Part shown: positions 1 to 64,000 of the stretch, in pieces | How the letters are laid out: each line of letters starts with the position of its first letter | How positions within the stretch are numbered: position 1 is the first letter of the stretch | IMG/VR virus record: IMGVR_UViG_3300036790_000204 | Coordinates: 42,103-106,102 of that record | Strand: one strand, 5' to 3' | Source: a virus | Taxonomy: Duplodnaviria > Heunggongvirae > Uroviricota > Caudoviricetes | Length of the DNA: 64,000 bases | Program-made: the position numbers and the translations under genes | Notes under the pieces: model-generated | Database searches by the model: none | What the model was told of the DNA's origin: nothing | What the model saw: the letters and a program-made list of their open reading frames with translations, nothing else

Positions 1-1
1 G

Positions 2-2497
2 GCCGGCGACGAAGCCGAAGGCGTCCGCGCGCTCAACGCGGTCAGCCATTCACTCGGCGGTCACGCCTACGCGACAGGCGACGCATCCCGCGAGGCCCGC
101 AGCTACTCCGATCGGATGCAAGGGCGGCACGGAGACCTTGAGCTCGCCGAGAAAGCCGGCAGGCTCGAAGCGGTTCACGCGGCAGCGCTCGGCCACGCCG
201 CACAGGCGAACACGCTGTACGACAACGCCAAGGCTGGCCGCGACGATGGCGACCACGAGTTCTCGCCCGGCTACCTGCGCGGCGAAGGCGCGACCGACGC
301 CGACGTCGCCGAGCTGTCACGGCGATACGAGATCATGCACGGCCGCAAGCCGACCGCCGCCGAGCTCGGTAAGATCCGCCGCGCCAAGCCCGCGGCTCAG
401 CCGGCGGGCAGCGCAGAGGCGGAGCACGCCGCCCGGGCGGGGATGATCGCGAAAGCCGGCGACGACAACGCGCACGCCATGAAGCGCATGATGGCGCTCG
501 CCCACGCCAAGCGAGTCCACGAAGCCGACAAGGCGCAGGGCGGCGGCCACCTGCCGCCCCTGGCGCTGCTCGGCAACGAGAAGCACGCGGACGGCAGCAT
601 GACCGCCAGCGCCGTCGACCACCTCGGCCGCGACTACACGGTCAAGCTCGGCGGCGACCGGAGCGTCACCGTCACCCACGAGGGCCGATCGCTGACCGGC
701 CCCGGGGGCGCCAACCCGACGCAGACGGCCCGCGAGCTGGCAGGGAAGCTGACCACGCCTGCCGCCCCGGCGGCGACCACGGCGGACGCCGACAAGTTCT
801 GGGCTGACGAGCCAGCACCCGCCCCCCCGGCGCCGCCGGCGCCGAAGCCGAAATACGAGCAGGGCGGCATGTTCGCCGAACCCGACAAACTTGGCACCGC
901 GCCGATGTTCGGCGACCAGTTCGGCACCAGCGGCATCACGGAGCCAGCGCCCGGATTGGCCGCGCCGGCCGGTCGCGGCACATCGGCACACGGGGACACC
1001 GCCGCGCACCTTCAGGGGCTCGATCCGCGCTACCGGTTCTCGTCTGCCCTGACAAGGGCTTCCGGCGGTCCCGGCAGCGACGACTACGGGAAAATGGTCA
1101 ATCTCGTCAACGGACTTAAGGAGCGCCCGGAGGACGCGGTGCCGCGCGCTCTCGCCCACGCCGAGACGGGCAGCCCGGCAGCCCTAACGCGCCGCGCGCA
1201 GCAGATCGAAGCGGTCACGGGCGCGCTCAACGGCATGCAGCACGACGCGCCGGCCCACCAGATCAGCGCAATGAACGAATACGCGCGGCAGCTCCGCGCC
1301 TCAGTCGGCGCCAAGGGCGCAGGAAAGACGACAGGCGATCCTGCGCACGCGGCGGAAATCCGTCAGCTCGCCGGCCGGGTCGACGGCGACAGCGCGCTCG
1401 AGCGCCGAACCAGAAGCCACCTTGAGGACGCCGCCACGGCGGTGGAAAAGGGAAACCGCAGCGACGCATACGGTCACCTTGACGCCGCCCGGCACGTCGC
1501 CTCCGGCGCAAACACCGCCAGCCACCCGGAAAGCCACCTGGTGACTGACACGGACGGCCACGGCGTCGTCCCCGCGATCGAAGGTCACATGCGCCGCGTG
1601 CCCTACGCCCCGGCCGATACCGCGGATATCGGGCGCGTCGGGCTGCTCGGCGGCCTCGCCCGCGACACCGAGAGTCTCTCTGGCGCGTCGCGCGCGCACA
1701 GCGAAGAAGGCGCTGCGCACCTGGCGACCGCAGCGGCCCACATGCGCGCCGGACGAGACGCCGAGGCATCTACGTCGCTCCGCGACGCCACAGGCGCGCT
1801 CGAGCGCGATTCGGTCGCCGCAGGAGCCGCCCGTGACGGCCAGAGGGCGGCGGGAAACGCAGCCAAGGCCGCAGGGCTGCGCGATGAGACGTCGGCGATC
1901 CTGAGCCGGCACACCGGCTCGGCCGACCACGCGAAGCACGTCGGCCAGGAGGCGAGCGCGGCCCACGCGGCGACCGCTCGCGGCATCGCCGCCGACGTCC
2001 GGATGGAACGGGGTCTCACGGCCGGGCAGCGGGAAGACGCCGAAACCAGCCTCCACGCGGCCGCCCGGCATCTCGAGGCGGGCAACCATGCGGAGGCGGC
2101 CCGCGAGCTCGACAACGCCACGCACGCCACGTCGCTGCGCGGCGGCGGCGTCATCAAGGGCTCCATTGCCGCTCGCGCCCGCGACCTGGCCAAGCGGATC
2201 CGCTCAGGCGAGCACAAGCATGTCGGCGCGGCCCGCGAGATGAAAGACCTCGGCTCGGCGATCGTGTCCCGCTGCGGACGCGAGCCGGATGTCCGCAGGC
2301 AGCTCGCGACCGCCACTGCGGCGCTCGAGGGCGGGGACCCTGCGGCCGCCTATGGTGCGCTTGACATGGCTCGCCGGTACGCGGTCGGCGAGCTCGGCGG
2401 CGACCCGGCGACCGCGCACCTGCAGGTGCTGCTCGCCGACGGCACCGAGGCATCCAAGGCGATCATCCGGTGGCGGGACGCGGTGCGGCAGGGCTGA
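2..2497 (+). CDS. hypothetical large Ala/His-rich repeat protein; N-terminus lies outside the window (frame open from nt 2)
   Basis: 793-aa ORF from M116, but the same frame is open back to nt 2. SHSLGG (GxSxG-like nucleophile elbow) at the window edge. About 35-aa His/Ala/Asp-rich repeats. A GAKGAGKT P-loop-like string is probably chance in a low-complexity region. Confidence 0.4.
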   Translation, partial: AGDEAEGVRALNAVSHSLGGHAYATGDASREARSYSDRMQGRHGDLELAEKAGRLEAVHAAALGHAAQANTLYDNAKAGRDDGDHEFSPGYLRGEGATDADVAELSRRYEIMHGRKPTAAELGKIRRAKPAAQPAGSAEAEHAARAGMIAKAGDDNAHAMKRMMALAHAKRVHEADKAQGGGHLPPLALLGNEKHADGSMTASAVDHLGRDYTVKLGGDRSVTVTHEGRSLTGPGGANPTQTARELAGKLTTPAAPAATTADADKFWADEPAPAPPAPPAPKPKYEQGGMFAEPDKLGTAPMFGDQFGTSGITEPAPGLAAPAGRGTSAHGDTAAHLQGLDPRYRFSSALTRASGGPGSDDYGKMVNLVNGLKERPEDAVPRALAHAETGSPAALTRRAQQIEAVTGALNGMQHDAPAHQISAMNEYARQLRASVGAKGAGKTTGDPAHAAEIRQLAGRVDGDSALERRTRSHLEDAATAVEKGNRSDAYGHLDAARHVASGANTASHPESHLVTDTDGHGVVPAIEGHMRRVPYAPADTADIGRVGLLGGLARDTESLSGASRAHSEEGAAHLATAAAHMRAGRDAEASTSLRDATGALERDSVAAGAARDGQRAAGNAAKAAGLRDETSAILSRHTGSADHAKHVGQEASAAHAATARGIAADVRMERGLTAGQREDAETSLHAAARHLEAGNHAEAARELDNATHATSLRGGGVIKGSIAARARDLAKRIRSGEHKHVGAAREMKDLGSAIVSRCGREPDVRRQLATATAALEGGDPAAAYGALDMARRYAVGELGGDPATAHLQVLLADGTEASKAIIRWRDAVRQG

Positions 2498-5400
2498 TGC
2501 TCATCAAGGCGGTACGCCGCGACGAGCACGGCGTCAGGCGGGTGGTGGCGTCGTGGAACCCGGACAGGCACCCGCGTGACCGGCACGGCCGGTTCATCAC
2601 GACCGGCCATGAGGTGCACCTGGCCGACGGGTCGACCGGGACAGTGGTGCGGGCGGTCGGCTCGAGCAGCATCGAGGTGCGCCACGCCGACGGGCACCTG
2701 CAGCGGGTCGCGGCGAACACGGTGTCCGTCACCGCGCCGAACGCCGCGGGCGCCCTCGAGGGGATCCGGTTCCCCGCGAACCGGAAACTGACCGTGACCC
2801 ACGGGCCCGGCGACACCCCTGTCATCGGGCACGTCACCAGCCACCGCGACCACCTCGCCGTCCAGCCGGCCCGCGGCGGCCCGGCCGTCTACATACCGCA
2901 CAGCTCCGTGAACCGCATCATGGAGAACCCCGGCCGCGACGGTCGCCCCGGCGCAGTCCGCTACGTGCGCCCCGGCTGGAATCCCGGCCGGCACGCCGAA
3001 CGGGACACGGCCGCGCAGGTCGACCAGGTCAGCGCCCGCGACCTGCAGCCCGGCGACCACGCGATGGTCCCGCACCCGCTGACCGGCGAACCCGCGCCGG
3101 GCACGATCGTCGACAAGCGGCTCGACGGCGACACCATCGAGCTTGACGTGCGCCGCGCCGACGGGTCGGTCGACACCGCGGCGATGGACCGCGACGCCGC
3201 CGTCGACAAGATCACCGGCGCCGGCGCCCCGGATGACTTCCCCGACGAGACCGACACGACCCCCGCCCCGGCCGCGCTCCCACCCGTCGCGGTGAAGCCG
3301 CTCCCAGCGGGCACCACGGTCGCACGGCCGGTGCTCTACACCTACCAGCGCCGGAAGATCACCGCCCTGAACCTCGACCGCGACCGGACACTGCCCGAAG
3401 ACCTCCGGCAGGCCGCCGCGCGGATCAGGCAGCGGCAGCCCCTGTCAGCCGGGCAGTCCGCGGCGCTCTCGGCCGAGCTCCGCGAACGCGCCCAAGCCCA
3501 TCCGTCGCCCGTGCAGACCCGGTCGCTCGAGCGCGCCGCATGGCGGCTCGACGCCGCCGCGGCCGAAGCCCACGGCCAGGTCATCCCCGAGCCCGGCATC
3601 GTCCCCGACCGGGCGGCCGAGGTCATGCCCGACGGCATCACCGAAGGCGACAGCATCGTCCTACCGGGCCCCGACGGCACCCTGACGGCGATGAAGGTCC
3701 GCGGGATCACCAGCATGATGGGCGGCCGGGTCCGCGTCCTCGACGTCGAGCACGACGACGGCACCATCGAGCAGCGCACCATCACCGGCCGCACCCGCGC
3801 GTGGCTGCTGCCCGACCGGCCCGACGACGAGCCCGTTGCCGCGCCCGGCCCGCGGCTCGAGCACATCACCCCCGACCAGCTGCGCCCAGGCGACACGATC
3901 CGCGTCAGCGAGGACCACGACGCCGACACCGACCAGGTGACCGGCGTCGAGCCGCTGGAACCCGGCGAGGCGCGGATCACCCTGGCCAGCGGCCAGACGC
4001 AGCTCTCCCAGTCCTACGACGGCGGCCCGAGCATCGTCCGCACCGCCCGCGGCGACGCCAGCGCCGGCCAGCCGTGGGACAGTCTCATGGCCGCCGAGCA
4101 CCCCGAGACCGGCGTCGGGCCGGCCGAGATCAGGGTCGGAGACCGGATCATCCACGGCACCGGCGCCTACGCCGTCACCGGCGCCGTCGTGGAGGCCGAC
4201 CCGCTCGACATCCCGGGCGCGAAAGAGCTGACGATCCGCGAAGACAACTCGTCCAACACCACCGTGCGGCTCTACCCCGGCGACACCGTGACGCGTCTCG
4301 TCAAGGCCGACGACAACGCAGCCGCGCGCATCGAGGAGGAGAAGCGGCGTCGGCTGGCCGACGCCGCGGTCAGCAGGATCAACTACGCGATCAGCGGCCT
4401 GCTGCAGGCCAGCCGCGACCGCGACCTGCGCATGGCGGGGAACTTCTACGGCCAGAGCCACGACGATCTAGCCGCCTCGATCAGCGCGATCCCGGCCGAA
4501 CGCGCGCTCGCCCGCATGGATTCCCACATCCGCATCCTGCAGAACGCGCTGATGCCGCCCGACGGCACACCCGAGACCGAGAGCGCGGCGGCGGAGGCTG
4601 CGCGTCGTCTCCTGCCCGCGATCGGCGAGCTGGCCGAACGGCAGCGCGCCGACGTGATCGCCTCCTTTAAGAACGCCGAGGACGGAATCGACCCGGCCGC
4701 GCTTGCCGACCGTCACGCGAGGGCCGACCCCGCCGGGCTGCTCGCGAGCGCCCGGTCGCGCGTCATGCGGCAGTGGCACGACACGCCGCCGCCGACCCCG
4801 TCAATGGCGGCCACCCGGGCGATCGCCGAGGCAGCCGCCGCGGTCAGGGGAACCGCCGTCGCCCCAGACGCAGCCGGCGACATCCCGAAGCCGCTCCCCG
4901 ACGGCGGCGCCCTGGCCGCCAGGATCCGCGCCTACCGGGCGCAGCTCCCCGCCGACGCCGCCGGGATCGGCAGGCAGTCCGTCACCCGCGCCGTGTTCGC
5001 GACCCCCCGCCTCGAAGACCTCGAGGCGGGTAAAGCGCCGGCGGTCGAGCTCGCCCAGGTGACCACGCCCGACCGCGCCCCGGACGGCGGACCCGGGGCG
5101 ATCGCGATGCGCCACCTCGACACCGTCATGGCCGCCGGGCGCGACCTTGACGCCGAACTGCAAGCGCGCATCGCCAAAGCGCCCATCCGGATCGAGACGC
5201 CGGAAGCCAAAGCAGAGCGGGACGAGCTTCGGAAAAAGTCAGTTGAAGCGGGCACAGCCGCTTTCCGCGCCTACCGCGCGTCGATGGACTCGTACGCCAA
5301 GGCGCACGGGTACATGTCCGCCATGATGCTGGAGCGGCAAGGGACGTCGGCGCAGTTGGCCGAGGCGCGCGAGCAGGCCACCAAAATCCGGGCCGAACGA

Positions 5401-6120
5401 GACCGAGAGCACGACGAGGCCCGGGCGCTTTACAAGGCGGCGCTCGCGGCCGCGCCCGACCCGAAGCAGTACGCGGACGCGCAGCGGCAGGCGGCGCTCG
5501 ACATCCTCGGCGAGGTGATCCCCGGCGGCATGGGCGGCATCGGCGCGCAGTACGTCGCCAGCGGGAGGAACGGCAAGCCCCTGACCGAGCGCGGCCAGCT
5601 TGTGCAGTCGATGCGGTGGGCCGAGCAGCATTACCCGGCGTCGTGGCTGAAAAAGTACCGGGAGCGCGCCAACTACCGGCTCGGCGACATCCAGCGCGGC
5701 CACTACGCCGACTCGACCAAGGAAATCCGCCTGTCGAAAGACACGGAGAAGGTGACGGGCGGCGGCGACCGCGGGCGCGTTGCGGTCCACGAGGCGGGAC
5801 ACGCTATGGAGTACGGCGTGCCCGGTATCCTCCCCCTCGAGGACGCCTATCTGTGGTCGCGGACGTCATCGGGCGACATCGGGTCGCGGACCCGCGAGAA
5901 GAAAGCGTCACTCGGCGCCGGGATGAGCGGCGAGCGCACTTACCGGGATGAGTTCCCCGAGCCGTACTCCGGCAAGGACTACCCGGGCGGCGGCAAAGAC
6001 GGCCTCTCGAGCGCCTACGAGCTGCTCACGACCGGTATGGAATCGCTGTTCGCCGGATCTGGCTACCTAGATCCTGGCTTCCGGCAGTGGCTTCTCGGTA
6101 CGCTTGCCCTGGTGAACTAG
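2497..6120 (+). CDS. large phage protein (about 1207 aa) with C-terminal HEXXH zincin-like metallopeptidase domain; N-terminal NPDRHPRDRHGRF motif
   Basis: ORF 2470..6120. The ATG at 2497 overlaps the upstream TGA (ATGA coupling). C-terminus has VAVHEAGHAMEYG and a Gly-rich tail. No Walker or portal motifs seen. Confidence 0.5.
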   Translation: MLIKAVRRDEHGVRRVVASWNPDRHPRDRHGRFITTGHEVHLADGSTGTVVRAVGSSSIEVRHADGHLQRVAANTVSVTAPNAAGALEGIRFPANRKLTVTHGPGDTPVIGHVTSHRDHLAVQPARGGPAVYIPHSSVNRIMENPGRDGRPGAVRYVRPGWNPGRHAERDTAAQVDQVSARDLQPGDHAMVPHPLTGEPAPGTIVDKRLDGDTIELDVRRADGSVDTAAMDRDAAVDKITGAGAPDDFPDETDTTPAPAALPPVAVKPLPAGTTVARPVLYTYQRRKITALNLDRDRTLPEDLRQAAARIRQRQPLSAGQSAALSAELRERAQAHPSPVQTRSLERAAWRLDAAAAEAHGQVIPEPGIVPDRAAEVMPDGITEGDSIVLPGPDGTLTAMKVRGITSMMGGRVRVLDVEHDDGTIEQRTITGRTRAWLLPDRPDDEPVAAPGPRLEHITPDQLRPGDTIRVSEDHDADTDQVTGVEPLEPGEARITLASGQTQLSQSYDGGPSIVRTARGDASAGQPWDSLMAAEHPETGVGPAEIRVGDRIIHGTGAYAVTGAVVEADPLDIPGAKELTIREDNSSNTTVRLYPGDTVTRLVKADDNAAARIEEEKRRRLADAAVSRINYAISGLLQASRDRDLRMAGNFYGQSHDDLAASISAIPAERALARMDSHIRILQNALMPPDGTPETESAAAEAARRLLPAIGELAERQRADVIASFKNAEDGIDPAALADRHARADPAGLLASARSRVMRQWHDTPPPTPSMAATRAIAEAAAAVRGTAVAPDAAGDIPKPLPDGGALAARIRAYRAQLPADAAGIGRQSVTRAVFATPRLEDLEAGKAPAVELAQVTTPDRAPDGGPGAIAMRHLDTVMAAGRDLDAELQARIAKAPIRIETPEAKAERDELRKKSVEAGTAAFRAYRASMDSYAKAHGYMSAMMLERQGTSAQLAEAREQATKIRAERDREHDEARALYKAALAAAPDPKQYADAQRQAALDILGEVIPGGMGGIGAQYVASGRNGKPLTERGQLVQSMRWAEQHYPASWLKKYRERANYRLGDIQRGHYADSTKEIRLSKDTEKVTGGGDRGRVAVHEAGHAMEYGVPGILPLEDAYLWSRTSSGDIGSRTREKKASLGAGMSGERTYRDEFPEPYSGKDYPGGGKDGLSSAYELLTTGMESLFAGSGYLDPGFRQWLLGTLALVN

Positions 6121-6137
6121 ACACGGGGGGTGAGCGG

Positions 6138-6437
6138 GTGTTCACGGTAGACGGGTACATCAACGGCGTTTCCTATCATGCCGTCGTCGGCGACGACACA
6201 TCGAACCGGCTCGGCCCGACTGTCGGCTGCGTCGCCGGCGACCCCGGCGTGCTGTCGCTGCTGCAGGAGCAGGAAGGGGAGCCGTGGGCGGCGACCCCGA
6301 CCGGCCCGTTCGGCGTCCTCGACCTGGCCGACCCGGCGTCGGTCCTCGGCGCGCTGAGCGACCACACGGACGTCACGTCCCTGACCGGCGACTACCCGGA
6401 TCTAGCCGGGCAGCCCGTCGCGGGCGTTGTCTACTGA
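6138..6437 (+). CDS. hypothetical protein
   Basis: ORF 6087..6437. A GTG with a GGGGGTGAG RBS lies just after the upstream stop. Confidence 0.3.
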   Translation: MFTVDGYINGVSYHAVVGDDTSNRLGPTVGCVAGDPGVLSLLQEQEGEPWAATPTGPFGVLDLADPASVLGALSDHTDVTSLTGDYPDLAGQPVAGVVY

Positions 6438-6729
6438 CCTGCGGCACCCTCCGCTCATCACCGCCGCGCTGTGGCCGCTCGACCTCAACTATGACCGGGG
6501 CATCGAGTGCGCTGCCTGCGGTGATGTCATCCTCATGGCGGACGGCGACGCCCCTTTCAGGTTCACCCCGGCCGCGCTGCTCGACGCCCTGACTGAGCAC
6601 GCCTGCGAGCGGAACACCGCGACGTTAGGCGCCGCCGGCGGCGACGCTAGCGCACATGCCGTCAGCCCGCGCCCGTTTCCGCGCCGTCCCACGGGCCGAG
6701 CCCGCGCAGGCGCCTGCCGCGGGCGATGA
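6427..6729 (+). CDS. hypothetical protein
   Basis: 100-aa ORF with overlapping stop and start. Confidence 0.25.
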   Translation: MSTDLRHPPLITAALWPLDLNYDRGIECAACGDVILMADGDAPFRFTPAALLDALTEHACERNTATLGAAGGDASAHAVSPRPFPRRPTGRARAGACRGR

Positions 6730-7411
6730 AGCCGACTGGCCGCACCCGCGGACCGGCGAGACCTGGCACGGCACCGTGACCGGCGTTTCGGGTGACGGGG
6801 CGCAGGTGGCGTGGCATTCCTACACCCGGCCCGGCGCCGACAAGACACTGCGGCCGATGCGGCACGCCAGCGCCGTGCCCGCGGCCGAGCTCAGCCGCCG
6901 GCCGGCCGGCCGCCCGGCCGAACGGAAAAGCGGCTACACCGGCCTGACTTCCCAGTCGGGCATGATCTCGCTCGACGTGCCGCCAGGCATCATGACCCCG
7001 GTGCCGGGCGGCGTGGACGAGCCGCCGCACGTCACCGTCGTGTACCTCGGCAAGAACCTCACAGACGACGCATGGGAGCAAGCGTGCGCGCGCGCCTCGC
7101 AGGCCGCCACCACGGCGCCGGGTCCGGTTGACGGGACGATCGGCGGACTCGGCGTGTTCCCGCCTGACGAGACCGGCAGCATGCCCGTGTTCGCCCACGC
7201 GCAGATCCCGGACGCGCACCCGATCCGCAAGCAGCTCGAGGACTTGTCGGCCTCGCAGCACCGTGAATGGCATCCGCACGTGACGATGACGTTCGCCAGC
7301 CCGGGCGACGTGCTGCCCGCCGCCCCGGATCCGACTCCCGTCACGTTCACCCACCTGTCCGCGCACCGCGGCGACGAGGTGCGCCGGTTCAAGCTCGGCG
7401 GCGGCCGGTGA
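6656..7411 (+). CDS. 2H phosphoesterase (LigT / Acb1-like 2',5' RNA ligase or cyclic-nucleotide phosphodiesterase family)
   Basis: Two H-x-T-x motifs (PHVTVVY and HPHVTMTF) about 80 aa apart. The core domain may start at the ATG near 6962 (150 aa), or at 6857. Confidence 0.6.
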   Translation: MPSARARFRAVPRAEPAQAPAAGDEADWPHPRTGETWHGTVTGVSGDGAQVAWHSYTRPGADKTLRPMRHASAVPAAELSRRPAGRPAERKSGYTGLTSQSGMISLDVPPGIMTPVPGGVDEPPHVTVVYLGKNLTDDAWEQACARASQAATTAPGPVDGTIGGLGVFPPDETGSMPVFAHAQIPDAHPIRKQLEDLSASQHREWHPHVTMTFASPGDVLPAAPDPTPVTFTHLSAHRGDEVRRFKLGGGR

Positions 7412-7460
7412 CCAGCCGGCCGGCCACCCGCAAGCCCGACACAGGAAGGCACCACGACCG

Positions 7461-8309
7461 ATGAGCGACATCACCAGCACCCTGCAGGGACTCGGAGACG
7501 GCACGGTGACCACCGATCAGGCGACGGCAATGTTCGCGGCCCGGCAGTGGCCGGTGCGCCTCGCCCACCAGCCGCCGGCGCTGCCCGGCGACGACCTCGC
7601 CGAAGACGTCGCGGACGGCTCGTTCGGCGAGGTGCAGGCCGCCTACGCCGCCGGGTGGATCACCGACGAGCAGTACGCGCAGCTAGCCCAGGCCGCCGCG
7701 TCCGCAGGCGCCGTGACCGGCTTCGGGGGCGGCGACGGGCAGCAGGATGACCTGTTCGCCCCCGAGATGAAGGGAATCCCCCTCGCGAAGGGCTCGTATT
7801 GCGGGATGCCGGGCGGCGGCCGCGGCCGCATCACCGAGGTAGTGACCGAGGGGCAGGCGAAGGGCAGCGACGGCACCACCGCCGACAGCCCGGCCGCGGT
7901 GGTCGCGGTCTGGGAAAAGGGCGACGACGGCTGGTCCGCGACCGGGAAGACAACCGCGGTGAAGCTGTCGGCGCTGAAGGACATGCCGCCGCCGCGCCCG
8001 CTCGCAGGCGCCGGCGGCGAGTCCAAGGCGGCCGGGATACTCGAGGCACTCACCGGCCACGAGCTGCGCACCAGCGGGCAGCCGCCGTGGGCGCGCCCCG
8101 CGGCGTCCGCGGTCACCGCCGTGTACGAGCGCGGGACGGCCGCCTACCCGGGCGAGTCGAAGGCACTCATGCCCGCGCACGACTGGGCGATGGGCCGCGT
8201 CGGCGCGTTCCTCGGCCTCGCGGCCGGCGAGCAGACCGCCGGGTACGCCCGCGACCATGACCTGCTCCCCGAAGGCCACCCGGCCCGCGCCGGGACATGG
8301 GACGCCTGA
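7461..8309 (+). CDS. hypothetical protein
   Basis: 282-aa ORF with coding-like composition. Confidence 0.35.
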   Translation: MSDITSTLQGLGDGTVTTDQATAMFAARQWPVRLAHQPPALPGDDLAEDVADGSFGEVQAAYAAGWITDEQYAQLAQAAASAGAVTGFGGGDGQQDDLFAPEMKGIPLAKGSYCGMPGGGRGRITEVVTEGQAKGSDGTTADSPAAVVAVWEKGDDGWSATGKTTAVKLSALKDMPPPRPLAGAGGESKAAGILEALTGHELRTSGQPPWARPAASAVTAVYERGTAAYPGESKALMPAHDWAMGRVGAFLGLAAGEQTAGYARDHDLLPEGHPARAGTWDA

Positions 8310-8452
8310 TGCCCGTCTTCAACATGCTCGGCTGGCCGCTGATCATCCCCGACCAGCGTCCCCGCCGCCGACCGCAGCCCCTCGAAGGGAAGGGCCGCGG
8401 TATCACCAAGAGCCCCAAGCGCGCTAAGCGCAGAAACCGGAGAAAACCATGA
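8309..8452 (+). CDS. small basic protein (47 aa, MPVFNMLGWPLIIP...KRAKRRNRRKP)
   Basis: ATGA overlaps with both flanking genes. Not in the ORF table because it is under 60 aa. Confidence 0.25.
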   Translation: MPVFNMLGWPLIIPDQRPRRRPQPLEGKGRGITKSPKRAKRRNRRKP

Positions 8453-8856
8453 AGCCGACCCTAGGCGCGACCGTCATCTACAAGCTGTCCGAGCAGGACG
8501 CCGAGGACATCAACCGGCGCCGCGGCGACGCCGACGAGTTCCGCCGCACCCTCCCGCGCACCGAGGCGATCAGGTCCGGCTCGAGGGGCCGCAGCGGGCA
8601 CGTGATGCACTTCGGCAACCCCGCCGCCGCGGGCGACGAGCACCCGGCGCAGGTCGTGCGGCTGCCGTCGCCCGAGTGGGCCGAGCAGACGGCTGTCAAC
8701 CTGCAGGTGCACCTCGACGGCAATGACCTGCACTGGGCGCCGTCCCGCGGCCAGGGCACCGGTCACGGCGAGTGGCAGTGGCCGGCGCAGCCCGAGCAGG
8801 AGAACGCGGACGAGACCGCGTCGCACGTCCCGCATGTCGGTCCGGAGGGCGAGTAG
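8449..8856 (+). CDS. hypothetical protein
   Basis: 135-aa ORF, translationally coupled. Confidence 0.35.
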   Translation: MKPTLGATVIYKLSEQDAEDINRRRGDADEFRRTLPRTEAIRSGSRGRSGHVMHFGNPAAAGDEHPAQVVRLPSPEWAEQTAVNLQVHLDGNDLHWAPSRGQGTGHGEWQWPAQPEQENADETASHVPHVGPEGE

Positions 8857-9419
8857 TGGACCTCGCGGCGCGCGAAAGCGGACTGACGGGACCGAGCCAC
8901 ATGGACCGCCAGCGGGCCGCAGCCGAGGCGCTCGAGCCGCTAAGCCTCGTGCTGGTCGTCATGCCGCCAGGACACCGCGAGAACCGCTATGGCGTCGCAC
9001 CGCGCCCGTACCGAGGCGGCGTCTGCCCGCACGTCTTCGCCGACCTTGAGGCGGTCGAGCAGTTCGTCGCCGCGCAGCCCGGTCCGCCTCACCGCGCACC
9101 GCGCATCAACGACCGGGTGCACTATGTCGCGCACGGCACGCCAGTACGCGAAGACGGGACACAGGCGTACTCGAGCGTCTGCCGGGCAGCGACCATCACC
9201 GAAACCGGCCATGTCGAGGTCAACGAGCAAAAGCCCTTCGGTGACGGAATCTACCGCGCCACCGCCGGCCTGTTCGTGATGAACCCGACCGGCATGTTCT
9301 TCCCGCAAGGCGTGCTCTACGACGCGGGCGAGCCCGACGGCACCGACCTGTGCGGCGGCCGGGCGTTCGCGGGCGGCACCTGGCACTTCGACGACTACGA
9401 CCAGGACGGCGAAGAGTGA
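8856..9419 (+). CDS. hypothetical protein
   Basis: ORF 8772..9419. The GTG at 8856 overlaps the TAG of the upstream gene. Confidence 0.35.
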   Translation: MDLAARESGLTGPSHMDRQRAAAEALEPLSLVLVVMPPGHRENRYGVAPRPYRGGVCPHVFADLEAVEQFVAAQPGPPHRAPRINDRVHYVAHGTPVREDGTQAYSSVCRAATITETGHVEVNEQKPFGDGIYRATAGLFVMNPTGMFFPQGVLYDAGEPDGTDLCGGRAFAGGTWHFDDYDQDGEE

Positions 9420-9676
9420 AGATCATCGTCGCCGAGGCGCGGCAGTGGGACGGCTCCCTCGCGGCGGCCACGGATCTCATCGACTGGATCCTCGCCAGCG
9501 GCGGCACGGCGCGTTACCACGACGAAGGGCCGTCGGCGCTGAGCATCGACGTTCCCGCAGGCATCGCGACCGCAGTACCCGGCGACTGGATCATCATGGA
9601 CGACCAAGGCCAGTTCCGGCCGGTCGACGCGCGGGCCTACGAGCGGATGACGGCCGAGGTGCCCGGCACGCCGTGA
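9416..9676 (+). CDS. hypothetical protein
   Basis: The GTG at 9416 overlaps the upstream TGA. Confidence 0.3.
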   Translation: MKIIVAEARQWDGSLAAATDLIDWILASGGTARYHDEGPSALSIDVPAGIATAVPGDWIIMDDQGQFRPVDARAYERMTAEVPGTP

Positions 9677-9831
9677 CCAAGCAGGAAACCGACACCGACA
9701 CCGAACCGCGGGAAGGCGCCGAGCCGGACGACGACACCGACGGCTACGTCTGCCCGCTGTGCCAGCGCACGAGGCACGAGCGGTGCACCGATCCCGAGTG
9801 CGTGTGCTGCCTCGGCAATCCTGACGAATAA
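9673..9831 (+). CDS. small Cys-rich (zinc-ribbon-like) protein
   Basis: GTG 9673. The 52-aa product has CPLCQ...CTDPECVCC. Confidence 0.3.
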   Translation: MTKQETDTDTEPREGAEPDDDTDGYVCPLCQRTRHERCTDPECVCCLGNPDE

Positions 9832-9844
9832 GGATCAAATCGCA

Positions 9845-10270
9845 ATGCCGACCGTAGGCACTAAAAGACCTTGGAAAGTTGGCATCATGACCGCAACTGA
9901 AAGTTCCGCCAGCTCCCGAACTAACGCGTTGGGCGCCAACCGGGAAGGCGCCCCAGTCGGCAGCGTAAGTGAGCAGGTGGAAGCGGGACGGCGGTACATC
10001 CGCGAGAACTACGGCCGCGCTCTCACACCAGAAGAGGCGTGCCTCTTCGACGAGCCCGACGAGGACCCGGCGAAAATCTTCGCTGCCTTCGACGCGGCTC
10101 CGCACCTGGTCACCGCCCGCCCGGATAAGAGCCGGGTACCGAGGTACGCGGCAGGCGGCGTCGTGCGCCAACCCCCCGGGCCACGCGATGACAGCATCCC
10201 CGGCTTCCTTTCGCAGGACTACGTAGTCCCCAAGCGCACGAGCGATCAACGAGGAGAACCGACGCAGTGA
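9845..10270 (+). CDS. hypothetical protein
   Basis: 141-aa ORF. AT-richer 5' end and leader. Confidence 0.35.
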   Translation: MPTVGTKRPWKVGIMTATESSASSRTNALGANREGAPVGSVSEQVEAGRRYIRENYGRALTPEEACLFDEPDEDPAKIFAAFDAAPHLVTARPDKSRVPRYAAGGVVRQPPGPRDDSIPGFLSQDYVVPKRTSDQRGEPTQ

Positions 10271-10665
10271 GCGACGTTGAAAGCTCGGCCAGGATCCGCG
10301 CTATCGCCCTGGCCGCGATCGACGAGGACAGCCATCCTGACTTGTCCGGCGGCGATGTTGACGGGCTGATCATCGCGCTTCAGCGCGCGCGCCGCGAGGC
10401 GTTCGGGCCGCCGCCGCCGTCGGCCGCGGTGATCGAGATCCTCGAGCCGAATCACGCGACCGAGGACACGATGGGCGGCAGCCTGATCATCCCGCGCGAG
10501 GTGCGGATCAACGGCGTTTCGCTGCTGACGCCGCAGGGCGGCATCAAGGTCCACGAGATGAGCATCGACGCCCCGAAGGAAGCCGTTCAGGTCACGGTGA
10601 CCCTGTTCGCCCGCAGGGTGACGATCGCGGCCGAGGGCGACCTGCAGCCGGCCGAGCATGGCTGA
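10267..10665 (+). CDS. hypothetical protein
   Basis: 132-aa ORF, coupled. Confidence 0.35.
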   Translation: MSDVESSARIRAIALAAIDEDSHPDLSGGDVDGLIIALQRARREAFGPPPPSAAVIEILEPNHATEDTMGGSLIIPREVRINGVSLLTPQGGIKVHEMSIDAPKEAVQVTVTLFARRVTIAAEGDLQPAEHG

Positions 10666-11344
10666 GCAGCCAGACCCCGAGCAGACGCCGCCGCTGTCGG
10701 GGAGGAAGTTGCGCGCCCGCTACGGCGACCAGGTGACGACCGTCGACACCGAGATGGCGCTGCAGCTGCTCGGCCGCCCCGACATCGACCCGGGCTGCGC
10801 GATCGCCTACGAGTACAGCACCCGCGAGGTATTCGACCTGTTCGCCGAAGCGCACCAGCGCGACCACGGGCACGAGACGCTCGGCCCGGTCATCGGCCCG
10901 GGCGGCACGCTATACGGTGTCACCGTCTTCAAGGCACCGCAGACCGTGAACCGCGACTTGCAGGCATCTTCCCCGCGAGCACTCGAGGAAAAGGCCACGG
11001 TATTCGCGAAGCGGCACGGATCGTTCTCGCTGCACTTCGACAGCAGCCGGAACTACGTGCGTCCCGACGACTCGCCTTGGACGCTGATCCTCGACGGCGA
11101 CGATGATCGCGGATGGGGCGGCTTCGACGCGCCTGACGACGATTTGATCCGCACAGCGCAACCCGTGAGCGGGTTCGTTGTCATCAAGGCGCTGACCGAA
11201 GACGGCCAGATCCGCTACCTGACCGGGGCGACCGAGGGGCTGCTGTCGGTCGAGTGCCTCGGGATGGTCGAGTATGCGGCGCTGCGGCTACGCAAGGGGC
11301 TTAAGGACGGCGACACCTGCGAGGTTGACGACGACGAACCGTGA
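10658..11344 (+). CDS. hypothetical protein
   Basis: 228-aa ORF. Confidence 0.35.
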   Translation: MAEQPDPEQTPPLSGRKLRARYGDQVTTVDTEMALQLLGRPDIDPGCAIAYEYSTREVFDLFAEAHQRDHGHETLGPVIGPGGTLYGVTVFKAPQTVNRDLQASSPRALEEKATVFAKRHGSFSLHFDSSRNYVRPDDSPWTLILDGDDDRGWGGFDAPDDDLIRTAQPVSGFVVIKALTEDGQIRYLTGATEGLLSVECLGMVEYAALRLRKGLKDGDTCEVDDDEP

Positions 11345-11388
11345 GGATCGACGCGCGCCAGCAATATCCGAGCCGTGTAGCTGAGTCC

Positions 11389-11820
11389 TTAGGCAGTTGG
11401 TGCCGCTGCCGCGCGGTCGTACGGTGGTGTCCGCACGCCGACAGACAAGACGACGACCGCCTCATCCCAGTCGCCCGACATTCCCACCTCGGTACCTTCA
11501 CCGCCGGGCCGCGACTGCTGGTGGGTGATCGTTTCCGTCGGAAGCGATACCGGCACCCGGCCTTCACTGGTCACCAGGTCAAGCAGCTGATGCCGCATTC
11601 GCTGCCGCAGGCGCTCGATTCCATCCGCGTCTTGCCAGTAGTAGCGCGGCACGGTCTGCCGCAGCTCGACAACCCCGTCGGCGAAGCCGCACGCCGCCTC
11701 GGCGATAAGCTCGGCGTCGCTACCGGAACGGAGGGCAACTCCGCAGTGAGCTGCGGCGATGCGCACCGCATCGGCGGCCGAGCGGGCAGCCTTAAGGCGC
11801 TCCTGAATAGTGGGCGTCAT
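11389..11820 (-). CDS. hypothetical protein (reverse-oriented)
   Basis: 143-aa minus-strand ORF, 9 bp from the next minus gene. Confidence 0.3.
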   Translation of the reverse strand: MTPTIQERLKAARSAADAVRIAAAHCGVALRSGSDAELIAEAACGFADGVVELRQTVPRYYWQDADGIERLRQRMRHQLLDLVTSEGRVPVSLPTETITHQQSRPGGEGTEVGMSGDWDEAVVVLSVGVRTPPYDRAAAAPTA

Positions 11821-11829
11821 CGGGTCAGC

Positions 11830-12183
11830 TTAGCGGCGGCGAGTTTGCGCGTCACTCCACTGCTGCATCTTGGGAATGTCGTCCGGCCCTGGGGCGCCGT
11901 GCTCGATGCCTGCGTCGGTCAGCAGCCCCTGATAGACGCCGTCCAACAGCAGCGGAATGCTGATGTTCTCCCATGGAGTCGCGCCGACGAGCCGAGACAG
12001 CATGATGATGCGGCCGGCGATGTTGTCGCAGGCGATAGACCAGCCGCCCCGGTAGGCGTTGCGCATCGCGTGATCGAGGTCGCACCACAGAATGACCAGC
12101 TCGCCCTCGATCGCCTCGGCCAGGCTCGCGGGGGCCGGTTCTTCGGCGGCCTCAGCGACCGCCCGCTGCCATGGTGAAGTCAT
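11830..12183 (-). CDS. hypothetical protein (reverse-oriented)
   Basis: 117-aa ORF followed by a lower-GC intergenic region. Confidence 0.35.
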   Translation of the reverse strand: MTSPWQRAVAEAAEEPAPASLAEAIEGELVILWCDLDHAMRNAYRGGWSIACDNIAGRIIMLSRLVGATPWENISIPLLLDGVYQGLLTDAGIEHGAPGPDDIPKMQQWSDAQTRRR

Positions 12184-12336
12184 GCACCCAAACTATGCTC
12201 GACGTCTATGCTTGGACGCGCACCGGTGAGCGATCCCAGGGCGGGGCGTGCAGGCACTGGCAGTGTTGATCCGGTGGCTAGCGCCGAGTAGCGCAGTGAA
12301 TTCCTGCAACCTCGTGCACAGGTCGCCGCGCCCTGG

Positions 12337-12729
12337 TCACTCACCTCGCGTCCCGGATATCACTATCCGCGCGCCTGCGATCCTCGTCGCCTCATTGAGC
12401 GAGACAGTCGGTCCTTCCTTGACCTCCATGCCAGGAGGCGCACCGGTGAGAACCGCGCGGTTGAGGATCACAGCCATGGGGTGCCCGGCTGGTGTGGGAA
12501 GCGCGTCTATCTCGATCGTTAGTTGCGCCGATTCGCCGCCCGGGAGCACGGTGGCGCTCCGCAGCGTGCCGGAGACTTCCCCGAAATCGCCCAGCTGTAG
12601 CGGGAAAAGCTTCCCGATCTGATCGGCGAACGCGTCGGCCCCGTATGCGTCGCCGGGCGCTGGCTCGATGCTGACAATGAACTGAAAGCTCATAGCCATC
12701 ATGATGCCGCTGTTGGCGAGCGTATTCAC
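12337..12729 (-). CDS. hypothetical protein (reverse-oriented)
   Basis: 130-aa ORF. The start may be the internal MAMSF. Confidence 0.3.
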   Translation of the reverse strand: MNTLANSGIMMAMSFQFIVSIEPAPGDAYGADAFADQIGKLFPLQLGDFGEVSGTLRSATVLPGGESAQLTIEIDALPTPAGHPMAVILNRAVLTGAPPGMEVKEGPTVSLNEATRIAGARIVISGTRGE

Positions 12730-12819
12730 GCACGCCGGGCGCCAGGGAAGCGCGCGACCTTAGCCGGGCGGCCGGCCTACCGTCCCCCCCGACGGGCTAG
12801 GCGTTCTACGGGGGCAGGC

Positions 12820-15800
12820 GTGGCGGGTAACACGGGCGAGGCGCGGACCGGCATCCCGGAGGGCCTCGAGTGGAAGGGCATAGGGTCGGGCAACGGCGGT
12901 CTGCTCGCCGCTGACGAGGCGACCGGCATCGTTGAGGCGATCGTCTCCGTGACCGGCATCGTGGATGAGGTCAAGGACATCATCGAGCCCGGCGCCTACG
13001 CGGAAACGCTGAGGCAGCGGACCCCCAAGGGCATCTCAGGCCACGACTGGGGGAAGCTCGCGGCCAAGACGCTCGACATCAAGGAGCTGCTGCCGGGCGA
13101 CCCGGCCCTGCCGAGGGAGACGCCGGACGGCAAGCCGTGGCCCGCCGCGGCGGGCGCCCTGTGGGTTAAGGCGCAGTACAACCTTGCCACCCAGATCGGC
13201 CGGGACTGCTTCGCGAACATCCAGTTTTTCGGGCCCGAGACGCAGTGGAGCATCGGATACGACGTCCCGGCCGGCAAGAGCGTAAGAGGACGGGACGGCA
13301 CCAGGCGCATCAAGGGCCTGCGGCTGTTCGAGTACTCCGACGTGCTGTTCGGGGCGGCGCCGCTCACCGGCACCCTGTCCGCGAAAGACGCGAAGCCGTC
13401 CGACGGCGACCCCGATAACGACCTCAACTCGTGGACGACCGACGACCCCGAGGACGCGATCACCCAGGAAGCCGACGCCGACGACCCCGACATGGCCGCG
13501 CTGCACGCCGCGGCGATCTCGGAGATGAACGCTCAGGCGCAGGGCTGGGACGCGATCGACGCCGCGAGCGCGATCAACGCCGGCGAGGAGGAGATCACCG
13601 ACGCGACCGCCGATGATCTGCAGGCCGCCGACCAGCGCCGCCAGGGCGCGACCGCGACGGCCGGGACCAAGGCGGCGGGGGGCGCCACCACGACGCCGGC
13701 CGGCGTGAGCGACACCCCGTGGTCGGACTTCACGGCGGCCGACTACACGCCGGCGCAGTGGCACAAGGCATGCCTGATCCACAACCACGCCCCGGGTGAG
13801 GTCCCCGACGAAAAAGGCGAGTGCCTCGCGCCGTGGACCCCGGTCCTGACTGCACGCGGCTGGCTCCGGGCGGACATGGTGAAGACGGGCGACTCCGTGC
13901 TCACCGCTGAAAAGACCTGGCGGCAAGTGACGCAATGCCACGTGCGCCACTATGCCGGCCCGCTGATGGGGGCAGGGGCAACCTGGCTCACGCCCACGCA
14001 CCCGGTCCTTACGTCAAACGGCTGGCTGCCCTTCGGGGCTGTCGATGCCGCTCAGGACGCCGTTTATGTGCTCCGCGAGATCCCTGACGCTCAGGGATTT
14101 GATGAACTTCTCATCAAGGCGCAGGAGGCGGTAGCCGCGCTTCTCGGCGAAGATCGCGAACTTGCGGTCGCGCTCGACACGTTCGGGCAGCGAATGCCAG
14201 TAGGTTCCGTCGGCCTCAATGGCAAGGGAGTAGGCCGGAACCCAAGCATCGGGGACGTAGCGTCCCATGGTCTTTTGCTTGACGTACTCGACACCAAGGA
14301 GATCGAGCGCGGCGTAGACCGCGACTTCGATGCTCGTCGGGTACTGGATAGCGTGGGTCCGAACGCGGTAGGTGGCACTGCAGCTCTGGGAGCAGAACTT
14401 CTTGCGCTCGGCGAGCGCGGGGATAACGTCGATGTCGACGCCGCATTCGAGGCACTGCCGTACCTCGCTGATCTTCGGACGCCCAAGCGGACGACTCGGG
14501 CCGTAGCAGGCGCTGGAGCAGAAGATGCGCTCGCGGTCGCCCCATGCCAGGGTCATCTCAGTGCCGCAGCCGGGGCAGCTCTTGATGACGGGGGCATGGA
14601 CGCCGCGTTTGCGCCAGACCAAGGCGCTCATGCACGTCTTGGAGCAGGTGCGCGCGTAGGTGCCCGTCACGCGGGCACCACAGACCTCGCAAGCCTTGAG
14701 ATTGGGCTTGGCCGACCCCTTTGCTCGGACTCTGCTGTAACGGCAGTCGGTGGAGCAGTAGACACGCTCCGACCCCACGGCGACCGTGAAGGCACCGCCG
14801 CAGGCGGCGCAAGTCTTGGATATCTCTCGCGAGACCCCTTTGGGACCGCGCCCGCGCTTGTCCCAGGCGAGGCGCACGGTACAGGCGCGCGAACAGGTCT
14901 TGCCCCACATGCCGTTAAAGCAGCGGCTTATGAAATCGGCACCGCAGACGACACAAGTGAAATCGCGTTCCGGCATGATGGAATTATATCCATTGGCTAT
15001 GACGGGCCGGTTTACAACTACGAAGTCGAAACCGACCATTCGTATTTTGCCGGTATTCTCGCCGTCCACAACTGCAAGCTGCCAGTGCGCCAGCCGGACG
15101 GCCGCGTCAACGTCAACGGCGTCCACGCCGCCGCCGGGGTTCTCGCCGGCGCCCGCGGCGGGGTGAACGCGACTGCGGGGCAGAAGCGGATTGCGGCCGC
15201 GCAGCTCCGAGGCCTGTACCGGAAGATCGGCGACACCCCGCCGTCGTCCCTGCAGGCGAAGGTGCTTACCTCGGCCGACGTGACCGGCACCCCGCCGACC
15301 GGGCCGTCGGGCCCGATCCAGCTCCGCGCCCGCCTCGACGGATGGGCCGGGGGCGACCCGGCCGACTACTCGACCGCGCAGTGGCACGACGCGACCCTGA
15401 TCCACAACCACCCCGACGGGATGATGCCGACGGACAAGGGCGACTGCTCGCTGCCCGTGTGCACCCCCGACGGGGCGCTGTCGTCGCAGGGGATGCACGC
15501 CGCCGCGGGGGCGCTCGGCAGCGGCGACCTCGACGCGACCGACGACCAGAAAACGCAGGCCGCCACGGCGCTGCTCATGCTGTTTCGCCGCACCGGTGAG
15601 GCTCCCCCCCCGATTCAGGTCAAGGTCGCCGGGCAGGACGTCACCCCGGCCGACGCGCGCGCCACCCAGCGGCTCAAAGACTGGTACGTGCACGGCGGCG
15701 GCGCCGCGCAGATCGGGTGGGGCGTCGCCGGCGACTTCGACAAGTGCGTTGCGATCGCCGGGAAGCACATGGACCCCGCGAAGGCTAAGGGGTACTGCCA

Positions 15801-16668
15801 GCTGCGCCACAAGGACGCGACCGGGTTCTACGCCGGCCACGCGCCGAGCGAGGAACTAGCCCACGGCGCCGCCGCGGCGATCACCGACGGCACCAAGGCC
15901 GCTGGCATCAACCTCTCCGGCGGGTATAACCCGGCGCTCGAGACCGGCCCCTACGCCGGATGGCGGTCGCCTGAGACGAAAGACATCGGCGACGCCGGCG
16001 ACATGCCCGGGTCGATCGAGGAAACCCTCGACAACGTGTCCGACGCGGTCACCGCGGCGCTCGGCGGCAGCGACACCACCACCGGCGGCCTGCCCAGGTG
16101 GATCGTCACCGTGAACGGCACGTGGCCCGATCATGTGATCGCGACCCGCTACGACACCACCGGCGACCTAGACGACGGCGAGTCGTTCAGCATCGCCTAC
16201 ACCACCGACCCGGACACCGGCGACGTCACCCTAGGCGAGCAGACCCCCGTCACGCTCACCGTCGTGGCCGAGCCCAGCGACGGAACCAAGAGCATCGGCG
16301 ACGGCGAGCGCCTGTCAGCCGTCCCCATCCTCGTCGAGTACGTGGCCGGATTCGTCCGCCGCGGCCTGCAGGTCAAGCAGGGCCGCGTGCTGTCGGAGGT
16401 GAACGGGAAGCTGCTCCGCGGCGCCGTCAGCCAGCTCATCGCCGTGCTGAACGCCGCCGGCATCCCGCTCGACACCCCGCCCGACGACCAGCCCGACCAG
16501 CAGGACCAGGCGCTGGCCACCACCGGCGCCGAGCCGCTGTATCTGCCCGACTCGACCGCGCCGGGCGCGCAGGTCGTGGAAGGCAAGTCGCTGGTCGGCC
16601 CGCGGGACATGGCCCGTCAGCTCCGCATCACCGCAGCCGCGTATGGCGCCGACGGGGATGCCGAGTAG
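12820..16668 (+). CDS. prohead (HK97-family S78) protease fused to a scaffold-like acidic region and a repeat-containing C-terminal polyprotein; contains an intein
   Basis: GTG start. The N-terminal 190 aa match HK97 prohead protease blocks (IVEAIVSVTGIVD..EPGAY, GHDW, WSIGYD, FEYSDVLFGAAP), followed by an acidic region. Tandem repeats AQWH.A.LIHNHP.G..P.[DE]KG[DE]C.LPV. The intein interrupts the first repeat. Confidence 0.6.
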   Translation: MAGNTGEARTGIPEGLEWKGIGSGNGGLLAADEATGIVEAIVSVTGIVDEVKDIIEPGAYAETLRQRTPKGISGHDWGKLAAKTLDIKELLPGDPALPRETPDGKPWPAAAGALWVKAQYNLATQIGRDCFANIQFFGPETQWSIGYDVPAGKSVRGRDGTRRIKGLRLFEYSDVLFGAAPLTGTLSAKDAKPSDGDPDNDLNSWTTDDPEDAITQEADADDPDMAALHAAAISEMNAQAQGWDAIDAASAINAGEEEITDATADDLQAADQRRQGATATAGTKAAGGATTTPAGVSDTPWSDFTAADYTPAQWHKACLIHNHAPGEVPDEKGECLAPWTPVLTARGWLRADMVKTGDSVLTAEKTWRQVTQCHVRHYAGPLMGAGATWLTPTHPVLTSNGWLPFGAVDAAQDAVYVLREIPDAQGFDELLIKAQEAVAALLGEDRELAVALDTFGQRMPVGSVGLNGKGVGRNPSIGDVASHGLLLDVLDTKEIERGVDRDFDARRVLDSVGPNAVGGTAALGAELLALGERGDNVDVDAAFEALPYLADLRTPKRTTRAVAGAGAEDALAVAPCQGHLSAAAGAALDDGGMDAAFAPDQGAHARLGAGARVGARHAGTTDLASLEIGLGRPLCSDSAVTAVGGAVDTLRPHGDREGTAAGGASLGYLSRDPFGTAPALVPGEAHGTGARTGLAPHAVKAAAYEIGTADDTSEIAFRHDGIISIGYDGPVYNYEVETDHSYFAGILAVHNCKLPVRQPDGRVNVNGVHAAAGVLAGARGGVNATAGQKRIAAAQLRGLYRKIGDTPPSSLQAKVLTSADVTGTPPTGPSGPIQLRARLDGWAGGDPADYSTAQWHDATLIHNHPDGMMPTDKGDCSLPVCTPDGALSSQGMHAAAGALGSGDLDATDDQKTQAATALLMLFRRTGEAPPPIQVKVAGQDVTPADARATQRLKDWYVHGGGAAQIGWGVAGDFDKCVAIAGKHMDPAKAKGYCQLRHKDATGFYAGHAPSEELAHGAAAAITDGTKAAGINLSGGYNPALETGPYAGWRSPETKDIGDAGDMPGSIEETLDNVSDAVTAALGGSDTTTGGLPRWIVTVNGTWPDHVIATRYDTTGDLDDGESFSIAYTTDPDTGDVTLGEQTPVTLTVVAEPSDGTKSIGDGERLSAVPILVEYVAGFVRRGLQVKQGRVLSEVNGKLLRGAVSQLIAVLNAAGIPLDTPPDDQPDQQDQALATTGAEPLYLPDSTAPGAQVVEGKSLVGPRDMARQLRITAAAYGADGDAE
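14014..14976 (-). CDS. zinc-ribbon-repeat + Vsr/DUF559-like (PD-(D/E)xK) endonuclease, encoded antisense and entirely inside the intein
   Basis: Part of the 608-aa minus ORF. From M289 (MPERDF) it has five or six CxxC..C..C ribbons, then AIEADGTYWH...ERVERDRKFAIFAEKRGYRLLRLDE (Vsr-like). The upstream 288 aa are an extein-antisense artefact. An alternative ATG lies near 15039. Confidence 0.5.
   Translation of the reverse strand: MPERDFTCVVCGADFISRCFNGMWGKTCSRACTVRLAWDKRGRGPKGVSREISKTCAACGGAFTVAVGSERVYCSTDCRYSRVRAKGSAKPNLKACEVCGARVTGTYARTCSKTCMSALVWRKRGVHAPVIKSCPGCGTEMTLAWGDRERIFCSSACYGPSRPLGRPKISEVRQCLECGVDIDVIPALAERKKFCSQSCSATYRVRTHAIQYPTSIEVAVYAALDLLGVEYVKQKTMGRYVPDAWVPAYSLAIEADGTYWHSLPERVERDRKFAIFAEKRGYRLLRLDEKFIKSLSVRDLAEHINGVLSGIDSPEGQPAV
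14983..14988 (-). promoter_or_regulatory. TATAAT -10 box about 6 nt upstream of the nested endonuclease ATG (candidate leaderless promoter)
   Basis: AT-rich patch ggaattatatcc in an otherwise GC-rich ORF. Its reverse complement gives TATAAT-tccatc-ATG. Confidence 0.25.
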
Positions 16669-16671
16669 GAG

Positions 16672-17118
16672 TTAGCCGACGCGTCCCGTCTTCACCCGCT
16701 CGTCGTCCTGCCACAGTTCCCAGGCATCGGCGGCGAGCTCGGGCAGCACCCATATCTCGCACGTGCCGCGGGGAGACCCAAACAGCCGTTCCCGCAGTTC
16801 GGCGTCAACCTGGTCGGGCAGCCGTTCGGCTTCCGCGTGGCTGAGGGGCAGAGGCGCGTCATGCCACGTGGCGGCGTCCTTCGCGGTGGCCGCCAGGGCG
16901 ATCGCGTGGTAGCCGGCAGGATGCACCAGCAGCTCATACCGGTTCGGCCCGGCGGGCAGTTCCTCGGTGAGCGTGCTGATAAACGCGTCGATGTCCGCGA
17001 TCACGGGGTGCGCCGCGGCGGCCGAGCTCGGCAGCGGGGTCAGCGTCGGAAGGTCATTAGCCATGCCCGCGATTCTCGCAGCCCCAACAGCAAGTAAGGC
17101 AGCGCACCCGGTACGCAC
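16672..17118 (-). CDS. hypothetical protein, reverse-oriented between scaffold and capsid genes
   Basis: 148-aa ORF. The start may be the internal MANDLP (near 17064). Confidence 0.3.
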   Translation of the reverse strand: MRTGCAALLAVGAARIAGMANDLPTLTPLPSSAAAAHPVIADIDAFISTLTEELPAGPNRYELLVHPAGYHAIALAATAKDAATWHDAPLPLSHAEAERLPDQVDAELRERLFGSPRGTCEIWVLPELAADAWELWQDDERVKTGRVG

Positions 17119-17120
17119 CC

Positions 17121-17216
17121 CGCGACGCTACCCGCGTGCCCCTGCTAAATCATCCGTTAGCGCGTGTCGTCCCGGCAGTGGCCGGGCGGACGGCAGACCA
17201 GTCCGACACCCCCGGT
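17121..17216 (+). promoter_or_regulatory. bipartite conserved upstream element (cgcGACGCTAcCC ... GTCCGACACCCCCGG) before the capsid gene
   Basis: Shared with sites before genes at 26567, 43048 and 45627. Partial copies lie before 12820, 21868, 22595 and 37112. Confidence 0.45.
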
Positions 17217-17227
17217 CGTGAGCAGTC

Positions 17228-18568
17228 ATGCCCGGGAGGGGCAACATGCCGAACACCGTAGACCGCGCCCGAATCCGCGAGCTCACCAGCCAGCTCCAGA
17301 CCAAGGCCACCGAGCTCGACCGGCTCGCCGACACCTGGCAGGACGAGACCGGCAACGGGCACCTCGTCATCAGCACCGAGCAGAAGGACGCCTACCAGCG
17401 GGTCCTCGGCGAGGCCGAGGAGATCAAGACCCTGCTGCGTTTCGAGGAAGGCCGCGGGCAGCTCCACGAGTTCCTCAGCGCCCCCGCGGGCAGCCCGCTC
17501 GCCGCGTCGGAGGCCGCCGCGATGGGCGTCGGCTACTCGCAGAAGTCGCTCGGCCAGATGTACATCGAGAGCGCCCAGTACGGGGAGCTCAAGCAGGGCG
17601 GCTTCGACATCCGCCGGCTTCCCGGCGCGTTCGAGAGCGGCATGGGCATCGCCCAGCTCGAGCGCAAGGACGTCTATTCCAACATGGCGGGCAACATCGC
17701 CATCCCGGCGCTCGGTACCCCGCAGAACGTCGGCCTCACCCCGCGGCAGCTGCGCCCCGGCCGGGTGCGTGACCTGTTCCCGCAGGACACCACGACCGCG
17801 AACATGCTCTACGGCATCCGCGAGACCGGGTTCACCAACAACGCCGCCCCGGTCGAGGAGCGCGTCGCGGCGAACGGCGGCCCCGCCACCGGCGGCGCGA
17901 CCGACGTGTACAGCACCAAGCCGCACTCGAACATCAGCATCGTCCCCGTGCAGTACCCGGTCAGCACGATCGCCCACTGGATCAACGTCCACAAGAACAC
18001 CCTCGCCGACGAGCCCCGCATGATGGGCCTGATCGACCGTGACCTCATGGACGGCGTGAAGCTGGCCGAGGACTGGCAGATCATGTACGGCGACGGCCAG
18101 GGCGACCACATCACCGGCATCTGCAACACGCCCGGCCTGCAGGAGTACGCCGGAAGCACCATCTCCGACGACCCGCAGACCGCGCAGATCCGCCGGGCGA
18201 TCACCCGCGTGTTCCTGGCCTACTACCAAGCCAGCGGCGTGGTCGTCCACCCGATGGACTGGGAGTCCCTCGAGCTCGAGCGCGACAATTACGGGCAGTA
18301 CCGGCTCGCGATCTCGGTCGCGATGGGCGCCCAGAAGGTCGTCTGGCGGCTCGACGTCGCCGAGACGGTCGCGATCGCGCAGGGCACGTTCCTGACCGGC
18401 GCGTTCGGGCTCGGCGCGAAGCTGTACGACCGGCAGGCCGTCTCGGTGGCCGTGAGCACGGAGAACGGCTCGAACTTCATCCAGAACGTCTGCACCGTTT
18501 TGGCTGAGGAAAGGGTCGCCCTAGAAGTGTCCCGGCCGGAGTCTTTCGTGCTGGGAACCTTCGCCTAG
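17228..18568 (+). CDS. major capsid protein (HK97 fold)
   Basis: Follows the protease. N-terminal coiled-coil delta-like region. Alternative ATG at 17246 with a GGAGG RBS. The conserved upstream motif lies before it, and strong hairpins follow it. Confidence 0.7.
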   Translation: MPGRGNMPNTVDRARIRELTSQLQTKATELDRLADTWQDETGNGHLVISTEQKDAYQRVLGEAEEIKTLLRFEEGRGQLHEFLSAPAGSPLAASEAAAMGVGYSQKSLGQMYIESAQYGELKQGGFDIRRLPGAFESGMGIAQLERKDVYSNMAGNIAIPALGTPQNVGLTPRQLRPGRVRDLFPQDTTTANMLYGIRETGFTNNAAPVEERVAANGGPATGGATDVYSTKPHSNISIVPVQYPVSTIAHWINVHKNTLADEPRMMGLIDRDLMDGVKLAEDWQIMYGDGQGDHITGICNTPGLQEYAGSTISDDPQTAQIRRAITRVFLAYYQASGVVVHPMDWESLELERDNYGQYRLAISVAMGAQKVVWRLDVAETVAIAQGTFLTGAFGLGAKLYDRQAVSVAVSTENGSNFIQNVCTVLAEERVALEVSRPESFVLGTFA

Positions 18569-18578
18569 CATCTTCACA

Positions 18579-18690
18579 GTGCGTCTGCGTTTACGCACTG
18601 AACTGGTACGATTAAGGGACGCCGACAGTGTGTCGGCGTCCCTTAAGTACATAAAAGTGGCCTGGCAGCCGTTACAGCGGCTGCCAGGCC
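18579..18690. terminator. three consecutive stem-loops after the capsid gene (8-bp, 16-bp and 13-bp stems)
   Basis: cagtgcgt..acgcactg. ttaagggacgccgaca-gtg-tgtcggcgtcccttaa. ggcctggcagccg-ttacag-cggctgccaggcc. No U-tract is visible. Confidence 0.4.
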
Positions 18691-18712
18691 GTCAACCTGT
18701 TCGGAGGCTGAC

Positions 18713-19906
18713 ATGCCAGAGGGTACCTGTCCGTGCGGTAAAGCAGCGGAGGTCGGCCCGCAATGCCGGACCTGCTATCAGCGGGACTATCGCGAGCGGA
18801 AGAAGAACGGCGAGGCGGCGATCACCCAACCCGGGATCGTCGTGGTGTGCGTGCGCGACGGCTGCGGTACTAGCGTCCGCATCACGGGCGCGCGGCGGCG
18901 CAAGTACGAAGAGAACGGCACCGGGGCCTACTGCGGTAATGAGTGCTACATGGCCGACACCCACGTCGAAGTCAAATGCGCCGGCTGTGGGGCACCGCTT
19001 CAGAGGTACAAGAAGCAGGTAGAGGCCAGCAAGACCGGCCACTTCGTCTGCGAGGGATGCCGCACCACGGTCGGCTGCAAGCCGAGGCGCGGGCAAGAGC
19101 ACACCTGCACCGGATGCGGGACCACGTTCTACCGCCGTCCCGGCGATGACAATCCGCGCTTCCACTCGCGCAGATGCCGCCAGCAGTATGAGCGGGCACA
19201 GCGCGTCACAGTCACTTGCGAAGGCTGCGGGATCGATTTCGAGGTCATCAAGGCCATCGCCGAGCGCAGGCGCTTCCACAATCGCGCCTGCAAGAACCTT
19301 GCGCTCACAACCAACCGGGTGCCCGGCCAGTGGCACAACGGGAAGCCTAAGCGGTCCGGGAGCGGCAACGCAGCCGAGTACATCATGATCTGGGAGCCAG
19401 ATCACCCGAAAGCGTTTCAGGGCGGCTGGATCCTAGAGCACCGCTGGGTCGTGGAGCAGCAGATAGGCCGGTACCTCGAGAAAAGCGAGCAGGTCGACCA
19501 CATCAATCAGGTCAAGAACGACAACCGGCCGGAAAACCTGCGGGTGCTAGACCCGCGCGCGCACCAGCTTGTCACTGCCGCTAATGCGAAGGTTAACCGC
19601 GCCGCCGAGCGCGCCGAACTGAAAAGGTACCGGGAGATATTTGGCTCGGCGGCCGAGGCGGCAGAGGCCGCGCTACGGATAGGCGGCCATCGGCCGGTCG
19701 GCGAACTGCTAGATGAAGCACGATCGATTTTCGTGGAGGCAGCCGCTGCCGCGCCCGAGAAGATGGGCGACGGGCAACTGATGGTGCTGCGACAGTTCCT
19801 CGCCCAGCACGGCACCCGTGCCGAGCGGAAGCGGTACGCAGCGCTTTCCCCGGTGGTCACCGGGTCGCCAGCGGCGGAAGGTGAGACCAAGGACGTGCTG
19901 TTCTAG
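18713..19906 (+). CDS. HNH homing endonuclease with N-terminal zinc-ribbon repeat array
   Basis: HNH core EHRWVVEQQIGRYLEKSEQVDHINQVKNDNRPENLRVL. Four C..C....C..C ribbons. GGAGG RBS. Confidence 0.75.
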   Translation: MPEGTCPCGKAAEVGPQCRTCYQRDYRERKKNGEAAITQPGIVVVCVRDGCGTSVRITGARRRKYEENGTGAYCGNECYMADTHVEVKCAGCGAPLQRYKKQVEASKTGHFVCEGCRTTVGCKPRRGQEHTCTGCGTTFYRRPGDDNPRFHSRRCRQQYERAQRVTVTCEGCGIDFEVIKAIAERRRFHNRACKNLALTTNRVPGQWHNGKPKRSGSGNAAEYIMIWEPDHPKAFQGGWILEHRWVVEQQIGRYLEKSEQVDHINQVKNDNRPENLRVLDPRAHQLVTAANAKVNRAAERAELKRYREIFGSAAEAAEAALRIGGHRPVGELLDEARSIFVEAAAAAPEKMGDGQLMVLRQFLAQHGTRAERKRYAALSPVVTGSPAAEGETKDVLF

Positions 19907-19945
19907 CCGTCCATCTGCGCGGATCGTAAGCGAGCGCCGTCCCGC

Positions 19946-20260
19946 CTACGTGGGGCGGCGCTCGCCGTTTCCCCTGCGGCGCTGGCCGGGCTTCGGCACG
20001 CCGATGACGGTGCGGCGTATCCGGTCGAGCTCGAGCAGCGCCCACGTTCCGTCGTCGGTGGCGGCGAGGCGTCCGATCGCGGCGCCGGTGCGGGGCTGGC
20101 TGGTGAGGTGCCACAGCCCGCAGCCTGGTTTGCACTCGTACGGGTGCAGCGGCCGGGGGTGGTGCTCGGCGATGATCTCGGCGCCCGTGACGGCGCTGGT
20201 GATGTCGGGGTATGCCCCTTTGGCCGGCGTGGGGCAGTGGTCCCTGTCCGGCGTCGTCAT
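19946..20260 (-). CDS. hypothetical protein (reverse-oriented)
   Basis: Part of ORF 19946..20368. ATG MTTPDRDH. Confidence 0.3.
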   Translation of the reverse strand: MTTPDRDHCPTPAKGAYPDITSAVTGAEIIAEHHPRPLHPYECKPGCGLWHLTSQPRTGAAIGRLAATDDGTWALLELDRIRRTVIGVPKPGQRRRGNGERRPT

Positions 20261-20317
20261 GCACGCAACGTAGCCGGGCGCCGGGCGTAGGGACACGGAC
20301 AGCCACAAGTGATGCGT

Positions 20318-20352
20318 GTTTAAGTTGACAAGGTTACGCGGCGTCACTAACT
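20318..20352 (+). promoter_or_regulatory. sigma70-like promoter candidate TTGACA-N17-TAACTT in an AT-richer island
   Basis: gttgacaaggttacgcggcgtcactaacttt about 40 nt upstream of GTG 20389. Confidence 0.3.
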
Positions 20353-20388
20353 TTGACCCTGTAAGCATCCAACACTTACGGGGGCGCC

Positions 20389-20892
20389 GTGAACGTCATC
20401 AACCGCGAGATAGCAGAAGTGGTTCTCTACCACGGCAGCCAGCGGCGGTCGCACGGTGAGTGGCTGCTCGCCGGGGCGTGCATCTGCAACCCGTGCGCCG
20501 CCCGCGTCCTCTCCGGTGGCGAAGGCCGGTGGGAGCTCGCCGACGTGCGCGGGCCGAACCGCATCACGTGCGTGCGCCGCGAGTCGTTCACCCCGTACAG
20601 CGAGCTTCCGCAGGCCGCGCCCGCGCCAGTTCACAAGACCACGACGACGCCGCCATCCGGCTACGTCGAGAACGGCGACGGGACGCGCCGTTTTGACAAG
20701 CGCGGCCGGGTGATGCGCGACCGTTTCTCATTCGCCCGCTGCACTTGCGGATGGGTGTCGGGCGGAGCCGACCGCGCAGAGGCGCGCGCCAACGCGAGGC
20801 GGCACCGTGATGAGCAGGCCGCGCTTCAGCAGGCCGAGACAGACGCCGCGCTCGCCGCGCTCCGCGCCAAGCTGGAAGGGCCGACATCATGA
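20389..20892 (+). CDS. hypothetical protein
   Basis: 167-aa ORF with a GTG start. Confidence 0.35.
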   Translation: MNVINREIAEVVLYHGSQRRSHGEWLLAGACICNPCAARVLSGGEGRWELADVRGPNRITCVRRESFTPYSELPQAAPAPVHKTTTTPPSGYVENGDGTRRFDKRGRVMRDRFSFARCTCGWVSGGADRAEARANARRHRDEQAALQQAETDAALAALRAKLEGPTS

Positions 20893-21803
20893 GCGCGTAT
20901 AAGCCAGACTTGTCGCTGCCGACGTTCTACCTCGGCACCCACCGCCCCAACTGGCTGTGGGACGGGTCGATGCCCTTCCCGCTCATGGCGTCCGACCGGA
21001 CACTCCGCGAGGTGGTCAACCTGCGCCCGGCCACCGCGCCCGAATGGTCGCTCGACTCGGGCGGCTTCACGGAGCTTTCCTCCTACGGCCGGTGGACCGT
21101 CAGCCCGCGAGAGTACGTCGAGCGCGTAGCCCGCTACGACCGCGAGATCGGCGGACTGGCGTGGGCCGCGCCGCAGGACTGGATGTGCGAGCCCGCGATC
21201 ATCAGCGGCGGCCGCGTCAGCACCACCGTGACCGCGCCGGGCACCGGCCTGTCGGTCGCCGGGCACCAGCGGCGCACCGTCGCGAACTACCTCGAGCTGA
21301 CCGCGCTGTGGGGGCAATACAGCGATACAGAAAGCCCGTTCATCCCCGTGCTGCAGGGCTATAAGGCGGCCGACTACGAGGCGTGCCACGCGCTGTACGG
21401 GGCGGCTGGCGTCGACCTCGGCGCGGTCCCGCTGGTGGGAGTCGGGTCGGTGTGCCGCCGTCAGGCAGAAACGGAAATCCGCGACATCGTGTCCGTGGTC
21501 GCCGCGATGCCACTCGTGTCGCACTGGTTCGGCATGAAGCTGACCGGCATCCGGCTCGCTGGCGTCCGCACCGGTGAGATCTGGGAGAATGGCGAACTGA
21601 CCGAGAACGGCCCGGCGTCGCTTGACTCGCTCGCATGGTCGTACGAAGCGCGCCGCTCGGCCCGGCTGTCCGACTGCACCCACAGGGCGCAGAAGTGCTC
21701 AGGCTGCCGTGTGTGGGCGACTGCATGGCGGGACAAGGCGATCAAGGCGCTGCGCGACGCCGCCACCGCACCGGTTCAGGACATGCTGCCTTTCGCCGCC
21801 TAG
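20889..21803 (+). CDS. TGT/DpdA-like transglycosylase (candidate 7-deazaguanine DNA-modification enzyme)
   Basis: LDSGGF motif (compare TGT LTDSGGFQ). C-terminal C-x6-C-x2-C cluster. About 300 aa, like phage DpdA. Confidence 0.4.
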   Translation: MSAYKPDLSLPTFYLGTHRPNWLWDGSMPFPLMASDRTLREVVNLRPATAPEWSLDSGGFTELSSYGRWTVSPREYVERVARYDREIGGLAWAAPQDWMCEPAIISGGRVSTTVTAPGTGLSVAGHQRRTVANYLELTALWGQYSDTESPFIPVLQGYKAADYEACHALYGAAGVDLGAVPLVGVGSVCRRQAETEIRDIVSVVAAMPLVSHWFGMKLTGIRLAGVRTGEIWENGELTENGPASLDSLAWSYEARRSARLSDCTHRAQKCSGCRVWATAWRDKAIKALRDAATAPVQDMLPFAA

Positions 21804-21867
21804 GCACCCTGCAGCCCGCGACGCTACCCGCACGCGTCGCTAGCCTCCCTCATCAGCACACCAGCAC

Positions 21868-22440
21868 ATGACGAGGGGCGGGAATCGCATGCCACCCAAG
21901 GCCAGCAGCGCGAGCACGGACGGCACGGACACCACGCAGCCCGACGATCCCGCCGCCCCGCCGACCCCGGACGCCGCGCCGCCGGCCCCGCCGGCCCCGC
22001 CGGTCGCCGACCCTCCGCCCGCGCCTGACGCCCCCGCGCCGCCCGGAGCGCCCACGCCGCCTGACGCGGCCCCGCTGACGCCCCCGAAGCAGGGCGCCAA
22101 GTCGCAGACGCCGCCCGCTGCGGCCGGCGCGGCGAACGCCGTGGTCAGCGTCCAGGCGCCCGGCGAGCACCTCGGCATCGTCGACCACGACGGCAACCCA
22201 CTCGGCCCGGACGCCCTGTTCCAAGACGAGGGCGACCACTTCACGTGGGTCACGGCCGTCCGGCGCATCTACCAGCATTTCCGCTACGCGGGAATCCACA
22301 AGGAGGGCGCGGCACCCGGCCGTCGCCTGTTGTACCCGGCCGGCGCGAAGGTGCCCCGGAACGAGGCCGCGCAGGTGAGGGACCTCGCCGGGCAGGGCGC
22401 GGCCGCGCCCGAACCGCAGCAGGAGAACCCCGAGCAGTAG
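21868..22440 (+). CDS. Pro/Ala-rich hypothetical protein
   Basis: 190-aa ORF. Long PAPP tracts, then a structured C-terminus. Confidence 0.3.
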   Translation: MTRGGNRMPPKASSASTDGTDTTQPDDPAAPPTPDAAPPAPPAPPVADPPPAPDAPAPPGAPTPPDAAPLTPPKQGAKSQTPPAAAGAANAVVSVQAPGEHLGIVDHDGNPLGPDALFQDEGDHFTWVTAVRRIYQHFRYAGIHKEGAAPGRRLLYPAGAKVPRNEAAQVRDLAGQGAAAPEPQQENPEQ

Positions 22441-22594
22441 CGCGAAGAACCCGCGCCGCCCCACCCTGGCGGCGCGCTCAGACGGGCGCGGTCAGCTGGT
22501 GTTTTCACGGGGGTGGGCGCCGGCTGACCGCGCTCTTTATCGTTATCGCAGAGTCCGTCGGCGGGACGCTAAGCGACGCCCGGGCCGATGATCG

Positions 22595-23413
22595 GTGACT
22601 ATGACCACGCAATTCCCCGAGTTCTACGGCCCCCCGCAGCTCCCCACCGAGGCAGTCAGGGACGAGCGCGCCGACCCGATCCCGGCCCCCGCTCCGGCGT
22701 TCGACACAGGGACGCCGAGGGACTACGCGCAGGTCGTCACCGCCGACCAGGTCGCCCGCACCCTGATGCTTCCCCTCCCGCTGAGCACCGAGGCGCTCGG
22801 CGCGATCACCGAGGCGATCATGGCCGCGCAGTCCGACGTCGAGGCGTACCTCGGCCGGCCGGCCGTGCCGCTCACCTACACCGACACCGGGCGGTGGCCC
22901 GACCCGCGCGGCTGGTACCTCGAGAACTACCCGGTGCACTCGATCACGTCGACCACCGCGGAAACCGACGGGCAGGGCATCCCGACCGGCCGTTACACCG
23001 TCGTCTACGTCGCCGGCCTCGACTCGATAAACGACCCGGAGCTGTTCCCGATCCCCCGGTTCATCAAGCTGCACGCCTGCTACGACCCGTTCGTTCAGAT
23101 CATTTTCCGGCAGCTCCGCGCCGACATCGCGACCCGCGTCACGTCGGGCAGCACCGAGGGGCAGTCGGCGACGATCACCGACTCGCTGCCCGTCCCCGCC
23201 ACCTCGAGGACGAGCACCCCCGCCGCGGTCAACGCGCAGATGTCGCTCCCCGGGTCGCCTCCGACCCTGCAGACGCTCGACCGGTGGCGGATCGGGAAGC
23301 GCCGCGTGTACCAGCGGCCGACGCTGCTCGGCGAGGCCGCCCCGTGGCCGTACGACCTGCCGCTGCCGGGCACGTGGGACGCGTGGGCCGGAAGGTGGCA
23401 GACATGGTGGTGA
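22595..23413 (+). CDS. head-tail connector / adaptor-like protein
   Basis: Position and weak resemblance (LSTEALGAITEAI...AYLGRP). Confidence 0.35.
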   Translation: MTMTTQFPEFYGPPQLPTEAVRDERADPIPAPAPAFDTGTPRDYAQVVTADQVARTLMLPLPLSTEALGAITEAIMAAQSDVEAYLGRPAVPLTYTDTGRWPDPRGWYLENYPVHSITSTTAETDGQGIPTGRYTVVYVAGLDSINDPELFPIPRFIKLHACYDPFVQIIFRQLRADIATRVTSGSTEGQSATITDSLPVPATSRTSTPAAVNAQMSLPGSPPTLQTLDRWRIGKRRVYQRPTLLGEAAPWPYDLPLPGTWDAWAGRWQTWW

Positions 23414-23751
23414 TCATGGCGAACCGGCAGCTCGCCGTCCGCGCCCGGATCGTTCGGAATGACAGCCACGGGGACCGGGTCGCGGCCGGGTTCGGCGACC
23501 CGGGCCAGGCGTACCCGGGGCTCGCGCAGGAGCAGGGCGACACGCCGCTGGGCACCCCCGGTGACCGGACGTGGGTGCTCGACCTCGACCCGGCGGTGTG
23601 GCCGGTCGCGCAGCAGGACATGGTCGTTGACACGGTCAGCGGGCAGCAGTGGAACGTGACCAGCGCGCAGCTGATGACCAACGTGCTGATGCCGTTCATC
23701 AACCACGTCCGCTGCGAGGCGCGGCTCTACGCCGGCGGGTCGGGCGCCTGA
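23410..23751 (+). CDS. head closure-like protein
   Basis: Overlapping start. Small protein in the connector block. Confidence 0.3.
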   Translation: MIMANRQLAVRARIVRNDSHGDRVAAGFGDPGQAYPGLAQEQGDTPLGTPGDRTWVLDLDPAVWPVAQQDMVVDTVSGQQWNVTSAQLMTNVLMPFINHVRCEARLYAGGSGA

Positions 23752-24356
23752 TGGCCGGGTCGGACATCAACGCGGACCTCGAGATCGCGGTTGCCAGCGG
23801 GCCGCTGCGCGGGCTGATCGACCGGTTCGGCGCCGAGCTCGAGCTGGCCGCGCAGAAGGAAGCGCCCCCGGCCCGCATATGGCGCACCGTCGGCGACGAG
23901 AGGGTCCGCGAGACGCACCGCCAGGCCGACGGGCAGGCCATCCCGACCAACCTCAAGTTCATCCTGAACAAGCCCGAGCGCGGTCCGACGGCGCGCGGGC
24001 AGGCCGAGCGGGCGGCGCACCACGCCGAGGGGCACGGCGGCGGCAGCTCGGGCGACATCCTGGCCAAGCCGGAGTCTTACGGGACGGAGTCGGCCCGCTA
24101 CCCGCGCGACGAAACTCTCAGTCCGGGCAACCGTTACAACTGTCGTTGTCACGATGAAACGGACACGGAGATGATCGCGCGGACCGTCCACGCCGACCCG
24201 TCGACAGTGCAGGGCACCCGCGTGAGCGTCACCGTGTCAACCCGCTTCCCGCGCGCCGCCGAGTCCGAGTTCGGCGACGGCGACGGATCGCCCGGCCTGC
24301 GGTGGATGGGCCGCGCCCTCAACGAGACCAGCGCGAAACTCGCCGGCAGCCCGTGA
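23751..24356 (+). CDS. MuF-like (SPP1 gp7 family) minor capsid domain protein
   Basis: ERVRETHRQADGQ and NCRCH, hallmarks of the Phage_Mu_F domain. ATGA-coupled start. Confidence 0.5.
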   Translation: MAGSDINADLEIAVASGPLRGLIDRFGAELELAAQKEAPPARIWRTVGDERVRETHRQADGQAIPTNLKFILNKPERGPTARGQAERAAHHAEGHGGGSSGDILAKPESYGTESARYPRDETLSPGNRYNCRCHDETDTEMIARTVHADPSTVQGTRVSVTVSTRFPRAAESEFGDGDGSPGLRWMGRALNETSAKLAGSP

Positions 24357-24414
24357 CGCAAACCAGCCGCGCCCGCGATGCTCGACCCCACCGACCCGGA
24401 AGGCAGGTGCCCGC

Positions 24415-24894
24415 ATGGGCGAAATGATCGAGGTTCCGCTGGCCCACCACATCTCGGAGAAGATCGCCGGGAAGGTCGGCGCGGCCGACGTCCGCGCGTA
24501 CATCCCCGAAGAGAAGATCATGGTTCCGCGCGCCGGCGCCGTGATGCTGATCAACATGGGCCGAGCCAAGGCCGACCCGAACGTCCGCGAGCAGGTCGAC
24601 GCGATCCTGTCCCCGAAGCCGCCCGCGCCCCCGGCCCCGGCCGCCCCAGTCGAGCAGCAGCCCGACCCGAGCGCGCACGCCAACGTCGGCCAGCGCCCGG
24701 CCGAGCACGCCCCGCAGGCCGCGACGCAGGCCGTCCAGACCGCCGCGCCCGCGTCCCCGGCGCCCGCGCCCGCGGTCACGCCTGCGCCCCCGGCCGCGAC
24801 GCCCGCCCCGACTCCGGCCGCGCCCGCGCACACGGCGCCCGCCGCGACGATGCCCCCGACGGCCGCCGCGGCGCTCATCCCCCCGCGCGCCTAA
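24415..24894 (+). CDS. hypothetical protein with Pro/Ala-rich tail
   Basis: 159-aa ORF. Confidence 0.3.
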   Translation: MGEMIEVPLAHHISEKIAGKVGAADVRAYIPEEKIMVPRAGAVMLINMGRAKADPNVREQVDAILSPKPPAPPAPAAPVEQQPDPSAHANVGQRPAEHAPQAATQAVQTAAPASPAPAPAVTPAPPAATPAPTPAAPAHTAPAATMPPTAAAALIPPRA

Positions 24895-25352
24895 TGACCG
24901 CCGGGCCGCCGCCGTCCGCGGCGCTGCCCGCAGGCGACGTCGTCCCGCTGGTCAACTGGTGGCTCGGCCAGCACCAGGCCGTCGCCGCGGCGATCACGCC
25001 GGGGCACGTCAGCATGTGGAACGAGCCGCCGTGGCCCGACCTGGTCGTCACCGACACCACCGCCGGCGCGGACGGCGACCTGATCTGGCTGACCAGCCCC
25101 GAGATCCAGCTCGAGGCGTACGGCGACCTTGACGGCAACCCCGGCAAGGCCGCGCTCCGTAAACTCGTATACACCGCGCTCGGCGCCCTCATGGAACTGT
25201 GCTCGGCGCCTTACCCGTACGAGGGCGCCCCGGACGGGTCGCCGGTCGTGACGTGGGTTCAGTCGTCCCGCGCAGGCGGCTACGTGCCCCTGCCGTCCGG
25301 GCAGCCCCGCTACGTCGCGGCCGTGCGCCTGTTCGTCCACCCGCCCAACTGA
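24894..25352 (+). CDS. hypothetical protein
   Basis: The ATG overlaps the upstream TAA. 152 aa. Confidence 0.3.
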   Translation: MTAGPPPSAALPAGDVVPLVNWWLGQHQAVAAAITPGHVSMWNEPPWPDLVVTDTTAGADGDLIWLTSPEIQLEAYGDLDGNPGKAALRKLVYTALGALMELCSAPYPYEGAPDGSPVVTWVQSSRAGGYVPLPSGQPRYVAAVRLFVHPPN

Positions 25353-25373
25353 CCGATCCCGCGAGAGGCAGCG

Positions 25374-25814
25374 ATGACCATCCCCGAAGCCCGGAAGACC
25401 GAGTACCGCAAATGGCTGATCGAGTTCATCAACGCGCGGCTAGCCGAGGAGGAGGCGACCGCCAGAGCCGCAGGCGGCGGCACATGGCGCACCGGGTGCT
25501 ACTGCGAAGGCCCGTGCACCGGATGGGGAGGAGGTTGCTGCCGCGTTGAGGGCGACGACATCAAGATCTACGACGAGGGCGGCCACGACGCCAGCCAGGC
25601 TGATCACATAGCGCGCCATGATCCCGCCCGGGTACTCCGCGAGATCGAGGCCAAGCGGGCGATCCTGGCCCGGTACGAGGACTGTCTGGACCGCATGGAA
25701 AACCTGGAGTTCAGCGCCATGGCGGCGCGCGAGGGGCTCGCCGAGTACGAGGATTCCGTTCTGCCCAACATGGCCGGCGCCTGGTCCGATCACGCGGACT
25801 ACCGGCAGGAATGA
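25374..25814 (+). CDS. Cys-rich hypothetical protein (CYCEGPCTGWGGGCC)
   Basis: 146-aa ORF. Confidence 0.3.
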   Translation: MTIPEARKTEYRKWLIEFINARLAEEEATARAAGGGTWRTGCYCEGPCTGWGGGCCRVEGDDIKIYDEGGHDASQADHIARHDPARVLREIEAKRAILARYEDCLDRMENLEFSAMAAREGLAEYEDSVLPNMAGAWSDHADYRQE

Positions 25815-26062
25815 GCGATCACATGAGCAGAAACCCCGGCCGAGGCCGCGAGACGAGCGCCGATACGGGCCTGGCCGGCATCATCGCGGCCGACCTCGAC
25901 GCCGAGTACGCCGTGCAGCTCGACCAGGCGCTCGACCGCGAGCTCGGCTACGCCGACGGCGGCACCGGCCCGCACTTCACCGGCCTCATGCCGCCGGCGA
26001 CGCCGATCATCAACGCGCCGGAGAAAGGAGACGGCGATGAGCGAGACGACGACCGCCGCTGA
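25811..26062 (+). CDS. hypothetical protein
   Basis: 83-aa ORF, coupled. Confidence 0.25.
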   Translation: MSDHMSRNPGRGRETSADTGLAGIIAADLDAEYAVQLDQALDRELGYADGGTGPHFTGLMPPATPIINAPEKGDGDERDDDRR

Positions 26063-26261
26063 CGGGGAGCGCACCGACTGGCGCGTGACGTTCTGGTTCC
26101 TGAACGGAATAGGCTGGGTCCAGCTGGGGTTCGCGTTCGTCACGGCCAAGAGCGAGCAGATGGCCCTGATGCTGTGCACGCAGCGCGCGTCGAAGCTCGG
26201 CTTCATCGTGAACAATGACACGCAGGCGGAAGTCAGGCGCGAGACAGACGGGCACCTGTGA
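26037..26261 (+). CDS. hypothetical protein
   Basis: 74-aa ORF. Confidence 0.25.
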   Translation: MSETTTAADGERTDWRVTFWFLNGIGWVQLGFAFVTAKSEQMALMLCTQRASKLGFIVNNDTQAEVRRETDGHL

Positions 26262-26527
26262 CCGATCCGGGCCGCGTCCGCGTCCGCGTTGTGAGCTACA
26301 GCTTGTCCGAGTTCGTCGCCAGCTATCTAGGCGACCTCCCAGACCTCCGGCTCGCCGACGAACTGAAGGCGATAGACGAGCAGGCGCGGGTGCACGCGGG
26401 GCGGTGGCCGACACCGCGCGCCGAGATCCCGCCCGCGTTCCGCCGCAGGCCGCCCGCTGCGGCCGCACCGTGCCCGGCCGGCGTCTGCCAGCGCGTGACG
26501 CTAGCCGGAACCCGGTCCTACCTTTAG
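26258..26527 (+). CDS. hypothetical protein
   Basis: 89-aa ORF. Confidence 0.25.
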   Translation: MTDPGRVRVRVVSYSLSEFVASYLGDLPDLRLADELKAIDEQARVHAGRWPTPRAEIPPAFRRRPPAAAAPCPAGVCQRVTLAGTRSYL

Positions 26528-26550
26528 GCCGTCCGACACCCCCGGTCAGC
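26491..26550 (+). promoter_or_regulatory. conserved upstream element before the major tail gene
   Basis: gcgtGACGCTAgCCgg...CCTACCTTTAGGCCGTCCGACACCCCCGGTCAGCAC. Its 36 bp are identical to the copy at 43005..43040. Confidence 0.45.
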
Positions 26551-26566
26551 ACGTGGGGGCTGGGCA

Positions 26567-27145
26567 ATGACTAATCCTGCGGCGATCCTTGTCCCAGGTA
26601 TGGCGCGAGTGTGGCTCGCGCCCGTGGGGACCACCGCCCCGGCGGACCCGGTGACCGACATGCCGGACGGGTGGCTTGACGTCGGCTACTTCGACCCCGC
26701 GTCGCTGCAGTGGCAGACGTCGCCGAGCTTCCAGACCGTCACCTCGCACCAGTCGGCCTACCCGACGCGCCGGTTCGTCGACTCCGACGCGGCGACCGTG
26801 ACGTGCAACCTGCAGGAATGGAACGCGATCAACCTGCAGACGGTCTACGGCGGCGGCGAGATCACCACCATGCACGGCACGGCCCCGGAGCCGACGACCT
26901 GGTACAAGTACGAGCCGCCGGCGATCACCGACCGCACGCAGACCGCGTGCTGCATCGAGATCATCGACGGCTCGAAGCACTACCGGCAGATCATCCCGAT
27001 CACCGAGCAGGACTCCGGGGCGACGGTCAGCTACCACCGCACCGCCGAGTCGACGCTGCCCCTGTCCCTCGCGGTCATCGGGACGGACGTCGGAGACCCC
27101 TGGTATTCGCTTTCGGACGACCCGGCAATGGCTCCAGTGTCCTGA
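26567..27145 (+). CDS. major tail protein
   Basis: 192 aa. Sits upstream of the chaperone and tape-measure genes and is preceded by the conserved upstream motif. Confidence 0.55.
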   Translation: MTNPAAILVPGMARVWLAPVGTTAPADPVTDMPDGWLDVGYFDPASLQWQTSPSFQTVTSHQSAYPTRRFVDSDAATVTCNLQEWNAINLQTVYGGGEITTMHGTAPEPTTWYKYEPPAITDRTQTACCIEIIDGSKHYRQIIPITEQDSGATVSYHRTAESTLPLSLAVIGTDVGDPWYSLSDDPAMAPVS

Positions 27146-27173
27146 CCTGCTTTTTTGCTGGTATCATGACTTT

Positions 27174-28466
27174 ATGGCCGTACCCCCGAAGCCAATCCTC
27201 GCGTCCCTGACCGCCGAGCAGGCAGCTCACGCTCTGGCCATGCTCGACCAGCTGACGGACCGGTCATCCGGCCCGGACGAGTGCTGGCCGTGGACGGGCG
27301 GATCGCTCGTTGGCGGCTACGGCGTGCTCTACACGCTGGGCACCGCGAAAACTCGCCGCATGGTCAAAGCTCACCGGCTGGCGTATGAGATCGCCCACGA
27401 CGGCGAATGTCCGCCTACGATCGACCACACCTGCCACGACGGCGCCGAATGCAAACTTGCCAGCCTGTGCCCGCATCGCCGTTGCTGCAACCCGGCGCAC
27501 CTCAAGGCGGAAACCGCCGCCGGCAACGCGTCTCGCGCTCAGGCGGGTATCTACGAGGAAACGTGCCGCGCCGGGCATCGAATGAACGGCGATAACGCCT
27601 ATGAAGCGCCAGACGGCTCGCGATACTGCCGCAAGTGCGCGGCGGCTCGCGCCCGCAATGCCAGGAGCGACGCCAAGCGGGGCCGCGAAAAAGCGGCAAC
27701 CGAGATTCAGCGCCCGCGAGGGCTTCCAGCCGCCGAGGCGGTGGCATGGGCGCTGGATGGCCAAGACTCGCAGGGCTGCATGCGGTGGCCCGGCTCGACG
27801 CCAAACGGGAGCGGCTACGTCTACGTTGGGGTAGGCGGCAAGACGATCGCGGCACACCGGCTTGTATACGCCGTTCGCGTCGCCCCCATACCAGACGGCT
27901 ACATGGTGGACCACACGTGCCACGACCCGAAGATATGCCCTGGCGGGATGGAGTGCGCGCATCGCGCGTGCATCAACCCGGAGCACCTCACTGCCGTCAC
28001 GCACGCGGAGAATTCATCGGTGCCCCGTTCGGTGCGGCGCAGGCCCGACGAGTGCATCGCCGGCCACCTGTTCACCGAGGAAAACACTTACACCGACAAG
28101 CAGGGATCACGGCACTGCCTAGCCTGCCAGCGAGACCACGCGCAAGCGGCCGCAGGGAAGGCCAGAGAATCATCCGGCTGGACGGATGCCCGGTTCCGGG
28201 ACGGGAATCTGTGTAGGAACGGCCACGACGTGACCGTGACCGGGCTTAACGCAGAAGGTAAGTGCGCCGAGTGCAGCCGGACGCGAAAGCGAGAATGGAA
28301 GGCGCGGGAGGCCGCCAAGCCCAAGCCGGATCGGGTTGACAAGCGCAAGCGGCAGGGGGATCTGTGCGGCAACGGGCTGCACGACGTGACGGTGACCGGG
28401 CTGACCAAGGCTGGCCGGTGCGCCGAGTGCAAGCGCGCCAGCCAGCGCCTGGCGCCTGTTAGCTAA
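27174..28466 (+). CDS. homing endonuclease with tandem HNH domains and C-terminal zinc ribbons
   Basis: Two copies of CWPW(T)G..GYG....HR..Y....G......DH.C....C.NP.HL, plus several CxxC ribbons. Confidence 0.7.
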   Translation: MAVPPKPILASLTAEQAAHALAMLDQLTDRSSGPDECWPWTGGSLVGGYGVLYTLGTAKTRRMVKAHRLAYEIAHDGECPPTIDHTCHDGAECKLASLCPHRRCCNPAHLKAETAAGNASRAQAGIYEETCRAGHRMNGDNAYEAPDGSRYCRKCAAARARNARSDAKRGREKAATEIQRPRGLPAAEAVAWALDGQDSQGCMRWPGSTPNGSGYVYVGVGGKTIAAHRLVYAVRVAPIPDGYMVDHTCHDPKICPGGMECAHRACINPEHLTAVTHAENSSVPRSVRRRPDECIAGHLFTEENTYTDKQGSRHCLACQRDHAQAAAGKARESSGWTDARFRDGNLCRNGHDVTVTGLNAEGKCAECSRTRKREWKAREAAKPKPDRVDKRKRQGDLCGNGLHDVTVTGLTKAGRCAECKRASQRLAPVS

Positions 28467-28474
28467 CCCGCGCG

Positions 28475-28849
28475 TCAACCGCACCATTTGCGGATAGCGC
28501 TGATGTCCTTGTCCCACAAGCCCTGATCCGGCACGTTCTGCGCGCCGTCGTTCAGCTCGTTGCCGAGGATGCCGCCGGTGATCGCGGCGGCCGCGGCGAG
28601 GATGCCCGCACGGGTCGACTTCTCGGCGTGCGCCGCCCTGGCCATCGCGTGGCCGTCGGCGGTCGCGGCCGAGGCGGTGTTCGGGCTGCCCGCAGGGATC
28701 GCGGCGAGCACAGTCGAGCAGCCCGGGTGGGCGCCCACAGCGTCGGACAGGCGCGCAGGGGCGCTCGAGGCGCAGCCGGACACCACGACGGCGCCCAGGG
28801 CGACGCTGAAGGCGGCGGCGCAGGCTGCGCGGGCATGACGATGTTTCAC
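28475..28849 (-). CDS. small lipoprotein (reverse-oriented), candidate exclusion or moron gene
   Basis: GTG with a GGAG RBS. Signal peptide with a VVSGC lipobox. 124 aa. Confidence 0.45.
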   Translation of the reverse strand: MKHRHARAACAAAFSVALGAVVVSGCASSAPARLSDAVGAHPGCSTVLAAIPAGSPNTASAATADGHAMARAAHAEKSTRAGILAAAAAITGGILGNELNDGAQNVPDQGLWDKDISAIRKWCG

Positions 28850-28976
28850 GAGTGCTCCATTCTCGGTCGAGAGACAGTCCGCGGGAGAATCTAGCTGCCG
28901 TGGCGCACAGCGAGCAGGTGAACGCGGATCGTGAGACCGCGACGTTAGCGGACCGCCGCCCCTACGTTGCCCGGCT

Positions 28977-29600
28977 ATGACCACTCCCAACGGAAGTCTC
29001 GACCTCGACGCCGCCCGGGCCGACCGCGCACGGGCCCGCGCCGCACGGCAGGAAGGCCGCGGCGAAACCCTCCCCATCGTGATCGAGGGTGCCACCATCA
29101 CGGAACTGCCGTCCGAGTTCCCGCTGACGGTCCTCGAGCCGCTCACCGGCGTGGACGTCGACCTCGCGCTCATCATCCGGAGCGTCATCCAGGCTGCGAA
29201 GGCGAACGCCCGCGATCAGCAGCTCGCCGCGGCCGAGCTGCTCGTCAACGTGCTGGCGGCCAACCCGCAGCTATTCGCCCAGATCATCGAGGCGGCCAAG
29301 GAGATGGGCCGCCGGCTGCTCGGCGCGGACGGCTACGCTGCGCTGGTCGCATGGGGGCCGTCCTGGTGGGACGTCGCCGACCTAGCCAAGGGCCTCATGG
29401 CCTGGTACGGGATGAGCCTGGGGGAATCGTCGCCCTCCACACGGCCGTCAGCGGAGGGCAGTGGGGAGACATCAGCGCCGATTTCCAGTCCCGTTACGGG
29501 CTCGACGCCCGCGGATGCTGGAAACGCCCTGGCGAGCCCGGTTTCATCGGCGCCCGACGGTTCCTCGAGCTTCTCACCCGGCTACCCGACGACAGCCTGA
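28977..29600 (+). CDS. tail assembly chaperone (G-like)
   Basis: Lies between the major tail and tape-measure genes. The C-terminal tail of the ORF looks low-complexity after about 29425. Confidence 0.55.
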   Translation: MTTPNGSLDLDAARADRARARAARQEGRGETLPIVIEGATITELPSEFPLTVLEPLTGVDVDLALIIRSVIQAAKANARDQQLAAAELLVNVLAANPQLFAQIIEAAKEMGRRLLGADGYAALVAWGPSWWDVADLAKGLMAWYGMSLGESSPSTRPSAEGSGETSAPISSPVTGSTPADAGNALASPVSSAPDGSSSFSPGYPTTA

Positions 29601-29836
29601 CCCGCACCACCCCCGAAGCGCGGGAAGCCGCGTTGCAGGCCGCGGCGTGGGACATCCGGACGGAGCTGCTCGCCCAGCTCGTCGACATCACCAGGATCAA
29701 GGTCCACGGGCTGCAGCTGCAGGGCGAACCGCACCAGACCGAACGGCCGGCGTTCCTCACCGCGGCGAAGGACACAGACCGGCGCGCGGGGCTCGCCCAC
29801 GCGCTGAGCGTCCTGCAGAACGCCCCCCGCGGCTGA
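28977..29836 (+). CDS. tail assembly chaperone -1 frameshift product (GT-like)
   Basis: The -1 frame carries protein-like sequence from about 29420 to 29836 (GDISADFQSRYGLD...). GGGGGAA at about 29420-29426 is a possible slip site. Confidence 0.4.
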
Positions 29837-29943
29837 CCGGCGCCCCGGACACGGCGACCTAAGCGGCGGCCGGCCCGTACTTTCAAGCCACGCATTCACC
29901 CCCGTGAGCGCGAGCGCGCGCGTGAACGGGGGAGGGCCGGGCG

Positions 29944-32900
29944 GTGAGCGAGGACGTTTCCGCCGGGCGCCTCGTACTCGAGGTCGTCGGCGACACCAGC
30001 GGCCTCCGCGCCGACCTCAAGGCCAAGGTCGACGCCATCTCGGCCCAGATCAGGGCCGAGATAAAAGCCGACCTCAAGCTCGACGCAGCGCAGGCGCAGG
30101 CCGAAATCCAGAAAGCGGCCCGCGACCGGGTCGTCACCCTCCTGGCCAAGGCCGACACCACCACGGCCGACGCCGACCTAGACAAGACGGCCGCGGACCG
30201 CACCGCGAAGATCACGGCGAAGGCCGACACCACCACGGCGCGGACCGACCTCGACACCGCCGCCAAAGACCGCACGACCACCATCAAGGCGAAGACCGAC
30301 AAGGCGTCGCTCGACACGGTGGCCAGCGACATCGGCGAGAAACTGACCTCAGTCTCGATCCCGGTGTTCATCGGGTCCGGGCTGATCACCGCGGTAGGCG
30401 CCGCGGGGAACCTGGCCGGGGCGCTCGTCGCCGTGGCGGCGGCGGCGTCGCAGGCGGTCGGGGTCATCGGGGCGATCCCGGGGCTTCTCCTCGCCGCGGC
30501 GCAGGCCGGCGGCGCGGCCGAGCTCGGGTTCCACGGCATCGCCGCGGCCGTCTCCGCCAGCGAGGCGGCCCAGAATTCCGCGAAGACGAGCGCGACCCAG
30601 TACGCGCAGGCGCAGCAGTCGGCGGCCGACGCGGTCCGCACCAGCCTGCAGGCGCTGACCAACGCGCAGATCACCGGGCCGCAGCAGGCAGCGGCGGCTC
30701 AGCACGCCCTGCAGCAGGCGATCACCGCCGTGGCAGACGCCCAGTACAACGCCGCGCAGTCGATCGCCACGAGCAGCCACGCGCAGCAGCAGGCCGTCAT
30801 CGCGCTGTCCGACGCCCGCTACAACGCCTCCCAGTCCGTCACGACCAGCGAGCACACCCTCACCGACGCCCTCTATTCCGAGCAGCAGGCTCAGCTCGCC
30901 GTCACCCAGGCGCGGCAGGCCGCTGTCCAGAACCTCATACAAACCTCGTTCGACCTGCGCGGGGCGGTCATCGGCGAGGCGCAGGCCGCGCTGAACCTGC
31001 AGGAAGCCCGCACCAAGCTCACCGAGACCGACCAGTCCGCCGCGAGCACCGCGCAGCAGAAGCAGCAGGCGCAACTCGACCTGCAGCAGGCGAAGCTCGC
31101 CTACGCCGAGTCGGTCAACACCACCAGCCAGGCGGCCAAGGCCAAGAAAACCGCCGACCAGCAGGGCGTAAGCGGCTCGCAGACCGTCATACAGGCCCAG
31201 CACGCCCAGCAGGACGCCGCGTTCAGCCTGCAGCAGGCCGAGCAGGCGGTCGCCCGCGCCCGCGTCGAGGCGACCCGGTCCATTCAGGAAGCCCAGTACG
31301 AGCTCACCCAGTCGGTGCAGGCGGCCGCCCGGGCGCAGGTCACCGCGTCGGAGTCGGTGAAAGACGCCGAGTACTCCGAGGCGCAGGCCGCGCAGTCCCT
31401 CGCGAACACCCGCCGCACCGACGCGCAGCAGCTCGAGAACGCCCAGATCGCCTACCGGGAGGCGGTCAAGGCGGCGGCGCAGCCGACCCTAGGCCTGTCA
31501 TCCCAGACGACCGCCCTGCAGCAGGCCATGGCCAGCCTCACCCCGGCCGGCCGGAAGTTCGTCGACTTCATCACCAGCACCCTCCTGCCCGCCTACAAGA
31601 AAGCCCAGCAGGCCACCCAGACGGCGCTCCTGCCCGGCGTGCAGCAGGGACTCCAGTCGGCGCTCCCGCTGCTCGGCACCCTCCGCGGCGGCCTCACCGG
31701 CACCGCGAGCGTCCTCGGCGCCGTCGCCCGCAAGACCGGGCAGTGGCTCGGCAGCGCCGGCGTCAACGCCGACCTGTCCGGCATCCTCAAAACTAACGAA
31801 GGGGTCATCCGCAATTTCGGCGACGCCGCCCTGCACGTCGCCGACGCTATCCGGAACGTGGTCGTCGCCGCCGAGCCCCTCGTCGTCAAGATCAGCGAGT
31901 TCGCCGACAAGCTCGCCAAGGGCGCCGACTCCCTGTCCAAGACCGGCCGCAGCTCCGGTGACCTCGCCGGGTTCTTCGACCGCGCGTGGAAATCCGCGTC
32001 ACAGCTGGCCAGGATCGTCGGGAACCTGGTCGGCTTCATCGGGCACCTGTTCGGCGCAGCCGCGCCGGCCGGGTCGTCGCTGCTCGGGTCGCTGGTCGAC
32101 GCGACGGGGAAACTCGACAAGTGGGCTGGCAGCGGCGGCGGCCAGGCCAAGATGCAGGCGTTCTTCCAGAACACCATTCCCGTCGCCCGGCAGTTCGGCG
32201 ACCTGCTCGTGCACGCGGCGAGCGTCATCGGGAAGCTGGTCGGCGGGTTCGGCGGCGGCGAGCTCAACGGCCTGTTCAGCGTCCTTAACCTGGCGCTGAG
32301 CATCTTGTCGACGCTGACGAAGCTGCCCGGGTTCGGGCAGGTCGTCCAGTGGGTGCTCGTGCTGTCCGGGGTCGGCGCCGGGCTCGGCATGGTCGCCGGG
32401 AAGATCGGGGCGATCGGCAAGGGACTGTCGGCGCTCACGAAGATCAGCGGCCTCGACGCGCTGGCCAAGAAACTCGGGCTCGGCGACTCGGTCGGCGGGG
32501 CACTCGGCGGCGGCCTGAAGAAACTCGGCGGGAAGATCCTCGGAAAGCCGGGTGGCATCCCCGATGAGCTCACGCCGGCGGCCGGCGCCGAACGCGTATT
32601 CGCCGTGTCCGGCGCGGGCGAGGCGGAAGAATTCACGGCGGCCGGGGCGACCGGCCTGTACGCGGTCCCTCAAAAGCTGAAAGGACTCTGGACCGCTGCC
32701 GGGTCGGCGGCCAGCGGGTTCGCGTCCAATTTGCAGACGTGGCTCAGCTCCGCAGGGCAGGCGGCAGCAGGGTTCGCGTCGAGTGTGGGGTCTGCGCTTT
32801 CGAAAGCGGGCGGCTACCTGGCTGACGCCGCGAGGGGCGCGGGCACGTGGGCCGCCGGGGTCGGCTCGAGTATCGGGCAGGCTGCGGCGTCGTTCGGGGC

Positions 32901-34770
32901 GTTCGTCGCCGGGCTGGCGAGGCAGGCGGCTGAGGCGGCGGTGACCCTGGCCACGTGGGTGGCCGAGCACACGGTCGCAGCGGCGACCTACATCGCCGAG
33001 AACGTGGCCATGGCGGCGTCGGCGACCGCGGCGTTCATAGCGGAGAACGCGGCCACCCTCGGGATCATCGCGGCGGTGATCGGGATCGTCGCCGCGATCG
33101 TTTACGTGGCGACGCATTGGTCGCAGGTCTGGGGCGATATCAAGAAATGGGCGTCGGACGCCTGGAATTTCATTTACAACGGAATCGGGAAATACCTCCT
33201 GGTATTGCTCGGTCCGGCCGGTCTGATCATCCTCGGGATCATCGAGGTATCCCAGCATTGGCAGACAATATGGGGCGACATCAAGAAATGGGCGAAAGAC
33301 GCCTGGGATTTCATTTACAACGGAATAGGTCAGTACCTCCTGCCGCTGCTCGGAACGACCGGCCTAATCATCGCCGGTATAACGGCAGTATCGAAAAGCT
33401 GGTCGACAATCTGGGGCGCGATCACGTCCGTGGTGGCCAGCGCCTACACGGCGATCAAAAAGGGAACGACCGACGCGGTAGGCGGCCTGAAAACCGCGTG
33501 GGCGAAAATACGCGCCGCATTCGAAGACCCCGTGAAATTCGTCGTCAACACCGTCTACGACGACGGAATCGCGAAACTCTGGAACTGGGTCGCCGACAAG
33601 CTCGACTTCCCCAAGCTCAAGATCCTGCACCTCGCGCAGGGCGGCCGGGTGCCCGGGACCGGCACCGGCGACCACGTGCCCGCCCTGCTCGAGCCGCGCG
33701 AGCGCGTTCTGTCGCGGGAGCAGGTCTCTAAGTTCGGCGGCGGCAGCCTCGACGCCGGCCACGACGCCCTCGACCGGCTGGTCGGCCGCGGCGGCGGCCA
33801 GTGGCCCGCCTACCAGGACGGCGGCATCCTCCCCTGGCTGAAGGGGCTGCCGGGCGACGTCAGCCACGCAGTCCTCGCCGGCACCGACAGCCTGCTCGAC
33901 GGCGCGAAATTCCTCGCCTCCGCCCTGTCCAACCCGGTCGGCACCGTGGAGAAGCTGCTGGCGGGGCCGCTCGCCGAGGTCTCCAAGATCAACTCGACCC
34001 CGGTCGGGAAGATGATCGGCGCCATCCCCAAGTACATCGTCAGCCAGGCGGGCAAGGCAGTCGAGCAGTTCCTCGGCATCGGGGGCGGCGGCGGCGTCGG
34101 CAACGTCCACATGACCCCGCCGACCGTCACCGGCACCGTGCAGCAGTGGTTCGCCAAGGCCATGCAGCTGACCGGCTCCCCGGCGTCGTGGCTCGCGCCG
34201 CTCGAGACGATCGGCTACCACGAGAGCACCGACAACCCCTACGCGATCAACAACTCGGACAGCAACGCCGCGGCCGGCGACCCGGCGCGGGGCATCATGC
34301 AGGAAATCATGACGACATTCCTCGCGTGGCACCTGCCCGGCACGTCGACCAACATCTACGACCCGGTCGCCAACATAGCCAGCGCGATCCGCTACATAGC
34401 CAGCCGCTACGGGACGCCCTTCAACACCCCCGGCATCAGGGCGCTGTCCGAAGGGCGCTCCTACGTCGGGTACGACGCCGGAGGCCCCCTCAAGCCGGGC
34501 GCGACCACCGTCCTGAACGGCACCGGCGAGAACGAGTGGGTGCTGACCCCTGGCGCGGTCGACCTGCTCGGCGGCGCCCCCGCGATCGCCCGCATGAACA
34601 TGGCCGGGAACCTCTACCGCTCCACTGGCAGCGCCGGCGCCGCGTCGGCCGTGTCCGAGGCCCGGCCGGCCGCGGGCACGGCGACCGTCAACGTGTACCC
34701 GCAGCCCGGCATGAGCGAGCAGACCATCGGCGACGCCGCCGCCCGCAAACTCGGTTTCCTGCTGAACTGA
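29944..34770 (+). CDS. tape measure protein with C-terminal lytic transglycosylase (SLT-like) domain
   Basis: 1608 aa. Coiled-coil Ala/Gln-rich N-terminal half. TM segments. C-terminus has GYHES...GIMQ...YDP. Confidence 0.8.
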   Translation: MSEDVSAGRLVLEVVGDTSGLRADLKAKVDAISAQIRAEIKADLKLDAAQAQAEIQKAARDRVVTLLAKADTTTADADLDKTAADRTAKITAKADTTTARTDLDTAAKDRTTTIKAKTDKASLDTVASDIGEKLTSVSIPVFIGSGLITAVGAAGNLAGALVAVAAAASQAVGVIGAIPGLLLAAAQAGGAAELGFHGIAAAVSASEAAQNSAKTSATQYAQAQQSAADAVRTSLQALTNAQITGPQQAAAAQHALQQAITAVADAQYNAAQSIATSSHAQQQAVIALSDARYNASQSVTTSEHTLTDALYSEQQAQLAVTQARQAAVQNLIQTSFDLRGAVIGEAQAALNLQEARTKLTETDQSAASTAQQKQQAQLDLQQAKLAYAESVNTTSQAAKAKKTADQQGVSGSQTVIQAQHAQQDAAFSLQQAEQAVARARVEATRSIQEAQYELTQSVQAAARAQVTASESVKDAEYSEAQAAQSLANTRRTDAQQLENAQIAYREAVKAAAQPTLGLSSQTTALQQAMASLTPAGRKFVDFITSTLLPAYKKAQQATQTALLPGVQQGLQSALPLLGTLRGGLTGTASVLGAVARKTGQWLGSAGVNADLSGILKTNEGVIRNFGDAALHVADAIRNVVVAAEPLVVKISEFADKLAKGADSLSKTGRSSGDLAGFFDRAWKSASQLARIVGNLVGFIGHLFGAAAPAGSSLLGSLVDATGKLDKWAGSGGGQAKMQAFFQNTIPVARQFGDLLVHAASVIGKLVGGFGGGELNGLFSVLNLALSILSTLTKLPGFGQVVQWVLVLSGVGAGLGMVAGKIGAIGKGLSALTKISGLDALAKKLGLGDSVGGALGGGLKKLGGKILGKPGGIPDELTPAAGAERVFAVSGAGEAEEFTAAGATGLYAVPQKLKGLWTAAGSAASGFASNLQTWLSSAGQAAAGFASSVGSALSKAGGYLADAARGAGTWAAGVGSSIGQAAASFGAFVAGLARQAAEAAVTLATWVAEHTVAAATYIAENVAMAASATAAFIAENAATLGIIAAVIGIVAAIVYVATHWSQVWGDIKKWASDAWNFIYNGIGKYLLVLLGPAGLIILGIIEVSQHWQTIWGDIKKWAKDAWDFIYNGIGQYLLPLLGTTGLIIAGITAVSKSWSTIWGAITSVVASAYTAIKKGTTDAVGGLKTAWAKIRAAFEDPVKFVVNTVYDDGIAKLWNWVADKLDFPKLKILHLAQGGRVPGTGTGDHVPALLEPRERVLSREQVSKFGGGSLDAGHDALDRLVGRGGGQWPAYQDGGILPWLKGLPGDVSHAVLAGTDSLLDGAKFLASALSNPVGTVEKLLAGPLAEVSKINSTPVGKMIGAIPKYIVSQAGKAVEQFLGIGGGGGVGNVHMTPPTVTGTVQQWFAKAMQLTGSPASWLAPLETIGYHESTDNPYAINNSDSNAAAGDPARGIMQEIMTTFLAWHLPGTSTNIYDPVANIASAIRYIASRYGTPFNTPGIRALSEGRSYVGYDAGGPLKPGATTVLNGTGENEWVLTPGAVDLLGGAPAIARMNMAGNLYRSTGSAGAASAVSEARPAAGTATVNVYPQPGMSEQTIGDAAARKLGFLLN
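33100..33430 (+). repeat. three tandem repeats of about 40 aa within the tape measure protein (W..WGDIKKWA.DAW.FIYNGIG.YLL)
   Basis: Read directly from the translation. Confidence 0.5.
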
Positions 34771-34781
34771 ACGGAGGAACC

Positions 34782-35372
34782 ATGACCAGCCCGATACCGC
34801 TGTGGATCGCCGAGCCGACCGGCGCCTGCCGACTGTCGCTGCGCCGCTTCCGCTACCGGGAGAGCGACGACGGCCACTGGCACAACGCTGCCACCGTCAT
34901 CGACGAGGACGCGCCCGTGACCGCGCCCGGACCCGATGGGTCGAAACCCGCCGCAGACGGCCGGATCCCGCACGACGACCCGCGCTGGCCTAGTCACTGC
35001 GCCTGCGGCGAGGCGTTCGCCGGCGACGACCGCTGGCAGGTCAACGAGCTCGACTGGCACCAGGGGAGCGGCGGCCGGTTCGCATGGGGGACCGGCTCGT
35101 GGGAAGGGCTGCCCGGGGCGATGATCCGCGCGCCATGGGCCGACCGCGAGCCCGACAACGGCTGCCCCGCCTACGTCATCTTCCTGCCGAACGGGTCGAC
35201 GTGGTGCACGCGGGACCGCGCCGCCACGCCCGGTGCCGGCCTCGGCCCGCAGTGGACAGTCACCGGCGTGCCTCCGCTGATCACCGTAAGCCCGAGCATC
35301 GATGACCGCGACCCGTCGCGCCCGTGGCACGGATGGATCCGGGCCGGGGAGCTTGTGACGGTGGGGTCGTGA
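34782..35372 (+). CDS. hypothetical protein (Cys/His-containing)
   Basis: ATG with a GGAGG RBS inside the longer table ORF. 196 aa. Confidence 0.35.
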   Translation: MTSPIPLWIAEPTGACRLSLRRFRYRESDDGHWHNAATVIDEDAPVTAPGPDGSKPAADGRIPHDDPRWPSHCACGEAFAGDDRWQVNELDWHQGSGGRFAWGTGSWEGLPGAMIRAPWADREPDNGCPAYVIFLPNGSTWCTRDRAATPGAGLGPQWTVTGVPPLITVSPSIDDRDPSRPWHGWIRAGELVTVGS

Positions 35373-35797
35373 GCGAAATCGGGAAGGTGCGCGAGGTTAC
35401 GCAGTCGATCCTCTACAGCCGCGAGCTGAACGAACGCGGCGTCTACGGCAACTGCCTTCAGGCCGCGATCGCCAGCGCGCTTGACCTCGACCTTGATGCG
35501 GTACCCCACTTCGGGGCGTTCGAGTCGTGGGATGTCGCCGCGCGCCTGTGGCTGCGCGGCATCGGCCTCGACTGGCGGATGGTCCCGGGCATCCCGGCCG
35601 GCCGCGCGATCGTCGTTGGGCCGACCGTCCGCAAGTCGGGCGATCACGCCGTAGTTGGCGACGACTGCAAGGTGACGTGGGATCCGCACCCGACCCGAGC
35701 TGGGCTCACTAGCGTCAAACACTCCTACCTGCTGGTCAAGTGGCCCGGCATCACGGCAAGCGCCTGCGTCTGCTGCGGAAGGGCTGACGGAAATTGA
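35369..35797 (+). CDS. hypothetical protein
   Basis: GTG start overlapping the upstream stop. Contains R-x4-H (RKSGDH). Confidence 0.3.
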   Translation: MSEIGKVREVTQSILYSRELNERGVYGNCLQAAIASALDLDLDAVPHFGAFESWDVAARLWLRGIGLDWRMVPGIPAGRAIVVGPTVRKSGDHAVVGDDCKVTWDPHPTRAGLTSVKHSYLLVKWPGITASACVCCGRADGN

Positions 35798-36198
35798 CCA
35801 CGAACAAAGTCCGATCCGACCTGCTGGCCACGACGCAGATCTACAACCTTGACCAGGCGTGCGAGATCATCACCCGGGCGTTCGGCGAGCACCCTTACCT
35901 AGTCGGTACTGCAGGCTACGGCGGCACCGAGCGGTACCGCGACGTCGATGTCCGGCTCATGCTCTCCGACGACGAGTTCGCGAAGGCGTTCCCGACGCGG
36001 GAGCGGTGGGAACTGCTCTGCCTGTCGATCAGCGTTTACCTGAGCGAGCGCACCGGGCTGCCCGTGGATTTTCAAATCCAGTCGGCCAGCGTGGCGAATG
36101 AGGTCCACAGCAAGCCGCGAAACCCGCTCGGCATGGGCCGGCGGCTCTTTGCGGGCGGCGGCGACGGCACGCCAGATTGGGGCGCCGCTACGCCATGA
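35794..36198 (+). CDS. minimal nucleotidyltransferase-fold protein
   Basis: LVGTAGYGGTERYRDVDVRLML (G[GS]...D.D motif). The TTG start overlaps the upstream TGA. Confidence 0.4.
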   Translation: MTTNKVRSDLLATTQIYNLDQACEIITRAFGEHPYLVGTAGYGGTERYRDVDVRLMLSDDEFAKAFPTRERWELLCLSISVYLSERTGLPVDFQIQSASVANEVHSKPRNPLGMGRRLFAGGGDGTPDWGAATP

Positions 36199-37070
36199 TC
36201 CAGCTCAACAGCCCGCTTTACACGATCGGGCCCGGCACGAGCACCGAGTGGAACGGCAACGCCCTCGACGACACGGGCTGTTCTTGGATCGTGACGGCCG
36301 AGGCCGGTTGGAGCAGCTCGCCGCCGGCCCGGCCGTCGCAGGCCGACAAGACGATCGGCGACGGCACGTTCTCCGGCCCCGGCTTCTACGCCGGCCGGCT
36401 CGTCACCCTCACCGGGACGTGCGTGGCGCCGAACCAGACGGCGATGCTGTGGGCCAAGGAGGCGATCAAGGCGGCGTTCGGCCCGTGGGACCTGGTGACG
36501 CTGCAGGTCGACGAGCTGCACCTTTCCCGGGTCGCGCAGGTGACCCTGAACGACGACGTTCAGATACAGGACAAGACGACGGTCGTGTTCACCTGGCAGA
36601 TGGGGTTGTTCGCGGCCGACCCGCGCCGCTACCTCGTCACGCCGACCACGCTCACCGCCGAGCTGCCGGCGACAGCGCCGGGCGTCGGCCGGAGCTACCC
36701 GCGGTCCTACCCGAGGACGTACGCCGCCGGGGGCACCGGCGCGCAGGTGACGTTCACCCAGGCGGGCAACTACAAGCTCACCCCCGCCGTGATCACGATC
36801 GCCGGGCCCGTGACGTCGCCGACGGTCGAGCACGACCGGTCGGGGTCGCACATCACGCTCGACATGACGATTCCCGCGGGGGAGTCCGTCGTCCTCGACC
36901 TGGCCGCGGAGACGGCTCTGCTCGGCGGCTCGAGCGTCGCCGAGTACATGACGAGCGACTCGGCGTGGTTCCTGCTCGAGCGGGGGGCGAACGTCGTGCG
37001 GTTCCGCGGGTCTCCCGGCGCCGGCAGCACCCCGGTCATGACGATGGTCGCGTCGTCGGCGTGGGTTTAG
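36177..37070 (+). CDS. distal tail protein (Dit-like) / minor tail protein
   Basis: Position after the tape-measure block. 297 aa. Confidence 0.45.
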   Translation: MGRRYAMIQLNSPLYTIGPGTSTEWNGNALDDTGCSWIVTAEAGWSSSPPARPSQADKTIGDGTFSGPGFYAGRLVTLTGTCVAPNQTAMLWAKEAIKAAFGPWDLVTLQVDELHLSRVAQVTLNDDVQIQDKTTVVFTWQMGLFAADPRRYLVTPTTLTAELPATAPGVGRSYPRSYPRTYAAGGTGAQVTFTQAGNYKLTPAVITIAGPVTSPTVEHDRSGSHITLDMTIPAGESVVLDLAAETALLGGSSVAEYMTSDSAWFLLERGANVVRFRGSPGAGSTPVMTMVASSAWV

Positions 37071-37111
37071 GGGCGCGACGCTAGGCGCCCGGCCGGCCTA
37101 CGGTCCGGCGC

Positions 37112-38185
37112 ATGGCAGAAGTCAATCCGCCCGCGTACGAGCAGGCCGGCACCTACTCGGCTGATCAGGACCGCATGGCCTACATGGCGATGATGACCCC
37201 CGACCTGTCGTCGGGGCCGTTCGTGCCGCTCGGCGGGGTGCGCCCGGGCGGCTCCATGATGGTGACGGCGCAGTCGTCGCCGAACATGAGCGTTTCCGTC
37301 GCGTCGGGCACCGCGTTCGTCCCCGCGTCGATCGAGGGGAACGCCGGGTGGACGTGCCACAACAACGGCGCCCGCTCGGTGACGATCGCCCCCGCGTCGG
37401 CCGCCAACCCGCGGATCGACCTGATCATCGCCCACGTGTACGACGCGACCGACGACACCGGGTCGCTGAGCGAGTGGCAGCTCGAGGCGGTGGAGGGCAC
37501 CCCGGCGTCGTCGCCGGCGGTGCCGCCGCTGCCGACCAACGCGATCCTCCTCGCCGAGGTGCTGGTGCCGCAGGCGGCCAGCTCCATCACTTCGGGTGAC
37601 ATCGCGGAGAAGACCAGCGCGACGGTCGCGCTCGGTGGCGTCCTCCCGGCCACCTCGCAGACGCTGCCGGGCAACCCCTACCCGGGGATGGCGGTCTACT
37701 GCGCGGACACCGGCGAGACCGTCGTCTGGCAGGGGGCGATCGCCCCGTCGCCGAATACCTGGCAGGCGGCGTCGACCGGGCAGGGCCCGTGGATCTCGAG
37801 GCAGGCGGCGGCCGAGACGTTCGCGATCGGCGGCGGCTGGCAGGACTACTCGGCGGGGAACTGGGAGCCGGTGTTCTTCACCGCGCCGCGGTCAGGGGCG
37901 GTGTTCATCTCGGTCACCGGCGGCGTCGGCAACTCGGGCGGCAGCGACGTCGCCCGGATCGGGTGGAAGCTGATCGGCCCGCACAGCGGCACCCCGGTCG
38001 TCGACTACGCGAACCGGAACTCGGTCGCGTCTCAGGACGGGCTGCTCATCCGGGCGACCGTCCGCACGCTGACCACCGGGCTCAACCCGGGTGACGCGAT
38101 GGCGCTCTACGCGGGGAAGTACGCGACGACCGGCACGCCGATCGACGACAACTACGGCGAGCTTCTAGTCGAAGCGGTCCTGTAG
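37112..38185 (+). CDS. minor tail protein
   Basis: 357 aa. Preceded by a partial copy of the upstream motif. Confidence 0.4.
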   Translation: MAEVNPPAYEQAGTYSADQDRMAYMAMMTPDLSSGPFVPLGGVRPGGSMMVTAQSSPNMSVSVASGTAFVPASIEGNAGWTCHNNGARSVTIAPASAANPRIDLIIAHVYDATDDTGSLSEWQLEAVEGTPASSPAVPPLPTNAILLAEVLVPQAASSITSGDIAEKTSATVALGGVLPATSQTLPGNPYPGMAVYCADTGETVVWQGAIAPSPNTWQAASTGQGPWISRQAAAETFAIGGGWQDYSAGNWEPVFFTAPRSGAVFISVTGGVGNSGGSDVARIGWKLIGPHSGTPVVDYANRNSVASQDGLLIRATVRTLTTGLNPGDAMALYAGKYATTGTPIDDNYGELLVEAVL

Positions 38186-38189
38186 TCCC

Positions 38190-39314
38190 GTGGCCGCGTG
38201 GCGGTACCTGTTCTGGGACTGGAGTCTGACCAGGCAGATCGACCAGCTTCCGCTCCAGTCGCCGAACATGTCGTGGGAGGTCGACGCGGCGGGCACGATC
38301 ACCGCGCAGGTTCCCCTGTTCGACCGGGCGCTGTCATCGTCCCGGGTGCTGGCCGCGACGGCGCCGCTGAAAACCCGCGTCTACTGCGAGAGGAACGGCA
38401 AGCTCGTCTGGGGCGGCCGGCTGATCGAGCCGCGCGCCTACGACTCGAGCACCGGCATGCTGACGATCAACGGTGAGGAAACCGTCGGGTACTTCGCCGA
38501 CCGGTTCGTTCCCACCCTGAACCTCTACGGGCAGGATCAGATAGCGATCGCCGAGCAGGTCGTAACGTCGATGCAGTCGGTGTCGGGCGGCGATGCGAAA
38601 CTCGCGGTGACGGCGCTCAACGGGATGAGCGGCGTCCTCCGCGACGGCGTCTACTCGAAATGGGATTTCACCCCCGGGTTGCAGGCGCTCACCGACATCA
38701 CCGAGATGGAATCAGGGTTCGAGTTCGCGTCGCGCGTCTCCTGGGACGCGTTCGGCGTCCCCTACGACGAGCTCCTGCTCGCCTACCCCTACCTTGGCCG
38801 GCGCCGCACCGCGTCGCCGGCGGTCATCGAGTACAACTGGCGCGGCGGCGGGAACTGCCAGTCCTACCAGTGGCCCGACGGCCCCGGCCTGTTCGTGCGG
38901 ACCTACACCGGGGCGACGACGCCCGACGGGGTGCAGCTGGTGGCGTGGGCCGACACGACGCCGCTGCTCGACGAGGGGTACCCGCTGCTCGAGCAGAAAG
39001 TCGACGTCACCTCGAGCAAGCCGACGACGCAGGCCGCGTTGCAGGGGTACGCGAACCGGGCAGCGGGATGGGCGTCGGGGGAGCGGGTCGCCGCGCAGTT
39101 CACCATGAAGCCGAACCCGTCGCTCGATATCAGCACGTTCGGCCTCGGAGACGACGTGCTAGTGCGGATCACCGACCACCGGTTCCCCGCCGGCCCCGGC
39201 GGCCGGCCGGGGTTCGCCGGGTGGATGCGCGTCGGGCAGATCCAGTGCATCCCCGACCAGAACGGCCTCGAGCAGTACGTGGTGACCACCCTCGACTACA
39301 CCGAGCCCGTCTAG
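38190..39314 (+). CDS. minor tail protein
   Basis: 374 aa. Confidence 0.35.
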   Translation: MAAWRYLFWDWSLTRQIDQLPLQSPNMSWEVDAAGTITAQVPLFDRALSSSRVLAATAPLKTRVYCERNGKLVWGGRLIEPRAYDSSTGMLTINGEETVGYFADRFVPTLNLYGQDQIAIAEQVVTSMQSVSGGDAKLAVTALNGMSGVLRDGVYSKWDFTPGLQALTDITEMESGFEFASRVSWDAFGVPYDELLLAYPYLGRRRTASPAVIEYNWRGGGNCQSYQWPDGPGLFVRTYTGATTPDGVQLVAWADTTPLLDEGYPLLEQKVDVTSSKPTTQAALQGYANRAAGWASGERVAAQFTMKPNPSLDISTFGLGDDVLVRITDHRFPAGPGGRPGFAGWMRVGQIQCIPDQNGLEQYVVTTLDYTEPV

Positions 39315-39327
39315 GAGGGCCGACGCC

Positions 39328-39813
39328 ATGCTGAGCAAGCTTCCCGAGCCGCTCGTCAGGCAGGCCGGATCACGGCTGTTCCCCCACCCGCCGCACGTCG
39401 CCCGGGCGGTCAGGGCGCTGCAGCGGACCGCCGCCGACAACCGCTGGCAGATGCCGCCGTCCGCCCTCAACCCGGTCCCGGCCAGCGTCACCTCGGGCGA
39501 GCCGTGCACCGCCTCGACGATGACCGACGTCTACCGCATGTACGTCTACCGGGCCGGCGCCGCGGTCTACGCCGACGTCGCCGCCGGCTGCGGCACCTCG
39601 AGCGTCGTGTCAGCGCAGCTAGCCTGCTCGGACTTCGGCCTGACCGGCACGGCGGTCACGAGCGTCACCGGCGGCGAGCAGCTCCTGCGGCTGCAGCTCG
39701 ACATGCCCGACGAATGGCCGCCAGGCGAAGCCCACTACGTGACCGTGCAGGCGATGCGCGTGTCCGGCGCCGACGCGACCACCCTGCAGGTCGCCCGCGG
39801 GTGGCAGCGATGA
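39328..39813 (+). CDS. hypothetical protein
   Basis: 161 aa. Confidence 0.3.
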   Translation: MLSKLPEPLVRQAGSRLFPHPPHVARAVRALQRTAADNRWQMPPSALNPVPASVTSGEPCTASTMTDVYRMYVYRAGAAVYADVAAGCGTSSVVSAQLACSDFGLTGTAVTSVTGGEQLLRLQLDMPDEWPPGEAHYVTVQAMRVSGADATTLQVARGWQR

Positions 39814-40094
39814 CCTGGTGGCACGCGCTGATGCACGCCCTCGGCATCGACAACGTCTCGGGACCGCAGTACGGGTTCTGGTCGGGTTTCGGCTCGGACC
39901 TCGGCGAGCTCGCGATCGTCGGCGGCCTGCTCGGCATGTACCGGCGGCACAACTGCGAGGTGAAAGGATGCTGGCGCCTCGGCCGGCACCGCACCGCGGC
40001 CGGCCACAGCGTCTGCCGCCGCCACCACCCTGACGACCACCTCACGGCCGAGCAGGTTGAGGCGGCCCACTACGCAGCAAGGCAAGGCGAATGA
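39810..40094 (+). CDS. small membrane protein (holin-like?)
   Basis: The ATG overlaps the upstream TGA. Hydrophobic segment. Confidence 0.3.
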   Translation: MTWWHALMHALGIDNVSGPQYGFWSGFGSDLGELAIVGGLLGMYRRHNCEVKGCWRLGRHRTAAGHSVCRRHHPDDHLTAEQVEAAHYAARQGE

Positions 40095-40960
40095 CGCCAG
40101 GCGCACAGCCCGCGACGTTAGCCGAATGCCGGTGCGACTCTCGCCGCATGACGGCCATCCCCACCAAGATGTTCGACTCGGACAACCCGGCGACGCTGCC
40201 CCCGTGGGACGGGGAATGCGCGTACGCCGGGTATGTCGACGAATCGGATGACTACAGCGCGATCCGGGCTGCGTACCCGGGGGCGGTGGTGCTGTCGATC
40301 ACCGGGCACGGCGCGGACGCCGACATCGCCGACATCGAGACCCGTCTCATGGCCGACGCGGACGCCCCGGGCTGGTTCGAACGGCAGATCGCCCGCGGCC
40401 TCGCCCGGCCGATGCTGTACCGGCAGGCGTCGTCGGCGCAGGGGCTGATCGACGTCATGACGGCCGCGGGGATCGGCCGGCCCCGCTACTGCCTCTGGAC
40501 GGCGCACTACGACGAGCGGCTGGGCGAGCACATCTGCGGACCGGATACCTGCGGCTACCCGCAGGCCGACGGCACGCAGTGGACTAGCGCCGCGCTCGGC
40601 CGGAGTCTCGACCAGTCCATGCTCGGCCCGTCGTTCTTCGCAGTCACGGTCGCACCGACCCCGCAGCAGCAGGAGGCAGACGTGTACTCAGGCACCCTCG
40701 GCATGAAGGCGGCCAGCGTCCCGGTGGCGCCGGGCACCGTCGGCAAGGTCAGCGTCTACGCCGATTTCACCAGCGCGGCCGAGCCGCTCGAGGTCCGCGT
40801 CGCCGTCCACTCGGCCGCCAAGGGCTACCGGGTGGTCAAGCTCGTGCTGGACGACAGCAAGCCGCATCTGGTCGACCTGACCGAGGCCGACGTCGACGCG
40901 GTGTCGTTCCTCCGCGAGGACAAGGACGGCGGCCGCACCGCCGGCTACGTCATCTACTAG
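40091..40960 (+). CDS. putative hydrolase / lysin-like protein (uncertain)
   Basis: 289 aa. Position is next to small membrane proteins. No firm motif. Confidence 0.25.
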   Translation: MTPGAQPATLAECRCDSRRMTAIPTKMFDSDNPATLPPWDGECAYAGYVDESDDYSAIRAAYPGAVVLSITGHGADADIADIETRLMADADAPGWFERQIARGLARPMLYRQASSAQGLIDVMTAAGIGRPRYCLWTAHYDERLGEHICGPDTCGYPQADGTQWTSAALGRSLDQSMLGPSFFAVTVAPTPQQQEADVYSGTLGMKAASVPVAPGTVGKVSVYADFTSAAEPLEVRVAVHSAAKGYRVVKLVLDDSKPHLVDLTEADVDAVSFLREDKDGGRTAGYVIY

Positions 40961-40973
40961 CCAACCCCCCGCA

Positions 40974-41396
40974 ATGAACAACGAAACGAAAAGGAGAATC
41001 ATCATGATTCTGGCAAGCGCGCTGTCCGCGGTCCTGGCCATCGGCCGTGAGATCATCGACGACCCGGACGTCAAGAAGGCCATCGGCGCCGACCTCCTGG
41101 CGATCGAGCAGAAGGTCGCGGGGCTCGAGGTGAAGGGCGCCGAGGGCGTCGATGACATCGAGGCGCACATCGCCGGGTGGCTCAGCGACCACTACCAGAT
41201 CACCGTCCCGGCCGCGCCGCAGCCCGCGCCCGCGGCGCCCGTCACCCCGTCCTACCCCGCCGACCAGCCGCCCGCGGACGGCGCCGTCAGCGCGCCGCCG
41301 GAGGCGGCCGGCGTCGCCGACGACGCGCCCGCCACCGACGCGTCGCCGATCGCCGACACCTACCCGGCGCCGGACAGCGCGGCGCCGCTGGCCTGA
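40974..41396 (+). CDS. membrane protein with Pro/Ala-rich tail
   Basis: N-terminal TM helix. Confidence 0.3.
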   Translation: MNNETKRRIIMILASALSAVLAIGREIIDDPDVKKAIGADLLAIEQKVAGLEVKGAEGVDDIEAHIAGWLSDHYQITVPAAPQPAPAAPVTPSYPADQPPADGAVSAPPEAAGVADDAPATDASPIADTYPAPDSAAPLA

Positions 41397-41442
41397 TCTC
41401 TGCGCAGGGGGGATCGGGAAGGCTACTAGCAGGGGGATCAGG

Positions 41443-41757
41443 GTGCCGGACACCAGCCTGGTTACCGGCATCCTCGGCAGTGCCGGAGCCGGCACCGCGA
41501 TCATGGTGATCCTGTTCCTCAGCGGCCTTATCTGGACCAAGCCATCGGTCGACGAGATCAAGCGACAGCGCGACCAGGCCAACGCAGATAAGAAAACCGC
41601 CGAGGCGCAGCGGGATGACGCGATAGCGATCGCGCAGACGCAGATCATCCCCATGCTTGGCAGCTTCACCGCCGCCAGCGGCGCCCTGATCCCCCTGCTG
41701 CAGGCCCTCGTAGCACGCCAGGAAGCCGAGCAGTCACGGCGAAGGGACACCAGGTGA
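41443..41757 (+). CDS. small membrane protein (holin-like)
   Basis: GTG with an AGGGGGA RBS. TM segment, then a charged tail. Confidence 0.3.
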   Translation: MPDTSLVTGILGSAGAGTAIMVILFLSGLIWTKPSVDEIKRQRDQANADKKTAEAQRDDAIAIAQTQIIPMLGSFTAASGALIPLLQALVARQEAEQSRRRDTR

Positions 41758-42014
41758 CCGACGGCACCCCGGCCGACGTGACAACGGAGGCGGAACGGGT
41801 GATAACCGCCGCGCAGGCCCTTCCCGATCTAGGAACGATCAAAGAGCTTGCCGAGGAGGCCATCCGCCATGGGCCGGTCGACCACATGAGCCGGGAGCAG
41901 GTTCAGGAGCTGGCCAAGCGGGCCGTCGCCCAGGCCGAGCAGCTCGCCGCTCTCCTGCAGCAGCTTTCCGGGCTGCTCGGCGCCGGCGACACCCCCGGCG
42001 GGGTGACCCCGTGA
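41754..42014 (+). CDS. hypothetical protein
   Basis: 86 aa. Confidence 0.3.
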   Translation: MTDGTPADVTTEAERVITAAQALPDLGTIKELAEEAIRHGPVDHMSREQVQELAKRAVAQAEQLAALLQQLSGLLGAGDTPGGVTP

Positions 42015-42128
42015 GCAGGGAAAAGGAAATAGCCGACGTCACCGCCGAGGCAGACGCCCTGCTCGGCAAGCTACGCGCCAACGTCGCCGCCCTCAACGCC
42101 ATCCTCGCAACAGACCCGGAGGTCACTG

Positions 42129-42674
42129 GTGACCAGCCCGCTACAGCCTGACGAGCCCGGCAGCGCGCCCGACGCGGTCGAAGCCGCCCGCGACCTCACC
42201 GGCGCCCTGAACGGCCTCTCCCAGCGCCTCGATGACGCTAAGACGGCCAGCGAGGAACGCGATCAGCAACTGTCCGAGTACGGGCGACGCAACAGGCAGC
42301 TAATCCGCCGCAGCCGGCGCCTGATCGCGGTCGACATCGTGCTCACGATCGCGCTGGCTCTCGTCGGGCTAAACAGCGCGCGGTCGAACGACCGGGCGGA
42401 CACCGCCGTCGCGACCGCCGCCGTGGCGAAGGCGCGAGCAGCGGCGGCGAACACCGCGGCCGTCGCCGAGCACCAGTCGCTGATCGCCGGGTGCGAGGCC
42501 GGCAACGTGAACCGCAAGAACGAGCTCGGCGTCTGGGACTACCTGCTTGACAACACCACGCCGACGTCGAAGGCGCAGGCCAAGGCGCTCGCCAAGTTCG
42601 GCCAGAAGATCGACCAGGCATATGCGCCCCGAAACTGCGTCAAGGTCTACCCGCTTCCCGCGCCGAAGGGATGA
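42129..42674 (+). CDS. membrane protein
   Basis: 181 aa with an internal TM helix. Confidence 0.3.
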   Translation: MTSPLQPDEPGSAPDAVEAARDLTGALNGLSQRLDDAKTASEERDQQLSEYGRRNRQLIRRSRRLIAVDIVLTIALALVGLNSARSNDRADTAVATAAVAKARAAAANTAAVAEHQSLIAGCEAGNVNRKNELGVWDYLLDNTTPTSKAQAKALAKFGQKIDQAYAPRNCVKVYPLPAPKG

Positions 42675-42973
42675 CGACTAGCGCCGAGCTCTATGACGCC
42701 TGCGCCGAGGCGGCGCAGGCCGGCCCGTCATGGCGGCACTCGCGCCCGGTCCTGTGGCTCACCAGCCCGGTTGTCACCGTCGGCGGCCGGAGCTGGCGGG
42801 CGCGCGCCGCGAAGCCGTCCGCGGGCAGTCCCGCGGTGACGGTCCACGGGTACTCGGCACGTCAGTGCGGGCAGATCACCGCGGCGCTGATCCCGGTGAT
42901 GGGCGCGCAAGCGAGCGCGGCCGAGGCGCACGCCGCAGCGCTGCTGCGGCTCGGCGCCCCCCCGGCCCCGTGA
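42671..42973 (+). CDS. hypothetical protein
   Basis: 100 aa. Confidence 0.25.
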   Translation: MTTSAELYDACAEAAQAGPSWRHSRPVLWLTSPVVTVGGRSWRARAAKPSAGSPAVTVHGYSARQCGQITAALIPVMGAQASAAEAHAAALLRLGAPPAP

Positions 42974-42980
42974 CGCGCAC

Positions 42981-43040
42981 CGGGTGACGCTACCCGGGCG
43001 GGCTGCCTACCTTTAGGCCGTCCGACACCCCCGGTCAGCA
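42981..43040 (+). promoter_or_regulatory. conserved upstream element before tailspike 1
   Basis: gggtGACGCTAcCCggg...CCTACCTTTAGGCCGTCCGACACCCCCGGTCAGCAC. Confidence 0.45.
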
Positions 43041-43047
43041 CTGGGAG

Positions 43048-45549
43048 ATGGCCGGAGCCATGAGCAGCACCATCGAGATCATCCTGAGCATCATCGACGG
43101 CACCGGCGCCGCAGTGACCGAAGGGTCAGCGGTTTTCACCGCGACATCCCCGGTGATCAGCGCTGACGGCACGACGGAAATCATCCCGGCCCCCGTCACG
43201 ATCCAGCTCGGCGACGGGCCGCCCCCCGTCTCAGCGACGCTTCTCCCGACTGACGTCGCAGGCGACCTGCCGATCGGGTGGGCGTGGCAGGTCTCGTTCC
43301 CCGATGTCCCGGGCGACCTCGAGTCGTTCACGTTCGCCGCCCCCGCAGGCCCCGCCTCTTTCGCCGCGGCGGCCGGCACGCCGGGCGTCATCACGTGGAC
43401 CGCGACCGCGGCGCTGACCGCACTGCCGAACGGGACCGGCGTGAAGCTGACCGGCGGGTCGCTGCCCACCGGGATCACGGCGGGCACCACCTATTTCGTG
43501 GTCGGCACGTCGGGGCAGACGATTCAGCTCGCCGCGACCCCGGGAGGATCGCCGCTGACGCTGACCTCGAGCGGCTCGGGTCAGCTCACCGTCGTCTCCT
43601 ACTACCTCGCCAGCGTCACCAGGGTCACCACGGGCGCCGCCCTCAGCCCGCTGGCGTCCTACTTCGACGAGCTCGGCGCCGCGGCGGCAGCCCAGGCGGC
43701 GGCCGAGGCCGCGAGCATGCCCACCCTGGCGCAGGTCGCCGTCAGCACCGCCGGCACCCTCGCGGTCAACAAGGTCACCACGGTCACCGCCGCGGCCGCC
43801 CTGACGATGACGCTCCCGACGCCGGTCACGGGCGCGTGGATCGTGTGCGAGCGGGCGTCGGCCAGCACCGCGGCCGTGACGATCACCGGGAACGTCCGCG
43901 GCGCCGCGGGCACCTCGGTCACGCTGCAACTCGGCTCGGAATCCGAAATGTTCTTCGCGACCGGCGGCAGCTGGTGGCCGATTGCCGGCCACAAGACCCT
44001 CGGCTCGCTCGACACCCGGTACACGGCGTGGCTCAACGTCAAGGGCGCCGCGTTCGGCGCGAAGGGCGACGGCACCACCGACGACACAGCCGCGATCAAC
44101 CTCGCGCTCAGCACCGCGACGCCCGGGCAGGTCGTCTACCTCCCGGCCGGAACCTACGTGACGTCGGCTCCGCTCGTCGTCCCGTCGGGTGTCATCCTGC
44201 GGGGCGACAGCGGCGGTCTCGGCATCCCGATCGGCAACTACTCGATCGGCGGCCTTCCCGTCGGCGGCACCATCATCAAGCCCGCAGCGGGATTCACGGG
44301 CATCGCCGTGATCTCGATGACACAGGCAAGCGGGCAGGGGGGCCAGCAGCAGTTCTACGCGTTCAGCGTCGACGGCTCCAACGTGACCGGCACGAACACC
44401 ATCCACGGCATCGAGGCGACCAGCGCCGTCGCAGCCGTGAAGATGCGCGACGTGCTGGTTTACGGCGGCAACGGGGCGCTCGGCGGCGACGGCCTCCACG
44501 TGGCGGCAGGATCGAACGGGCTTCCCGACTTCTGGGACGTCGCGCACTGCAAGTTCTCCGGTTTCAAGGGCAACGGCGTCAGCCTCAACGGGCTCGCGGA
44601 CTCGTTTTTCTTCGCGTGCGAGTCGACCGGGAACACCGGGTGGGGATGGACGATCACCAACGGCAACAACAGCCGGTTCGTCGGCTGCAAAGCCGAGGGC
44701 GCGGGCACGAACGGCGGGTGGCAGCTGACCGCGGCGTCCGGGTTCACCGGGCAGCTCACTTTCTCGGCGTGCACGTCGGGGAGCAACCACCAGGACGGAT
44801 GGCAGGTCAACGGGCCCGGCGCCGGCGTCTACTCCATTTCCGGCTGCCGGTCGACCAATGACGGGCTCACGTCCGGCGCCGGGTTCACCGTGCAGGCCGG
44901 CTACGCGGGGACCGTGCAGCTGACCGGCGTCGACACAGTGCCGGCGACGAGCACCCCCGCCTACGGGCTGAAGGTCAGCGCGGTCGCCGGCACCGCCGTG
45001 ATACAGGTGGCCAACTCGACGCTTTGGGGCGTCACTGGCGGCGTCAGCAACGACGCGTCGACCCCCAACGTCCTCTACGACGGCAACTGCGTTCTCACCT
45101 CGGGCGCCCTCGCATCCCCGGCGCCCGTGCCGCAGCCGCAGTCGATCTCGCAGGGCGGCACCAGCGCGACGACGGCAGCCGCGGCGCTGACCGCCCTCGG
45201 CGCGCTGCGCCCCCTCGCGGCCACCGCAGCCGGCGGCTACACGCAGGTGAACGGCACCGGCACCGTCCTGACGTGGACCGCCCCAAACGACGGGCAGCTG
45301 CACCGTGTGATCCTGCTCGCCGACCTGCACGTCACCACCACCCAAGTCGGCGGTGCCATCACGATGAACTGCGATTTTCCCGATGGGTTCGCGAACGCCC
45401 CATCGGTGTTCGCCGGCGCGGCCAGCCCGGGCGGCTACGGCGCCTTCGTCGGCCGGGTGGTCGAGGCCGGGGCCACCGTCACGATCACCCAGTCGTCGGC
45501 CCTCACTTCCGGGGCGGCGGTCATGTGGGCTGAGCTGTGGGGATGCTAG
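43048..45549 (+). CDS. tailspike/tail fibre 1 with pectate-lyase-like right-handed beta-helix domain
   Basis: GDGTTDDTAAINLAL..VYLPAGTY motif. N- and C-terminal domains are paralogous to the next gene. The likely start is the second ATG (about 43060), by alignment with the paralog. Confidence 0.6.
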   Translation: MAGAMSSTIEIILSIIDGTGAAVTEGSAVFTATSPVISADGTTEIIPAPVTIQLGDGPPPVSATLLPTDVAGDLPIGWAWQVSFPDVPGDLESFTFAAPAGPASFAAAAGTPGVITWTATAALTALPNGTGVKLTGGSLPTGITAGTTYFVVGTSGQTIQLAATPGGSPLTLTSSGSGQLTVVSYYLASVTRVTTGAALSPLASYFDELGAAAAAQAAAEAASMPTLAQVAVSTAGTLAVNKVTTVTAAAALTMTLPTPVTGAWIVCERASASTAAVTITGNVRGAAGTSVTLQLGSESEMFFATGGSWWPIAGHKTLGSLDTRYTAWLNVKGAAFGAKGDGTTDDTAAINLALSTATPGQVVYLPAGTYVTSAPLVVPSGVILRGDSGGLGIPIGNYSIGGLPVGGTIIKPAAGFTGIAVISMTQASGQGGQQQFYAFSVDGSNVTGTNTIHGIEATSAVAAVKMRDVLVYGGNGALGGDGLHVAAGSNGLPDFWDVAHCKFSGFKGNGVSLNGLADSFFFACESTGNTGWGWTITNGNNSRFVGCKAEGAGTNGGWQLTAASGFTGQLTFSACTSGSNHQDGWQVNGPGAGVYSISGCRSTNDGLTSGAGFTVQAGYAGTVQLTGVDTVPATSTPAYGLKVSAVAGTAVIQVANSTLWGVTGGVSNDASTPNVLYDGNCVLTSGALASPAPVPQPQSISQGGTSATTAAAALTALGALRPLAATAAGGYTQVNGTGTVLTWTAPNDGQLHRVILLADLHVTTTQVGGAITMNCDFPDGFANAPSVFAGAASPGGYGAFVGRVVEAGATVTITQSSALTSGAAVMWAELWGC

Positions 45550-45604
45550 CGGGTGACGCTCCCTAGCGGAGTTGCCTAGTATTCGGGCTGTCCGACACCC
45601 CCGG
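45550..45604 (+). promoter_or_regulatory. conserved upstream element before tailspike 2
   Basis: gggtGACGCTcCCtag...GTCCGACACCCCCGG. Confidence 0.4.
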
Positions 45605-45626
45605 AAACCTGGGGACGGCCGCCGCG

Positions 45627-47864
45627 ATGGGCAATGTCGAGATCATCCTGGGCCTGTTCGACGGCACCGGGGCGCTCGTCACCGAGGGCTCGGCGGTGTT
45701 CACCGCCAACTCGCTGGTGATCAGCCCGGATGACACTGAGGAGATCATCCCGGCGCCGATCTCCATCCCGCTGGCAACCGGGTCGCCCGCCACGGTGCAG
45801 CTCGCCCCGACTGACGGCGGCCAGGTGCCGGCCGGCTGGGCGTGGCAGGTCGCCTTCCCTGGCGTCCCCGGGAATCTCGAGCCGTTCAGCTTCGCCCTCC
45901 CGGCCGGGCCCGCGTCGTTCACCGCAACGCACGCTTCCCCGGCGGTTTTCACGTGGACACCGACCGCGGCGCTGACGGTGCTCCCGAACGGCACCGGCGT
46001 GAAGCTCGCCGGCGGGTCGCTGCCGGCCGGGTTCACCGCCGGAACCCTCTACTACGTGGTCGGCGCTTCGGGGCAGACGTTCCAGCTCTCGGCGACCGTG
46101 GACGGGTCGGCGATCGCGTCGACCGGAACCGGGTCCGGCACGCTGACCGTGTCGCAGATGTACCTAAGCGCGGTCGACCACGTGATCACCCCGCCGGCGT
46201 CGGCGTCGTACCTCCCGGAGCCCGCGGGCACCCCCCCGGCCGGGTGGGTGCCCACCGCGACCGGCGTCGGGCAGGCGTCAGCGTGGGCGCCGCCGGCCGC
46301 TGGCTCGGCCGGCGTGATCCTGGTGGCCGCGTCGAACGCGCCGGCCAGGATCGCGAACGCCGCCGACTACCTGTGCACCGGGACCAACGACCAGGTGACG
46401 ATCAACGAGGCGATAGCGGCGCTGCCGTCCGGCGGCGGCACCGTCCTGCTGTCGTCCGGCGTCTTCCAGATCGCCGCGCCGATCACGATCACCAGCAGCA
46501 ACGTCAGCCTCGAGGGACAGGGCGTCGGCACGCAGCTGCAGGTGCCGTCCGGCTCGAACCTGAACTGGGTCATCGCGCTGACGGGGCAGTACACGGTCGA
46601 GTGCAAGCTGCGCCGGTTCTTCATCCAGGGCAGCTACGGGGACACGAACGGCCACGGCATCTACATCAGCACCCCGTGGGGGTCGACCGACACCCAGCAC
46701 GTCCTCGAGGACATCTATGTAACCAACTGCCCGGGCCACGGTGTGTACGTGCCCGCGGCGGCCGACACGCGCGTTTTGTTGTTCAACAGGGTGCACGTCA
46801 AGAACGTGAAGGGCAGCGGCTTCTACTTCGCGTACCCGTCGCAGACCGACTCGGTGTTCACCGACTGCATCGCCGACACCTGCGGGCAGCACGGGTTCTT
46901 CTGCGGCGGCGCCAACAACTGGTTCCAGAACTGCAAGACGTTCTACTGCGGCTCGTCGGGGTCGCTGTACTTCGGGTTCTTCATCCTCGGCTACAACCAG
47001 TATTTCGAGTCGTGCCAGGCGCAGGACAACTACAACCACGGCTTCTACGGCTCCAACTCGGGTGACGCCACCTACGGGGCGTTCGGCTGCGTGTTCGTCA
47101 ACTGCTCCGGCGACGCCAACGGGCAGAGCACCCCCGCTTCCGGGCTCGTCGGCAACGGCGTGCAGGAATGGCAGGTCATCGGCGGCGTGTGGATGACGCG
47201 CCCCTACGAGACGTCGTGGCAGCAGGAATACGGCATCACCTGGCAGGACGCGGTGACCGGCCCGACCGGGCTGCGGGCCTCGAATAACAACACCGTAATC
47301 GGGGCGCTGTTCCGCAACAACAGCGCCGGCGACATCCTCGACACCTCGAGCGGGGTCAACTACCCGCTGGGGAACGTCAGCGACTCGAACGCCTCGCCGA
47401 GCAGGCTTCAGGGGAAGCTGACGGTCCCGTCGCTGCAGGTGACAGGCGGGGCGGCAGCCGGGAAGGTACTCACCTCGGACGCCTCGGGAAACGGCACCTG
47501 GCAGGTGCCGGCGATCCCGATGACCCGCGTGGCCGGCACCGCGATCGGCGGCTACTCGCTCACGAACGGCACCGGGCAGATGGCCGCGTGGACCGCGCCG
47601 AACGACGGCCAGAACCACCGGGCGCTGATCATCGCCAGCCTGCACGTCACCTCGGCGCAGAGCGGGGGCGCGGTCGAGGTGTTCGCCGACTTCCCCGACG
47701 GCTTCAACGCTGCGCCGCCCTTGTTCGCGGGCGGCCTCGGCGCCGGCGACCACAGCGCGACGACGAGCTGCGTCATCGAGCCCGGCAGCACCGTCAGCGT
47801 CGATCAGATCTCCGCGCAGACGGCGGGCGCCGCGGTGCTGTGGTGCGAGATCTTCGGCTACTGA
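45627..47864 (+). CDS. tailspike/tail fibre 2 (paralog) with a different beta-helix enzymatic core
   Basis: N-terminal 190 aa and C-terminal about 90 aa are similar to the upstream gene. The central GTNDQVTINEAIAAL...beta-helix repeats differ. Confidence 0.6.
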   Translation: MGNVEIILGLFDGTGALVTEGSAVFTANSLVISPDDTEEIIPAPISIPLATGSPATVQLAPTDGGQVPAGWAWQVAFPGVPGNLEPFSFALPAGPASFTATHASPAVFTWTPTAALTVLPNGTGVKLAGGSLPAGFTAGTLYYVVGASGQTFQLSATVDGSAIASTGTGSGTLTVSQMYLSAVDHVITPPASASYLPEPAGTPPAGWVPTATGVGQASAWAPPAAGSAGVILVAASNAPARIANAADYLCTGTNDQVTINEAIAALPSGGGTVLLSSGVFQIAAPITITSSNVSLEGQGVGTQLQVPSGSNLNWVIALTGQYTVECKLRRFFIQGSYGDTNGHGIYISTPWGSTDTQHVLEDIYVTNCPGHGVYVPAAADTRVLLFNRVHVKNVKGSGFYFAYPSQTDSVFTDCIADTCGQHGFFCGGANNWFQNCKTFYCGSSGSLYFGFFILGYNQYFESCQAQDNYNHGFYGSNSGDATYGAFGCVFVNCSGDANGQSTPASGLVGNGVQEWQVIGGVWMTRPYETSWQQEYGITWQDAVTGPTGLRASNNNTVIGALFRNNSAGDILDTSSGVNYPLGNVSDSNASPSRLQGKLTVPSLQVTGGAAAGKVLTSDASGNGTWQVPAIPMTRVAGTAIGGYSLTNGTGQMAAWTAPNDGQNHRALIIASLHVTSAQSGGAVEVFADFPDGFNAAPPLFAGGLGAGDHSATTSCVIEPGSTVSVDQISAQTAGAAVLWCEIFGY

Positions 47865-47950
47865 CCGCTTCGCCCTCAGCGCCATCCTGCGCCGGTGACA
47901 CGCCGTACCCGGCTGTCGCGTTGTGTAACAGAGCCGCCGTCGCTACTCTC

Positions 47951-47985
47951 GTCACACGGAAACACACGCGAACACATCGCGTGAC
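47951..47985. other. candidate attP core: GTCAC-N25-GTGAC imperfect palindrome in lower-GC noncoding DNA next to the integrase 3' end
   Basis: gtcacacggaaacacacgcgaacacatcgcgtgac. Confidence 0.25.
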
Positions 47986-48218
47986 TGTGCTGAGATGGGA
48001 GGCGGTGTGACGGCGGTCCTAGCGGGGTCGAGGCGCCCAGTCGCCCCAACCGACGCCGAGGTCTGCCGCAAAAGGGATCGTCTCGCGGCCCTCGGGCTCC
48101 CCGAGCTGCCGCTTGAGCTCCTGCGCGCCGCCATGAGCATCCCCCCGCCCGGCCCCGAGCTGGCCGCCCAGCTGCGCGGCTGGCTTCCCCCGGCGCCCGC
48201 GCCCGCTCGGCTGACCGC

Positions 48219-49868
48219 CTAGTCCTCCCCGATCCGGATGCGCCTCGCCGCCGGCAGCCTGTTGCCCTTCCCGCACCGCATCAGCCGCAGCGTCCCCGCC
48301 ATCCCCGGCGAGAACACCGCCCGCAAGACGCGCCGCCTCGCTGCGAGCCCGGCCGCCTTCCACCGGGCCGCCACCTCTTCCTCCGGCCCGAGCCAGTCAG
48401 CCAGCTCCGGCGGTGCCGACAGCCGACGGGCCGTCTCCTCGAGTTGCTGTATGGCGGCGACGATCCCCGGCTCGATCTTCGCGAACGACGCCGCTGACAC
48501 CTCCCGGCGCGCGGCCCGCTCCTGCCAGTCCGCGAGATCGGCGCCGGCGGCCGCGAGGTCCGCGCGGACTCGCCGTAGCTCGGGCGCCGCGTCCTCTGAC
48601 GGGGCCAGGGCCTTGGCGGTCGCCGGCTCTGACAGCCATGCGATTAGGATCACGGCCGCCACCGCGTCCATGTCGTCGGCTGCGATCCGGACGTGCGACC
48701 CGTCCCGGCAGGTGTACATCCGGCGGTCGCCCCGGTAGTCGGCCGTCAGCGGCCCCGCGCACGCCCCGCACACCGCGATCATCGACAGCAGGTGCTTCGC
48801 CCCGCCCGGGCGCCTCGAATGCCGCTGCGGGTTGGTCACCAGCGCGTGCACCTCGTGGAACAGCTCCGCGTCGACCAGCGGCGGCCAGGTGCCGGGGACC
48901 GCCCCCGCGAGGGTGCCGCGCCTCGCCCGGCGGCCGCCTTTCTCCTGCGGCTGGTGGACGCGCAGCCCCGCGTAGGTGGGGCTGGCGGCCATGTCCCGCA
49001 GCACGGTGGCGCTGAACGGCAGCGGGGGTTGTTTGGCGGTCCCACGGGTCTTGATGCCCCGGGCGGCGAAGTCGATGGCGATCGCCCGGATCGATTCCCC
49101 GGCCCGCACCCGTTCGAATAGCTCCACCACGATCGGCGCCTCGTGGGGGTGGAGCTCCTGCGCGATCAGCCGGCGGGTAAGCGGGTCGTACACCCGGCGG
49201 TAGCCGTAGGGGACGCGCCCGTGAGGCTCGCCCCGCGCCGCGCACTGCGCTAGAGCCCCCGACACCCGCAGTGAGATCTTCCCCGACTCGTACTCGGAGT
49301 CGGTCGCGTCCTCCATCAGCGAGCGGCGGTCGCGCGGGTTCGACGGGTCGTACAGCCTGCCGTGGGTTGTGACGTAGATGCGGACCCCGGCGTCCTCGCA
49401 GGCGTCCGCCAGTGCCGCCCACTCGCCGACGCGCCGCGAGCCGCGCGACGACTCGTGCAGGATGAGGATCTCCGCGCCGAACGCCCCGCCCTCGAGGTCG
49501 GCGATGAGCCGGTCGTATTCGGCCCGCGCCCGGTCGGTGTACCTCGAGGCGGAGACGGCGTCGGCCTCCCGGTAAAGCTCGCCGAGCGCCCAGCCATTGC
49601 GGGCGGCGTGGGCCGAATTCTCGTCGTGCTGCTTCTCCGGCGACGCCATGCGGCCGGTCTTGTCACGGGAAACCCGAAGGTACTCGCGGGCGCGCTGCAA
49701 CGCGGCGGGGATAAAGTCGCCGGTTGTCTCGGTGCGGGTGGTCACGGAAACAGGATAGGTCACTAAGGAGTGATGAGCCAGGAGATTCCCGCTTAGTGAC
49801 CCTTTGGCCGCCGGGGGCGACCGAGCGCGGCGACGGGTGGAAGAATGCCGGTCATGGCCGACGACCAC
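48219..49868 (-). CDS. int: large serine recombinase (integrase)
   Basis: YLRVSRDK catalytic Ser region, recombinase domain, Zn ribbon C.AC....YTCRDG. The true start is probably the GTG near 49745. Confidence 0.8.
   Translation of the reverse strand: MVVGHDRHSSTRRRARSPPAAKGSLSGNLLAHHSLVTYPVSVTTRTETTGDFIPAALQRAREYLRVSRDKTGRMASPEKQHDENSAHAARNGWALGELYREADAVSASRYTDRARAEYDRLIADLEGGAFGAEILILHESSRGSRRVGEWAALADACEDAGVRIYVTTHGRLYDPSNPRDRRSLMEDATDSEYESGKISLRVSGALAQCAARGEPHGRVPYGYRRVYDPLTRRLIAQELHPHEAPIVVELFERVRAGESIRAIAIDFAARGIKTRGTAKQPPLPFSATVLRDMAASPTYAGLRVHQPQEKGGRRARRGTLAGAVPGTWPPLVDAELFHEVHALVTNPQRHSRRPGGAKHLLSMIAVCGACAGPLTADYRGDRRMYTCRDGSHVRIAADDMDAVAAVILIAWLSEPATAKALAPSEDAAPELRRVRADLAAAGADLADWQERAARREVSAASFAKIEPGIVAAIQQLEETARRLSAPPELADWLGPEEEVAARWKAAGLAARRRVLRAVFSPGMAGTLRLMRCGKGNRLPAARRIRIGED
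49759..49802. promoter_or_regulatory. perfect 10-bp inverted repeat GGTCACTAAG-N24-CTTAGTGACC just upstream of the integrase start
   Basis: Seen directly in the sequence. An extra GGTCAC direct repeat lies nearby. Confidence 0.35.
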
Positions 49869-50185
49869 CCGCAGATAATCTGCGTACTCGAGGTCGACGG
49901 TGTGCCAGTGGACCCTTCGGTACCGCGCTGGTTCACCGCCGAGCCGTACACCGCCGAACCGGGCGCACCGCAGGACTGGTCAGGATGGACCGACCTCGGC
50001 GCGACGACCGACGAGATCCCGCCGGCATTCCGGCGCCGAACTAGCCACCGGGGATAGTCGCCGCGGTGGCCGCCGCCGACGCCTTCCCGTAGGCGACGGG
50101 TACGCTGAGTACACGCTAGTGGGTAATCGTCAGGGTATGTTTCGCGAGTCGCGGTGCTTCATCGTCCGGTGGGAGACTGCTGGTC

Positions 50186-51004
50186 ATGTCCAGTGACACC
50201 ACCGCCCTAGGCGACCGGATGAAGGGCTACGAGAGCGCCGCGCGCCTTACGCTGCCCCGCCGCACGTATACGATCGTCCGCGCTGACATGCGCGGCGCCC
50301 ACAGCTACCTGCGGCGCGCCCAGCGGCCGTTCGACGAGGCGTTCATGAGCGTCATGGACAAGACCGCCGCCGCGCTGTGCGCCGAGATGATGGGGGCGGT
50401 CCTGGCCTACGTGCAGTCCGACGAGATCTCGGTCCTGCTCGCCGACTTCGGGTCGGTCCACGCGGAGCCGTGGTTCGGCGGCGTCGTCCAAAAGATGGCG
50501 TCACTGGCCGCGGCCGCCGCGACGGCCGAGTTTAACGACGAGGCGCGCGACGCGTCGGGCGCCGGCTTCGAGCCGCCGAACTACCGCGCCATGTTCGACG
50601 CCCGGGTCTTCACCATCCCCGACCCGGTCGAGGTCGCCAACTACTTCGTGTGGCGCCAGCGGGACTGCCTCCGCAACTCGGTGTCGATGGCCGCTCAGGC
50701 GCACTTCTCCCACAAGCGGCTGCACGGCCTCAATGGCGGGCAGATGCAGGAGCTGCTGTGGTCGGAGAAGGGCGTCAACTGGAACGACTACCCCGACGGG
50801 GCCAGGCGCGGGCGGATCCTACGGCGGGTGACCGGCGAAGAACCCGTGACCTACACCGACAAGCGGACGCAGCAGGAGCAGACGACGATCGCGATGCGGT
50901 CGCGGTGGGTTGCGTCCGCAGCCCCCTCGTTCACCGCCGCGGCGGCGTCGTTCCTGGCCGAGGCCATTCCGCCGCTGCCGGATCTCCGGACTGTAGCGGC
51001 GTAA
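50186..51004 (+). CDS. Thg1-like protein (tRNA-His guanylyltransferase / 3'-5' polymerase family)
   Basis: TIVRADMRGAHSY, AYVQSDEISVLL, FDARVF...ANYFVWRQRDCLRNSVSM match the Thg1 blocks (RIDGKKF, GESDEYSF, YLSWRYVDTHINNLYN). Confidence 0.65.
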   Translation: MSSDTTALGDRMKGYESAARLTLPRRTYTIVRADMRGAHSYLRRAQRPFDEAFMSVMDKTAAALCAEMMGAVLAYVQSDEISVLLADFGSVHAEPWFGGVVQKMASLAAAAATAEFNDEARDASGAGFEPPNYRAMFDARVFTIPDPVEVANYFVWRQRDCLRNSVSMAAQAHFSHKRLHGLNGGQMQELLWSEKGVNWNDYPDGARRGRILRRVTGEEPVTYTDKRTQQEQTTIAMRSRWVASAAPSFTAAAASFLAEAIPPLPDLRTVAA

Positions 51005-51169
51005 GCTGGACGAGCTGAAGGGGTTCCTAGGTCATACAAGCGACATCGTTCAACTAGACGATCTCTCAAGAGCAGGACGCCGGGCGTTTCGCGAGATCCC
51101 GAGCGGGGGGAATCATCGGCCGCCCCGGTACGCGGCGTGGAGAATCGGGAGTGGCCGCTGCCGCTTGCA

Positions 51170-51406
51170 TCACGCCGTCCCGGTCGCCCCGGCCGCCGCC
51201 GCCAGGGCCTTCCCGTAGGCCAGGGCGTTCCGCTCGCTCGGCACCCGCTGCCCGGTTTCCCACGCGCTGACCGCGGCGCGGGTGACCTTGGCCGCCCGGG
51301 CGACCTCGGCCGCCGAGACCCCGGCCGCCTCGCGGCGCCGTCGCGCCTCGCCCGAACGCAGCTCGGCCCGGATCCGGGCGATGGCGGCGAGATCGGCGGG
51401 GCGCAC
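51170..51406 (-). CDS. HTH XRE-family regulator (Cro/repressor-like)
   Basis: C-terminal 78 aa of ORF 51170..51760: GVSAAEVARAAKVTRAAVSAWETGQRVPS. GTG start near 51406. Its upstream region is lower-GC. Confidence 0.45.
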   Translation of the reverse strand: MRPADLAAIARIRAELRSGEARRRREAAGVSAAEVARAAKVTRAAVSAWETGQRVPSERNALAYGKALAAAAGATGTA

Positions 51407-51608
51407 AACTCGACGGTACGACTGTTGCGGCAGCCGCTTAGTGAGGCGCGCGCGTGGGTGATTCCGGAGCGTCAACGGAACGTCAACAGCCGAGCTGATT
51501 CGCTGCTCTACTAGTGCTCTCGCTGAACGGGCTGCCGACGCTCCGTAGTCGGGCTGATACGCTAGTGCTTCCGAGCAGTAGCAATACTGGACCTGATGGG
51601 AGACCGTT

Positions 51609-52340
51609 TTGACCAGTTCGTTCGACGGTCCGCGCCGGATCGCCCCTCCGCCGGGCACCCCGTCGCCCAACTTCTGGCGCACCTTTCCGCCGGAACTACT
51701 CACGCCCGAAGAGGTGGCGGCCATCATCGGCGGCTGCTCGACTGGCTCGAGGACCGGCATCCGGAACCGCGCTCTCCTGACGCTGTTCTACCGGAGCGGC
51801 ATCCGGATCAGCGAGGCGCTCGGCGCGCCGGCCCGGCCAGAGCAGCGCTACAGGAAGCGCGACGGCGGCGAGGGCATCCAAGCGCCCCGGGCGGCCATCC
51901 CGCCGCTGCGCGCCTCCGGCGTCAACTTCGCCACTCACAGCATCCGGGTACTGCACGGCAAGGGAAACAAGGCGACCACCCGAGGGTTCCACCACACCGC
52001 AGATGACACCCTGGCGCGGTGGATAGACACCCGGAAGGGGATAGGGCCGACCGGCCCGCTGTTTTGCACGCTCGAGGGCGACCCGCTCCGGGCAGCATAC
52101 GTGCGCGAGTTGCTCAAGCGGCTGGCCGAGAACGCCGGGATTGACAAGCGCGTTCACCCGCACGGTTTCCGGCACACCTTCGCCGTCGAACTCCGGCAGG
52201 CCGGTATGGACGTCGGAGCCATCTCCAAGCTGCTCGGACACTCCTCGATCGCGGTCACCACCCGCTACCTTGACCATCTGACCAACGACCAGGCGATCAG
52301 CGCCCTGACCGCCATCGAACTGCCGGACGTGGGCGCGTAG
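51609..52340 (+). CDS. short tyrosine recombinase (catalytic domain only)
   Basis: R..H..R/HxxR, LLGHSSIAVTTRYLD (catalytic Tyr). Confidence 0.55.
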   Translation: MTSSFDGPRRIAPPPGTPSPNFWRTFPPELLTPEEVAAIIGGCSTGSRTGIRNRALLTLFYRSGIRISEALGAPARPEQRYRKRDGGEGIQAPRAAIPPLRASGVNFATHSIRVLHGKGNKATTRGFHHTADDTLARWIDTRKGIGPTGPLFCTLEGDPLRAAYVRELLKRLAENAGIDKRVHPHGFRHTFAVELRQAGMDVGAISKLLGHSSIAVTTRYLDHLTNDQAISALTAIELPDVGA

Positions 52341-52342
52341 CC

Positions 52343-52948
52343 ATGTCGCTCTGCGGGGAGCCCACCGCGAAGGGCAGACCGTGCCGAAGCCCACGTATGG
52401 CAGTTGAGTCGCGGGAATGGTCGGCGTGCAGCCGTCATGCGAGCGCGGCGGAGCGCGACGAATGCCTCATTGCCACAGCAGAGTTTCACGCGAGAGAGGA
52501 AGGCCGGTTCTGGGAGATCCAGCGCGCTCTCCCTGTTGAATGCTGGTCATGGCCCGTCACCGCTGAGCACCGACAGCTAGCGGTGGCCGCGCAGTCGTGC
52601 CCGGATGAGCGCGAAGCGCGCGACATGGCGTGGAAGCTGCTTAGCGGCTGGCAGATGCGTCGTTGCGCAATCTGCGCCGACCAGAGCCGGTTCTTGGATC
52701 ACTCTCACGAAACGGGTCTCGTTCGAGGCTGGCTGTGCCGCTCATGCAACGTCAGCGAAGGATTCGCCGATGTCCCGGGAGGCAGGTTCGAGCGGTACCG
52801 CGCGAAGAACCCAGCCAGCATCCTCGGTCTGCGGATCCGCTACTACTCGACTTTCACCGGATGGGCGGTGCCGGCGATCGAGGCCGCTCCCGACGCGGAC
52901 CGGTCGCCCGGGTACACGCTCGCCAGCTACCTGGCGGGAAGCGACTAG
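52343..52948 (+). CDS. endonuclease VII-family (T4 gp49-like) junction-resolving nuclease
   Basis: RCAICADQSRFLDHSHETGLVRGWLCRSCN. Confidence 0.6.
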   Translation: MSLCGEPTAKGRPCRSPRMAVESREWSACSRHASAAERDECLIATAEFHAREEGRFWEIQRALPVECWSWPVTAEHRQLAVAAQSCPDEREARDMAWKLLSGWQMRRCAICADQSRFLDHSHETGLVRGWLCRSCNVSEGFADVPGGRFERYRAKNPASILGLRIRYYSTFTGWAVPAIEAAPDADRSPGYTLASYLAGSD

Positions 52949-53340
52949 CCGCGCCGGCGCGCCCGGACGATCGCCGCCCTGCCCGACCGCCACCGCCACG
53001 GCGGCGCGATCGGCGCAGGCCACATCAACCGCCGGTCGGCCACGTACTCGCCAGTCCACGTCGACTCGCCGTCACTCCACTCGAGCTGAGCGACCGTGCG
53101 CCGGCCGTCGATATGCCCCATCCACGCCCGCACCCGCACGTGCAGCCGCGACCCGTCGCCGAGCCGAATCGTCCATGGCGCGTTCCGGCCGTCCGACCAG
53201 GTGCCGGGGGCGATGACAGCGGATCCGGCGCGCTCGAGCGCGAGGCGGGACATGGGCGCCCTTAACGGGTGCGACCTGCGGCAACATGGAAAGATATGCG
53301 GATATGCGCGGTCACGGCATCTGGCCGAACGACTCGCCAA
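52945..53340 (-). CDS. hypothetical protein
   Basis: 131 aa. Confidence 0.25.
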   Translation of the reverse strand: MASRSARCRDRAYPHIFPCCRRSHPLRAPMSRLALERAGSAVIAPGTWSDGRNAPWTIRLGDGSRLHVRVRAWMGHIDGRRTVAQLEWSDGESTWTGEYVADRRLMWPAPIAPPWRWRSGRAAIVRARRRG

Positions 53341-53731
53341 GCTCGGCCGCCGCGCGCACCAGGTCGGCCCACTGCCCGGGTGTCAGCACGAACGGCACAT
53401 CGTAAGACGACGTGCTGAGCGCGACCGTGTACGTGCTGCCGGATTCCGCGGTGAAAGGCGCCACCCGCTCGACGTCGAGATCGCTCGGGCCTTCCCAGCG
53501 CGCCGGCAGTGCGGGCACCGTGCGCAGCTGATCCCGCAGCGCGGCCGCCATGCGCAGCTCAGCCCGCAGAGACGCCGCGGCGCGGTTCTTGGCCCGCTTC
53601 TGGCCGCCGATGCGGCGAACGAACTCTGTGGCCACCATTCCGGTTGGCGTGTGGGTGAGCTTGACCAATGCAAGGCTTCCCGCGGTGAGCACCTCAACGC
53701 GGACGTCCGGGGATTCAAGCAGCGGGTCCAT
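53312..53731 (-). CDS. hypothetical protein
   Basis: 139 aa. Confidence 0.3.
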   Translation of the reverse strand: MDPLLESPDVRVEVLTAGSLALVKLTHTPTGMVATEFVRRIGGQKRAKNRAAASLRAELRMAAALRDQLRTVPALPARWEGPSDLDVERVAPFTAESGSTYTVALSTSSYDVPFVLTPGQWADLVRAAAELGESFGQMP

Positions 53732-54400
53732 GCGCCGAGCCTACGGCGCGGCCCGTCGCAGCCGCGATGAGAACCCGGCCGACGTCGGCTCGGCCCCCAT
53801 CGTGAGAACCTCCTGCAGCGCTTCGGTAAGCGCCCGGTTGCCGAGCTGCTCGAGGTCTTCCAGCGTCAGGCCTGTCACGTCGATAAGCGGCGTGGCCAGG
53901 GCGGCAGTGTCAAGGCTCATAAGGCGAGCGTAGCCGGAAACGGCGAAGCCCGGTCATGTCCGCGCCAACGCGCAGTTCCTGACCGGGCTTCCCCTTCACA
54001 TGGCTAGGCCGCCGCGCTTCCCGCGAGGCTCGCGCCCCAATCCACCGCGGCCACTCCAGCGTCCCAGAGCGATCATTAGCCCAAGCGTAGCGCCTTCAGA
54101 ACACGTTGTGCTGCACGCCGCCGTCGCCAATCTGCACGCCGTCCGCCGCGATCCGCCGGGATTCCTCGGCAGTAGGGGGTAGCGATGTCAGCGGCGGAAA
54201 CGACTTCGGAGCGGTGCACCTGAGCGCCACCGAAGGCAGCGCGAAACCGGGCGGCAGCCCCACCTCGGGCGCGAGCAGCACGCCGTTCCGGATCGTCCCG
54301 TACCGATAGTTTCGGATGCGCTCACGGCGGGGCCGGCAGATCAGCGCCAGCATCACCCGGCCGATCCCGATGCCGACGGCGCGGGGGCCGACGCTGACGA

Positions 54401-54994
54401 TCAAGGGATCTCCCTGGAAGGGCTGATCTGGTCGGCTACCGCCGAGAGCCTGACGGCTTCCGGGTCGGGGTGGGGCAGGTCAAGGGCCGGCGCCAGTGCG
54501 CTGCGGAGGCTGTCGGCGATCTCCGCTAGCCAGTGCTCATCGGGCATGCGGCTGGCGGAAAGCTCGCGGACGCGCTCAGGGCTGTCCCAGTCGGGATGAA
54601 CGGCCGCGCGGATCGCCGATGCGAACACCTCGCAGCGGGCCGACACGGAGTCGAGCTCGTCGGCGGCCAGCGGGTTGACGCGCCCCAGATGCGCGGTGCT
54701 CTGCCCGGCAGCGGTCAGGCGCGCGCTCTCGGCGGCTAGCAGGGTCTGGCGGCCGAGCGGCGCCAGCCGGCGCATTATCTCGTGCAGCAGGTCGAGATTG
54801 CGCATCTCCCGTTCGGCCACTGTCGGATCTTCTGTTAGCGCCGCTGCGACCGTCCCAATCGCGTCTAGAGCTCTTTGCCGCGCCGCGGCGACAGCTGATG
54901 GCCCGTCGGCCTGTATCCGGTCGGCGAGCGAGCGGAGGGCCGCGGTGCGCCGCTCGGGGGTGTCATCAGGTCGCAGGATCATCAGAGCCGCCAT
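54401..54994 (-). CDS. hypothetical protein
   Basis: 197 aa. Confidence 0.3.
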   Translation of the reverse strand: MAALMILRPDDTPERRTAALRSLADRIQADGPSAVAAARQRALDAIGTVAAALTEDPTVAEREMRNLDLLHEIMRRLAPLGRQTLLAAESARLTAAGQSTAHLGRVNPLAADELDSVSARCEVFASAIRAAVHPDWDSPERVRELSASRMPDEHWLAEIADSLRSALAPALDLPHPDPEAVRLSAVADQISPSREIP

Positions 54995-55637
54995 TCACGG
55001 TTTCGGCCGCCTGGCAGGGCACCCGCTGGTCGCACGGGTTTCCGGTCGGGTGCCCCGGAATCCAGCCGTACAGGCCGCACGCCTTGCACCGGACGCTCTG
55101 CCAGCCCTTCGCCAGACGGCTTGCCGCCATCTCGTGAGCGTCCGCGTAGCCGTTAGGGAGCGGGTAGTCGTGCAGCTCGTCGGGGCAGTCGTCGCGTTTC
55201 CCGCTTCGGAAGTCGCCGCCGCAGACGAAGATCGCGGGCGTCTTGGGCGGCCGGCCTCGCTTGGCTGCGGGCGGCAGTTCGGCCGGCTCGCCGTCGCCGT
55301 CGCCGACGACGACCGCGATCCGCAGGCCGGCCGCCGCGGCGATCCGGTCGAGCATCTCCGGGCTGCCGCTGACCTTCCCGTTCAGTATCTGGCTCATGTG
55401 CTTCGGTGTGATGCCGAGATGGGCGGCGAGTGCCTGCTGGGTTGATCGCTGGGCGCGGATCCGGCGGCGCACCTCGGTCCGGAGCTGGTCGAGCCAAGGG
55501 CTGGTCACGGCTTCCACGTCTGGTCGTAGGCCGGGTGGTTCCTCCAGATCGAAACGACCAGGCGCGTCGTCCGGCACGGGTACCACGCTGCCGCGTCGTC
55601 CATATCCGGGGTTGCCGGGTCGCACCGGCGGCACCAT
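54966..55637 (-). CDS. HTH XRE-family regulator with C-terminal Cys-rich domain (repressor candidate)
   Basis: LAAHLGITPKHMSQILNGK. The N-terminal extension is probably not translated. Confidence 0.45.
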   Translation of the reverse strand: MVPPVRPGNPGYGRRGSVVPVPDDAPGRFDLEEPPGLRPDVEAVTSPWLDQLRTEVRRRIRAQRSTQQALAAHLGITPKHMSQILNGKVSGSPEMLDRIAAAAGLRIAVVVGDGDGEPAELPPAAKRGRPPKTPAIFVCGGDFRSGKRDDCPDELHDYPLPNGYADAHEMAASRLAKGWQSVRCKACGLYGWIPGHPTGNPCDQRVPCQAAETVNGGSDDPAT

Positions 55638-56044
55638 ATCGAGTCGCCGCCGGCATGCCGGTGGTCATCGAGGACCGCCCGCAGAACGGTGACGAGTATG
55701 AGGGTGCTGGCCGGGTCGTGGAGGGCCATATGACGGAACTGCGGTTCCGGTACCCAGGCGTCCCGGTCGGCCAGATCCCGGTTCCACGAGACGACCGAGC
55801 CCCAGTAGCCGTGTTTGACCTCGGGCGGCCGCGGCAGGCCGGGGCGCAGGGCGACCAGGATCTCGAGGTCGCCGTCGCGCCCGAAGTCGGTTTCATACAG
55901 GTCGGTGCCCACCTCCCATTCGTCGCCGCCAGGCGCGGGCTTCCAGTCGCCGGGAACGCCGATCACGGTGCCACCGGACGCGGCCCGCGCCGTCTCTTCC
56001 CACTCGGCCAGCCGCGCCTCGGCGAACTCGCTCAGATCAGTCAC
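55505..56044 (-). CDS. hypothetical protein
   Basis: 179 aa. Confidence 0.3.
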   Translation of the reverse strand: MTDLSEFAEARLAEWEETARAASGGTVIGVPGDWKPAPGGDEWEVGTDLYETDFGRDGDLEILVALRPGLPRPPEVKHGYWGSVVSWNRDLADRDAWVPEPQFRHMALHDPASTLILVTVLRAVLDDHRHAGGDSIWCRRCDPATPDMDDAAAWYPCRTTRLVVSIWRNHPAYDQTWKP

Positions 56045-56310
56045 TTTCTCCCCCTGCTGTCGATTCTGCTATCGAACGATTGACGTAATCCGACCCAGCC
56101 GCACGGCGGGTCCGGGTGGACGATCCACCAGTCGCCGCTCTCCGGGTCCATGTCCCAGTCGAGCTCAGCCCCGCAGTTGGGACACGGGTCGCCGCCGATG
56201 GGCTTTTCGCCCGTCACCGCTTGCGTCTCGGCTCGCAGCAGCGGATGCCGATCCGCCGGCGCAGCCAGCACCAGAGCCGGCCGACCTTGACGTACAGCCG
56301 CCAGTCGCAA
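56041..56310 (-). CDS. small zinc-ribbon protein
   Basis: CPNCGAELDW...PPCGW. Confidence 0.3.
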   Translation of the reverse strand: MRLAAVRQGRPALVLAAPADRHPLLRAETQAVTGEKPIGGDPCPNCGAELDWDMDPESGDWWIVHPDPPCGWVGLRQSFDSRIDSRGRK

Positions 56311-56487
56311 CAGCAGCCGCCGACCGGCCGGCGCATCACCCGAATACCGCGAGCGCCCTCTGCCACCAGCTCGTGAGCGCGGCTCACGGCGTCAAGGCGC
56401 GTCCAGTCCTCGGACGACTCCCGGCAGGTGGTGCCGCGGTGACGCCAGCGGACCTCGAATTCCGCCGGGATCCTGATCACACTCGGC

Positions 56488-56778
56488 TCAGACATGCTCG
56501 CCCTCCCTGTCTGCCGCTTCCCGTTCGAACCTCGCTGCGTCGGCCATGTCCCTGATCCCGTCGGCGTGGCCCTCGGCCCATCCCGCGGCGTGCTCGGCCT
56601 GCAGCGCCTTACGGACGGTGAGGATCACACTCAGCGGGTCGACACCCGCCTGCCAGGCGATGCCGAGCAGTGCCTGTAGGTATTCGCGGACTGTCGCGGC
56701 TTGCGCGTCGTTCTCGGGCAGCTCGAGGTCGAGCAGGCGCGCGACCAGCTCGGGGGATGGCTCTTGCGTGTCGGTCAT
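56488..56778 (-). CDS. hypothetical protein
   Basis: 96 aa. Confidence 0.3.
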   Translation of the reverse strand: MTDTQEPSPELVARLLDLELPENDAQAATVREYLQALLGIAWQAGVDPLSVILTVRKALQAEHAAGWAEGHADGIRDMADAARFEREAADREGEHV

Positions 56779-57377
56779 CAGAAAAGCCCCGTTTCCTCGG
56801 TGTAGGTGTCGGTGTCGGTCTCTGCTGCCGCCGTGGCCGCCTGCGGCCCGGCGAGGTCGAGCAGGGCGGTGCGGAGCTTCTCGGCGGTCTCCATGCTCAG
56901 GAGACGCCCGGAAGGGATCGAGCGGGCGATCTTGGCGATCCCCTCGTTCTTCAGCCGGGTCTCGGCCATAGCGGCGGCGAGCTCGGGCGCGACGCGCGGG
57001 CCGGTCGCTTCCCCCGGCTGCGGCTTGAGTCCGTAGACGTCGCCGATGCCGAGGCGGATAGCCAGCTCGTAGTTGCGGGCCGCCTCGCCGGGTTCGACCG
57101 CGCTATCCAGGGGCACGCCGTCCCGCCTGCAGAGCGCCTCAAGGATGCCGCGTTCCTGCACGGCCGCCGCCTCGGCCAGGGCGCCGAGGAACTCGATCTC
57201 GGCGACAGGCCCGGGCGTCGCCCTCACTGGCCTGGCAACCGGCTTGCCGCTGAGGTCGATGCCGGCGCCCTTAAGCACCTGCAGCGCGGCCCGGCGGCGG
57301 ATGCCGTCAGTCTGGCCGCCGCGCGTAAGCTCGCATGTCACATCCGCGATCACCTGCCACGGGTCCGGGGCGCTCAA
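56778..57377 (-). CDS. hypothetical protein
   Basis: 199 aa. Confidence 0.3.
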   Translation of the reverse strand: MSAPDPWQVIADVTCELTRGGQTDGIRRRAALQVLKGAGIDLSGKPVARPVRATPGPVAEIEFLGALAEAAAVQERGILEALCRRDGVPLDSAVEPGEAARNYELAIRLGIGDVYGLKPQPGEATGPRVAPELAAAMAETRLKNEGIAKIARSIPSGRLLSMETAEKLRTALLDLAGPQAATAAAETDTDTYTEETGLF

Positions 57378-58183
57378 TGCGCACCGTCCAGCAGGTCGCG
57401 GATCATGGCCGCAATGTTGCGCTTGGCCAGCGAGACAGCCGACCGGCTTCCCTTGGCCGACATCCGGTCGAGCCCCCCGGCGAACTCGGCCAGCCTCCGG
57501 CGAAGCTCGGGGTCGGCCTTCGGCTCCGGCGCGTCGAGCAAGCCAAGCCCGGCGAGCGCCCGCGCCCCGATGTCACGCAGGCCGACGTCACTGTCTGAGC
57601 TGGCGCACATGCGGGTGATGTCAGACAGGGCGTCTTGCGCCAGCCGGGCAGCCTCGGACAGTTCGGGCGCGGGCGGTTCCGCGTCCGGCTGCCAGCCCTT
57701 CACGGCCGCCACGTCGGCGACCGCGATGACTCTCAGCCCCGACGCGTGATGCAGGTTGTGCGACACCTCGGCGACGCGCTCGGGCGGCACGTCTGCGGCG
57801 AACGCGATGATCAGCGCCTCGCCGGAGTCCGGGCGCATGACGATGCCACCCCCAGCGGGCACCTCGAGCGGAGGCTCGGGCGCCGGCAGCTGAAGCCTTT
57901 CGGCGTCGGCGAGGGCGGCAGCGGCGACAGGCGTAATCGCGTAGGGGGCGTCGTTTCTCTCGCATGCCCGCTGAACTTCGCGCAGGCCCTCCGATAGTCG
58001 GGCGATGGCCGACAGGCACAGCGCGGCAGTCGGTTCGAGCGCGAGCTTGTGCATGCCGCCGGCGAACGCGTCGGCCATGTCGTCCCAGTCGTACTCGGTG
58101 CCGGTGTGCGTGTGGCCCCGGGCTTCCATCCACCCGGCGAACTCGGCCCGGCCGCGGTCGGCCTGCGGGCCGCGGGCGGTCAC
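57374..58183 (-). CDS. hypothetical protein
   Basis: 269 aa. Confidence 0.3.
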   Translation of the reverse strand: MTARGPQADRGRAEFAGWMEARGHTHTGTEYDWDDMADAFAGGMHKLALEPTAALCLSAIARLSEGLREVQRACERNDAPYAITPVAAAALADAERLQLPAPEPPLEVPAGGGIVMRPDSGEALIIAFAADVPPERVAEVSHNLHHASGLRVIAVADVAAVKGWQPDAEPPAPELSEAARLAQDALSDITRMCASSDSDVGLRDIGARALAGLGLLDAPEPKADPELRRRLAEFAGGLDRMSAKGSRSAVSLAKRNIAAMIRDLLDGAH

Positions 58184-58731
58184 TGCCGTGCCCCTTGCGC
58201 CCTGGCGAGCGCCTCGAGGACGAGCGCACGCAGTTTCTCGTCACCGGACAGGGCCACCGCCTGCAGGGCGTCAACGCACACCTCGAGGGACTCCTGCGCG
58301 CGGTGCAGCTCGGCGCGGACCGGCGCGGCCCCGGCTTCCTGCGCGGCTCTCCACGCTTTGCGGGCATGCTCGGTGAGTGCGGCGTGATCCCACGGGGTCG
58401 GGGTCGCGTCGGGGAACCGCTCGCGGTGGAACGCGAGGAACGACAGGCGGCCGTCGCCGTCGTCGGGGTTCTCGGGCGCGGCGTCGCCGTCGAGGCGCCC
58501 GTACCAGATGAGCGTCCCGTCTTCCTCCCGGGCGGTGGCGTGCTCGGGGCGGCTGATCTTGCGTGACCAGGCGAGGATCAGGCCGGCGACCGCCGCCGAA
58601 TCGCCAGCCTGCGCCGCCTCGCGGAGAGCGCGGGCGCCCGACGCGGAGTGAACGCCGATCATCGTCCTACCGCAGGCGATCAGGGGCGACCCGGGTTTGG
58701 TGCCGCCGCCGCTCACGACTTCGATCTGCAT
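58180..58731 (-). CDS. hypothetical protein
   Basis: 183 aa. Confidence 0.3.
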   Translation of the reverse strand: MQIEVVSGGGTKPGSPLIACGRTMIGVHSASGARALREAAQAGDSAAVAGLILAWSRKISRPEHATAREEDGTLIWYGRLDGDAAPENPDDGDGRLSFLAFHRERFPDATPTPWDHAALTEHARKAWRAAQEAGAAPVRAELHRAQESLEVCVDALQAVALSGDEKLRALVLEALARAQGARQ

Positions 58732-59123
58732 CAGAGAGTCACCCCTCCGCGCATCACGGGCCCGGCCTCGGAGTTGTCTCGGATGGCGGCGCGAGCGGTG
58801 CGGGCGCAGTGGCGGAGCGCCAGCGCGTAGGCTGCCGCCGGCGTGAGGTCATTGAGGTACTGCTGGGCATGCTCCGCTTGGCGCTCCCACTGGCCGATCT
58901 CGGCTTCCAGCGCCGGCATTGGCGCAGGCGCGCTGTCAGTTCGCGTCGGCTCGCCGAGCGAGAGCACCGCGTGCGCGACAGCGCAGACGCCGTGCAGCAG
59001 AGCGATCAGCGGCTCGTCGCTCGGGTGCGCCGTCGCGAGGTGGATTGCCTCGGTGGCAAGCTCGCGGTTGGTCATCTCGGCCGAGCCGAGGACCGGGTTT
59101 CCGCTCCGGTCGGTCATTGTCAT
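58731..59123 (-). CDS. hypothetical protein
   Basis: 130 aa. Confidence 0.3.
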   Translation of the reverse strand: MTMTDRSGNPVLGSAEMTNRELATEAIHLATAHPSDEPLIALLHGVCAVAHAVLSLGEPTRTDSAPAPMPALEAEIGQWERQAEHAQQYLNDLTPAAAYALALRHCARTARAAIRDNSEAGPVMRGGVTL

Positions 59124-59527
59124 GGCTTTGTTCCGTTTGGTGTGTCGGCGATCGTCTGGTTGATCTCGTCAAGGACGGCGCGGGCTTCGGCCAGCAGCTT
59201 GCGGAGGTCGCTGCGCCCTGTTGTGCCTCCGTTGGCGGCCTCGTCGAGCAAGGCGTCGGCAACGGTGAGCGGCTGTGTTGCGACGGCCCGTTGCGCGCGC
59301 TGGTGGCCGGTGCCCATGTGCTTGCGGATCTCGATGGAAAGCGCGTGGGCGCGGGCCGCCTCGGGGCCGATGGTGAACGACCACGGGGATTGGTCAGGCG
59401 AGTCGGTGTAGGGCTCTTTGAGGTACGGTGAGACGGCCAGCAGTCGCAGTGAGATGCTGCGGAGCGCGTTCTGCGCCTCGTCGAGCAGGCGCAGCGTTTC
59501 GGCCTGCCGGTCTGGTTGCTCGGTCAA
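59120..59527 (-). CDS. hypothetical protein
   Basis: 135 aa. Confidence 0.3.
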   Translation of the reverse strand: MTEQPDRQAETLRLLDEAQNALRSISLRLLAVSPYLKEPYTDSPDQSPWSFTIGPEAARAHALSIEIRKHMGTGHQRAQRAVATQPLTVADALLDEAANGGTTGRSDLRKLLAEARAVLDEINQTIADTPNGTKP

Positions 59528-59591
59528 GGTCTTGTTCCGTTCGCTGTTGGTCGGGCCGCCCCGCGCCCGGGTTGGGCGCGGGGCGGCGGGG

Positions 59592-60485
59592 CTACTTGGA
59601 TGACAGGGCGAGTCCGGAGCTGGAGCCGGGGAAGCAGCTGAACCCGGCTGGCAGCGTCGCGTCGGCCTTGACGTCGGTCAGGCACTGCGCGACGAGGGCG
59701 TTCATGCTCGGGGCGCCGAGCTTCTGGTACGCCGCCGCGTTCTCCTCGTTGACCTTCACGTCTTCCTGTGCGATCGCGTAGTCGGCGTATGCCTGCTGGA
59801 TCGCCTGCAGCTTCGTCTCAACCTGCGGGCTGTAGCTGATCAGCGGCATCAGCACGGTCAGGACGTCGATCCGGTTGCCGATGTCGTGTTGCATGTCGGC
59901 GAGGACAGTCGGGCCGAACGTGGAGAACTGGCTGGTCGAGCTGTTGGTATTGGTGACGGTCTCCACGTCGGTGATCGGGTTGTAATCCCCGACGACGTTG
60001 TTAACGACCTGCTTGAGCTCACGGACCACCACCGCGTTCGTGACGGTGGACATCAGGTCGCCGGAGTTGGCGTAGTCGCTGAACAGGGCACTCGCGGCGG
60101 CTGGCAGGATCTTCCACTGAATAGTGATGTCGGCACACGCCTGCTGCTGGCCGCCTATCCGCACCTTGAGGCAGTCGTTGTCTTCGAAGGTGGTCGTCTG
60201 CACGGTCTCGTCGATGTCGGTCAGGTGCAACCACGGCGTCCACGTCTCGTGAATGCCCGGCTCGTAGACGCTGCTGCCGACGGCGCCGAAGGACTGCGGT
60301 ACGCCGATGTTCTTGACGGGCACACTTTTTAGGCCGGCCAGGGCGAACAGGCCGAAGCCGAGCACCACCGCGACGCCCCCGGCGATGACCGGGAGGATCT
60401 TGACTTCCTTGTCCACGAATGGTGTCGAGGCGAACGCGATGAGCGCGCCCACCCAGACGATGATCGTGAGGATAAACCATCCCAT
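59592..60485 (-). CDS. SPFH / band-7 (stomatin-prohibitin-HflK/C-like) membrane protein
   Basis: N-terminal TM helix, then VKNIGVPQSFGAV...YEPGIH...V...VRE... SPFH-like periodicity. GC content is lower than its neighbours. GAGGGAG RBS. Confidence 0.5.
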   Translation of the reverse strand: MGWFILTIIVWVGALIAFASTPFVDKEVKILPVIAGGVAVVLGFGLFALAGLKSVPVKNIGVPQSFGAVGSSVYEPGIHETWTPWLHLTDIDETVQTTTFEDNDCLKVRIGGQQQACADITIQWKILPAAASALFSDYANSGDLMSTVTNAVVVRELKQVVNNVVGDYNPITDVETVTNTNSSTSQFSTFGPTVLADMQHDIGNRIDVLTVLMPLISYSPQVETKLQAIQQAYADYAIAQEDVKVNEENAAAYQKLGAPSMNALVAQCLTDVKADATLPAGFSCFPGSSSGLALSSK

Positions 60486-60715
60486 TTTTGTTGCTCCCTC
60501 TCGTTTTCCAGGCGGTCTAGGTCTTCATCCGCCGTCGCCCGGTTGACCCGGCGGATGTAGTCATTGAGTTGCGCCTGCTCCCGTCCGAGCCGGGCCGGGC
60601 GCTCGCGCTCGGCGAGCGCCCTCCGCTGGCGCCCGGCGCGGACCGTGAGGCCAACGACGATCGCCCCGGCTAGCACGATCAGCGCGCAGAGCAGCAGCGC
60701 CAGCACGTCGGCCAC
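60329..60715 (-). CDS. small TM + coiled-coil protein (3' end uncertain, overlaps the SPFH gene)
   Basis: MADVLALLLCALIVLAGAIVVGL. Confidence 0.25.
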   Translation of the reverse strand: MADVLALLLCALIVLAGAIVVGLTVRAGRQRRALAERERPARLGREQAQLNDYIRRVNRATADEDLDRLENEREQQKWDGLSSRSSSGWARSSRSPRHHSWTRKSRSSRSSPGASRWCSASACSPWPA

Positions 60716-60719
60716 CGGG

Positions 60720-61787
60720 TCACATCCCGGTGGGCTCGGTCCGTTCCCGCTCGGGTGCCGTCTCGGGTGTGGCCTTGACCTCGTCGTGGGCCTTGCACGG
60801 GCCGCCGTCGAGCTTCGCGCCGCAGATGTCCTCGCTATCAGGCGTCGGGACCGCGCATATCACGTCCGCGCTGGTCGGGCACGGCAGTAGCACGCCGATG
60901 ACGGTGTTGATCGGCTCACCGGGCCGGGAGACGATCCGAACCGGCTGATCGTCGTTGAAGCAGCGCGCGGCGTCGGTCCGGTCCCACCAGGCCTGCGCGC
61001 TCTCGCTGCCGTCCCATTCGGTGCCCGGGTCGCCGTCCCAGACGGTCGGGATGCTGTGCAGAATCCAGTCCATCGCCTTGGCGGGGACGTTCTGACGCAG
61101 TTCGATCCGAGCCGTGTACATGGTGTCGGCCTGCTGCGACACCACCTTGCCGAGCGTGATGCACGCCTGCTGCAGCCGGTCGGCCCGCGCGGCGCTGGTC
61201 TCGCCTGCCTGTCCGGCGACCGTCAGCTTCCGGTACTCGCCGGCCTCGTCCTCGGTGATGACGTCCCCTGCCTCGGCCCGGTCGGTGAGAGAGGAAAGCG
61301 CCGCGCGCAGGTCGGCGATCACGTCGGTCAGCGTCACGCAGACGGCTTCGGCGTTGGCGGCGCGCTCGGCGTCGCCCGGCCCTGTCTGCTCGCGCTCGAG
61401 CCTCGCCTCTGCGTCGGCTAGCCGCCCGATTTCCTCGGGGTCGAGGTGGAGCGCCTTGCCGTGCTCCCACAGGCGCTCGCCGACGCCGCCGTCCTCCCAT
61501 GCGTTCATGATCTGAACGGCCAGTCGGTCGGCCTCGTTCGGGTCGTAGGCGGCGAGGCGGGTCAGGGTATGGAGCGCGGCGAACTGCGCGCACGTGAGCA
61601 GGATCTCGCGGTGGTCGAACTCAGCGTGCGGGCTGACCGACCGCGCGAACCCGCGCTGGGCGGAGAGCGCGAGGTGGCGGGACAGTTCGAGTGCGGGCAG
61701 CGGCATGCTCGATGTCGGTCGCGGGGCGATCTGGTGGTAGCGCTCGCGGATCTCAGCGACGGTCTCAGGCGTCTCGGTGGTGGTCAT
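60720..61787 (-). CDS. hypothetical protein
   Basis: 355 aa. Confidence 0.3.
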   Translation of the reverse strand: MTTTETPETVAEIRERYHQIAPRPTSSMPLPALELSRHLALSAQRGFARSVSPHAEFDHREILLTCAQFAALHTLTRLAAYDPNEADRLAVQIMNAWEDGGVGERLWEHGKALHLDPEEIGRLADAEARLEREQTGPGDAERAANAEAVCVTLTDVIADLRAALSSLTDRAEAGDVITEDEAGEYRKLTVAGQAGETSAARADRLQQACITLGKVVSQQADTMYTARIELRQNVPAKAMDWILHSIPTVWDGDPGTEWDGSESAQAWWDRTDAARCFNDDQPVRIVSRPGEPINTVIGVLLPCPTSADVICAVPTPDSEDICGAKLDGGPCKAHDEVKATPETAPERERTEPTGM

Positions 61788-61823
61788 GCGTTCCCCCCTG
61801 GCTGCTAGTTTCGGTTCGGGTTA

Positions 61824-62720
61824 CTACTCGGCGGCCGTATCGGCGTCGGCCACGGCGTCGGCCGGGTCGCTGTCGGGCACCCGGTCGGCCATGACCTCGG
61901 GCTCGGGCTGCTTCTCGTCTAGCCCCCACTGCCGGTAGCGGCGGATGACGGCCCTGATCGCGTCCTGCGCCCTCGGCGTGAAGTCGGCGGGCACGAGCCG
62001 CATCCAGTCGGTGTTCGGCAGCGTCCGGCCGAGCGCCTCGACCGCGGCCATCGCGTTGTCTTTCTCGTCCCAGCCCTGCGCGAGCCGCCAGCCGGAGCCG
62101 GTGACGATCGCCCAGTCCTCGCCGAAGAAACCGTTGCCGGTCATCCGCAGGAACAGGCCCGGAACCGGGGTTACGTAGGCGAGCTGCCAGCGCAGGCGCG
62201 GGCCCGGCTCGTCGGGCTCGTGGCAGACCATCAGGATCGGCACCGCGCCCTGCCCGTCGGGGTCGAGGGTGACGCGGAGAATCGCGGAGATCGCCGCGAT
62301 CTCGACTCGCGCCCGCTCGCGGCCTTGCTCCGGGTTGGCGTTGGCCTTGATCTCTTCGAGGGTTCGGCGGGGCGGCAGCTCGTCGTAGGGCTTGCCGTAG
62401 AAGATCCGCGAGAGTGGGTCGTGCAGCGGCTCGGTGGGCAGCAGCCGGTCTGTGGTGGCCAGCGGCGAGTGACGCCACGGCCGGTAGCCGGGCGGCAGGT
62501 CGTCGTCCTCGTGGACTTCCTGCGCGTCCGTCCATGACCTGTAGCCGGCCGAGATCCTCTTGTACTCGGCGTCAGAGACGATGTGGGCGACGGTGCCGCT
62601 CTCGAGCTGCTCACCTTCGGCGATCCACCGCCCGATGCGGTGCCCGTTGTACTGGTCGCCGTCAAGGAACTCGTCGAGAGCCTTGTGCGCGTCGGCGCGG
62701 CTGAATCCGATCTGCGTCAT
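61824..62720 (-). CDS. hypothetical protein
   Basis: 298 aa. Confidence 0.3.
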   Translation of the reverse strand: MTQIGFSRADAHKALDEFLDGDQYNGHRIGRWIAEGEQLESGTVAHIVSDAEYKRISAGYRSWTDAQEVHEDDDLPPGYRPWRHSPLATTDRLLPTEPLHDPLSRIFYGKPYDELPPRRTLEEIKANANPEQGRERARVEIAAISAILRVTLDPDGQGAVPILMVCHEPDEPGPRLRWQLAYVTPVPGLFLRMTGNGFFGEDWAIVTGSGWRLAQGWDEKDNAMAAVEALGRTLPNTDWMRLVPADFTPRAQDAIRAVIRRYRQWGLDEKQPEPEVMADRVPDSDPADAVADADTAAE

Positions 62721-62775
62721 TGCGTTCCCTCTGCTGGTTGGTTTCGGCTGGTGCGGTTGCGGGATAAGCGGGCGG

Positions 62776-63795
62776 TCAGTCGCGCGCGTCGATGAGCAGC
62801 GGGGTCAGCGACCCGCCGTCGAAGCCGGCTGTCGGCGGCGCCTCGGTCCAGACGCGGCCTTTCTGGTCGAGCCACCCGACCCGGCGCAGCGACACGGCGG
62901 TCACCTGCTGGCCGGTGTGGGCGTCCCGCTCGAACTTCGTGAAGAACTTCAGGTCCGGGTTGTCGTCGTCTTCCTCGCGGCCGGGGCGCATGTCGGGGCG
63001 CACGGTCCAGTCCTCGCCGGCGTGCAGGCGCATCGCCGTCTGGGCGCCCTGCGGGTTCGTCTCGGCCTCAGTCGGCGGCGGCGCGTCCGGGTCATCGGTC
63101 TTGGCTTGCGGTGCGGCGTATCGGTCGGCGAGGCTCGCGAGGATGCGGGCGGCCATCGCCCGGTCGATCTGGTCGAGCCACCCGGCGGTCCGCTTCTCGA
63201 TGGACAGCTCAAGGGCGGCGGCGCGGATGCCGGTCCGGACGGCGCGGCCGGGGTTGGACACGAAGCCGGTCACGGGTTCGCGCCCGGCCTTGAGGTCGTG
63301 CGTCGGCCGGAGCACGACCGTCTGCCCGCTGAACGCGCTCTCCACGATCTCGGCTAGGCGCTCGATGTCCATCGCGGGCAGCTTCTCCGGCGGGGCGGTC
63401 GGCTTGCCGGGCAGCTCGGGGGCGTCGGCGCGGTCGCTGGCGATCCACCGCAGGCACGCGGTCGCGAGCCGGTCAGGGTGCGCCGGGTAGCCGGTGCCTT
63501 CAGTTGCGCCGTTGTCGCCGTACACGGTCATCCAGCAGCCGCGCAGCGCCGCTGTGAGCGTCGACTCGGACACGTCGGGCCACGGGTCGTCCCAGCCGCG
63601 CGCGGATGCGGGCGACGTCTCGCCGATGGCGTCGAGCAGCGCCCGGGACTCCGCTTCCGGGTTTTTCACGCGGCCTCGCGTCAGCTTCACCCGGCCGCCA
63701 ATGGCGTTGCAAAGAGCCATGTCGTCTGGGATCTCGAACAACATCTCGCGCGCCTCGAGCGCCTTTGCCAGCTGGCTCGCGGATACGTCAGTCAT
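62776..63795 (-). CDS. hypothetical protein
   Basis: 339 aa. Confidence 0.3.
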   Translation of the reverse strand: MTDVSASQLAKALEAREMLFEIPDDMALCNAIGGRVKLTRGRVKNPEAESRALLDAIGETSPASARGWDDPWPDVSESTLTAALRGCWMTVYGDNGATEGTGYPAHPDRLATACLRWIASDRADAPELPGKPTAPPEKLPAMDIERLAEIVESAFSGQTVVLRPTHDLKAGREPVTGFVSNPGRAVRTGIRAAALELSIEKRTAGWLDQIDRAMAARILASLADRYAAPQAKTDDPDAPPPTEAETNPQGAQTAMRLHAGEDWTVRPDMRPGREEDDDNPDLKFFTKFERDAHTGQQVTAVSLRRVGWLDQKGRVWTEAPPTAGFDGGSLTPLLIDARD

Positions 63796-64000
63796 CTGCG
63801 TCCTCTCGTTGACCTGTTTCGGGTTGGTCGACCGGGCCCTGCTCGGGCTCGGAAGTCTCTTCGGCGTGGGTGGCCGCGTAAGCGGCCCGGTAGTCGCCCG
63901 CCTTCAGGGCGGCGATCACGTCGGCGTTCGGCGCGCCCCTCGGCGCGGGGCGCCGCCAGTCCGCCTCCGCCGGGGTCACGCACACCGGCCGCCAGCCGAA
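63788..64000 (-). CDS. hypothetical protein (may extend beyond the window)
   Basis: Minus ORF overlapping the downstream start. Confidence 0.2.
   Translation of the reverse strand, partial: FGWRPVCVTPAEADWRRPAPRGAPNADVIAALKAGDYRAAYAATHAEETSEPEQGPVDQPETGQREDADD

Follow-up and report, generated by a model that had tools for sequence, protein, structure and literature searches.

The window, i.e. the whole stretch of 64,000 nt analysed here, comes from an uncultured high-GC phage and carries a gene for a 2H phosphoesterase with the following features and neighbours.

2..2497, + strand: last 831 codons of a giant protein that continues past the left edge of the window (no stop codon between nt 2 and 116).
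2470..6120, + strand: 1216-aa protein; its translation shows repeats of a small beta unit and, at the C-terminus, a HEAGH (zincin-like) motif.
6427..6729, + strand: 100-aa ORF that overlaps the start of the 2H gene by 74 nt; GC3 in its own frame 0.85-0.88 to ~6680.
6656..7411 including the stop codon, + strand: complete gene for the 2H phosphoesterase, 251 aa (from the ORF, GC3 and a PF13563 match above the gathering score).
6656..6958, + strand: N-terminal extension of the 2H protein, aa 1-101 (from AF2 secondary structure, pLDDT, dN/dS and conservation of the junction).
6959..7402, + strand: 2H catalytic core, aa 102-249, beginning G-M-I-S-L-D.
7028..7039, + strand: motif 1 of the core, H125-V-T127-V.
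7277..7288, + strand: motif 2 of the core, H208-V-T210-M.
7461..8309, + strand: 282-aa protein, GC3 0.93.
12820..16668, + strand: 1282-aa prohead protease fusion (phrog_80, head maturation protease, E 4.5e-16).
17228..18568, + strand: HK97-type major capsid protein (PF05065, E 4.4e-31; phrog_10, E 8.4e-37).

In the 2H gene frame, GC3 is 0.85-0.95 from ~6700 onward, and the homologue in the syntenic locus L091 (P0001, L091:17510-18259), which is 94% identical, has its 5' end at the identical position. Moreover, codons 1-100 differ from those of L091 by 13 synonymous and nine non-synonymous changes, giving a rough dN/dS of ~0.26; the corresponding rough value for the 2H core is ~0.11. Thus, the ATG at 6962, from which an earlier note on this DNA had started a minimal core of ~150 aa, is unlikely to be the start codon, and we conclude that the 100-codon N-terminal extension is coding and under purifying selection.

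In the AF2 model of the extension, aa 1-28 and aa 69-93 are disordered, while aa 36-67 form a small three-strand beta unit; no targeting motif was recognisable in the extension. It ends in the junction S-G-Y-T-G-L-T-S-Q-S-G immediately before the 2H core, and the pattern G-Y-x-L-x-x-R-S-G at this junction is kept in solo as well as in fused homologues. Residues 21-53 resemble aa 193-225 of the neighbouring 1216-aa protein with 8 bits, which is too weak to treat the extension as kin of the repeats in that protein. The 74-nt overlap with the upstream ORF recurs in L091, where the two ORFs (17281-17583 and 17510-18259) were called as two genes; fusion of 6427-6729 with the 2H ORF by programmed frameshifting would need a +1 shift, and we found no evidence for it.

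The window protein matches PF13563 with 31.7 bits against a gathering score of 27 (E 1.8e-07). H125, T127, H208 and T210, the residues of the two H-x-T-x motifs on which the earlier note had based its assignment to the 2H enzymes, are invariant across 60 homologues and again in a 40-sequence alignment of the core; in 34 large fusion proteins, the H and T of motif 1 and the H of motif 2 are invariant, and the T of motif 2 is nearly so. In the 2H superfamily, each half of the duplicated fold contributes one H-x-T/S-x motif. The invariance of the four residues together with the dN/dS of the core suggests selection on catalysis. Residues conserved specifically in this family are D196, S198, S200, H202, H233, H237 and R238. 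Searches of PDB sequences with the single protein and with a 60-sequence profile returned nothing at E<=10, and the link to solved structures is via fold comparison only. By this comparison a 2H fold was found, and the nearest solved structures are RNA 2',3'-cyclic phosphodiesterases and not signal-degrading enzymes: ThpR/LigT of E. coli (4qak/5ldm), the CPDase of D. radiodurans (5h7f) and PH0099 (1vgj), all at 19-20% identity. Unlike ThpR/LigT, the window clade is phage-only in distribution and fused to virion proteins. The viral and cellular 2',5'-phosphodiesterases (C-terminal domain of rotavirus VP3, coronavirus ns2 and AKAP7/AKAP18) and the poxvirus cGAMP PDE align at 11-17% identity with no sequence-level match, and belong to a eukaryotic-virus clade unlike the window protein. 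Within the literature library searched, no paper turned up on the phosphodiesterase of Burkholderia phage BCSR5 (PDB 9q2y). In total, the gene product is almost certainly a 2H enzyme, and its HxT/HxT tetrad is intact.

The 2H gene follows two giant proteins and precedes the prohead protease and major capsid genes. The portal gene lies outside the window; in L091, a Pfam portal gene is found upstream, and the order is a 557-aa ORF, Phage_portal, several small genes (one with a TIG domain), genes for proteins of 1117 aa, 1207 aa, 98 aa and 100 aa, the 2H gene (249 aa) and a 282-aa gene. The earlier note had placed the gene among early small genes; with the prohead protease and the HK97-type capsid gene downstream and the portal gene upstream in L091, it instead lies in the head module. 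Likewise, the 2H domain is encoded between portal/MuF and capsid genes in L001-L003 and in ~20 IMG/VR loci. The 2H domain is not always encoded in a head module, because in L004 a minimal 173-aa relative is encoded in a replication module alongside PolA, RecA and WhiB.

The first ORF of the window, to which the 1117-aa protein P0061 is 81% identical, was considered as a portal; it has no Pfam, PHROG or PDB match and no similarity to the portal of the cultured Gordonia phage Dexdert, and it is a different giant protein; in L091, the portal lies further upstream. The 1216-aa protein has a 1207-aa homologue at the corresponding place in L091, a weak match to phrog_19443 ('minor head protein', E 0.0014) and, in Pfam, only weak matches under the curated cutoffs (E 0.09-0.9). 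Because a PHROG match at E about 1e-3 with no similarity to Dexdert MuF is too thin a basis for the name 'MuF-like', we refer to it by its size and HEAGH motif. The prohead protease fusion scores 19.5 bits for Peptidase_S78, slightly under the cut-off of 21. The 282-aa protein downstream of the 2H gene has no family match, and neither this gene nor the other window neighbours matched the ~290-aa C-terminal extensions of portal-2H fusions by phmmer at 1e-3.

The clade around the window protein comprises 169 clusters at E<=1e-30. Among the best 150 clusters, the median length is 672 aa, with 93 members longer than 500 aa and only 21 of 260 aa or less, a distribution at odds with the Acb1-like size that the earlier note had emphasised. 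The closest relatives, whose cores are 50-66% identical, very often carry the domain behind a portal domain, joined to MuF or within polyvalent proteins. Portal and 2H domains are joined in L007, L012 and L038, portal, 2H and MuF in L011, and an Arr ADP-ribosyltransferase (ART) and 2H in L028 and L057, with NUDIX in addition in L028. Furthermore, the 924-aa protein P0063 carries PF13563 and PF03496 (ART) inside a homologue of the first giant protein of the window; over the 2H segment, identity to the window core is 60%. In 34 large family members, we counted NUDIX (17), Phage_portal (12), Arr-ms (11), Mu_F (5) and GNAT (4), with zeta toxin and ParB_N in single members; polyvalent relatives carry NUDIX, ADP-ribosyltransferase, GNAT or zeta-kinase domains besides the 2H domain. 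IMG/VR yielded 88 matches and 185,579 species genomes yielded one; the clade is essentially phage-only. Very probably, the window protein belongs to this clade of 2H domains from head modules and polyvalent proteins, and the best explanation of the gene is that it represents the stand-alone form of a 2H domain built into the head modules of actinobacterial phages.

In ~25 homologues, [IVL][ST][GAE]Q[AMLV] motifs flank the 2H core; they do not occur in the window protein. We rejected these motifs as general prohead-protease sites: within L001-L003, hardly any occur outside the 2H protein, and the capsid, portal and MuF proteins have none.

Megablast and tblastn searches against GenBank phages (50,697 phage records in tblastn) gave nothing at 1e-3. 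At E<=10, tblastn gave sub-significant matches only, to actinophage genes mostly annotated 'RNA ligase', one of which was backed by hhalign. This name, the usual SEA-PHAGES label, was inherited from the name of the Pfam family and does not reflect a tested activity. The Gordonia phage proteins so named are Dexdert gp18 (945 aa), GTE6 orf18 (951 aa), GMA6 orf12 (325 aa) and GMA2 Orf10 (883 aa). They share with the window protein a homologous 2H core that starts in G-G-M-I and ends in P-L-G, and are likewise encoded between the MuF/portal genes and the major capsid gene (in Dexdert: portal, MuF, gp18 with the 2H domain, capsid); the core alignment to Dexdert gp18 reached 96% probability over 148 columns in hhalign. 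They differ in that identity is ~27-31%, with tblastn E of 0.1-8, and in that the domain is mostly embedded in proteins of ~900 aa.

GMA2 Orf10 was found by mass spectrometry in purified virions, and one of the Orf10 peptides, SEVGDYDAYTPHITAVTGQQAR (aa 825-846), covers HxT motif 2 in the 2H domain at the C-terminus (PMC4524720 Table S5). By contrast, the 2H homologues GTE6 orf18 and GMA6 orf12 are absent from the virion mass-spectrometry table in the same paper, which counts against packaging. GMA2 Orf10, a structural match in BFVD, is only distant kin of the window protein, with an hhalign probability of 14% and Pfam matches under the gathering score. GMA2 is a cultured system in which packaging is testable. 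The GMA2 peptide across the 2H motif has apparently not been interpreted as evidence for a packaged 2H domain.

MuF- and portal-fused 2H domains and their solo counterparts were predicted to be head-packaged by Iyer et al. in 2017 (PMC5512222) and 2022 (PMC9503650), who saw no such domain linked to an RNA ligase and proposed RNase activity or degradation of nucleotide signals (PMC5512222, PMC9503650). The window protein is another member of this class, itself a computational prediction: it shares with the class the superfamily, the head-module context among head-morphogenesis (late) genes and the partners of its relatives (portal, MuF, ART, NUDIX, zeta kinase and ParB), with fusions to portal, MuF and polyvalent proteins in its clade. 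Among the ~50 window ORFs scanned, no linked RNA ligase was found. The window protein differs from the class in that the domain is a separate gene of 251 aa with an N-terminal extension of its own. Because the gene lies in the head-assembly block and its clade is usually fused to portal, head or effector proteins, it is probable that the 2H protein travels in the virion and is injected. Physical packaging, as suggested by gene position and the fusions, is the outcome we would favour, although the window protein itself is unfused, which counts against it.

As a whole, the explanation that we consider best, with a probability of roughly 0.4, is that the window gene encodes a solo head-module 2H enzyme that would be delivered by the virion and act on a host immune signal. 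Expression would be late, and the protein would enter the procapsid, perhaps by means of the 100-residue N-terminal extension, and would be ejected into the cell along with the DNA, as are T4 Alt and MuF-fused effectors. T4 Alt, a head-packaged ADP-ribosyltransferase that enters the cell with the DNA (PMC5512222), would be alike in delivery route only, its fold and chemistry being unrelated to 2H. Inside the host, acid-base catalysis by the two His-Thr pairs, with no metal needed, would then cleave either a ribose-linked phosphodiester or a 2',3'-cyclic phosphate. The target might be cyclic oligonucleotides or 2'-5'-linked oligoadenylates of the CBASS or type III CRISPR type, and the enzyme would then act like Acb1 or the viral 2',5'-phosphodiesterases, from a different 2H clade. 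A host nucleotide immune signal is our best guess for the substrate, a tentative one: the RNA phosphodiesterases among the nearest structures count against it, and nothing in the sequence of the window protein points to a pocket for cyclic oligonucleotides.

Phages counter the nucleotide signalling of CBASS, Pycsar, Thoeris and type III CRISPR with enzymes and sponges. To our knowledge, all characterised anti-signalling enzymes and sponges are made after the onset of infection, and a capsid-borne 2H enzyme active from time zero would change the view of the timing of the signalling race between phage and host. In a portal fusion, there would be twelve copies per virion, one for each subunit of the dodecameric portal. 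It is somewhat doubtful that the capsid-carried clade in its entirety (portal, MuF/polyvalent fusions and solo forms) is injected to destroy cyclic-oligonucleotide or 2'-5' messengers before phage expression; if true, it would represent the first virion-delivered anti-signalling enzyme and an independently evolved mechanistic parallel of Acb1, with the NUDIX and ART domains co-delivered as a counter-defence kit.

A rather unlikely alternative is that the enzyme heals RNA ends: after cleavage of tRNA or mRNA by metal-independent host RNases (anticodon nucleases, HEPN/toxin RNases), it would open the resulting 2',3'-cyclic phosphates and so contribute to RNA repair by the phage. The same genome indeed encodes, at 50186-51004, a Thg1-like enzyme of tRNA repair (a 3'-5' polymerase), which favours this alternative; however, it is 43 kb from the 2H gene, which lies in the head module. 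Moreover, no tRNA genes were found in the window, and no RNA ligase, polynucleotide kinase, RtcB or KptA was found among the ~50 window ORFs scanned, a scan that took in small ORFs only in part and a window that is perhaps part of the genome. At the family level, the window protein falls short of the LigT-type enzymes that the earlier note had brought up: it scores 14.7 bits against the cut-off of 65.7 for the ThpR equivalog TIGR02258 and 19.2 bits against 23.3 for PF02834, with an hhalign probability of 5% to E. coli ThpR. Finally, Iyer et al. (PMC5512222) never saw such 2H domains with RNA ligases, and fusions to portal, MuF and polyvalent proteins would be unusual for repair enzymes.

If the protein is injected, it could also be an RNase of the Usb1/Mpn1 type that leaves 2',3'-cyclic ends and attacks host transcripts or CRISPR RNAs upon DNA entry. 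We consider this improbable: Usb1 is among the structural neighbours, but at 6-15% identity in structural alignments there is no specific similarity, its presence there reflects the generic fold, and no RNA-binding domain was recognised. Still less probable is a role in ADP-ribose chemistry, in which the enzyme would open ADP-ribose 1'',2''-cyclic phosphate or degrade a soluble signal derived from ADP-ribose. The ART and NUDIX domains to which the 2H domain is often fused share this arena; however, the partners are heterogeneous (Arr, VIP2-like ART, NUDIX, GNAT, zeta kinase, ParB_N, portal and MuF), as expected of independent effectors strung together and not of one pathway, and the scanned window ORFs yielded no ART, NUDIX or KptA.

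Acb1 has a flexible C-terminal lid (aa 145-152) with W147 over the ligand, and an aromatic clamp formed by Y12, W74 and F107. T4 Acb1 ends in LKLDWADDLK; the window protein ends in G-G-G-R, five residues past the last strand (aa 241-246) and with no Trp there, i.e. its sequence and AF2 model are without the lid. As a ligase-less phage 2H enzyme that degrades CBASS signals (PMC9117128), Acb1 (T4 gp57B and its counterpart in Erwinia phage FBB1; PF23474) resembles the window protein in being phage-encoded and in its HxT/HxT tetrad, and, as a phosphodiesterase of immune signals, it offers a plausible functional analogy. In PMC9117128, Acb1 proteins are recognised by BLAST-level similarity to phage Acb1 proteins; the window protein has no match to PF23474 at E<=1, and hhalign to T4 Acb1 aligned 14 columns with 26% probability. 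By sequence, the window protein is not a member of the Acb1 family. It is therefore very improbable that the gene encodes a minimal, early Acb1 orthologue that degrades CBASS or Pycsar signals, as the earlier note would have it if taken literally: all family-level Acb1 tests failed, the gene has 251 codons and lies in the head module, and none of the 2H enzymes is known to target Pycsar signals; Apyc1, the known enzyme against Pycsar, is described among the MBL phosphodiesterases (PMC9117128). In total, the identification as a 2H phosphoesterase stood, while its description as minimal, early, Acb1-sized and anti-Pycsar was not supported.

Equally improbable is a structural or scaffolding component of the head with a 2H fold that is no longer catalytic, for which the head-module position and the annotation of some relatives as 'capsid maturation protease' or 'capsid morphogenesis protein' would speak, and against which stand the conservation of the tetrad in the homologues and fusions and the low dN/dS of the core.

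With respect to the virion-delivered 2H enzyme that we favour, the window adds a compact solo member of soluble size to the clade. Because it is compact, has an intact active site and has close relatives in fused form, the protein is convenient for expression, substrate profiling and virion proteomics. From the viewpoint of genome annotation, the locus is otherwise ordinary, i.e. a 2H domain in an actinophage head module.

The open reading frame (ORF) at 6656-7411 (+) encodes 251 residues and carries both motifs of a 2H enzyme, read from the sequence as follows:

7028-7039 (+), H125-V-T127-V of motif 1 (EPPHVTVVYLG)
7277-7288 (+), H208-V-T210-M of motif 2 (WHPHVTMTF)

In a six-frame motif scan of the whole window, covering 190 segments of 150 aa or more without a stop, this ORF alone had two H-h-T-h motifs 60-100 residues apart, and in a Pfam scan it exceeded the gathering score of PF13563 (2_5_RNA_ligase2; 31.7 bits, gathering score 27). 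Because the motif pair is unique in the window and PF13563 is above gathering, the two HxT motifs reported in the earlier note are real rather than a chance occurrence. The two histidines are 83 residues apart, compared to 82 in E. coli ThpR and 69 in T4 Acb1.

An AF2 model, built from an input alignment of 60 sequences, has a core at aa 101-249 with pLDDT >90, preceded by a small three-strand unit at aa 36-67 (pLDDT 57-72 as 10-residue block means) and disordered segments at aa 1-28 and 69-93. While a sequence search of the PDB detected nothing for the 2H protein, Foldseek against the PDB matched almost exclusively 2H enzymes, with D. radiodurans CPDase at the top (E 2.5e-5), followed by E. 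coli LigT, TT0787, the rotavirus VP3 C-terminal domain and Usb1; Acb1 (7t27) came at rank 36 (E 2.6e-3). The structure comparison listing gave 15.1 for CPDase (5h7f), 14.1 for PH0099, 13.4 for both LigT and YjcG, 13.0 for Usb1, 11.5 for AKAP18, 11.0 for VP3, 10.6 for the penguinpox cGAMP PDE and 9.7 for Acb1 of two phages. We conclude from the model that the window protein is a bona fide 2H enzyme, and that the shapes closest to it are those of bacterial and archaeal RNA cyclic phosphodiesterases.

The kinship with Acb1 proposed earlier did not hold. The Acb1 family PF23474 was absent from the Pfam matches of the protein at E<=1, and hhalign of the family alignment against T4 Acb1 aligned just 14 residues around motif 2. 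Moreover, in Acb1 a Trp-bearing C-terminal lid closes over cGAMP (PMC9117128); this lid has no counterpart in the window protein because the latter stops five residues past its last strand. Membership of the ThpR family was similarly rejected: TIGR02258 (ThpR) scored 14.7 bits (cut-off 65.7), PF02834 scored 19.2 bits (cut-off 23.3) and hhalign against ThpR gave 5% probability.

In the window, which has a G+C content of 66-75%, GC3 of the 2H frame is 0.85-0.95 from ~6700 to the stop codon. In the syntenic relative L091, a 65.7-kb contig, the 2H gene begins at the same start, and the 2H proteins are 94% identical, compared to 81% for the big neighbour. Between window and L091, codons 1-100 have 13 synonymous and 9 non-synonymous changes (rough dN/dS 0.26; core, rough 0.11). 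In total, GC3, the L091 start and dN/dS point to ATG 6656 rather than ATG 6962 as the start codon, and the 'minimal' enzyme of ~150 aa gives way to one of 251 aa. The 2H start overlaps a 100-aa ORF upstream over 74 nt, an overlap also present in the gene calls of L091. A junction before the core (6929-6976, aa 92-107), G-Y-x-L-x-x-R-S-G-M-I-S-L-D, is common to solo, extended and portal-embedded forms; its Met is invariant in homologues and is the start codon of minimal forms. The protein may be processed at this junction, or the junction may be the retained start of a cassette.

The 2H gene has the following surroundings:

2-2497 (+), first giant ORF, truncated by the left window edge; its relative has 1117 aa
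2470-6120 (+), second giant ORF, 1216 aa, with a C-terminal HEAGH zincin-like motif
12820-16668 (+), prohead-protease fusion, 1282 aa (phrog_80 E 4.5e-16; Peptidase_S78 just under cut-off)
downstream of the protease fusion, HK97-type major capsid protein (PF05065 E 4.4e-31)

Nine same-strand ORFs without assigned function, one of which matches a PHROG family of unknown function, lie between the 2H gene and the protease. The gene order in L091 is a 557-aa ORF, Phage_portal (836 aa), small genes (one with a TIG domain), 1117-aa, 1207-aa, 98-aa and 100-aa genes, the 2H gene (249 aa) and a 282-aa gene. Based on the annotated flanking genes in the window and the L091 order, the 2H gene is inside a head-morphogenesis block, with the portal on one side and protease and capsid on the other, and not among early small genes as first described.

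A small beta unit with the pattern G-D-x-I/V ... G-x-V is repeated in the 1216-aa protein, with at least five copies; no Pfam family reached threshold in this protein and its matches to PHROG 'minor head protein' were weak only. In the 1282-aa protein, the protease is the N-terminal part, and weak Hint/Vint matches at aa 335-403 suggest that an intein or Hint-type autoprocessing domain may be present.

Homologues of the 2H core numbered 59 in a 5.8-billion-protein collection (identity 45-66%) and 88 in IMG/VR, while 185,579 species genomes contained a single locus with such a homologue, on a Streptosporangiaceae MAG contig. Searching 1.84 billion cluster representatives with the profile gave 2150 matches at E<=1e-3, 725 at 1e-10 and 169 at 1e-30. 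The best 150 matches had a median length of 672 aa; 93 exceeded 500 aa, 47 exceeded 1000 aa and just 21 had 260 aa or fewer. Pfam scans run directly on the enclosing ORFs revealed portal-2H (loci L007, L012 and, with an intein, L038), portal-2H-MuF (L011), Arr-type ART ... NUDIX-2H at the C-terminus of a 2066-aa protein (L028) and Arr ... 2H (L057). Among 34 large members, the partner domains were NUDIX (17), Phage_portal (12), Arr-ms (11), Mu_F (5) and GNAT (4), with zeta toxin, ParB_N, GDSL lipase and Hint once each.

The closest case is P0063, a 924-aa homologue of the first giant ORF that has a 2H domain inserted near its N-terminus (60% identity to the window core, sharing the DLSASQH variant) and an ADPrib_exo_Tox ART near its C-terminus. 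The Ala-/His-rich helical giant protein (window 2-2497, its 1117-aa homologue P0061, and P0063) looks like a carrier for effector domains. Separate, extended 2H genes are again located between portal/MuF and capsid in L001-L003 and ~20 further IMG/VR loci; a minimal 173-aa form (L004), by contrast, accompanies PolA, RecA and WhiB in a replication module. Short [IVL]-[ST]-[GAE]-Q-[AMLV] motifs (MxITEQA at residue 3, ITGQALDLA, VSAQM, ISGQA) flank the 2H core and partner domains in ~25 of 60 homologues (P0007-P0041); in L001 and L002 they are almost restricted to the 2H protein.

The best structural matches in BFVD were actinophage proteins, many called 'RNA ligase' and many of 500-1100 aa, and included a 'capsid morphogenesis protein' and a 'putative structural protein' of Gordonia phage GMA2. 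The gene order of Gordonia phage Dexdert is portal, gp15, MuF, gp17, gp18 ('RNA ligase', 945 aa), two small genes and major capsid; hhalign matched our family alignment to gp18 residues 417-573 (96% probability, 148 columns). In GMA6 and GTE6, PF13563 'RNA ligase' genes adjoin portal/MuF and VIP2-type ART genes (Dyson et al. 2015, PMC4524720). Mass spectrometry of purified GMA2 virions detected Orf10 (883 aa) at 29.4% coverage, with the peptide SEVGDYDAYTPHITAVTGQQAR listed; the virion table does not list GTE6 orf18 or GMA6 orf12 (PMC4524720). In our mapping, the peptide corresponds to Orf10 aa 825-846 and spans the second HxT motif of the 2H domain at the C-terminus. By hhalign (149 columns, 14% probability) and by Pfam matches to Acb1 (19.6 bits) and PF13563 that are both below gathering score, Orf10 is only a distant relative. 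Even so, it shows that an actinophage head-module 2H domain can physically occur in the particle. Orf10 (7981-10632 of the GMA2 genome, L090) is labelled merely 'putative structural protein' in GenBank.

2H domains in polyvalent proteins and in MuF and portal fusions, together with solo counterparts, have been described, and RNA ligases were never seen associated with them; they were proposed to be packaged in the head and to be RNases or enzymes that break down defence signals, either 2'-5' oligoadenylate or cyclic nucleotides (Iyer et al. 2017, PMC5512222). This prediction was later restated, with soluble ADP-ribose derivatives added as possible targets (Iyer et al. 2022, PMC9503650). The window gene shares with this class a clade fused to portal, MuF and polyvalent proteins and a head-module location, and fits the class in both features; among the roughly 50 window ORFs scanned, no ligase was seen. 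No GenBank phage matched the window phage in nucleotide or protein sequence. The class was already known from computational prediction, and what is new is a solo member from an uncultured high-GC phage.

Sequence comparisons establish that the HxT/HxT tetrad is invariant and under strong purifying selection, and that the same 2H clade is fused to virion proteins and effector domains. In portal fusions, the 2H domain is C-terminal to the portal domain; given the known topology of phage portals, we infer that the 2H domain of these fusions would be directed towards the capsid interior. We propose that the 2H protein would be synthesised late, enter the procapsid, possibly via its N-terminal extension, be ejected together with the DNA and then cleave a ribose phosphodiester or cyclic phosphate independently of metal.

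As substrate we tentatively rank immune nucleotide messengers first (probability roughly 0.35-0.4) because, to our knowledge, all ligase-less 2H enzymes of viruses with a characterised activity (Acb1, ns2, VP3, poxvirus cGAMP PDE) degrade such messengers and time-zero delivery would suit this activity. Healing of RNA 2',3'-cyclic ends, ranked second, is unlikely but supported by the RNA cyclic phosphodiesterases being the nearest structures and by a Thg1-like tRNA repair enzyme encoded in the same genome. The window has no tRNA genes, and the ORFs scanned in it yielded neither an RNA ligase, RtcB, polynucleotide kinase or KptA nor an ART or NUDIX. After these two readings come an injected RNase, which we consider improbable, and ADP-ribose-cyclic-phosphate chemistry, which is more improbable still; a non-catalytic role is very hard to credit. 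Altogether, the 2H fold of the earlier note stands, while its size, genomic setting and Acb1 kinship do not. The significance of the 2H gene is moderate, and would rise sharply with proof that virions deliver an anti-signalling activity.

Elsewhere, the window encodes a tail tube, tape measure, Dit, beta-helix fibres, recombinases, a Thg1-like protein, DpdA and homing endonucleases. DpdA (20889-21803 (+); PF23859 E 1.2e-80), a 7-deazaguanine DNA transglycosylase, is inside the structural block, with the capsid gene on one side and the tail genes on the other, and the phage probably modifies its own DNA. The structural module contains two inserted ORFs resembling HNH_3 homing endonucleases, at 18713-19906 (+) after the capsid gene and at 27174-28466 (+) after the tail tube gene. 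A 235-aa ORF (23649-24356 (+)) matches Phage_Mu_F at 27.9 bits, just under the gathering score of 29.6; its position downstream of the capsid gene is unusual for a MuF-type protein.

The Thg1-like protein (50186-51004 (+); PF04446 E 1.8e-22, and Thg1C PF14413) is of the type of 3'-5' nucleotide-adding enzymes of tRNA 5'-end repair; a search of the open-access literature found no paper on phage-encoded Thg1-like proteins. Its gene adjoins recombinase genes and is flanked by a serine recombinase (48219-49868 (-); Resolvase and Recombinase domains) and a tyrosine recombinase (51609-52340 (+)), the latter followed by an Endonuclease VII ORF (52343-52948). The recombinases and Endonuclease VII around the Thg1-like gene suggest a temperate lifestyle or a mobile insertion.

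Follow-up and report, generated by a model that had tools for sequence, protein, structure and literature searches.

Full actinobacteriophage inteins in which a Vsr-like homing endonuclease is encoded on the antisense strand have been described by Gosselin, Arsenault and Gogarten, who propose invasion of the intein by a free-standing endonuclease gene (bioRxiv 10.1101/2025.01.02.630785). Antisense endonuclease ORFs of the LAGLIDADG type are known from the Synechocystis DnaX and Chloroflexus SpoVR-like inteins (Gorbalenya 1998 and Gogarten 2002, as cited in 10.1101/2025.01.02.630785). In fractured genes, a free-standing Vsr-like endonuclease gene lies between the two halves of a split intein (Dassa et al. 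2009, PMC2677866), and the ShiLan domain is an in-frame endonuclease insertion in a phage methylase, with no detectable splicing domain (PMC11855218).

The locus analysed here, which lies in a 64-kb stretch of DNA (64,000 nucleotides, hereafter the window), is another case of the class described in the 2025 preprint, in a new host protein and accompanied by an empty-site allele and a co-conversion-like tract. The original prediction, made from the letters of the window, had held that no arrangement like this was described; the antisense Vsr-like endonucleases in full actinophage inteins (10.1101/2025.01.02.630785) overturn that claim. As in the published class, the intein is contiguous and has an opposite-strand endonuclease ORF between its splicing blocks, this ORF encodes a Vsr-like nuclease connected through HHpred/PDB to I-Bth0305I (3R3P), and the sense interior is without recognisable structure. 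Unlike the published cases, the element here interrupts a prohead protease/scaffold polyprotein and comes from an uncultured phage, or a prophage in a Trebonia metagenome-assembled genome (MAG), and not from PhagesDB; its endonuclease carries five zinc ribbons in tandem, and an empty allele with 99% identity is known.

I-Bth0305I (Taylor et al. 2011, PMC3239194) shares with the window protein a Vsr-like catalytic domain with the motif IE.DG..W/H...D, and it too belongs to a mobile intervening sequence within a phage gene; its cuts have 5' overhangs of 2 nt. However, it is encoded on the sense strand of a group I intron of recA and has N-terminal NUMOD/HTH DNA-binding modules, whereas the window protein is encoded antisense to an intein and has a zinc-ribbon array. 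The fractured genes (PMC2677866) resemble the locus in that a Vsr-like gene occupies the endonuclease-insertion point of an intein in phage-type DNA, and in the model that free-standing endonuclease genes invade inteins. Their host gene consists of two ORFs and relies on trans-splicing, whereas in the window a single ORF of 1282 codons stays unbroken, the invading gene being antisense and codon-aligned and lacking TTA, CTA and TCA. The antisense-LAGLIDADG inteins also have an endonuclease ORF opposite a contiguous intein ORF, but with a different nuclease family and in a bacterial chromosomal context.

We consider it likely that the locus is a composite mobile element, in which a class-1 intein inside a phage head-protease/scaffold gene carries, in its endonuclease-insertion loop, a separately expressed antisense gene for a Vsr-like EDxHD homing endonuclease (Table 1).

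Table 1. Features of the locus, numbered from the first letter of the window; arrows run in the direction of the minus strand.
Feature	Position	Strand	Description
Precursor ORF	12820..16668	+	1282 aa, uninterrupted; prohead serine protease (S78-like)/scaffold polyprotein with intein
N-extein	12820..13821	+	Ends ...GEVPDEKGE; aligns end to end with intein-less P0002; GC3 0.93
Left flank	13791..13821		9 differences in 31 nt relative to empty allele, background 1-2%; co-conversion-like tract
Intein, class 1 (splicing predicted)	13822..15072	+	417 aa; segment missing from empty allele; Hint relatives, profile, model
Hint N-terminal splicing region	13822..14085	+	Cys1 at 13822-13824; block B T-P-T-H at 13990-14001
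Intein sense interior	14086..14988	+	Stop-free Ala/Gly/Asp-rich linker, mirror translation of endonuclease gene
Putative homing-endonuclease gene	14976->14014	-	320 codons, stop at 14014-14016; antisense to intein frame
Vsr-like/EDxHD nuclease core (predicted)	14062..14346	-	Endonuclease residues ~211-305; invariant columns, profile, fold
Zinc-ribbon array	14380..14955	-	Five CxxC...CxxxC modules, by regular expression; presumed DNA-binding region
TATAAT, -10-like hexamer	14988->14983	-	6 nt before endonuclease ATG, without Shine-Dalgarno; putative leaderless promoter
Hint C-terminal splicing region	14989..15072	+	Blocks F/G ...PVYNYEVETDHSYFAGILAVHN; terminal His-Asn at 15067-15072
C-extein	15073..16668	+	Starts CKLPVRQPDG...; +1 nucleophile Cys at 15073-15075; GC3 0.93
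Right flank	15073..15087		2 substitutions in first 15 nt relative to empty allele, both synonymous

The precursor matches the head maturation protease family PHROG 80 (E 4.5e-16), and an identical protein (P0001) is present in an NCBI MAG labelled 'Trebonia sp.'. Its orthologues are 865-917 aa long. One of these, P0002, from another metagenome, is 99% identical and has 865 residues (1282 minus 417), reading ...PDTKGD/CKLPV... across the junction (slash); residues 335-751, exactly, are absent from it and from four other orthologues. In accordance with the protein comparison, DNA alignment with the empty allele (L004) gives an exact insertion of 1251 nt, that is, 417 codons in frame. The insert boundaries named in the original prediction are borne out by this exact gap, and the excision product that it had proposed, KGE-CKLPV, has its counterpart in the KGD/CKLPV of the empty allele, with Cys+1 kept in all orthologues; the downstream paralogous repeat to which it had pointed, KGDCSLPV (at about 15445), is indeed present in the polyprotein and carries no intein. 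Of the alleles without insert that were anticipated among relatives, the intein-less one was found, and a mini-intein at the KGx/CKLPV site was not seen among the orthologues. Among 50,697 phage records, Megablast found nothing that matched the gene of the polyprotein.

The carrier and empty phage genomes are 97-98% identical, and the presence of the intein is polymorphic between them. The mismatches in the left flank lie 0, 6, 9, 10, 11, 18, 24, 27 and 30 positions upstream of the junction and turn PDTKGD into PDEKGE. Judged from the alignment, this clustering of substitutions at the junctions could reflect co-conversion, or else local divergence of a variable loop. The event appears to be recent, because the two genomes are so similar and the substitution cluster is confined to the junctions. 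The layout of intein and endonuclease is real, and the element has probably been mobile recently.

The Hint domain was assigned by way of relatives, a profile and the predicted structure, because the single-sequence matches are weak: Pfam on the sense intein sequence by itself returned Hint_2/Vint below threshold only (E 0.056-0.06), and no intein came up when the single sequence was compared with the PDB by phmmer. A phmmer search with the intein gave 179 matches at E<=1e-3; among the matches listed, 128 of ~150 relatives project to C1...HN, with Cys+1 next in nearly all. Intein residues 1 to ~88 align with mini-intein relatives, the C-terminus reads ...AVHN followed by Cys+1, and C1, T57, H60, H416 and N417 are invariant among 34 aligned relatives. 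When ten of the best-scoring relatives were scanned with Pfam, all ten had Hint/intein-splicing matches, most of them above the gathering threshold, and a profile of the intein with its relatives (A3) matches solved PDB inteins at E 1.4e-16 to 1e-12. The AlphaFold (AF2) model has a confident Hint fold at residues 1-80 and 385-417 (pLDDT 94-97 over residues 1-70 and 93-98 in the C-terminal splicing region), and the best PDB matches of this model in Foldseek are all inteins. The initial Cys, the TPTH block B and the HN/Cys end are thus where the original prediction had placed them; the Hint HMM match that it called for came from the relatives and the profile, and the window sequence itself stayed below threshold. 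In sum, the insert is a class-1 intein with all splicing residues, as judged from alignments and the model, and its splicing is predicted.

The minus-strand ORF encodes a predicted zinc-ribbon protein with a Vsr/DUF559-type nuclease, a putative homing endonuclease. Its DUF559 match (24.5 bits) is above the Pfam gathering threshold (GA 20.6), with additional matches to MTES_1575 and Vsr, and it matches PHROG 1271 (E 1.5e-21). The clean minus-strand protein of the original prediction, with five or six zinc ribbons before a nuclease core of this type, is therefore found as a 320-aa ORF with five modules, at residues 8-32, 56-78, 96-115, 134-157 and 175-199. Homologues carry three or seven such CxxC...CxxxC modules, and a profile search gave a weak match to the C-terminal zinc ribbons of topoisomerase I (4RUL, E 4e-4). 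In the nuclease core, E217, D243, E254, D256, Y259, W260, H261 and D270 are family-invariant; E254, D256, H261 and D270 (plus E217 and D243) are invariant in nine family members including the window protein, and the active-site motif aligns with LAIEVNG.YW...D of 3R3P. Profile searches retrieved I-Bth0305I (3R3P, E 3.7e-15) and Vsr (1CW0, E 2.8e-6). The modelled core (pLDDT 81-97) gave 3R3P as the best Foldseek match (TM 0.83, rmsd 2.8 A), followed by 3HRL (TM 0.77) and Vsr (1CW0/1VSR, TM about 0.6).

The codon-position GC signal flips to the minus strand only between 14014 and 14976. The sense-frame interior has GC1/GC2/GC3 of 0.80/0.54/0.58, and the exteins have a sense GC3 of 0.93; because the two frames are codon-aligned, the sense GC1 of 0.80 is the antisense GC3. 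This flip, together with the Pfam and PHROG matches and the homologues, upholds the proposal of an endonuclease gene nested antisense inside the intein. The sense interior, in which no endonuclease motif had been seen, has no Pfam domain match, is absent from the mini-intein relatives and forms a stretch of ~300 unstructured residues in the AlphaFold model, with pLDDT mostly 31-49. Its antisense-type GC3 pattern and low pLDDT do not agree with the suggestion that both strands are under coding constraint: the interior bears no sign of protein-level constraint and needs only to stay stop-free. With this codon alignment, a stop in the intein frame could come only from TTA, CTA or TCA on the endonuclease side, and the gene has none of the three. 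Across the intein/endonuclease region the sense frame has no stop and the other frames have 5-14, although an open sense frame at a single locus would arise by chance with P about 0.06-0.26. The conserved parts of intein and endonuclease overlap by ~25 nt only (about 14061-14085).

Upstream of the endonuclease ATG, the perfect TATAAT reported in the original prediction, at about 6 nt, is the sole copy in the window on both strands, and the pattern TATAAT-N6-ATG was recovered in 0 of 100 shuffles. It lies in an AT-rich patch, as had also been stated, with GC of 0.535 at 14900-15099 against 0.65-0.75 around it. In the intein frame the hexamer falls on two Ile codons, ATT ATA, for which ATC ATC would be synonymous. 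The nested endonuclease genes of two other loci have a comparable hexamer 6-9 nt before their ATG (TATAAT in L016, TATACT in L017). A sigma-70 scan at the locus found no -35/-10 pair. A terminator-like hairpin on the minus strand (13829->13817) straddles the N-junction, but two such sites against 0.8 expected are not significant. From its position, it is plausible that the hexamer is a dedicated -10 element for a leaderless endonuclease transcript.

The closest relatives of the endonuclease, at loci L005 and L007, are both free-standing and antisense to their neighbours. They are 51% and 41% identical to it, respectively, over zinc ribbons and core (48% at E 2e-27 and 39% at E 5e-18 in another comparison), and their genes adjoin genes for the same domain that the intein interrupts. 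No Hint motifs were found around the L007 gene in all minus frames checked; a 130-aa ORF had been called inside that gene. Zeng, Bonocora and Shub are said to have described, in 2009, collaborative homing of free-standing endonuclease genes with group I introns in cyanophage and T4-type phages, where the endonuclease gene reportedly lies beside the target gene and the intervening sequence at or near the cleavage site. The free-standing relatives of the window endonuclease likewise adjoin the gene of the same domain. A viral-contig scan for close endonuclease relatives returned one weak match and a genome-contig scan none, and a genome profile scan gave distant relatives only. The relatives also include loci of the fractured type (L029/L030) and of the in-frame sense type (L034, L048 and L050).

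A Vsr-like gene nested antisense is present in at least 11 more loci (L016, L017 and nine from metagenomes), and codon alignment holds in 12 of the 12 nested cases that were phase-tested (the window, L013, L016, L017 and eight metagenome loci). We note that gene callers miss nested endonuclease genes or annotate mirror ORFs in their place, for example Fishburne gp58. In the eight metagenome loci scored as nested, which include genomes of 50-53% GC, there is no TTA, CTA or TCA against 30.5 expected, and the ninth (L087, 35% GC) has none against 5.5 expected. The apparently free-standing L007 gene also has none against 11-13.5 expected (P about 1e-6), and the count is zero in L065, L071, L097 and L005, likewise apparently free-standing. 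Avoidance of the three codons throughout the family was considered and rejected, the observed/expected ratio being 0.83 in free-standing relatives and 0.81-1.08 in control ORFs; the depletion is limited to nested genes and a few individual free-standing genes. In the latter, to judge by codon counts, the absence looks like the footprint of a nested past. We suggest, tentatively and with some doubt, that codon-aligned antisense nesting may be a general, selectable lodging of free-standing endonuclease genes, with lineages shuttling between the free-standing and the nested state, of which the window would be a snapshot.

Other explanations of the locus can be weighed against this evidence. There is next to no probability that the minus-strand ORF arose by chance as the shadow of GC-rich coding sequence, any real endonuclease domain being read in the sense direction: at 65-70% GC, ORFs of such length are often seen antisense to genes, and this one formally spans 608 codons, but the GC3 signal is on the minus strand precisely within the gene, and the minus-strand protein has Pfam, PHROG, PDB and fold matches and dozens of homologues. 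A sense-frame endonuclease domain was rejected, with no match and no predicted fold in the sense interior. It is also very improbable that the insertion is a tolerated, non-splicing in-frame loop with a hidden endonuclease gene. Such a class exists in ShiLan, also with stop-free read-through (PMC11855218), and the Pfam Hint matches of the window sequence fall below threshold; against this, Cys1, TxxH and HN/Cys are all present and align with >120 inteins, the profile matches solved inteins, and the Hint fold is predicted with pLDDT >93. With a Hint domain and all splicing residues present, a ShiLan-type insertion was rejected. We regard it as unlikely that the element is a relic, in which splicing persists or the gene is defunct, expression or activity of the antisense endonuclease has been lost, and the presence/absence pattern records an old insertion or a precise loss and not current homing. 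No -35 element was found, the intein is known from one contig only, and some Vsr-like cases look vertically inherited according to the published survey (10.1101/2025.01.02.630785), but the ORF runs intact through its 320 codons and keeps every family-invariant residue, its nuclease core is predicted with high confidence, a unique consensus -10 stands at leaderless distance, and the near-identity of the genomes, with substitutions clustered at the junctions only, also points away from an old event.

A further rival concerns the origin of the pairing. The composite of intein and antisense Vsr-like endonuclease gene could have moved in ready-made, out of a different host protein (for instance a MuF-like minor capsid protein) and with no free-standing gene entering a resident mini-intein, because its splicing domain is closest to MuF-like inteins with antisense endonucleases: the splicing region is matched best by the inteins of the Phage_min_cap2/MuF proteins P0118 and P0120, and the interiors of these inteins encode codon-aligned antisense Vsr-like endonucleases at the same relative position, and extein switching of inteins is seen in the published survey (10.1101/2025.01.02.630785). 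We find this route possible but rather doubtful. The MuF-nested endonucleases are 32-34% identical to that of the window, over the nuclease core only, whereas the identity of the free-standing ones extends over zinc ribbons and core, at 51% (L005) and 41% (L007), and these stand beside the same target domain; in the metagenome scan, nested relatives did not exceed 35% identity. Entry of a free-standing gene into a mini-intein, which the original prediction had given as its alternative, fits the data best, the closest endonuclease relatives being free-standing.

On the preferred reading of a composite mobile element, the 1282-aa precursor would be translated through the mirror sequence, which would form a disordered linker of ~300 residues, and the intein would splice, joining ...PDEKGE to CKLPV... 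in an 865-aa product. A leaderless endonuclease mRNA would be made from the -10 element of the nested gene, in the direction opposite to the late structural genes. In a mixed infection, it would cut the uninterrupted allele near ...GGCGAC/TGCAAGCTGCC..., the presumed target being the L004 sequence around GACACCAAGGGCGAC/TGCAAGCTGCCGGTC, and repair from the intein-bearing copy would transfer the intein, the endonuclease gene and a few tens of bases of flank. As to its origin, a free-standing endonuclease gene, already beside the target domain, would have landed in the intein, and the nested gene would have persisted owing to an orientation and phase that did not interrupt the intein frame.

Since an empty allele with 99% identity exists, direct tests could be made of the homing site, of the co-conversion tract and of how specifically an EDxHD enzyme with a zinc-ribbon array cleaves. 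The locus is a clean natural example of an intein gaining an endonuclease without fusion into one protein, the nested gene occupying the one phase in which avoidance of three synonymously replaceable codons keeps the host frame open. It lends support to the view that inteins evolved 'splicing first, endonuclease later', and also to the gene-invasion model that underlies split inteins.

The interrupted gene encodes a single precursor that begins with a prohead serine protease (PHROG 80, E 4.5e-16; Pfam Peptidase_S78 slightly under threshold), and an identical hypothetical protein (P0001) is encoded in a metagenome-assembled genome of 'Trebonia sp.'. The flanking genes are phage head and tail genes, and L004, a homologous contig from another metagenome, encodes Phage_capsid, a tail-tube protein and a Mu-F-like gene; the window is therefore phage or prophage. 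In a search of 5.8 billion proteins, the L004 orthologue (P0002, 865 aa) is 99% identical to the window precursor and shorter by exactly 417 aa. The two DNAs are syntenic and 97–98% identical over >20 kb, and the 1251 nt of the intein form a clean insertion in the window when they are aligned. P0002 and four other orthologues (52–63% identical) align without gaps across the site (K-x-x/C-K-L-P-V), with an invariant Cys. The comparison with insert-free relatives that the original prediction had proposed is thereby provided, with P0002 and L004 defining the empty allele. A second, paralogous copy of the target domain (TDKGD/CSLPVCTPDG, ~15445, plus strand) is uninvaded in the same polyprotein, and to the right of the Cys codon its DNA departs at many positions from that of the empty allele.

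Features of the locus and of its closest free-standing relatives
Feature	Position	Strand	Description
Precursor ORF	12820-16668	+	no interruption; 1282 aa
Intein	13822-15072	+	Cys at start; AVHN at 15072, then Cys
Block B, T-P-T-H	13990-14001	+	sequence motif
Endonuclease gene	14976->14014	-	sensible start ATG at 14976; stop 14014-14016; 320 aa
Zinc-ribbon array	endonuclease residues 8-199	-	five CxxC-(8-22)-CxxxC modules, then nuclease core
TATAAT	14988->14983	-	6 nt 5' of endonuclease ATG; Shine-Dalgarno absent
Endonuclease gene of contig L005			51% identical to the window's; 3 zinc ribbons
Endonuclease gene of contig L007	863-2116 (L007)	+	true ORF, 417 aa; 41% identical to the window's; 7 zinc ribbons

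Two further insertions separate the window from L004. Directly 3' of the major capsid gene, an ORF (18713-19906, plus strand, 397 aa) encodes several CxxC...C zinc-ribbon modules like those of the nested endonuclease (e.g. CEGCGIDFEVIKAIAERRRFHNRAC), followed by HNH_3 (E 1.1e-10); the near-identical L004 has only ~190 nt at this place, and the ORF is therefore a second endonuclease-gene insertion. The ORF at 27174-28466 (plus strand), whose 430-aa product has an HNH_3 match (E 2e-11) together with a zinc-binding loop of the His-Me type, is missing from L004 (a ~1.3 kb insertion in the window) and is a third free-standing endonuclease gene of this phage.

On its own, the intein segment gives weak Pfam matches (Hint_2, E 0.056; Vint, E 0.06), and a PDB search with this single sequence matched no intein; relatives were therefore used to test membership. 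When 1.84 billion representative proteins were searched exhaustively with phmmer, 179 matches (E<=1e-3) came up, covering query residues 1 to ~80 and ~388 to 417. All ten of the best-scoring matches scanned with Pfam carry Hint_2, Intein_splicing or PT-HINT, most of them above the gathering threshold, and with the window ends projected onto the ~150 matches listed, 128 start with Cys and end with His-Asn, nearly all followed by Cys. In an alignment of the window with 33 relatives, 12 of which are natural mini-inteins of 112–147 aa, C1, T57, H60, H416, and N417 are invariant, and the Hint core comprises residues 1 to ~88 and ~390 to 417 of the window intein. The Hint HMM check suggested in the original prediction, weak with the intein's own sequence, becomes strong with the profile of this alignment, which matches a bacterial intein-like domain (2LWY, E 1.4e-16), the Mtu RecA intein (3IFJ, 4.6e-14), and the Spl DnaX mini-intein (7CFV, 1.6e-13) in the PDB. 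When the 417-aa sense product is modelled with AlphaFold2, pLDDT is 94–97 for residues 1–70 and 93–98 for residues ~385–417, and the PDB structures that Foldseek ranks highest against the model are all inteins (MchDnaB-1, gp41-1, Msm DnaB, Spl DnaX, and Mtu RecA). The intein foreseen from its Cys start and TPTHP block B is borne out by motifs, relatives, profile, and predicted Hint fold; it therefore has the defining residues of class 1, with support for the fold, and splicing itself is predicted.

The interior of the intein is occupied by a gene on the opposite strand, as had been predicted together with a sense frame devoid of endonuclease motifs. In the sense frame, the interior has no domain match in Pfam and no predicted fold by AlphaFold2 (pLDDT almost all <50 for residues 124–377). 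The exteins have GC of about 0.67–0.71/0.52–0.53/0.93 at codon positions 1/2/3, and the sense frame of 14014-14976 has 0.80/0.54/0.58, so that the high third-position GC (0.80) there belongs to the antisense frame. The minus-strand product matches DUF559 above threshold, MTES_1575 and Vsr in Pfam, and PHROG 1271 (E 1.5e-21). Aligned with eight homologues, it has invariant E217, D243, E254, D256, Y259, W260, H261, and D270. The best PDB match of its profile is the catalytic domain of the homing endonuclease I-Bth0305I (3R3P, E 3.7e-15), followed by a DUF559 protein (3HRL) and E. coli Vsr (1CW0, E 2.8e-6), and the AlphaFold model, with pLDDT of 81–97 in the core, superposes best on 3R3P (TM 0.83, rmsd 2.8 Å). 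By profile and fold, the enzyme belongs to the Vsr-like 'EDxHD' family of homing endonucleases (PMC3239194). I-Bth0305I has a NUMOD/HTH N-terminal region, whereas the window enzyme has the zinc-ribbon array, which bears a weak profile likeness to the C-terminal zinc ribbons of topoisomerase I (4RUL, E 4e-4). The DUF559 and 3R3P matches and the flipped third-position GC thus confirm the antisense zinc-ribbon/Vsr-like gene.

The intein and endonuclease frames are codon-aligned, with sense position 1 facing antisense position 3. With the two frames in this register, the intein frame acquires a stop only where the endonuclease gene has TTA, CTA, or TCA, and each of these Leu or Ser codons could be replaced by a synonym. 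None occurs among its 18 Leu and 25 Ser codons, and the other four frames hold 5–14 stops. The chance of zero is ~0.06–0.26, depending on whether the codon usage of host genes or of the endonuclease gene itself is applied, so at this GC-rich locus, taken alone, little or nothing beyond chance is required for an open sense frame. The endonuclease is conserved up to about residue 305 (~14061), its last 15 residues being a non-conserved tail up to the first stop, and the conserved Hint N-domain stops near residue 88 (~14085); true double coding is therefore confined to ~25 nt. The proposal that both strands are under coding constraint therefore holds only weakly.

The TATAAT that had been noted ahead of the endonuclease gene is the single occurrence in 64 kb on both strands (0.69 expected), and TATAAT-N6-ATG arose in none of 100 shuffles. 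A simple sigma-70 scan found no -35 partner for it. In the sense frame, it reads as the rare Ile codons ATT ATA, directly ahead of block F. Two other nested endonuclease genes have a like layout, with TATAAT 9 nt (L016) and TATACT 6 nt (L017) before the ATG. Leaderless mRNAs are common in Actinobacteria, and a leaderless endonuclease mRNA from a dedicated promoter is therefore a reasonable reading of this signal. On the same strand, a terminator-like hairpin and T-run (GCGAGGCACTCGC CTTTTTCGTC; 13817-13829, 5-bp stem) spans the intein N-junction ~185 nt 3' of the endonuclease stop and is partly created by substitutions that separate the window from the empty allele; the scan found 2 sites against 0.8 expected, and this hairpin alone is not significant.

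The endonuclease profile, run against metagenome contigs, matched 80 loci, whose six-frame translations were searched with the Hint profile. In eight, an unbroken intein ORF holds the endonuclease gene in antisense; one more such locus (L087, 35% GC) was spotted by inspection. Three (L034, L048, and L050) encode Hint-N, a Vsr-like nuclease, and Hint-C in one sense ORF, two (L029 and L030) are split inteins of the 'fractured gene' type with the endonuclease gene between the halves, and the remainder are free-standing genes. All eight nested loci from the Hint search are codon-aligned and, pooled, contain no TTA, CTA, or TCA against 30.5 expected, including genomes of 50–53% GC; selection therefore keeps the intein frame open for the class as a whole. 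The free-standing relatives as a group show no such depletion (observed/expected 0.83, like control ORFs). We note that a related protease/scaffold protein (P0026; L013 3020-3970) carries a 317-aa intein at a different site (NWVDQ/C...VHN/SGGLP), whose interior has a codon-aligned antisense ORF with HTH_58/HTH_7 domains, a nuclease-like C-terminus, and flipped GC3. Two related proteins, P0135 (462 aa) and P0136 (698 aa), form a with/without pair for the same intein at the same site, one a 130-aa mini-intein and the other a 365-aa intein with a Ser/Arg-rich interior, of a composition typical of an out-of-frame or antisense gene.

The two closest relatives of the endonuclease in the 5.8-billion-protein collection, those of L005 and L007, stand free on small phage-like contigs and run antisense to every gene around them. 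Each directly adjoins a small gene for the very domain into which the window intein is inserted (C-[HA]-L-P-V-x-E-P-[DN]-G...HAAA.ALAGARGG), the encoded domains being 48% (E 2e-27) and 39% (E 5e-18) identical to the spliced window protein. More distant relatives stand free after the capsid gene of Bixzunavirus mycobacteriophages. In Fishburne-like phages, they lie antisense inside a split DNA methyltransferase gene: in Mycobacterium phage Fishburne (L001, NC_021302), a zinc-ribbon/Vsr-like endonuclease gene (2414-3259) separates gp57 from gp59/gp60, its mirror ORF on the other strand being annotated as gp58, a 'hypothetical protein', and the corresponding region of KilKor (L002) carries no annotation. 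In several apparently free-standing genes (L007 863-2116 on the plus strand, L065, L071, L097, and L005), the codon-aligned antisense frame is still stop-free, which may be the footprint of a nested past. In L007 (42–46% GC), none of 50 Leu/Ser codons is TTA, CTA, or TCA against 11–13.5 expected (P ~4e-6 to 8e-8), and the Hint motifs looked for around the gene are absent.

For the window, we favour a history in which an endonuclease gene already targeting this domain would have settled in an intein at or close to the site that it cleaves, because its closest relatives stand free beside the target domain. That a ready-made composite of intein and antisense gene moved in seems less likely to us: the window splicing region is most like the inteins of the MuF-like 'minor capsid' proteins P0118 and P0120, whose interiors likewise carry codon-aligned antisense Vsr-like genes, but those endonucleases are only 32–34% identical to the window's, a likeness confined to the nuclease core. 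At the junctions, window and L004 differ at 9 of 31 nt to the left (PDTKGD to PDEKGE) and at 2 of the first 15 nt to the right, against a mismatch background of ~1–2% elsewhere. Such clustering is the pattern expected if flanks were co-converted during homing from a slightly different donor, and it may otherwise represent local divergence.

Vsr-like endonuclease genes between split-intein halves were described by Dassa et al. in 2009, who proposed that inteins were invaded by free-standing genes, at a time when such enzymes were 'not known to be present in inteins' (PMC2677866). Taylor et al. characterised I-Bth0305I and named the EDxHD family in 2011 (PMC3239194). The statement in the original prediction that no such arrangement had been described is out of date, since Gosselin, Arsenault and Gogarten, surveying 784 actinobacteriophage inteins, describe the class (bioRxiv 10.1101/2025.01.02.630785). 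Their antisense-endonuclease inteins have unstructured sense interiors and endonucleases tied to 3R3P by HHpred; they propose free-standing invasion, as here, and cite antisense LAGLIDADG cases from 1998 and 2002. Their host proteins are DNA polymerase, minor capsid, terminase, and thymidylate synthase, whereas the window's is a protease/scaffold. The conserved leaderless-type -10 element and the codon-alignment rule may be further additions.

The locus is an intein with an antisense zinc-ribbon/Vsr-like homing-endonuclease gene, probably self-promoted and most likely of free-standing ancestry; beyond this anatomy, we infer splicing, antisense transcription, and empty-site cleavage. Nested, in-frame, and fractured loci occur among its relatives, and the stages of the proposed pathway therefore all coexist in the data. 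It is a new member of a rare, recently described class, to which it contributes a new host protein, an array of five zinc-ribbon modules, an empty allele that is nearly identical and has a substitution cluster confined to the junctions, and free-standing sister genes adjoining the same target domain.

Follow-up and report, generated by a model that had tools for sequence, protein, structure and literature searches.

What kind of signal is the two-part sequence that recurs in front of several virion genes of this phage? An earlier note had described box A and box B as a single bipartite element preceding the capsid gene, the major tail gene and two tailspike genes, and had read it as a late promoter or activator site or as a 5'-UTR RNA element. 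In the whole 64,000-nucleotide stretch of DNA that was analysed (the window), the element proved to be real at all four places. Box B (GTCCGACACCCCCGG) is present in four exact copies, starting at 17201, 26531, 43020 and 45590 and all on the + strand, and each has a box A upstream (17122, 26495, 42984 and 45553). The genes behind them encode the major capsid protein (PHROG 10, PF05065), the major tail protein (PHROG 117, PF25681) and two paralogous tailspike-like proteins. Both proposed roles were retained, that of a promoter for box A with its hexamer and that of a leader for box B, and the notion of one bipartite element had to be given up. The whole would be a transcription-unit start cassette with two separable modules, promoter and leader. 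Our preferred reading, to which we assign a probability of about 0.75, is that the cassette joins a sigma-70-family box A promoter to a box B leader acting on RNA.

Box A as part of a probable promoter

Judged from its sequence pattern, the assignment of box A and a hexamer 18 nt downstream to a sigma-70-family promoter is probably essentially right. The pattern reads (AGnnC)G(C/T)GACG(C/T)TA, followed 18 nt from the GCGACG hexamer by a TAnnnT -10 hexamer, and over 73 sites box A spans about 14 nt, A-G-n-n-C-G-(C/T)-G-A-C-(G/C)-(C/T)-T-A. The G(C/T)GACG embedded in it occupies the -35 position and matches TTGACA at 3-4 of six positions with an invariant GAC, and three promoters with box B nearby carry the better core GTGACG, which is nearer to TTGACA. 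At the four box B genes, the -10 hexamers are TACCTT, TACCTT, TAGTAT and TAAATC. The box A consensus given earlier stands except for the fourth site (GTGACGCTCCCT), which departs from it at two positions. What had been taken for an optional left part of box B (CCTACCTTTAGGCC) does not belong to box B and holds the -10 TACCTT and the discriminator; in the extended box B, the portion on the left (CCTACCTT) is the -10 of the promoter.

A search for box A followed after 17-19 nt by (T/G)AnnnT gave 11 matches on the + strand of the window and none on the - strand, where a Markov null predicted about one match on both strands together, and a chance origin of this architecture is excluded. As A2 and T6 of the hexamer were required by the search pattern, the test is one of co-occurrence with box A at a fixed spacing (11 against about one expected). 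Although 17-19 nt were permitted, 10 of the 11 matches have a spacer of exactly 18 nt. Positions left free in the pattern are conserved as well, namely A at -4 in 55/73 sites and G at +1 in 63/73. A2 and T6 are present in 12 of 13 window sites, the exception being the capsid hexamer TAAATC, which has no T6; some window sites have weak hexamers (GACGCT, GACTCT, GATGAT). A position weight matrix scan was over-fitted (12 sites) and for this reason was used solely to show the absence of further sites. A simple sigma-70 consensus scanner did not flag the box A sites, the hexamers being too distant from TTGACA/TATAAT, and its silence is no evidence against them.

Two other descriptions of the site were considered and rejected. 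In ECF-sigma promoters, the comparable distance is 16-18 nt, and here about 22 nt separate GAC from the CGT of the downstream hexamer. A pseudo-palindrome formed by box A and the reverse complement of the -10 region is not general, since only 2/13 sites score on the opposite strand, and these weakly.

The window, of which at most 15% is uncalled, holds at least 13 predicted box A promoters, all on the + strand and each upstream of a + strand gene. The concern that coding regions or early-gene upstream regions might have the motif just as often was not borne out: the promoter sites are all intergenic, save one that overlaps the final 4 nt of a gene. The - strand block at 53-64 kb has none, nor have the 10 kb beyond it. 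Their timing is probably late. Purifying selection on both box A and box B is shown at the level of sequence.

Besides the four sites with box B, the degenerate copies reported before 12820, 37112, 21868 and 22595 were confirmed, and the list was extended, as box A also lies before 6656, 24415, 28977, 29944 and 40148. In order along the + strand, these promoters begin with GCGACGTTAGGC..GACGCT (6619..6648), 7 nt ahead of the ATG at 6656 of an apparently leaderless gene that resembles a 2'-5' RNA ligase. The next, GCGACCTTAGCC..TACCGT (12754..12783), precedes a 1282-aa protease-fusion gene whose leader begins with CCCCCCCG and has the Shine-Dalgarno sequence (SD) GGGGG; an orthologous GCGACCTTA promoter precedes the protease-fusion gene in four phages, L055, L056 and L062 among them. 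A 17-nt spacer distinguishes GCGACGCTACCC..TAGCCT (21818..21846). It is followed by GGGACGCTAAGC..GATGAT (22563..22592), 8 nt before the ATG (22601) of the head-tail adaptor gene, by GTGACGCAAACC..GATGCT (24353..24382) before the gene at 24415, and by GCGACGTTAGCG..TACGTT (28939..28968), 8 nt before the ATG at 28977 and apparently leaderless. The tape measure gene has GCGACCTAAGCG..TACTTT (29854..29883), and in its leader CACCCCCG is paired with CGGGGGAG. The last two, GCGACGCTAGGC..TACGGT (37075..37104) and GCGACGTTAGCC..GACTCT (40112..40141), lie 7 and 6 nt before the ATGs at 37112 and 40148, again in a leaderless arrangement.

Start codons 6-8 nt past the hexamer at five genes (6656, 22601, 28977, 37112 and 40148) imply leaderless mRNAs, and transcription would start at this same distance of 6-8 nt past the hexamer. 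Counted from the -10, the 7th or 8th nt is the first G of box B in the copies next to the predicted transcription start site. A restriction of the element to the most highly expressed genes, as suggested earlier, does not agree with at least 13 promoter copies in the window, which would break up the block of virion genes into numerous short units. Five of these copies apparently give leaderless mRNAs.

Members of the promoter family are also present in uncultured relatives, in prophages of actinomycetes and in the Streptomyces phage Gilgamesh. In 206 kb of relatives, the pattern was found 28 times in sense and once in antisense orientation, and in Gilgamesh 26 times on the + strand and twice on the - strand, at many sites with an ATG or GTG 7-8 nt after the hexamer. 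A2 and T6 of the hexamer hold across these groups with TAnnnT or CAnnnT; the capsid promoters of Streptomyces have TTCCAT-type hexamers without A at position 2. The family is absent from phiC31. Megablast and blastn searches of 50,697 phage records yielded no match for the capsid or major tail modules of the window, and protein-pattern searches with the single capsid protein gave no matches among viral and genome contigs. Nothing relevant on the motif string or on Gilgamesh came up in the literature searched.

Which factor reads box A

Box A might be the site of a dedicated factor, either a phage or host alternative sigma factor or an activator overlapping the -35, and such a factor would give the promoters their late timing. 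This is a refinement of the sigma-70 promoter explanation and does not contradict it; we consider it a real possibility, although somewhat short of an even chance. The sigma appropriation of T4 by MotA/AsiA and class II activators provide models. Conservation reaches far beyond the hexamer (the A at -4 and the YTA triplet), and the motif is kept from Trebonia-type to Streptomyces phages, in which capsid identity is only 34-53%. Box A being longer than a normal -35 and conserved across such distant phages, a dedicated factor fits better than the plain housekeeping sigma, even though the TAnnnT -10, the 18-nt spacer and the TGAC/CGAC core are just what actinobacterial SigA uses. The lack of this promoter class in the - strand early block also fits, and so does the temperate lifestyle of the phage, which has a serine integrase and HTH repressor-like genes and must silence at least 13 virion promoters in the lysogen.

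As to the identity of such a factor, Gilgamesh encodes its own sigma factor, which favours the idea, but this protein (gp92) is without a homologue in the window or the related loci, and no regulator is common to Gilgamesh and the phage of the window. Moreover, no sigma, MotA/AsiA-like or WhiB-like protein was present among the 40 window proteins scanned, with roughly 30-40 kb of the phage lying outside the sequence at hand.

Box B as a probable leader

Box B proper is, as far as its placement tells, most probably a transcribed leader separable from box A, and we regard this as essentially right. It begins 6-7 nt past the -10, which is the predicted +1, at three sites and 49 nt past it at the capsid gene. 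From its end to the start codon there are 30, 21, 13 (or 25) and 22 nt, with an SD in between. The gap between box A and box B, reported earlier as 25-45 nt, is 24-25 nt at three sites and 67 nt at the capsid. Copies with one or two mismatches are absent from the window, and 11 further matches have three mismatches, which is chance level. In IMG/VR, 52 single exact matches to box B shared no flanking sequence and were rejected as chance. Rfam returned no match at gathering score for either strand of the whole window.

At the major tail gene, the promoter (GTGACGCTAGCC, 12 nt, then TACCTT; 26495..26524, + strand) is followed after 6 nt by the second box B (26531..26545) at the predicted +1, and then by the G-run SD GGGGG and the ATG at 26567 (26555..26569). 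The first tailspike gene has the same arrangement, with its promoter at 42984..43013 on the + strand (GTGACGCTACCC, 12 nt, TACCTT), box B at 43020..43034, and an SD-like GGGAG with two candidate starts (43048 and 43060; 43043..43062), between which the choice is ambiguous. At the second tailspike gene, GTGACGCTCCCT, 12 nt and TAGTAT (45553..45582, + strand) precede a box B that starts 7 nt past the -10 (45590..45604), followed by the SD GGGGA and the ATG at 45627 (45611..45629). The mRNAs of the major tail gene and of both tailspike genes would thus begin with the 15 nt of box B, which in the capsid mRNA would be an internal part of a longer, structured leader.

Relatives with 64-72% identity in the major tail protein have an exact or near-exact box B 6-7 nt past the -10, before the major tail gene and before large tail-fibre genes, each then with a G-run SD. 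The relative L069 has a CGACACC-type leader (CGACACCACCAGG) behind a different promoter type; the genes behind these leaders have no PHROG annotation and no counterpart in the window.

The capsid leader

The capsid promoter consists of box A (GCGACGCTACCC, 17122..17133, + strand) as its -35 region, with an orthologous box A before the capsid gene in relatives, and of a -10-like hexamer TAAATC (17146..17151, + strand), 18 nt past GCGACG. This hexamer is imperfect, with C at position 6; the orthologues read TAnCGT. Downstream lies a conserved hairpin (17168..17188, + strand), CG-U-CCCGGC / AGUG / GCCGGG-CG, in which 99.3% of cells are paired and three pairs show compensatory changes, and whose covariation score was reached by 0/500 shuffles. 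Capsid homologues in phage Gilgamesh and in 17 sequenced genomes of actinomycetes have this hairpin upstream as well.

The first box B copy (17201..17215, + strand) lies inside this 5' leader behind the hairpin, and its core CACCCCCG is kept in the capsid leaders of eight relatives. Then come a G-run SD (GGGAGGGG) and the probable capsid start, the ATG at 17246 (17234..17248, + strand). The CATGCCCGGGAGGGG of this SD is kept in relatives and pairs with the C-tract of box B in the minimum free energy (MFE) fold. Directly past the capsid stop codon are three very stable hairpins (18577..18692, + strand; z = -9.4, 0/200 shuffles as stable), a putative terminator or 3' stabiliser.

Possible pairing of box B with the Shine-Dalgarno sequence

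The core of box B, CACCCCC, can pair with the G-run SD 6-18 nt downstream. The anti-Shine-Dalgarno sequence of 16S rRNA is CACCUCC, and from this resemblance, together with the possible pairing, we infer that box B acts at the RNA level. It would form a 5'-proximal hairpin that either gates translation initiation or protects the 5' end, on behalf of those proteins that have to be made most abundantly. For genes with the highest expression, a stable hairpin that sequesters the SD goes against intuition.

A duplex of C-tract and SD is possible in 19/19 leaders examined, with energies from -8.6 to -20.4 kcal/mol, and in the MFE folds the C-tract pairs with the SD in all four window leaders. The RNAalifold consensus is a 7-pair hairpin of C-tract and SD with G-U pairs and one change from C-G to U-A; with this one compensatory pair, the covariation term is unfavourable (+0.74). 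Compared with shuffles, the short leaders show no excess stability (z = -0.1, +0.35 and -0.7), and the advantage of cognate over non-cognate pairs of C-tract and SD is only marginal (P = 0.076). Runs of at least five C within 50 nt of the start codon occur at 10/68 genes, six of which are the leadered genes. The C-tract is too near the SD for a hairpin at 41987 and in leaders of the Gilgamesh type. The pairing can form, and is proven neither by fold energies nor by covariation.

Other explanations for box B

If box B acted at the DNA level, a phage repressor or late regulator would use it as an asymmetric operator or roadblock, similar to a stoperator and placed at or just past the strongest virion starts. 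Such a site would be in keeping with an exact, asymmetric 15-mer that has a single orientation with respect to transcription, +1 to +15 is a typical position for a repressor, and two HTH proteins are encoded by the phage (51170-51406 and 54966-55517). The 15/15 invariance also exceeds what a mere hairpin needs, and neither thermodynamics nor covariation proves an RNA structure for box B. We nevertheless judge an operator unlikely. The copies number only four, with none close to the lysogeny or early region and none on the - strand, and the 15-mer is kept in relatives at 64-72% protein identity, while immunity operators usually diverge. At the capsid, box B lies 49 nt past the -10, yet the distance to the SD is kept, and a complementary G-run SD is always present, including G-U pairs that are meaningful only in RNA.

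Box B could also be an element of the initial transcribed sequence that tunes promoter escape or promoter-proximal pausing at the strongest promoters and has no post-transcriptional role. Its place at the predicted +1, fixed at 6-7 nt from the -10 in nine sites close to the transcription start in four phages, would be in line with this. The box B of the capsid leader, however, is far from the start site in 8/8 close relatives, L069 joins a similar leader to a different promoter type, and the conserved core is the 3' half together with its SD partner instead of +1 to +6, which makes this explanation very unlikely.

Finally, a functionless hitch-hiker on a promoter cassette spread by recent duplication or gene conversion, like T4-type mobile regulatory cassettes, is already disfavoured and hardly credible: a 36-nt stretch is identical between sites 2 and 3 (26517-26552 and 43006-43041), the tailspikes are tandem paralogues and the region is mosaic, with HNH endonucleases adjoining the capsid and major tail genes, but box B is still 15/15 identical between the two tailspike paralogues where their flanks are about 50% identical, and its position is the same in the major tail leaders of L205, L206 and L207 and in the orthologous capsid leaders. 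Between the two tailspike upstream regions, 8/8 positions of the box A core, 9/16 of the spacer and 3/6 of the -10 are identical; the coding N-termini are 74% identical.

Possible significance

How actinobacteriophages regulate their late genes is little understood, and the usual assumption is one long late operon. In this phage group, the virion module would instead consist of many short units under one conserved promoter type, with leaderless and box-B-leadered mRNAs mixed. As a bolder and doubtful extension of the two-module cassette, widespread and largely uncultured temperate actinomycete phages might possess a dedicated two-layer control of virion genes, in which a box A factor is combined with invariant RNA operators (the pairing of box B with the SD, and the hairpin CGUCCCGGUGCUGACCGGGCG) that are opened or bound by a late protein, timing and dosing the translation of capsid, tail tube and tail fibre. 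The phages concerned are of the Trebonia type and those of Nonomuraea, Actinomadura and Streptomyces, including Gilgamesh. If this were true, a sigma-appropriation-like activator or an alternative sigma would be the candidate box A factor, and the late protein could be of phage or host origin.

The motif can readily be used to mark transcription units and gene starts in silico in the hundreds of phages and prophages of actinomycetes that are uncultured, and it offers promoter-leader parts that are candidates for strong or phage-inducible expression in Streptomyces and in rare actinomycetes. These ideas are directly testable, as Gilgamesh, a cultured phage of S. lividans, has 26 box A promoters and the capsid-leader hairpin.

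Comparison with known systems

In lambda-type nut sites, both boxes are transcribed past the promoter, boxA is near CGCTCTTTA and boxB is a hairpin. A nut site was rejected here, because box A lies upstream of its own -10 and differs in sequence and box B itself is no hairpin.

Hairpins that sequester the SD or stabilise the 5' end are known from Mu mom/Com, from T4 late genes and from the ompA and aprE leaders. An anti-SD-like leader tract that is complementary to its own SD near the mRNA 5' end is common to these and to box B. The present case differs in that several genes and several phages have a single invariant sequence in common, and its structure is a predicted one.

T4 middle promoters combine a MotA box with a sigma-70 -10 and are used by sigma appropriation. 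As in these and other activator-dependent phage middle or late promoters, a host-type -10 is joined here to a phage-specific -35/-30 box before many genes of one temporal class. The analogy is one of architecture only, as no MotA/AsiA-like or other activator was found among the window proteins scanned, and box A, unlike the T4 middle promoters, retains a GAC core that resembles a -35 and is normally spaced.

The stoperators of cluster A mycobacteriophages are bound by the immunity repressor and occur in tens of copies in both genome arms, including the early lytic promoter. They are mentioned in a study of cluster K mycobacteriophages (PMC3203893). Stoperators and box B are both asymmetric sites of about 13-15 bp that are oriented with transcription and lie in short intergenic regions. 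In contrast to stoperators, box B has four copies, which are confined to virion-gene leaders, with none at 48-64 kb or in the 10 kb beyond.

A likeness to the start-associated sequences (SAS) of mycobacteriophages had been proposed, and it fails on the features that define them in cluster K. These are 13-mers (GGGATAGGAGCCC) that contain the SD (core AGGAG), lie 3-7 bp upstream of the start codon and occur in 11-19 copies in the non-structural half of the genome (PMC3203893). Common to SAS/ESAS and box B is that they are short asymmetric repeats of one orientation before start codons, conserved among related phages, for which a role in translation has been proposed. Box B, in contrast, is a C-rich 15-mer with no SD inside, is located upstream of the SD and 13-30 nt from the start codon, and its four copies all precede virion genes, at the predicted mRNA 5' end.

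For box A, Cluster O mycobacteriophages, with their repeated SigA-like promoters and leaderless mRNAs, offer a parallel (PMC4351075). They too have several sigma-70-type promoters per phage genome that are co-oriented with the genes, some with the +1 on the first base of the start codon (PMC4351075), and the TAnnnT-like -10 and the spacing of 17-18 nt are also alike. The phages studied here differ in having far more copies, which lie within the virion module (at least 13 over 40 kb, and 26 in Gilgamesh), and in having, instead of TTGACA, a 14-nt box (AGnnCGnGACSYTA) that is conserved across phages of different actinomycete genera.

Box B and box A at the four virion genes

The C-rich, 15-nt leader sequence termed box B (GTCCGACACCCCCGG) occurs in four exact copies in the window, at 17201, 26531, 43020 and 45590, all on the + strand. 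Copies with one or two mismatches are absent from the window, and the 11 other matches, each with three mismatches, correspond to the chance expectation. PHROG, Pfam and paralogy assignments agree with the genes that the earlier note had named at these sites, i.e. the major capsid gene (PHROG 10, PF05065; likely true start ATG 17246, behind GGGAGGGG), the major tail gene downstream of the copy at 26531 (PHROG 117, PF25681), and the genes of two paralogous tailspike-like proteins downstream of the copies at 43020 and 45590. The latter are arranged in tandem (43048–45549 and 45627–47864), and each is preceded by a promoter and box B leader of its own.

Box A, the conserved element of the -35 region, lies upstream of all four box B copies, with a gap of 24–25 nt at three sites and 67 nt at the capsid gene. 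GTGACG is found at the three sites with box B proximal to the predicted transcription start and GCGACG at the others, the former being nearer to TTGACA. The element observed in the earlier note was confirmed; its interpretation as a late promoter or a 5'-UTR element is supported in part, in that promoter and leader are both present, and the supposedly optional CCTACCTTTAGGCC proved to be the -10 hexamer plus discriminator. The whole element is a promoter-plus-leader cassette.

The predicted box A promoter family

Box A and a hidden hexamer 18 nt after G(C/T)GACG, which reads TAAATC, TACCTT, TACCTT and TAGTAT at the four box B sites, are predicted to form a promoter. The copies previously regarded as degenerate have the same architecture, as do five more sites. 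The search pattern NNGAC[CG][CT][AT]ANNN, 11–13 nt, [TG]ANNNT matched 11 times on the + strand of the window and never on the - strand, against a mean of 1.0 for both strands together and a maximum of 3 in 100 first-order Markov simulations. The spacer is exactly 18 nt in 10 of the 11 matches. Counting the near-misses at 17122 and 45553, the window has at least 13 sites, every one intergenic or touching only the final 4 nt of a gene; no box A promoter was found in its - strand block or in the 10 kb beyond.

At five sites (6656, 22601, 28977, 37112 and 40148) the start codon follows 6–8 nt past the hexamer, which is the geometry of mRNAs without a leader, a common form in Actinobacteria. Such mRNAs were predicted earlier for SigA-like promoters of phages (PMC4351075). 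The gene at 6656–7411 encodes a 2H/LigT-like 2'-5' RNA ligase-like protein. A putative opposite-strand promoter of leaderless type lies within the virion block at 20267–20296 (- strand), where GTGTCCCTACGC is followed after 12 nt by TACGTT and 6 nt further on by the ATG of a small gene (19946–20260, - strand).

Capsid homologues at 42–69% identity and their flanks (206 kb) contain the promoter pattern in 28 places on the gene strand and in a single place on the opposite strand, and the GCGACCTTA variant of the protease-fusion gene promoter is kept in four phages. A pattern search for the capsid-leader hairpin led to 17 prophages in genomes of Actinomadura, Nonomuraea and Streptomyces, and their capsid genes have box A upstream at the same distance to a downstream hexamer. 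The isolated Streptomyces phage Gilgamesh has a capsid promoter and leader of the same type, 92% identical to one prophage. Its genome carries 26 box A sites on the + strand versus 2 on the - strand, distributed over the virion block and a block in the right arm; at many of them ATG or GTG follows 7–8 nt past the hexamer. The family is absent from phiC31, and the modules of the window were found in no isolated phage of the collection searched.

As the hexamer of the Streptomyces group is CAnnnT, the positions that stay constant between groups are A2 and T6, the -10 bases that matter most to sigma-70-family factors. Among 73 distinct close-clade sites, positions left free in the search are conserved as well (A at -4 in 55, G at -3 in 48 and G at +1 in 63), so that box A is about 14 nt long. 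This length and the wide conservation speak for a dedicated factor reading box A, as does the fact that a lysogen would have to keep at least 13 promoters silent; nevertheless, the -10 with its spacer suits a housekeeping sigma factor, as does the GAC core, and a dedicated factor is somewhat doubtful. A scan of 40 window proteins detected neither a sigma factor nor a known activator, the phage running about 30–40 kb further. Gilgamesh encodes a sigma factor, of which the window contains no homologue; the two phages have only virion proteins and DpdA in common.

Other repeats were seen in relatives. One locus (L069) has another type of promoter in several copies, GCGCTAAATG(A/G)(C/A)TGTAnnnT, at 4347–4394, 6531, 7514, 8076–8123 and 12811–12858, after strong terminators. 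A relative on an 87.9-kb contig carries three copies of a 19-nt repeat with TTGAC inside (TTGTACCCTATCTTGACTT; 2243, 3136 and 12662), which may be an early promoter or operator.

Box B as a probable transcribed leader

Judged by its position, box B would be a separate module that is transcribed. In the leaders of the major tail gene and the two tailspike genes, the first G of box B falls on the seventh or eighth nucleotide past the -10, the predicted +1. The same arrangement is found in relatives with 64–72% major tail identity. In L206, box B is exact (GTCCGACACCCCCGG) before the major tail gene and reads GTATGGCACCCCCGG and GAACAGCATCCCCGG before two large tail genes (938 and 1637 aa, respectively); in L207, it reads GACCGACACCCCCGG before the major tail gene, is exact before the gene of an 801-aa protein and reads GACCGTCACCCCCGG before the next gene; in L205, it reads GTCGCACACCCCCGC before the major tail gene. 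In these modules the distance between box A and the start codon is about 72 nt (70–76). In the capsid leaders of the window and seven close relatives, box B begins 49 nt past the -10, behind a hairpin, and CACCCCCG(G/T) followed by a G-run Shine-Dalgarno (SD) sequence is kept in 8 of 8. L069 has three copies of GGAGCGACACCACCAGGAGGA, each directly after its different promoter type.

The preferred reading, with a probability of roughly 45%, is that box B acts at the RNA level as a leader gating translation or stabilising the 5' end. Its core, CACCCCC, is similar to the 16S anti-SD CACCUCC and can pair with the leader's own G-run SD in 19 of 19 leaders examined (-8.6 to -20.4 kcal/mol). Minimum free energy folds pair box B with the SD in all four window leaders, and the RNAalifold consensus is a box B:SD hairpin that includes G-U pairs and a single change from C-G to U-A. 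Of 68 genes, 10 have a run of at least five C within 50 nt of the start codon, and six of these 10 carry box B-type leaders. Three results count against an RNA-level role: the short box B leaders do not exceed shuffled sequences in stability, cognate box B:SD pairs have only a marginal advantage over non-cognate pairs (P = 0.076), and in Gilgamesh-type leaders and at 41987 the C-tract is immediately adjacent to the SD. A partial box B (CGACACCCCCGG, 12/15) lies at 41984–41998 within the 3' end of a coding region, followed by cGGGG and, after 7 nt more, by an overlapping GTG start at 42011; it has no promoter upstream and may be chance, encoding DTPGG.

A role of box B as DNA operator is unlikely, and it differs from stoperators in number and distribution. 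An effect as initial transcribed sequence, a position taken at three of the four genes, is less probable still, and a box B without function is hardly credible. In the upstream regions of the tailspike paralogues, box B (15/15) and the box A core (8/8) are identical, whereas the spacer (9/16) and the -10 (3/6) have diverged; the coding N-termini are 74% identical. Both boxes are therefore under purifying selection, and simple hitch-hiking of box B on a duplicated cassette is unlikely.

The probable capsid transcription unit

The hairpin of the capsid leader at 17168–17188 (CG-U-CCCGG(C/U), tetraloop NYUG, (G/A)CCGGG-CG) is the best-supported RNA structure of the analysis. In 17 relatives, selected by capsid protein, it is paired in 99.3% of cells, with compensatory changes at three pairs and a covariation score reached by 0 of 500 shuffles. 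It recurs upstream of capsid genes down to 34% identity, in uncultured relatives, the 17 prophages and Gilgamesh, and has no match in Rfam. The flank CGAACGGC of more distant relatives could form pairs with GCCGTTCG, which lies directly 5' of the SD. Immediately past the capsid stop codon, three perfect or near-perfect hairpins (18577–18692, z = -9.4) are probably a terminator or 3' stabiliser isolating the capsid transcription unit, and with such stable structures behind it the capsid gene looks self-contained. In one relative (L077), an IS605 OrfB/TnpB (Cas12f-like) gene lies between the protease-fusion and capsid genes (6496–7641).

The phage and its other genes

The window belongs to a 65.7-kb metagenome contig. 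A protein identical to its major tail protein has been deposited from a Trebonia sp. MAG (Streptosporangiales), on a 106-kb contig that extends past the right end of the window, so that about 30–40 kb of phage lie outside the analysed sequence. A lysogeny-type region comprises a large serine recombinase (48219–49745, - strand), a short tyrosine-integrase-like ORF (51714–52340, + strand) and two HTH_3/HTH_31 proteins (51170–51406 and 54966–55517, - strand); the recombinase and the HTH proteins suggest that the phage is probably temperate.

HNH endonuclease genes directly follow the capsid gene (18713–19906) and the major tail gene (27174–28466), the latter likewise in L206, and are possibly homing endonucleases tracking the most conserved virion genes. 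The virion block is also interrupted by small - strand genes, and these together with the HNH insertions would make internal promoters necessary. A homologue of DpdA (7-deazaguanine DNA modification; Pfam E = 1e-80) is encoded at 20910–21803 and is also present in L205 and in Gilgamesh, there annotated as queuine tRNA-ribosyltransferase. A Thg1-like protein of the 3'-5' nucleotidyl-adding enzyme family is encoded at 50186–51004; a link of the RNA-end-modifying Thg1-like and LigT-like proteins to invariant mRNA 5' ends is pure speculation. The 1282-aa protease-fusion gene contains an internal duplication (13736–13824 and 15359–15447; 89 nt, 73% identical) and the tape measure gene a 141-nt tandem repeat (33084–33365). 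About 3 kb past the right end of the window, an AT-richer intergenic stretch (L208, 6780–6990) has four (A/T)TGTGGC(C/A)T-like repeats, which could be an operator or origin-like iteron cluster.

Relation to known systems

The interest lies mainly in the wide distribution of the promoter family, in a leader and hairpin that are undescribed, and in the existence of a cultured phage for testing. Box B had been likened to start-associated sequences, and it departs from that family in sequence, distance, copy number and location. Box A promoters are like those of Cluster O phages (PMC4351075) in that they are of sigma-70 type, recur within a phage genome and include leaderless starts, and they are a new sequence variant within this known kind.
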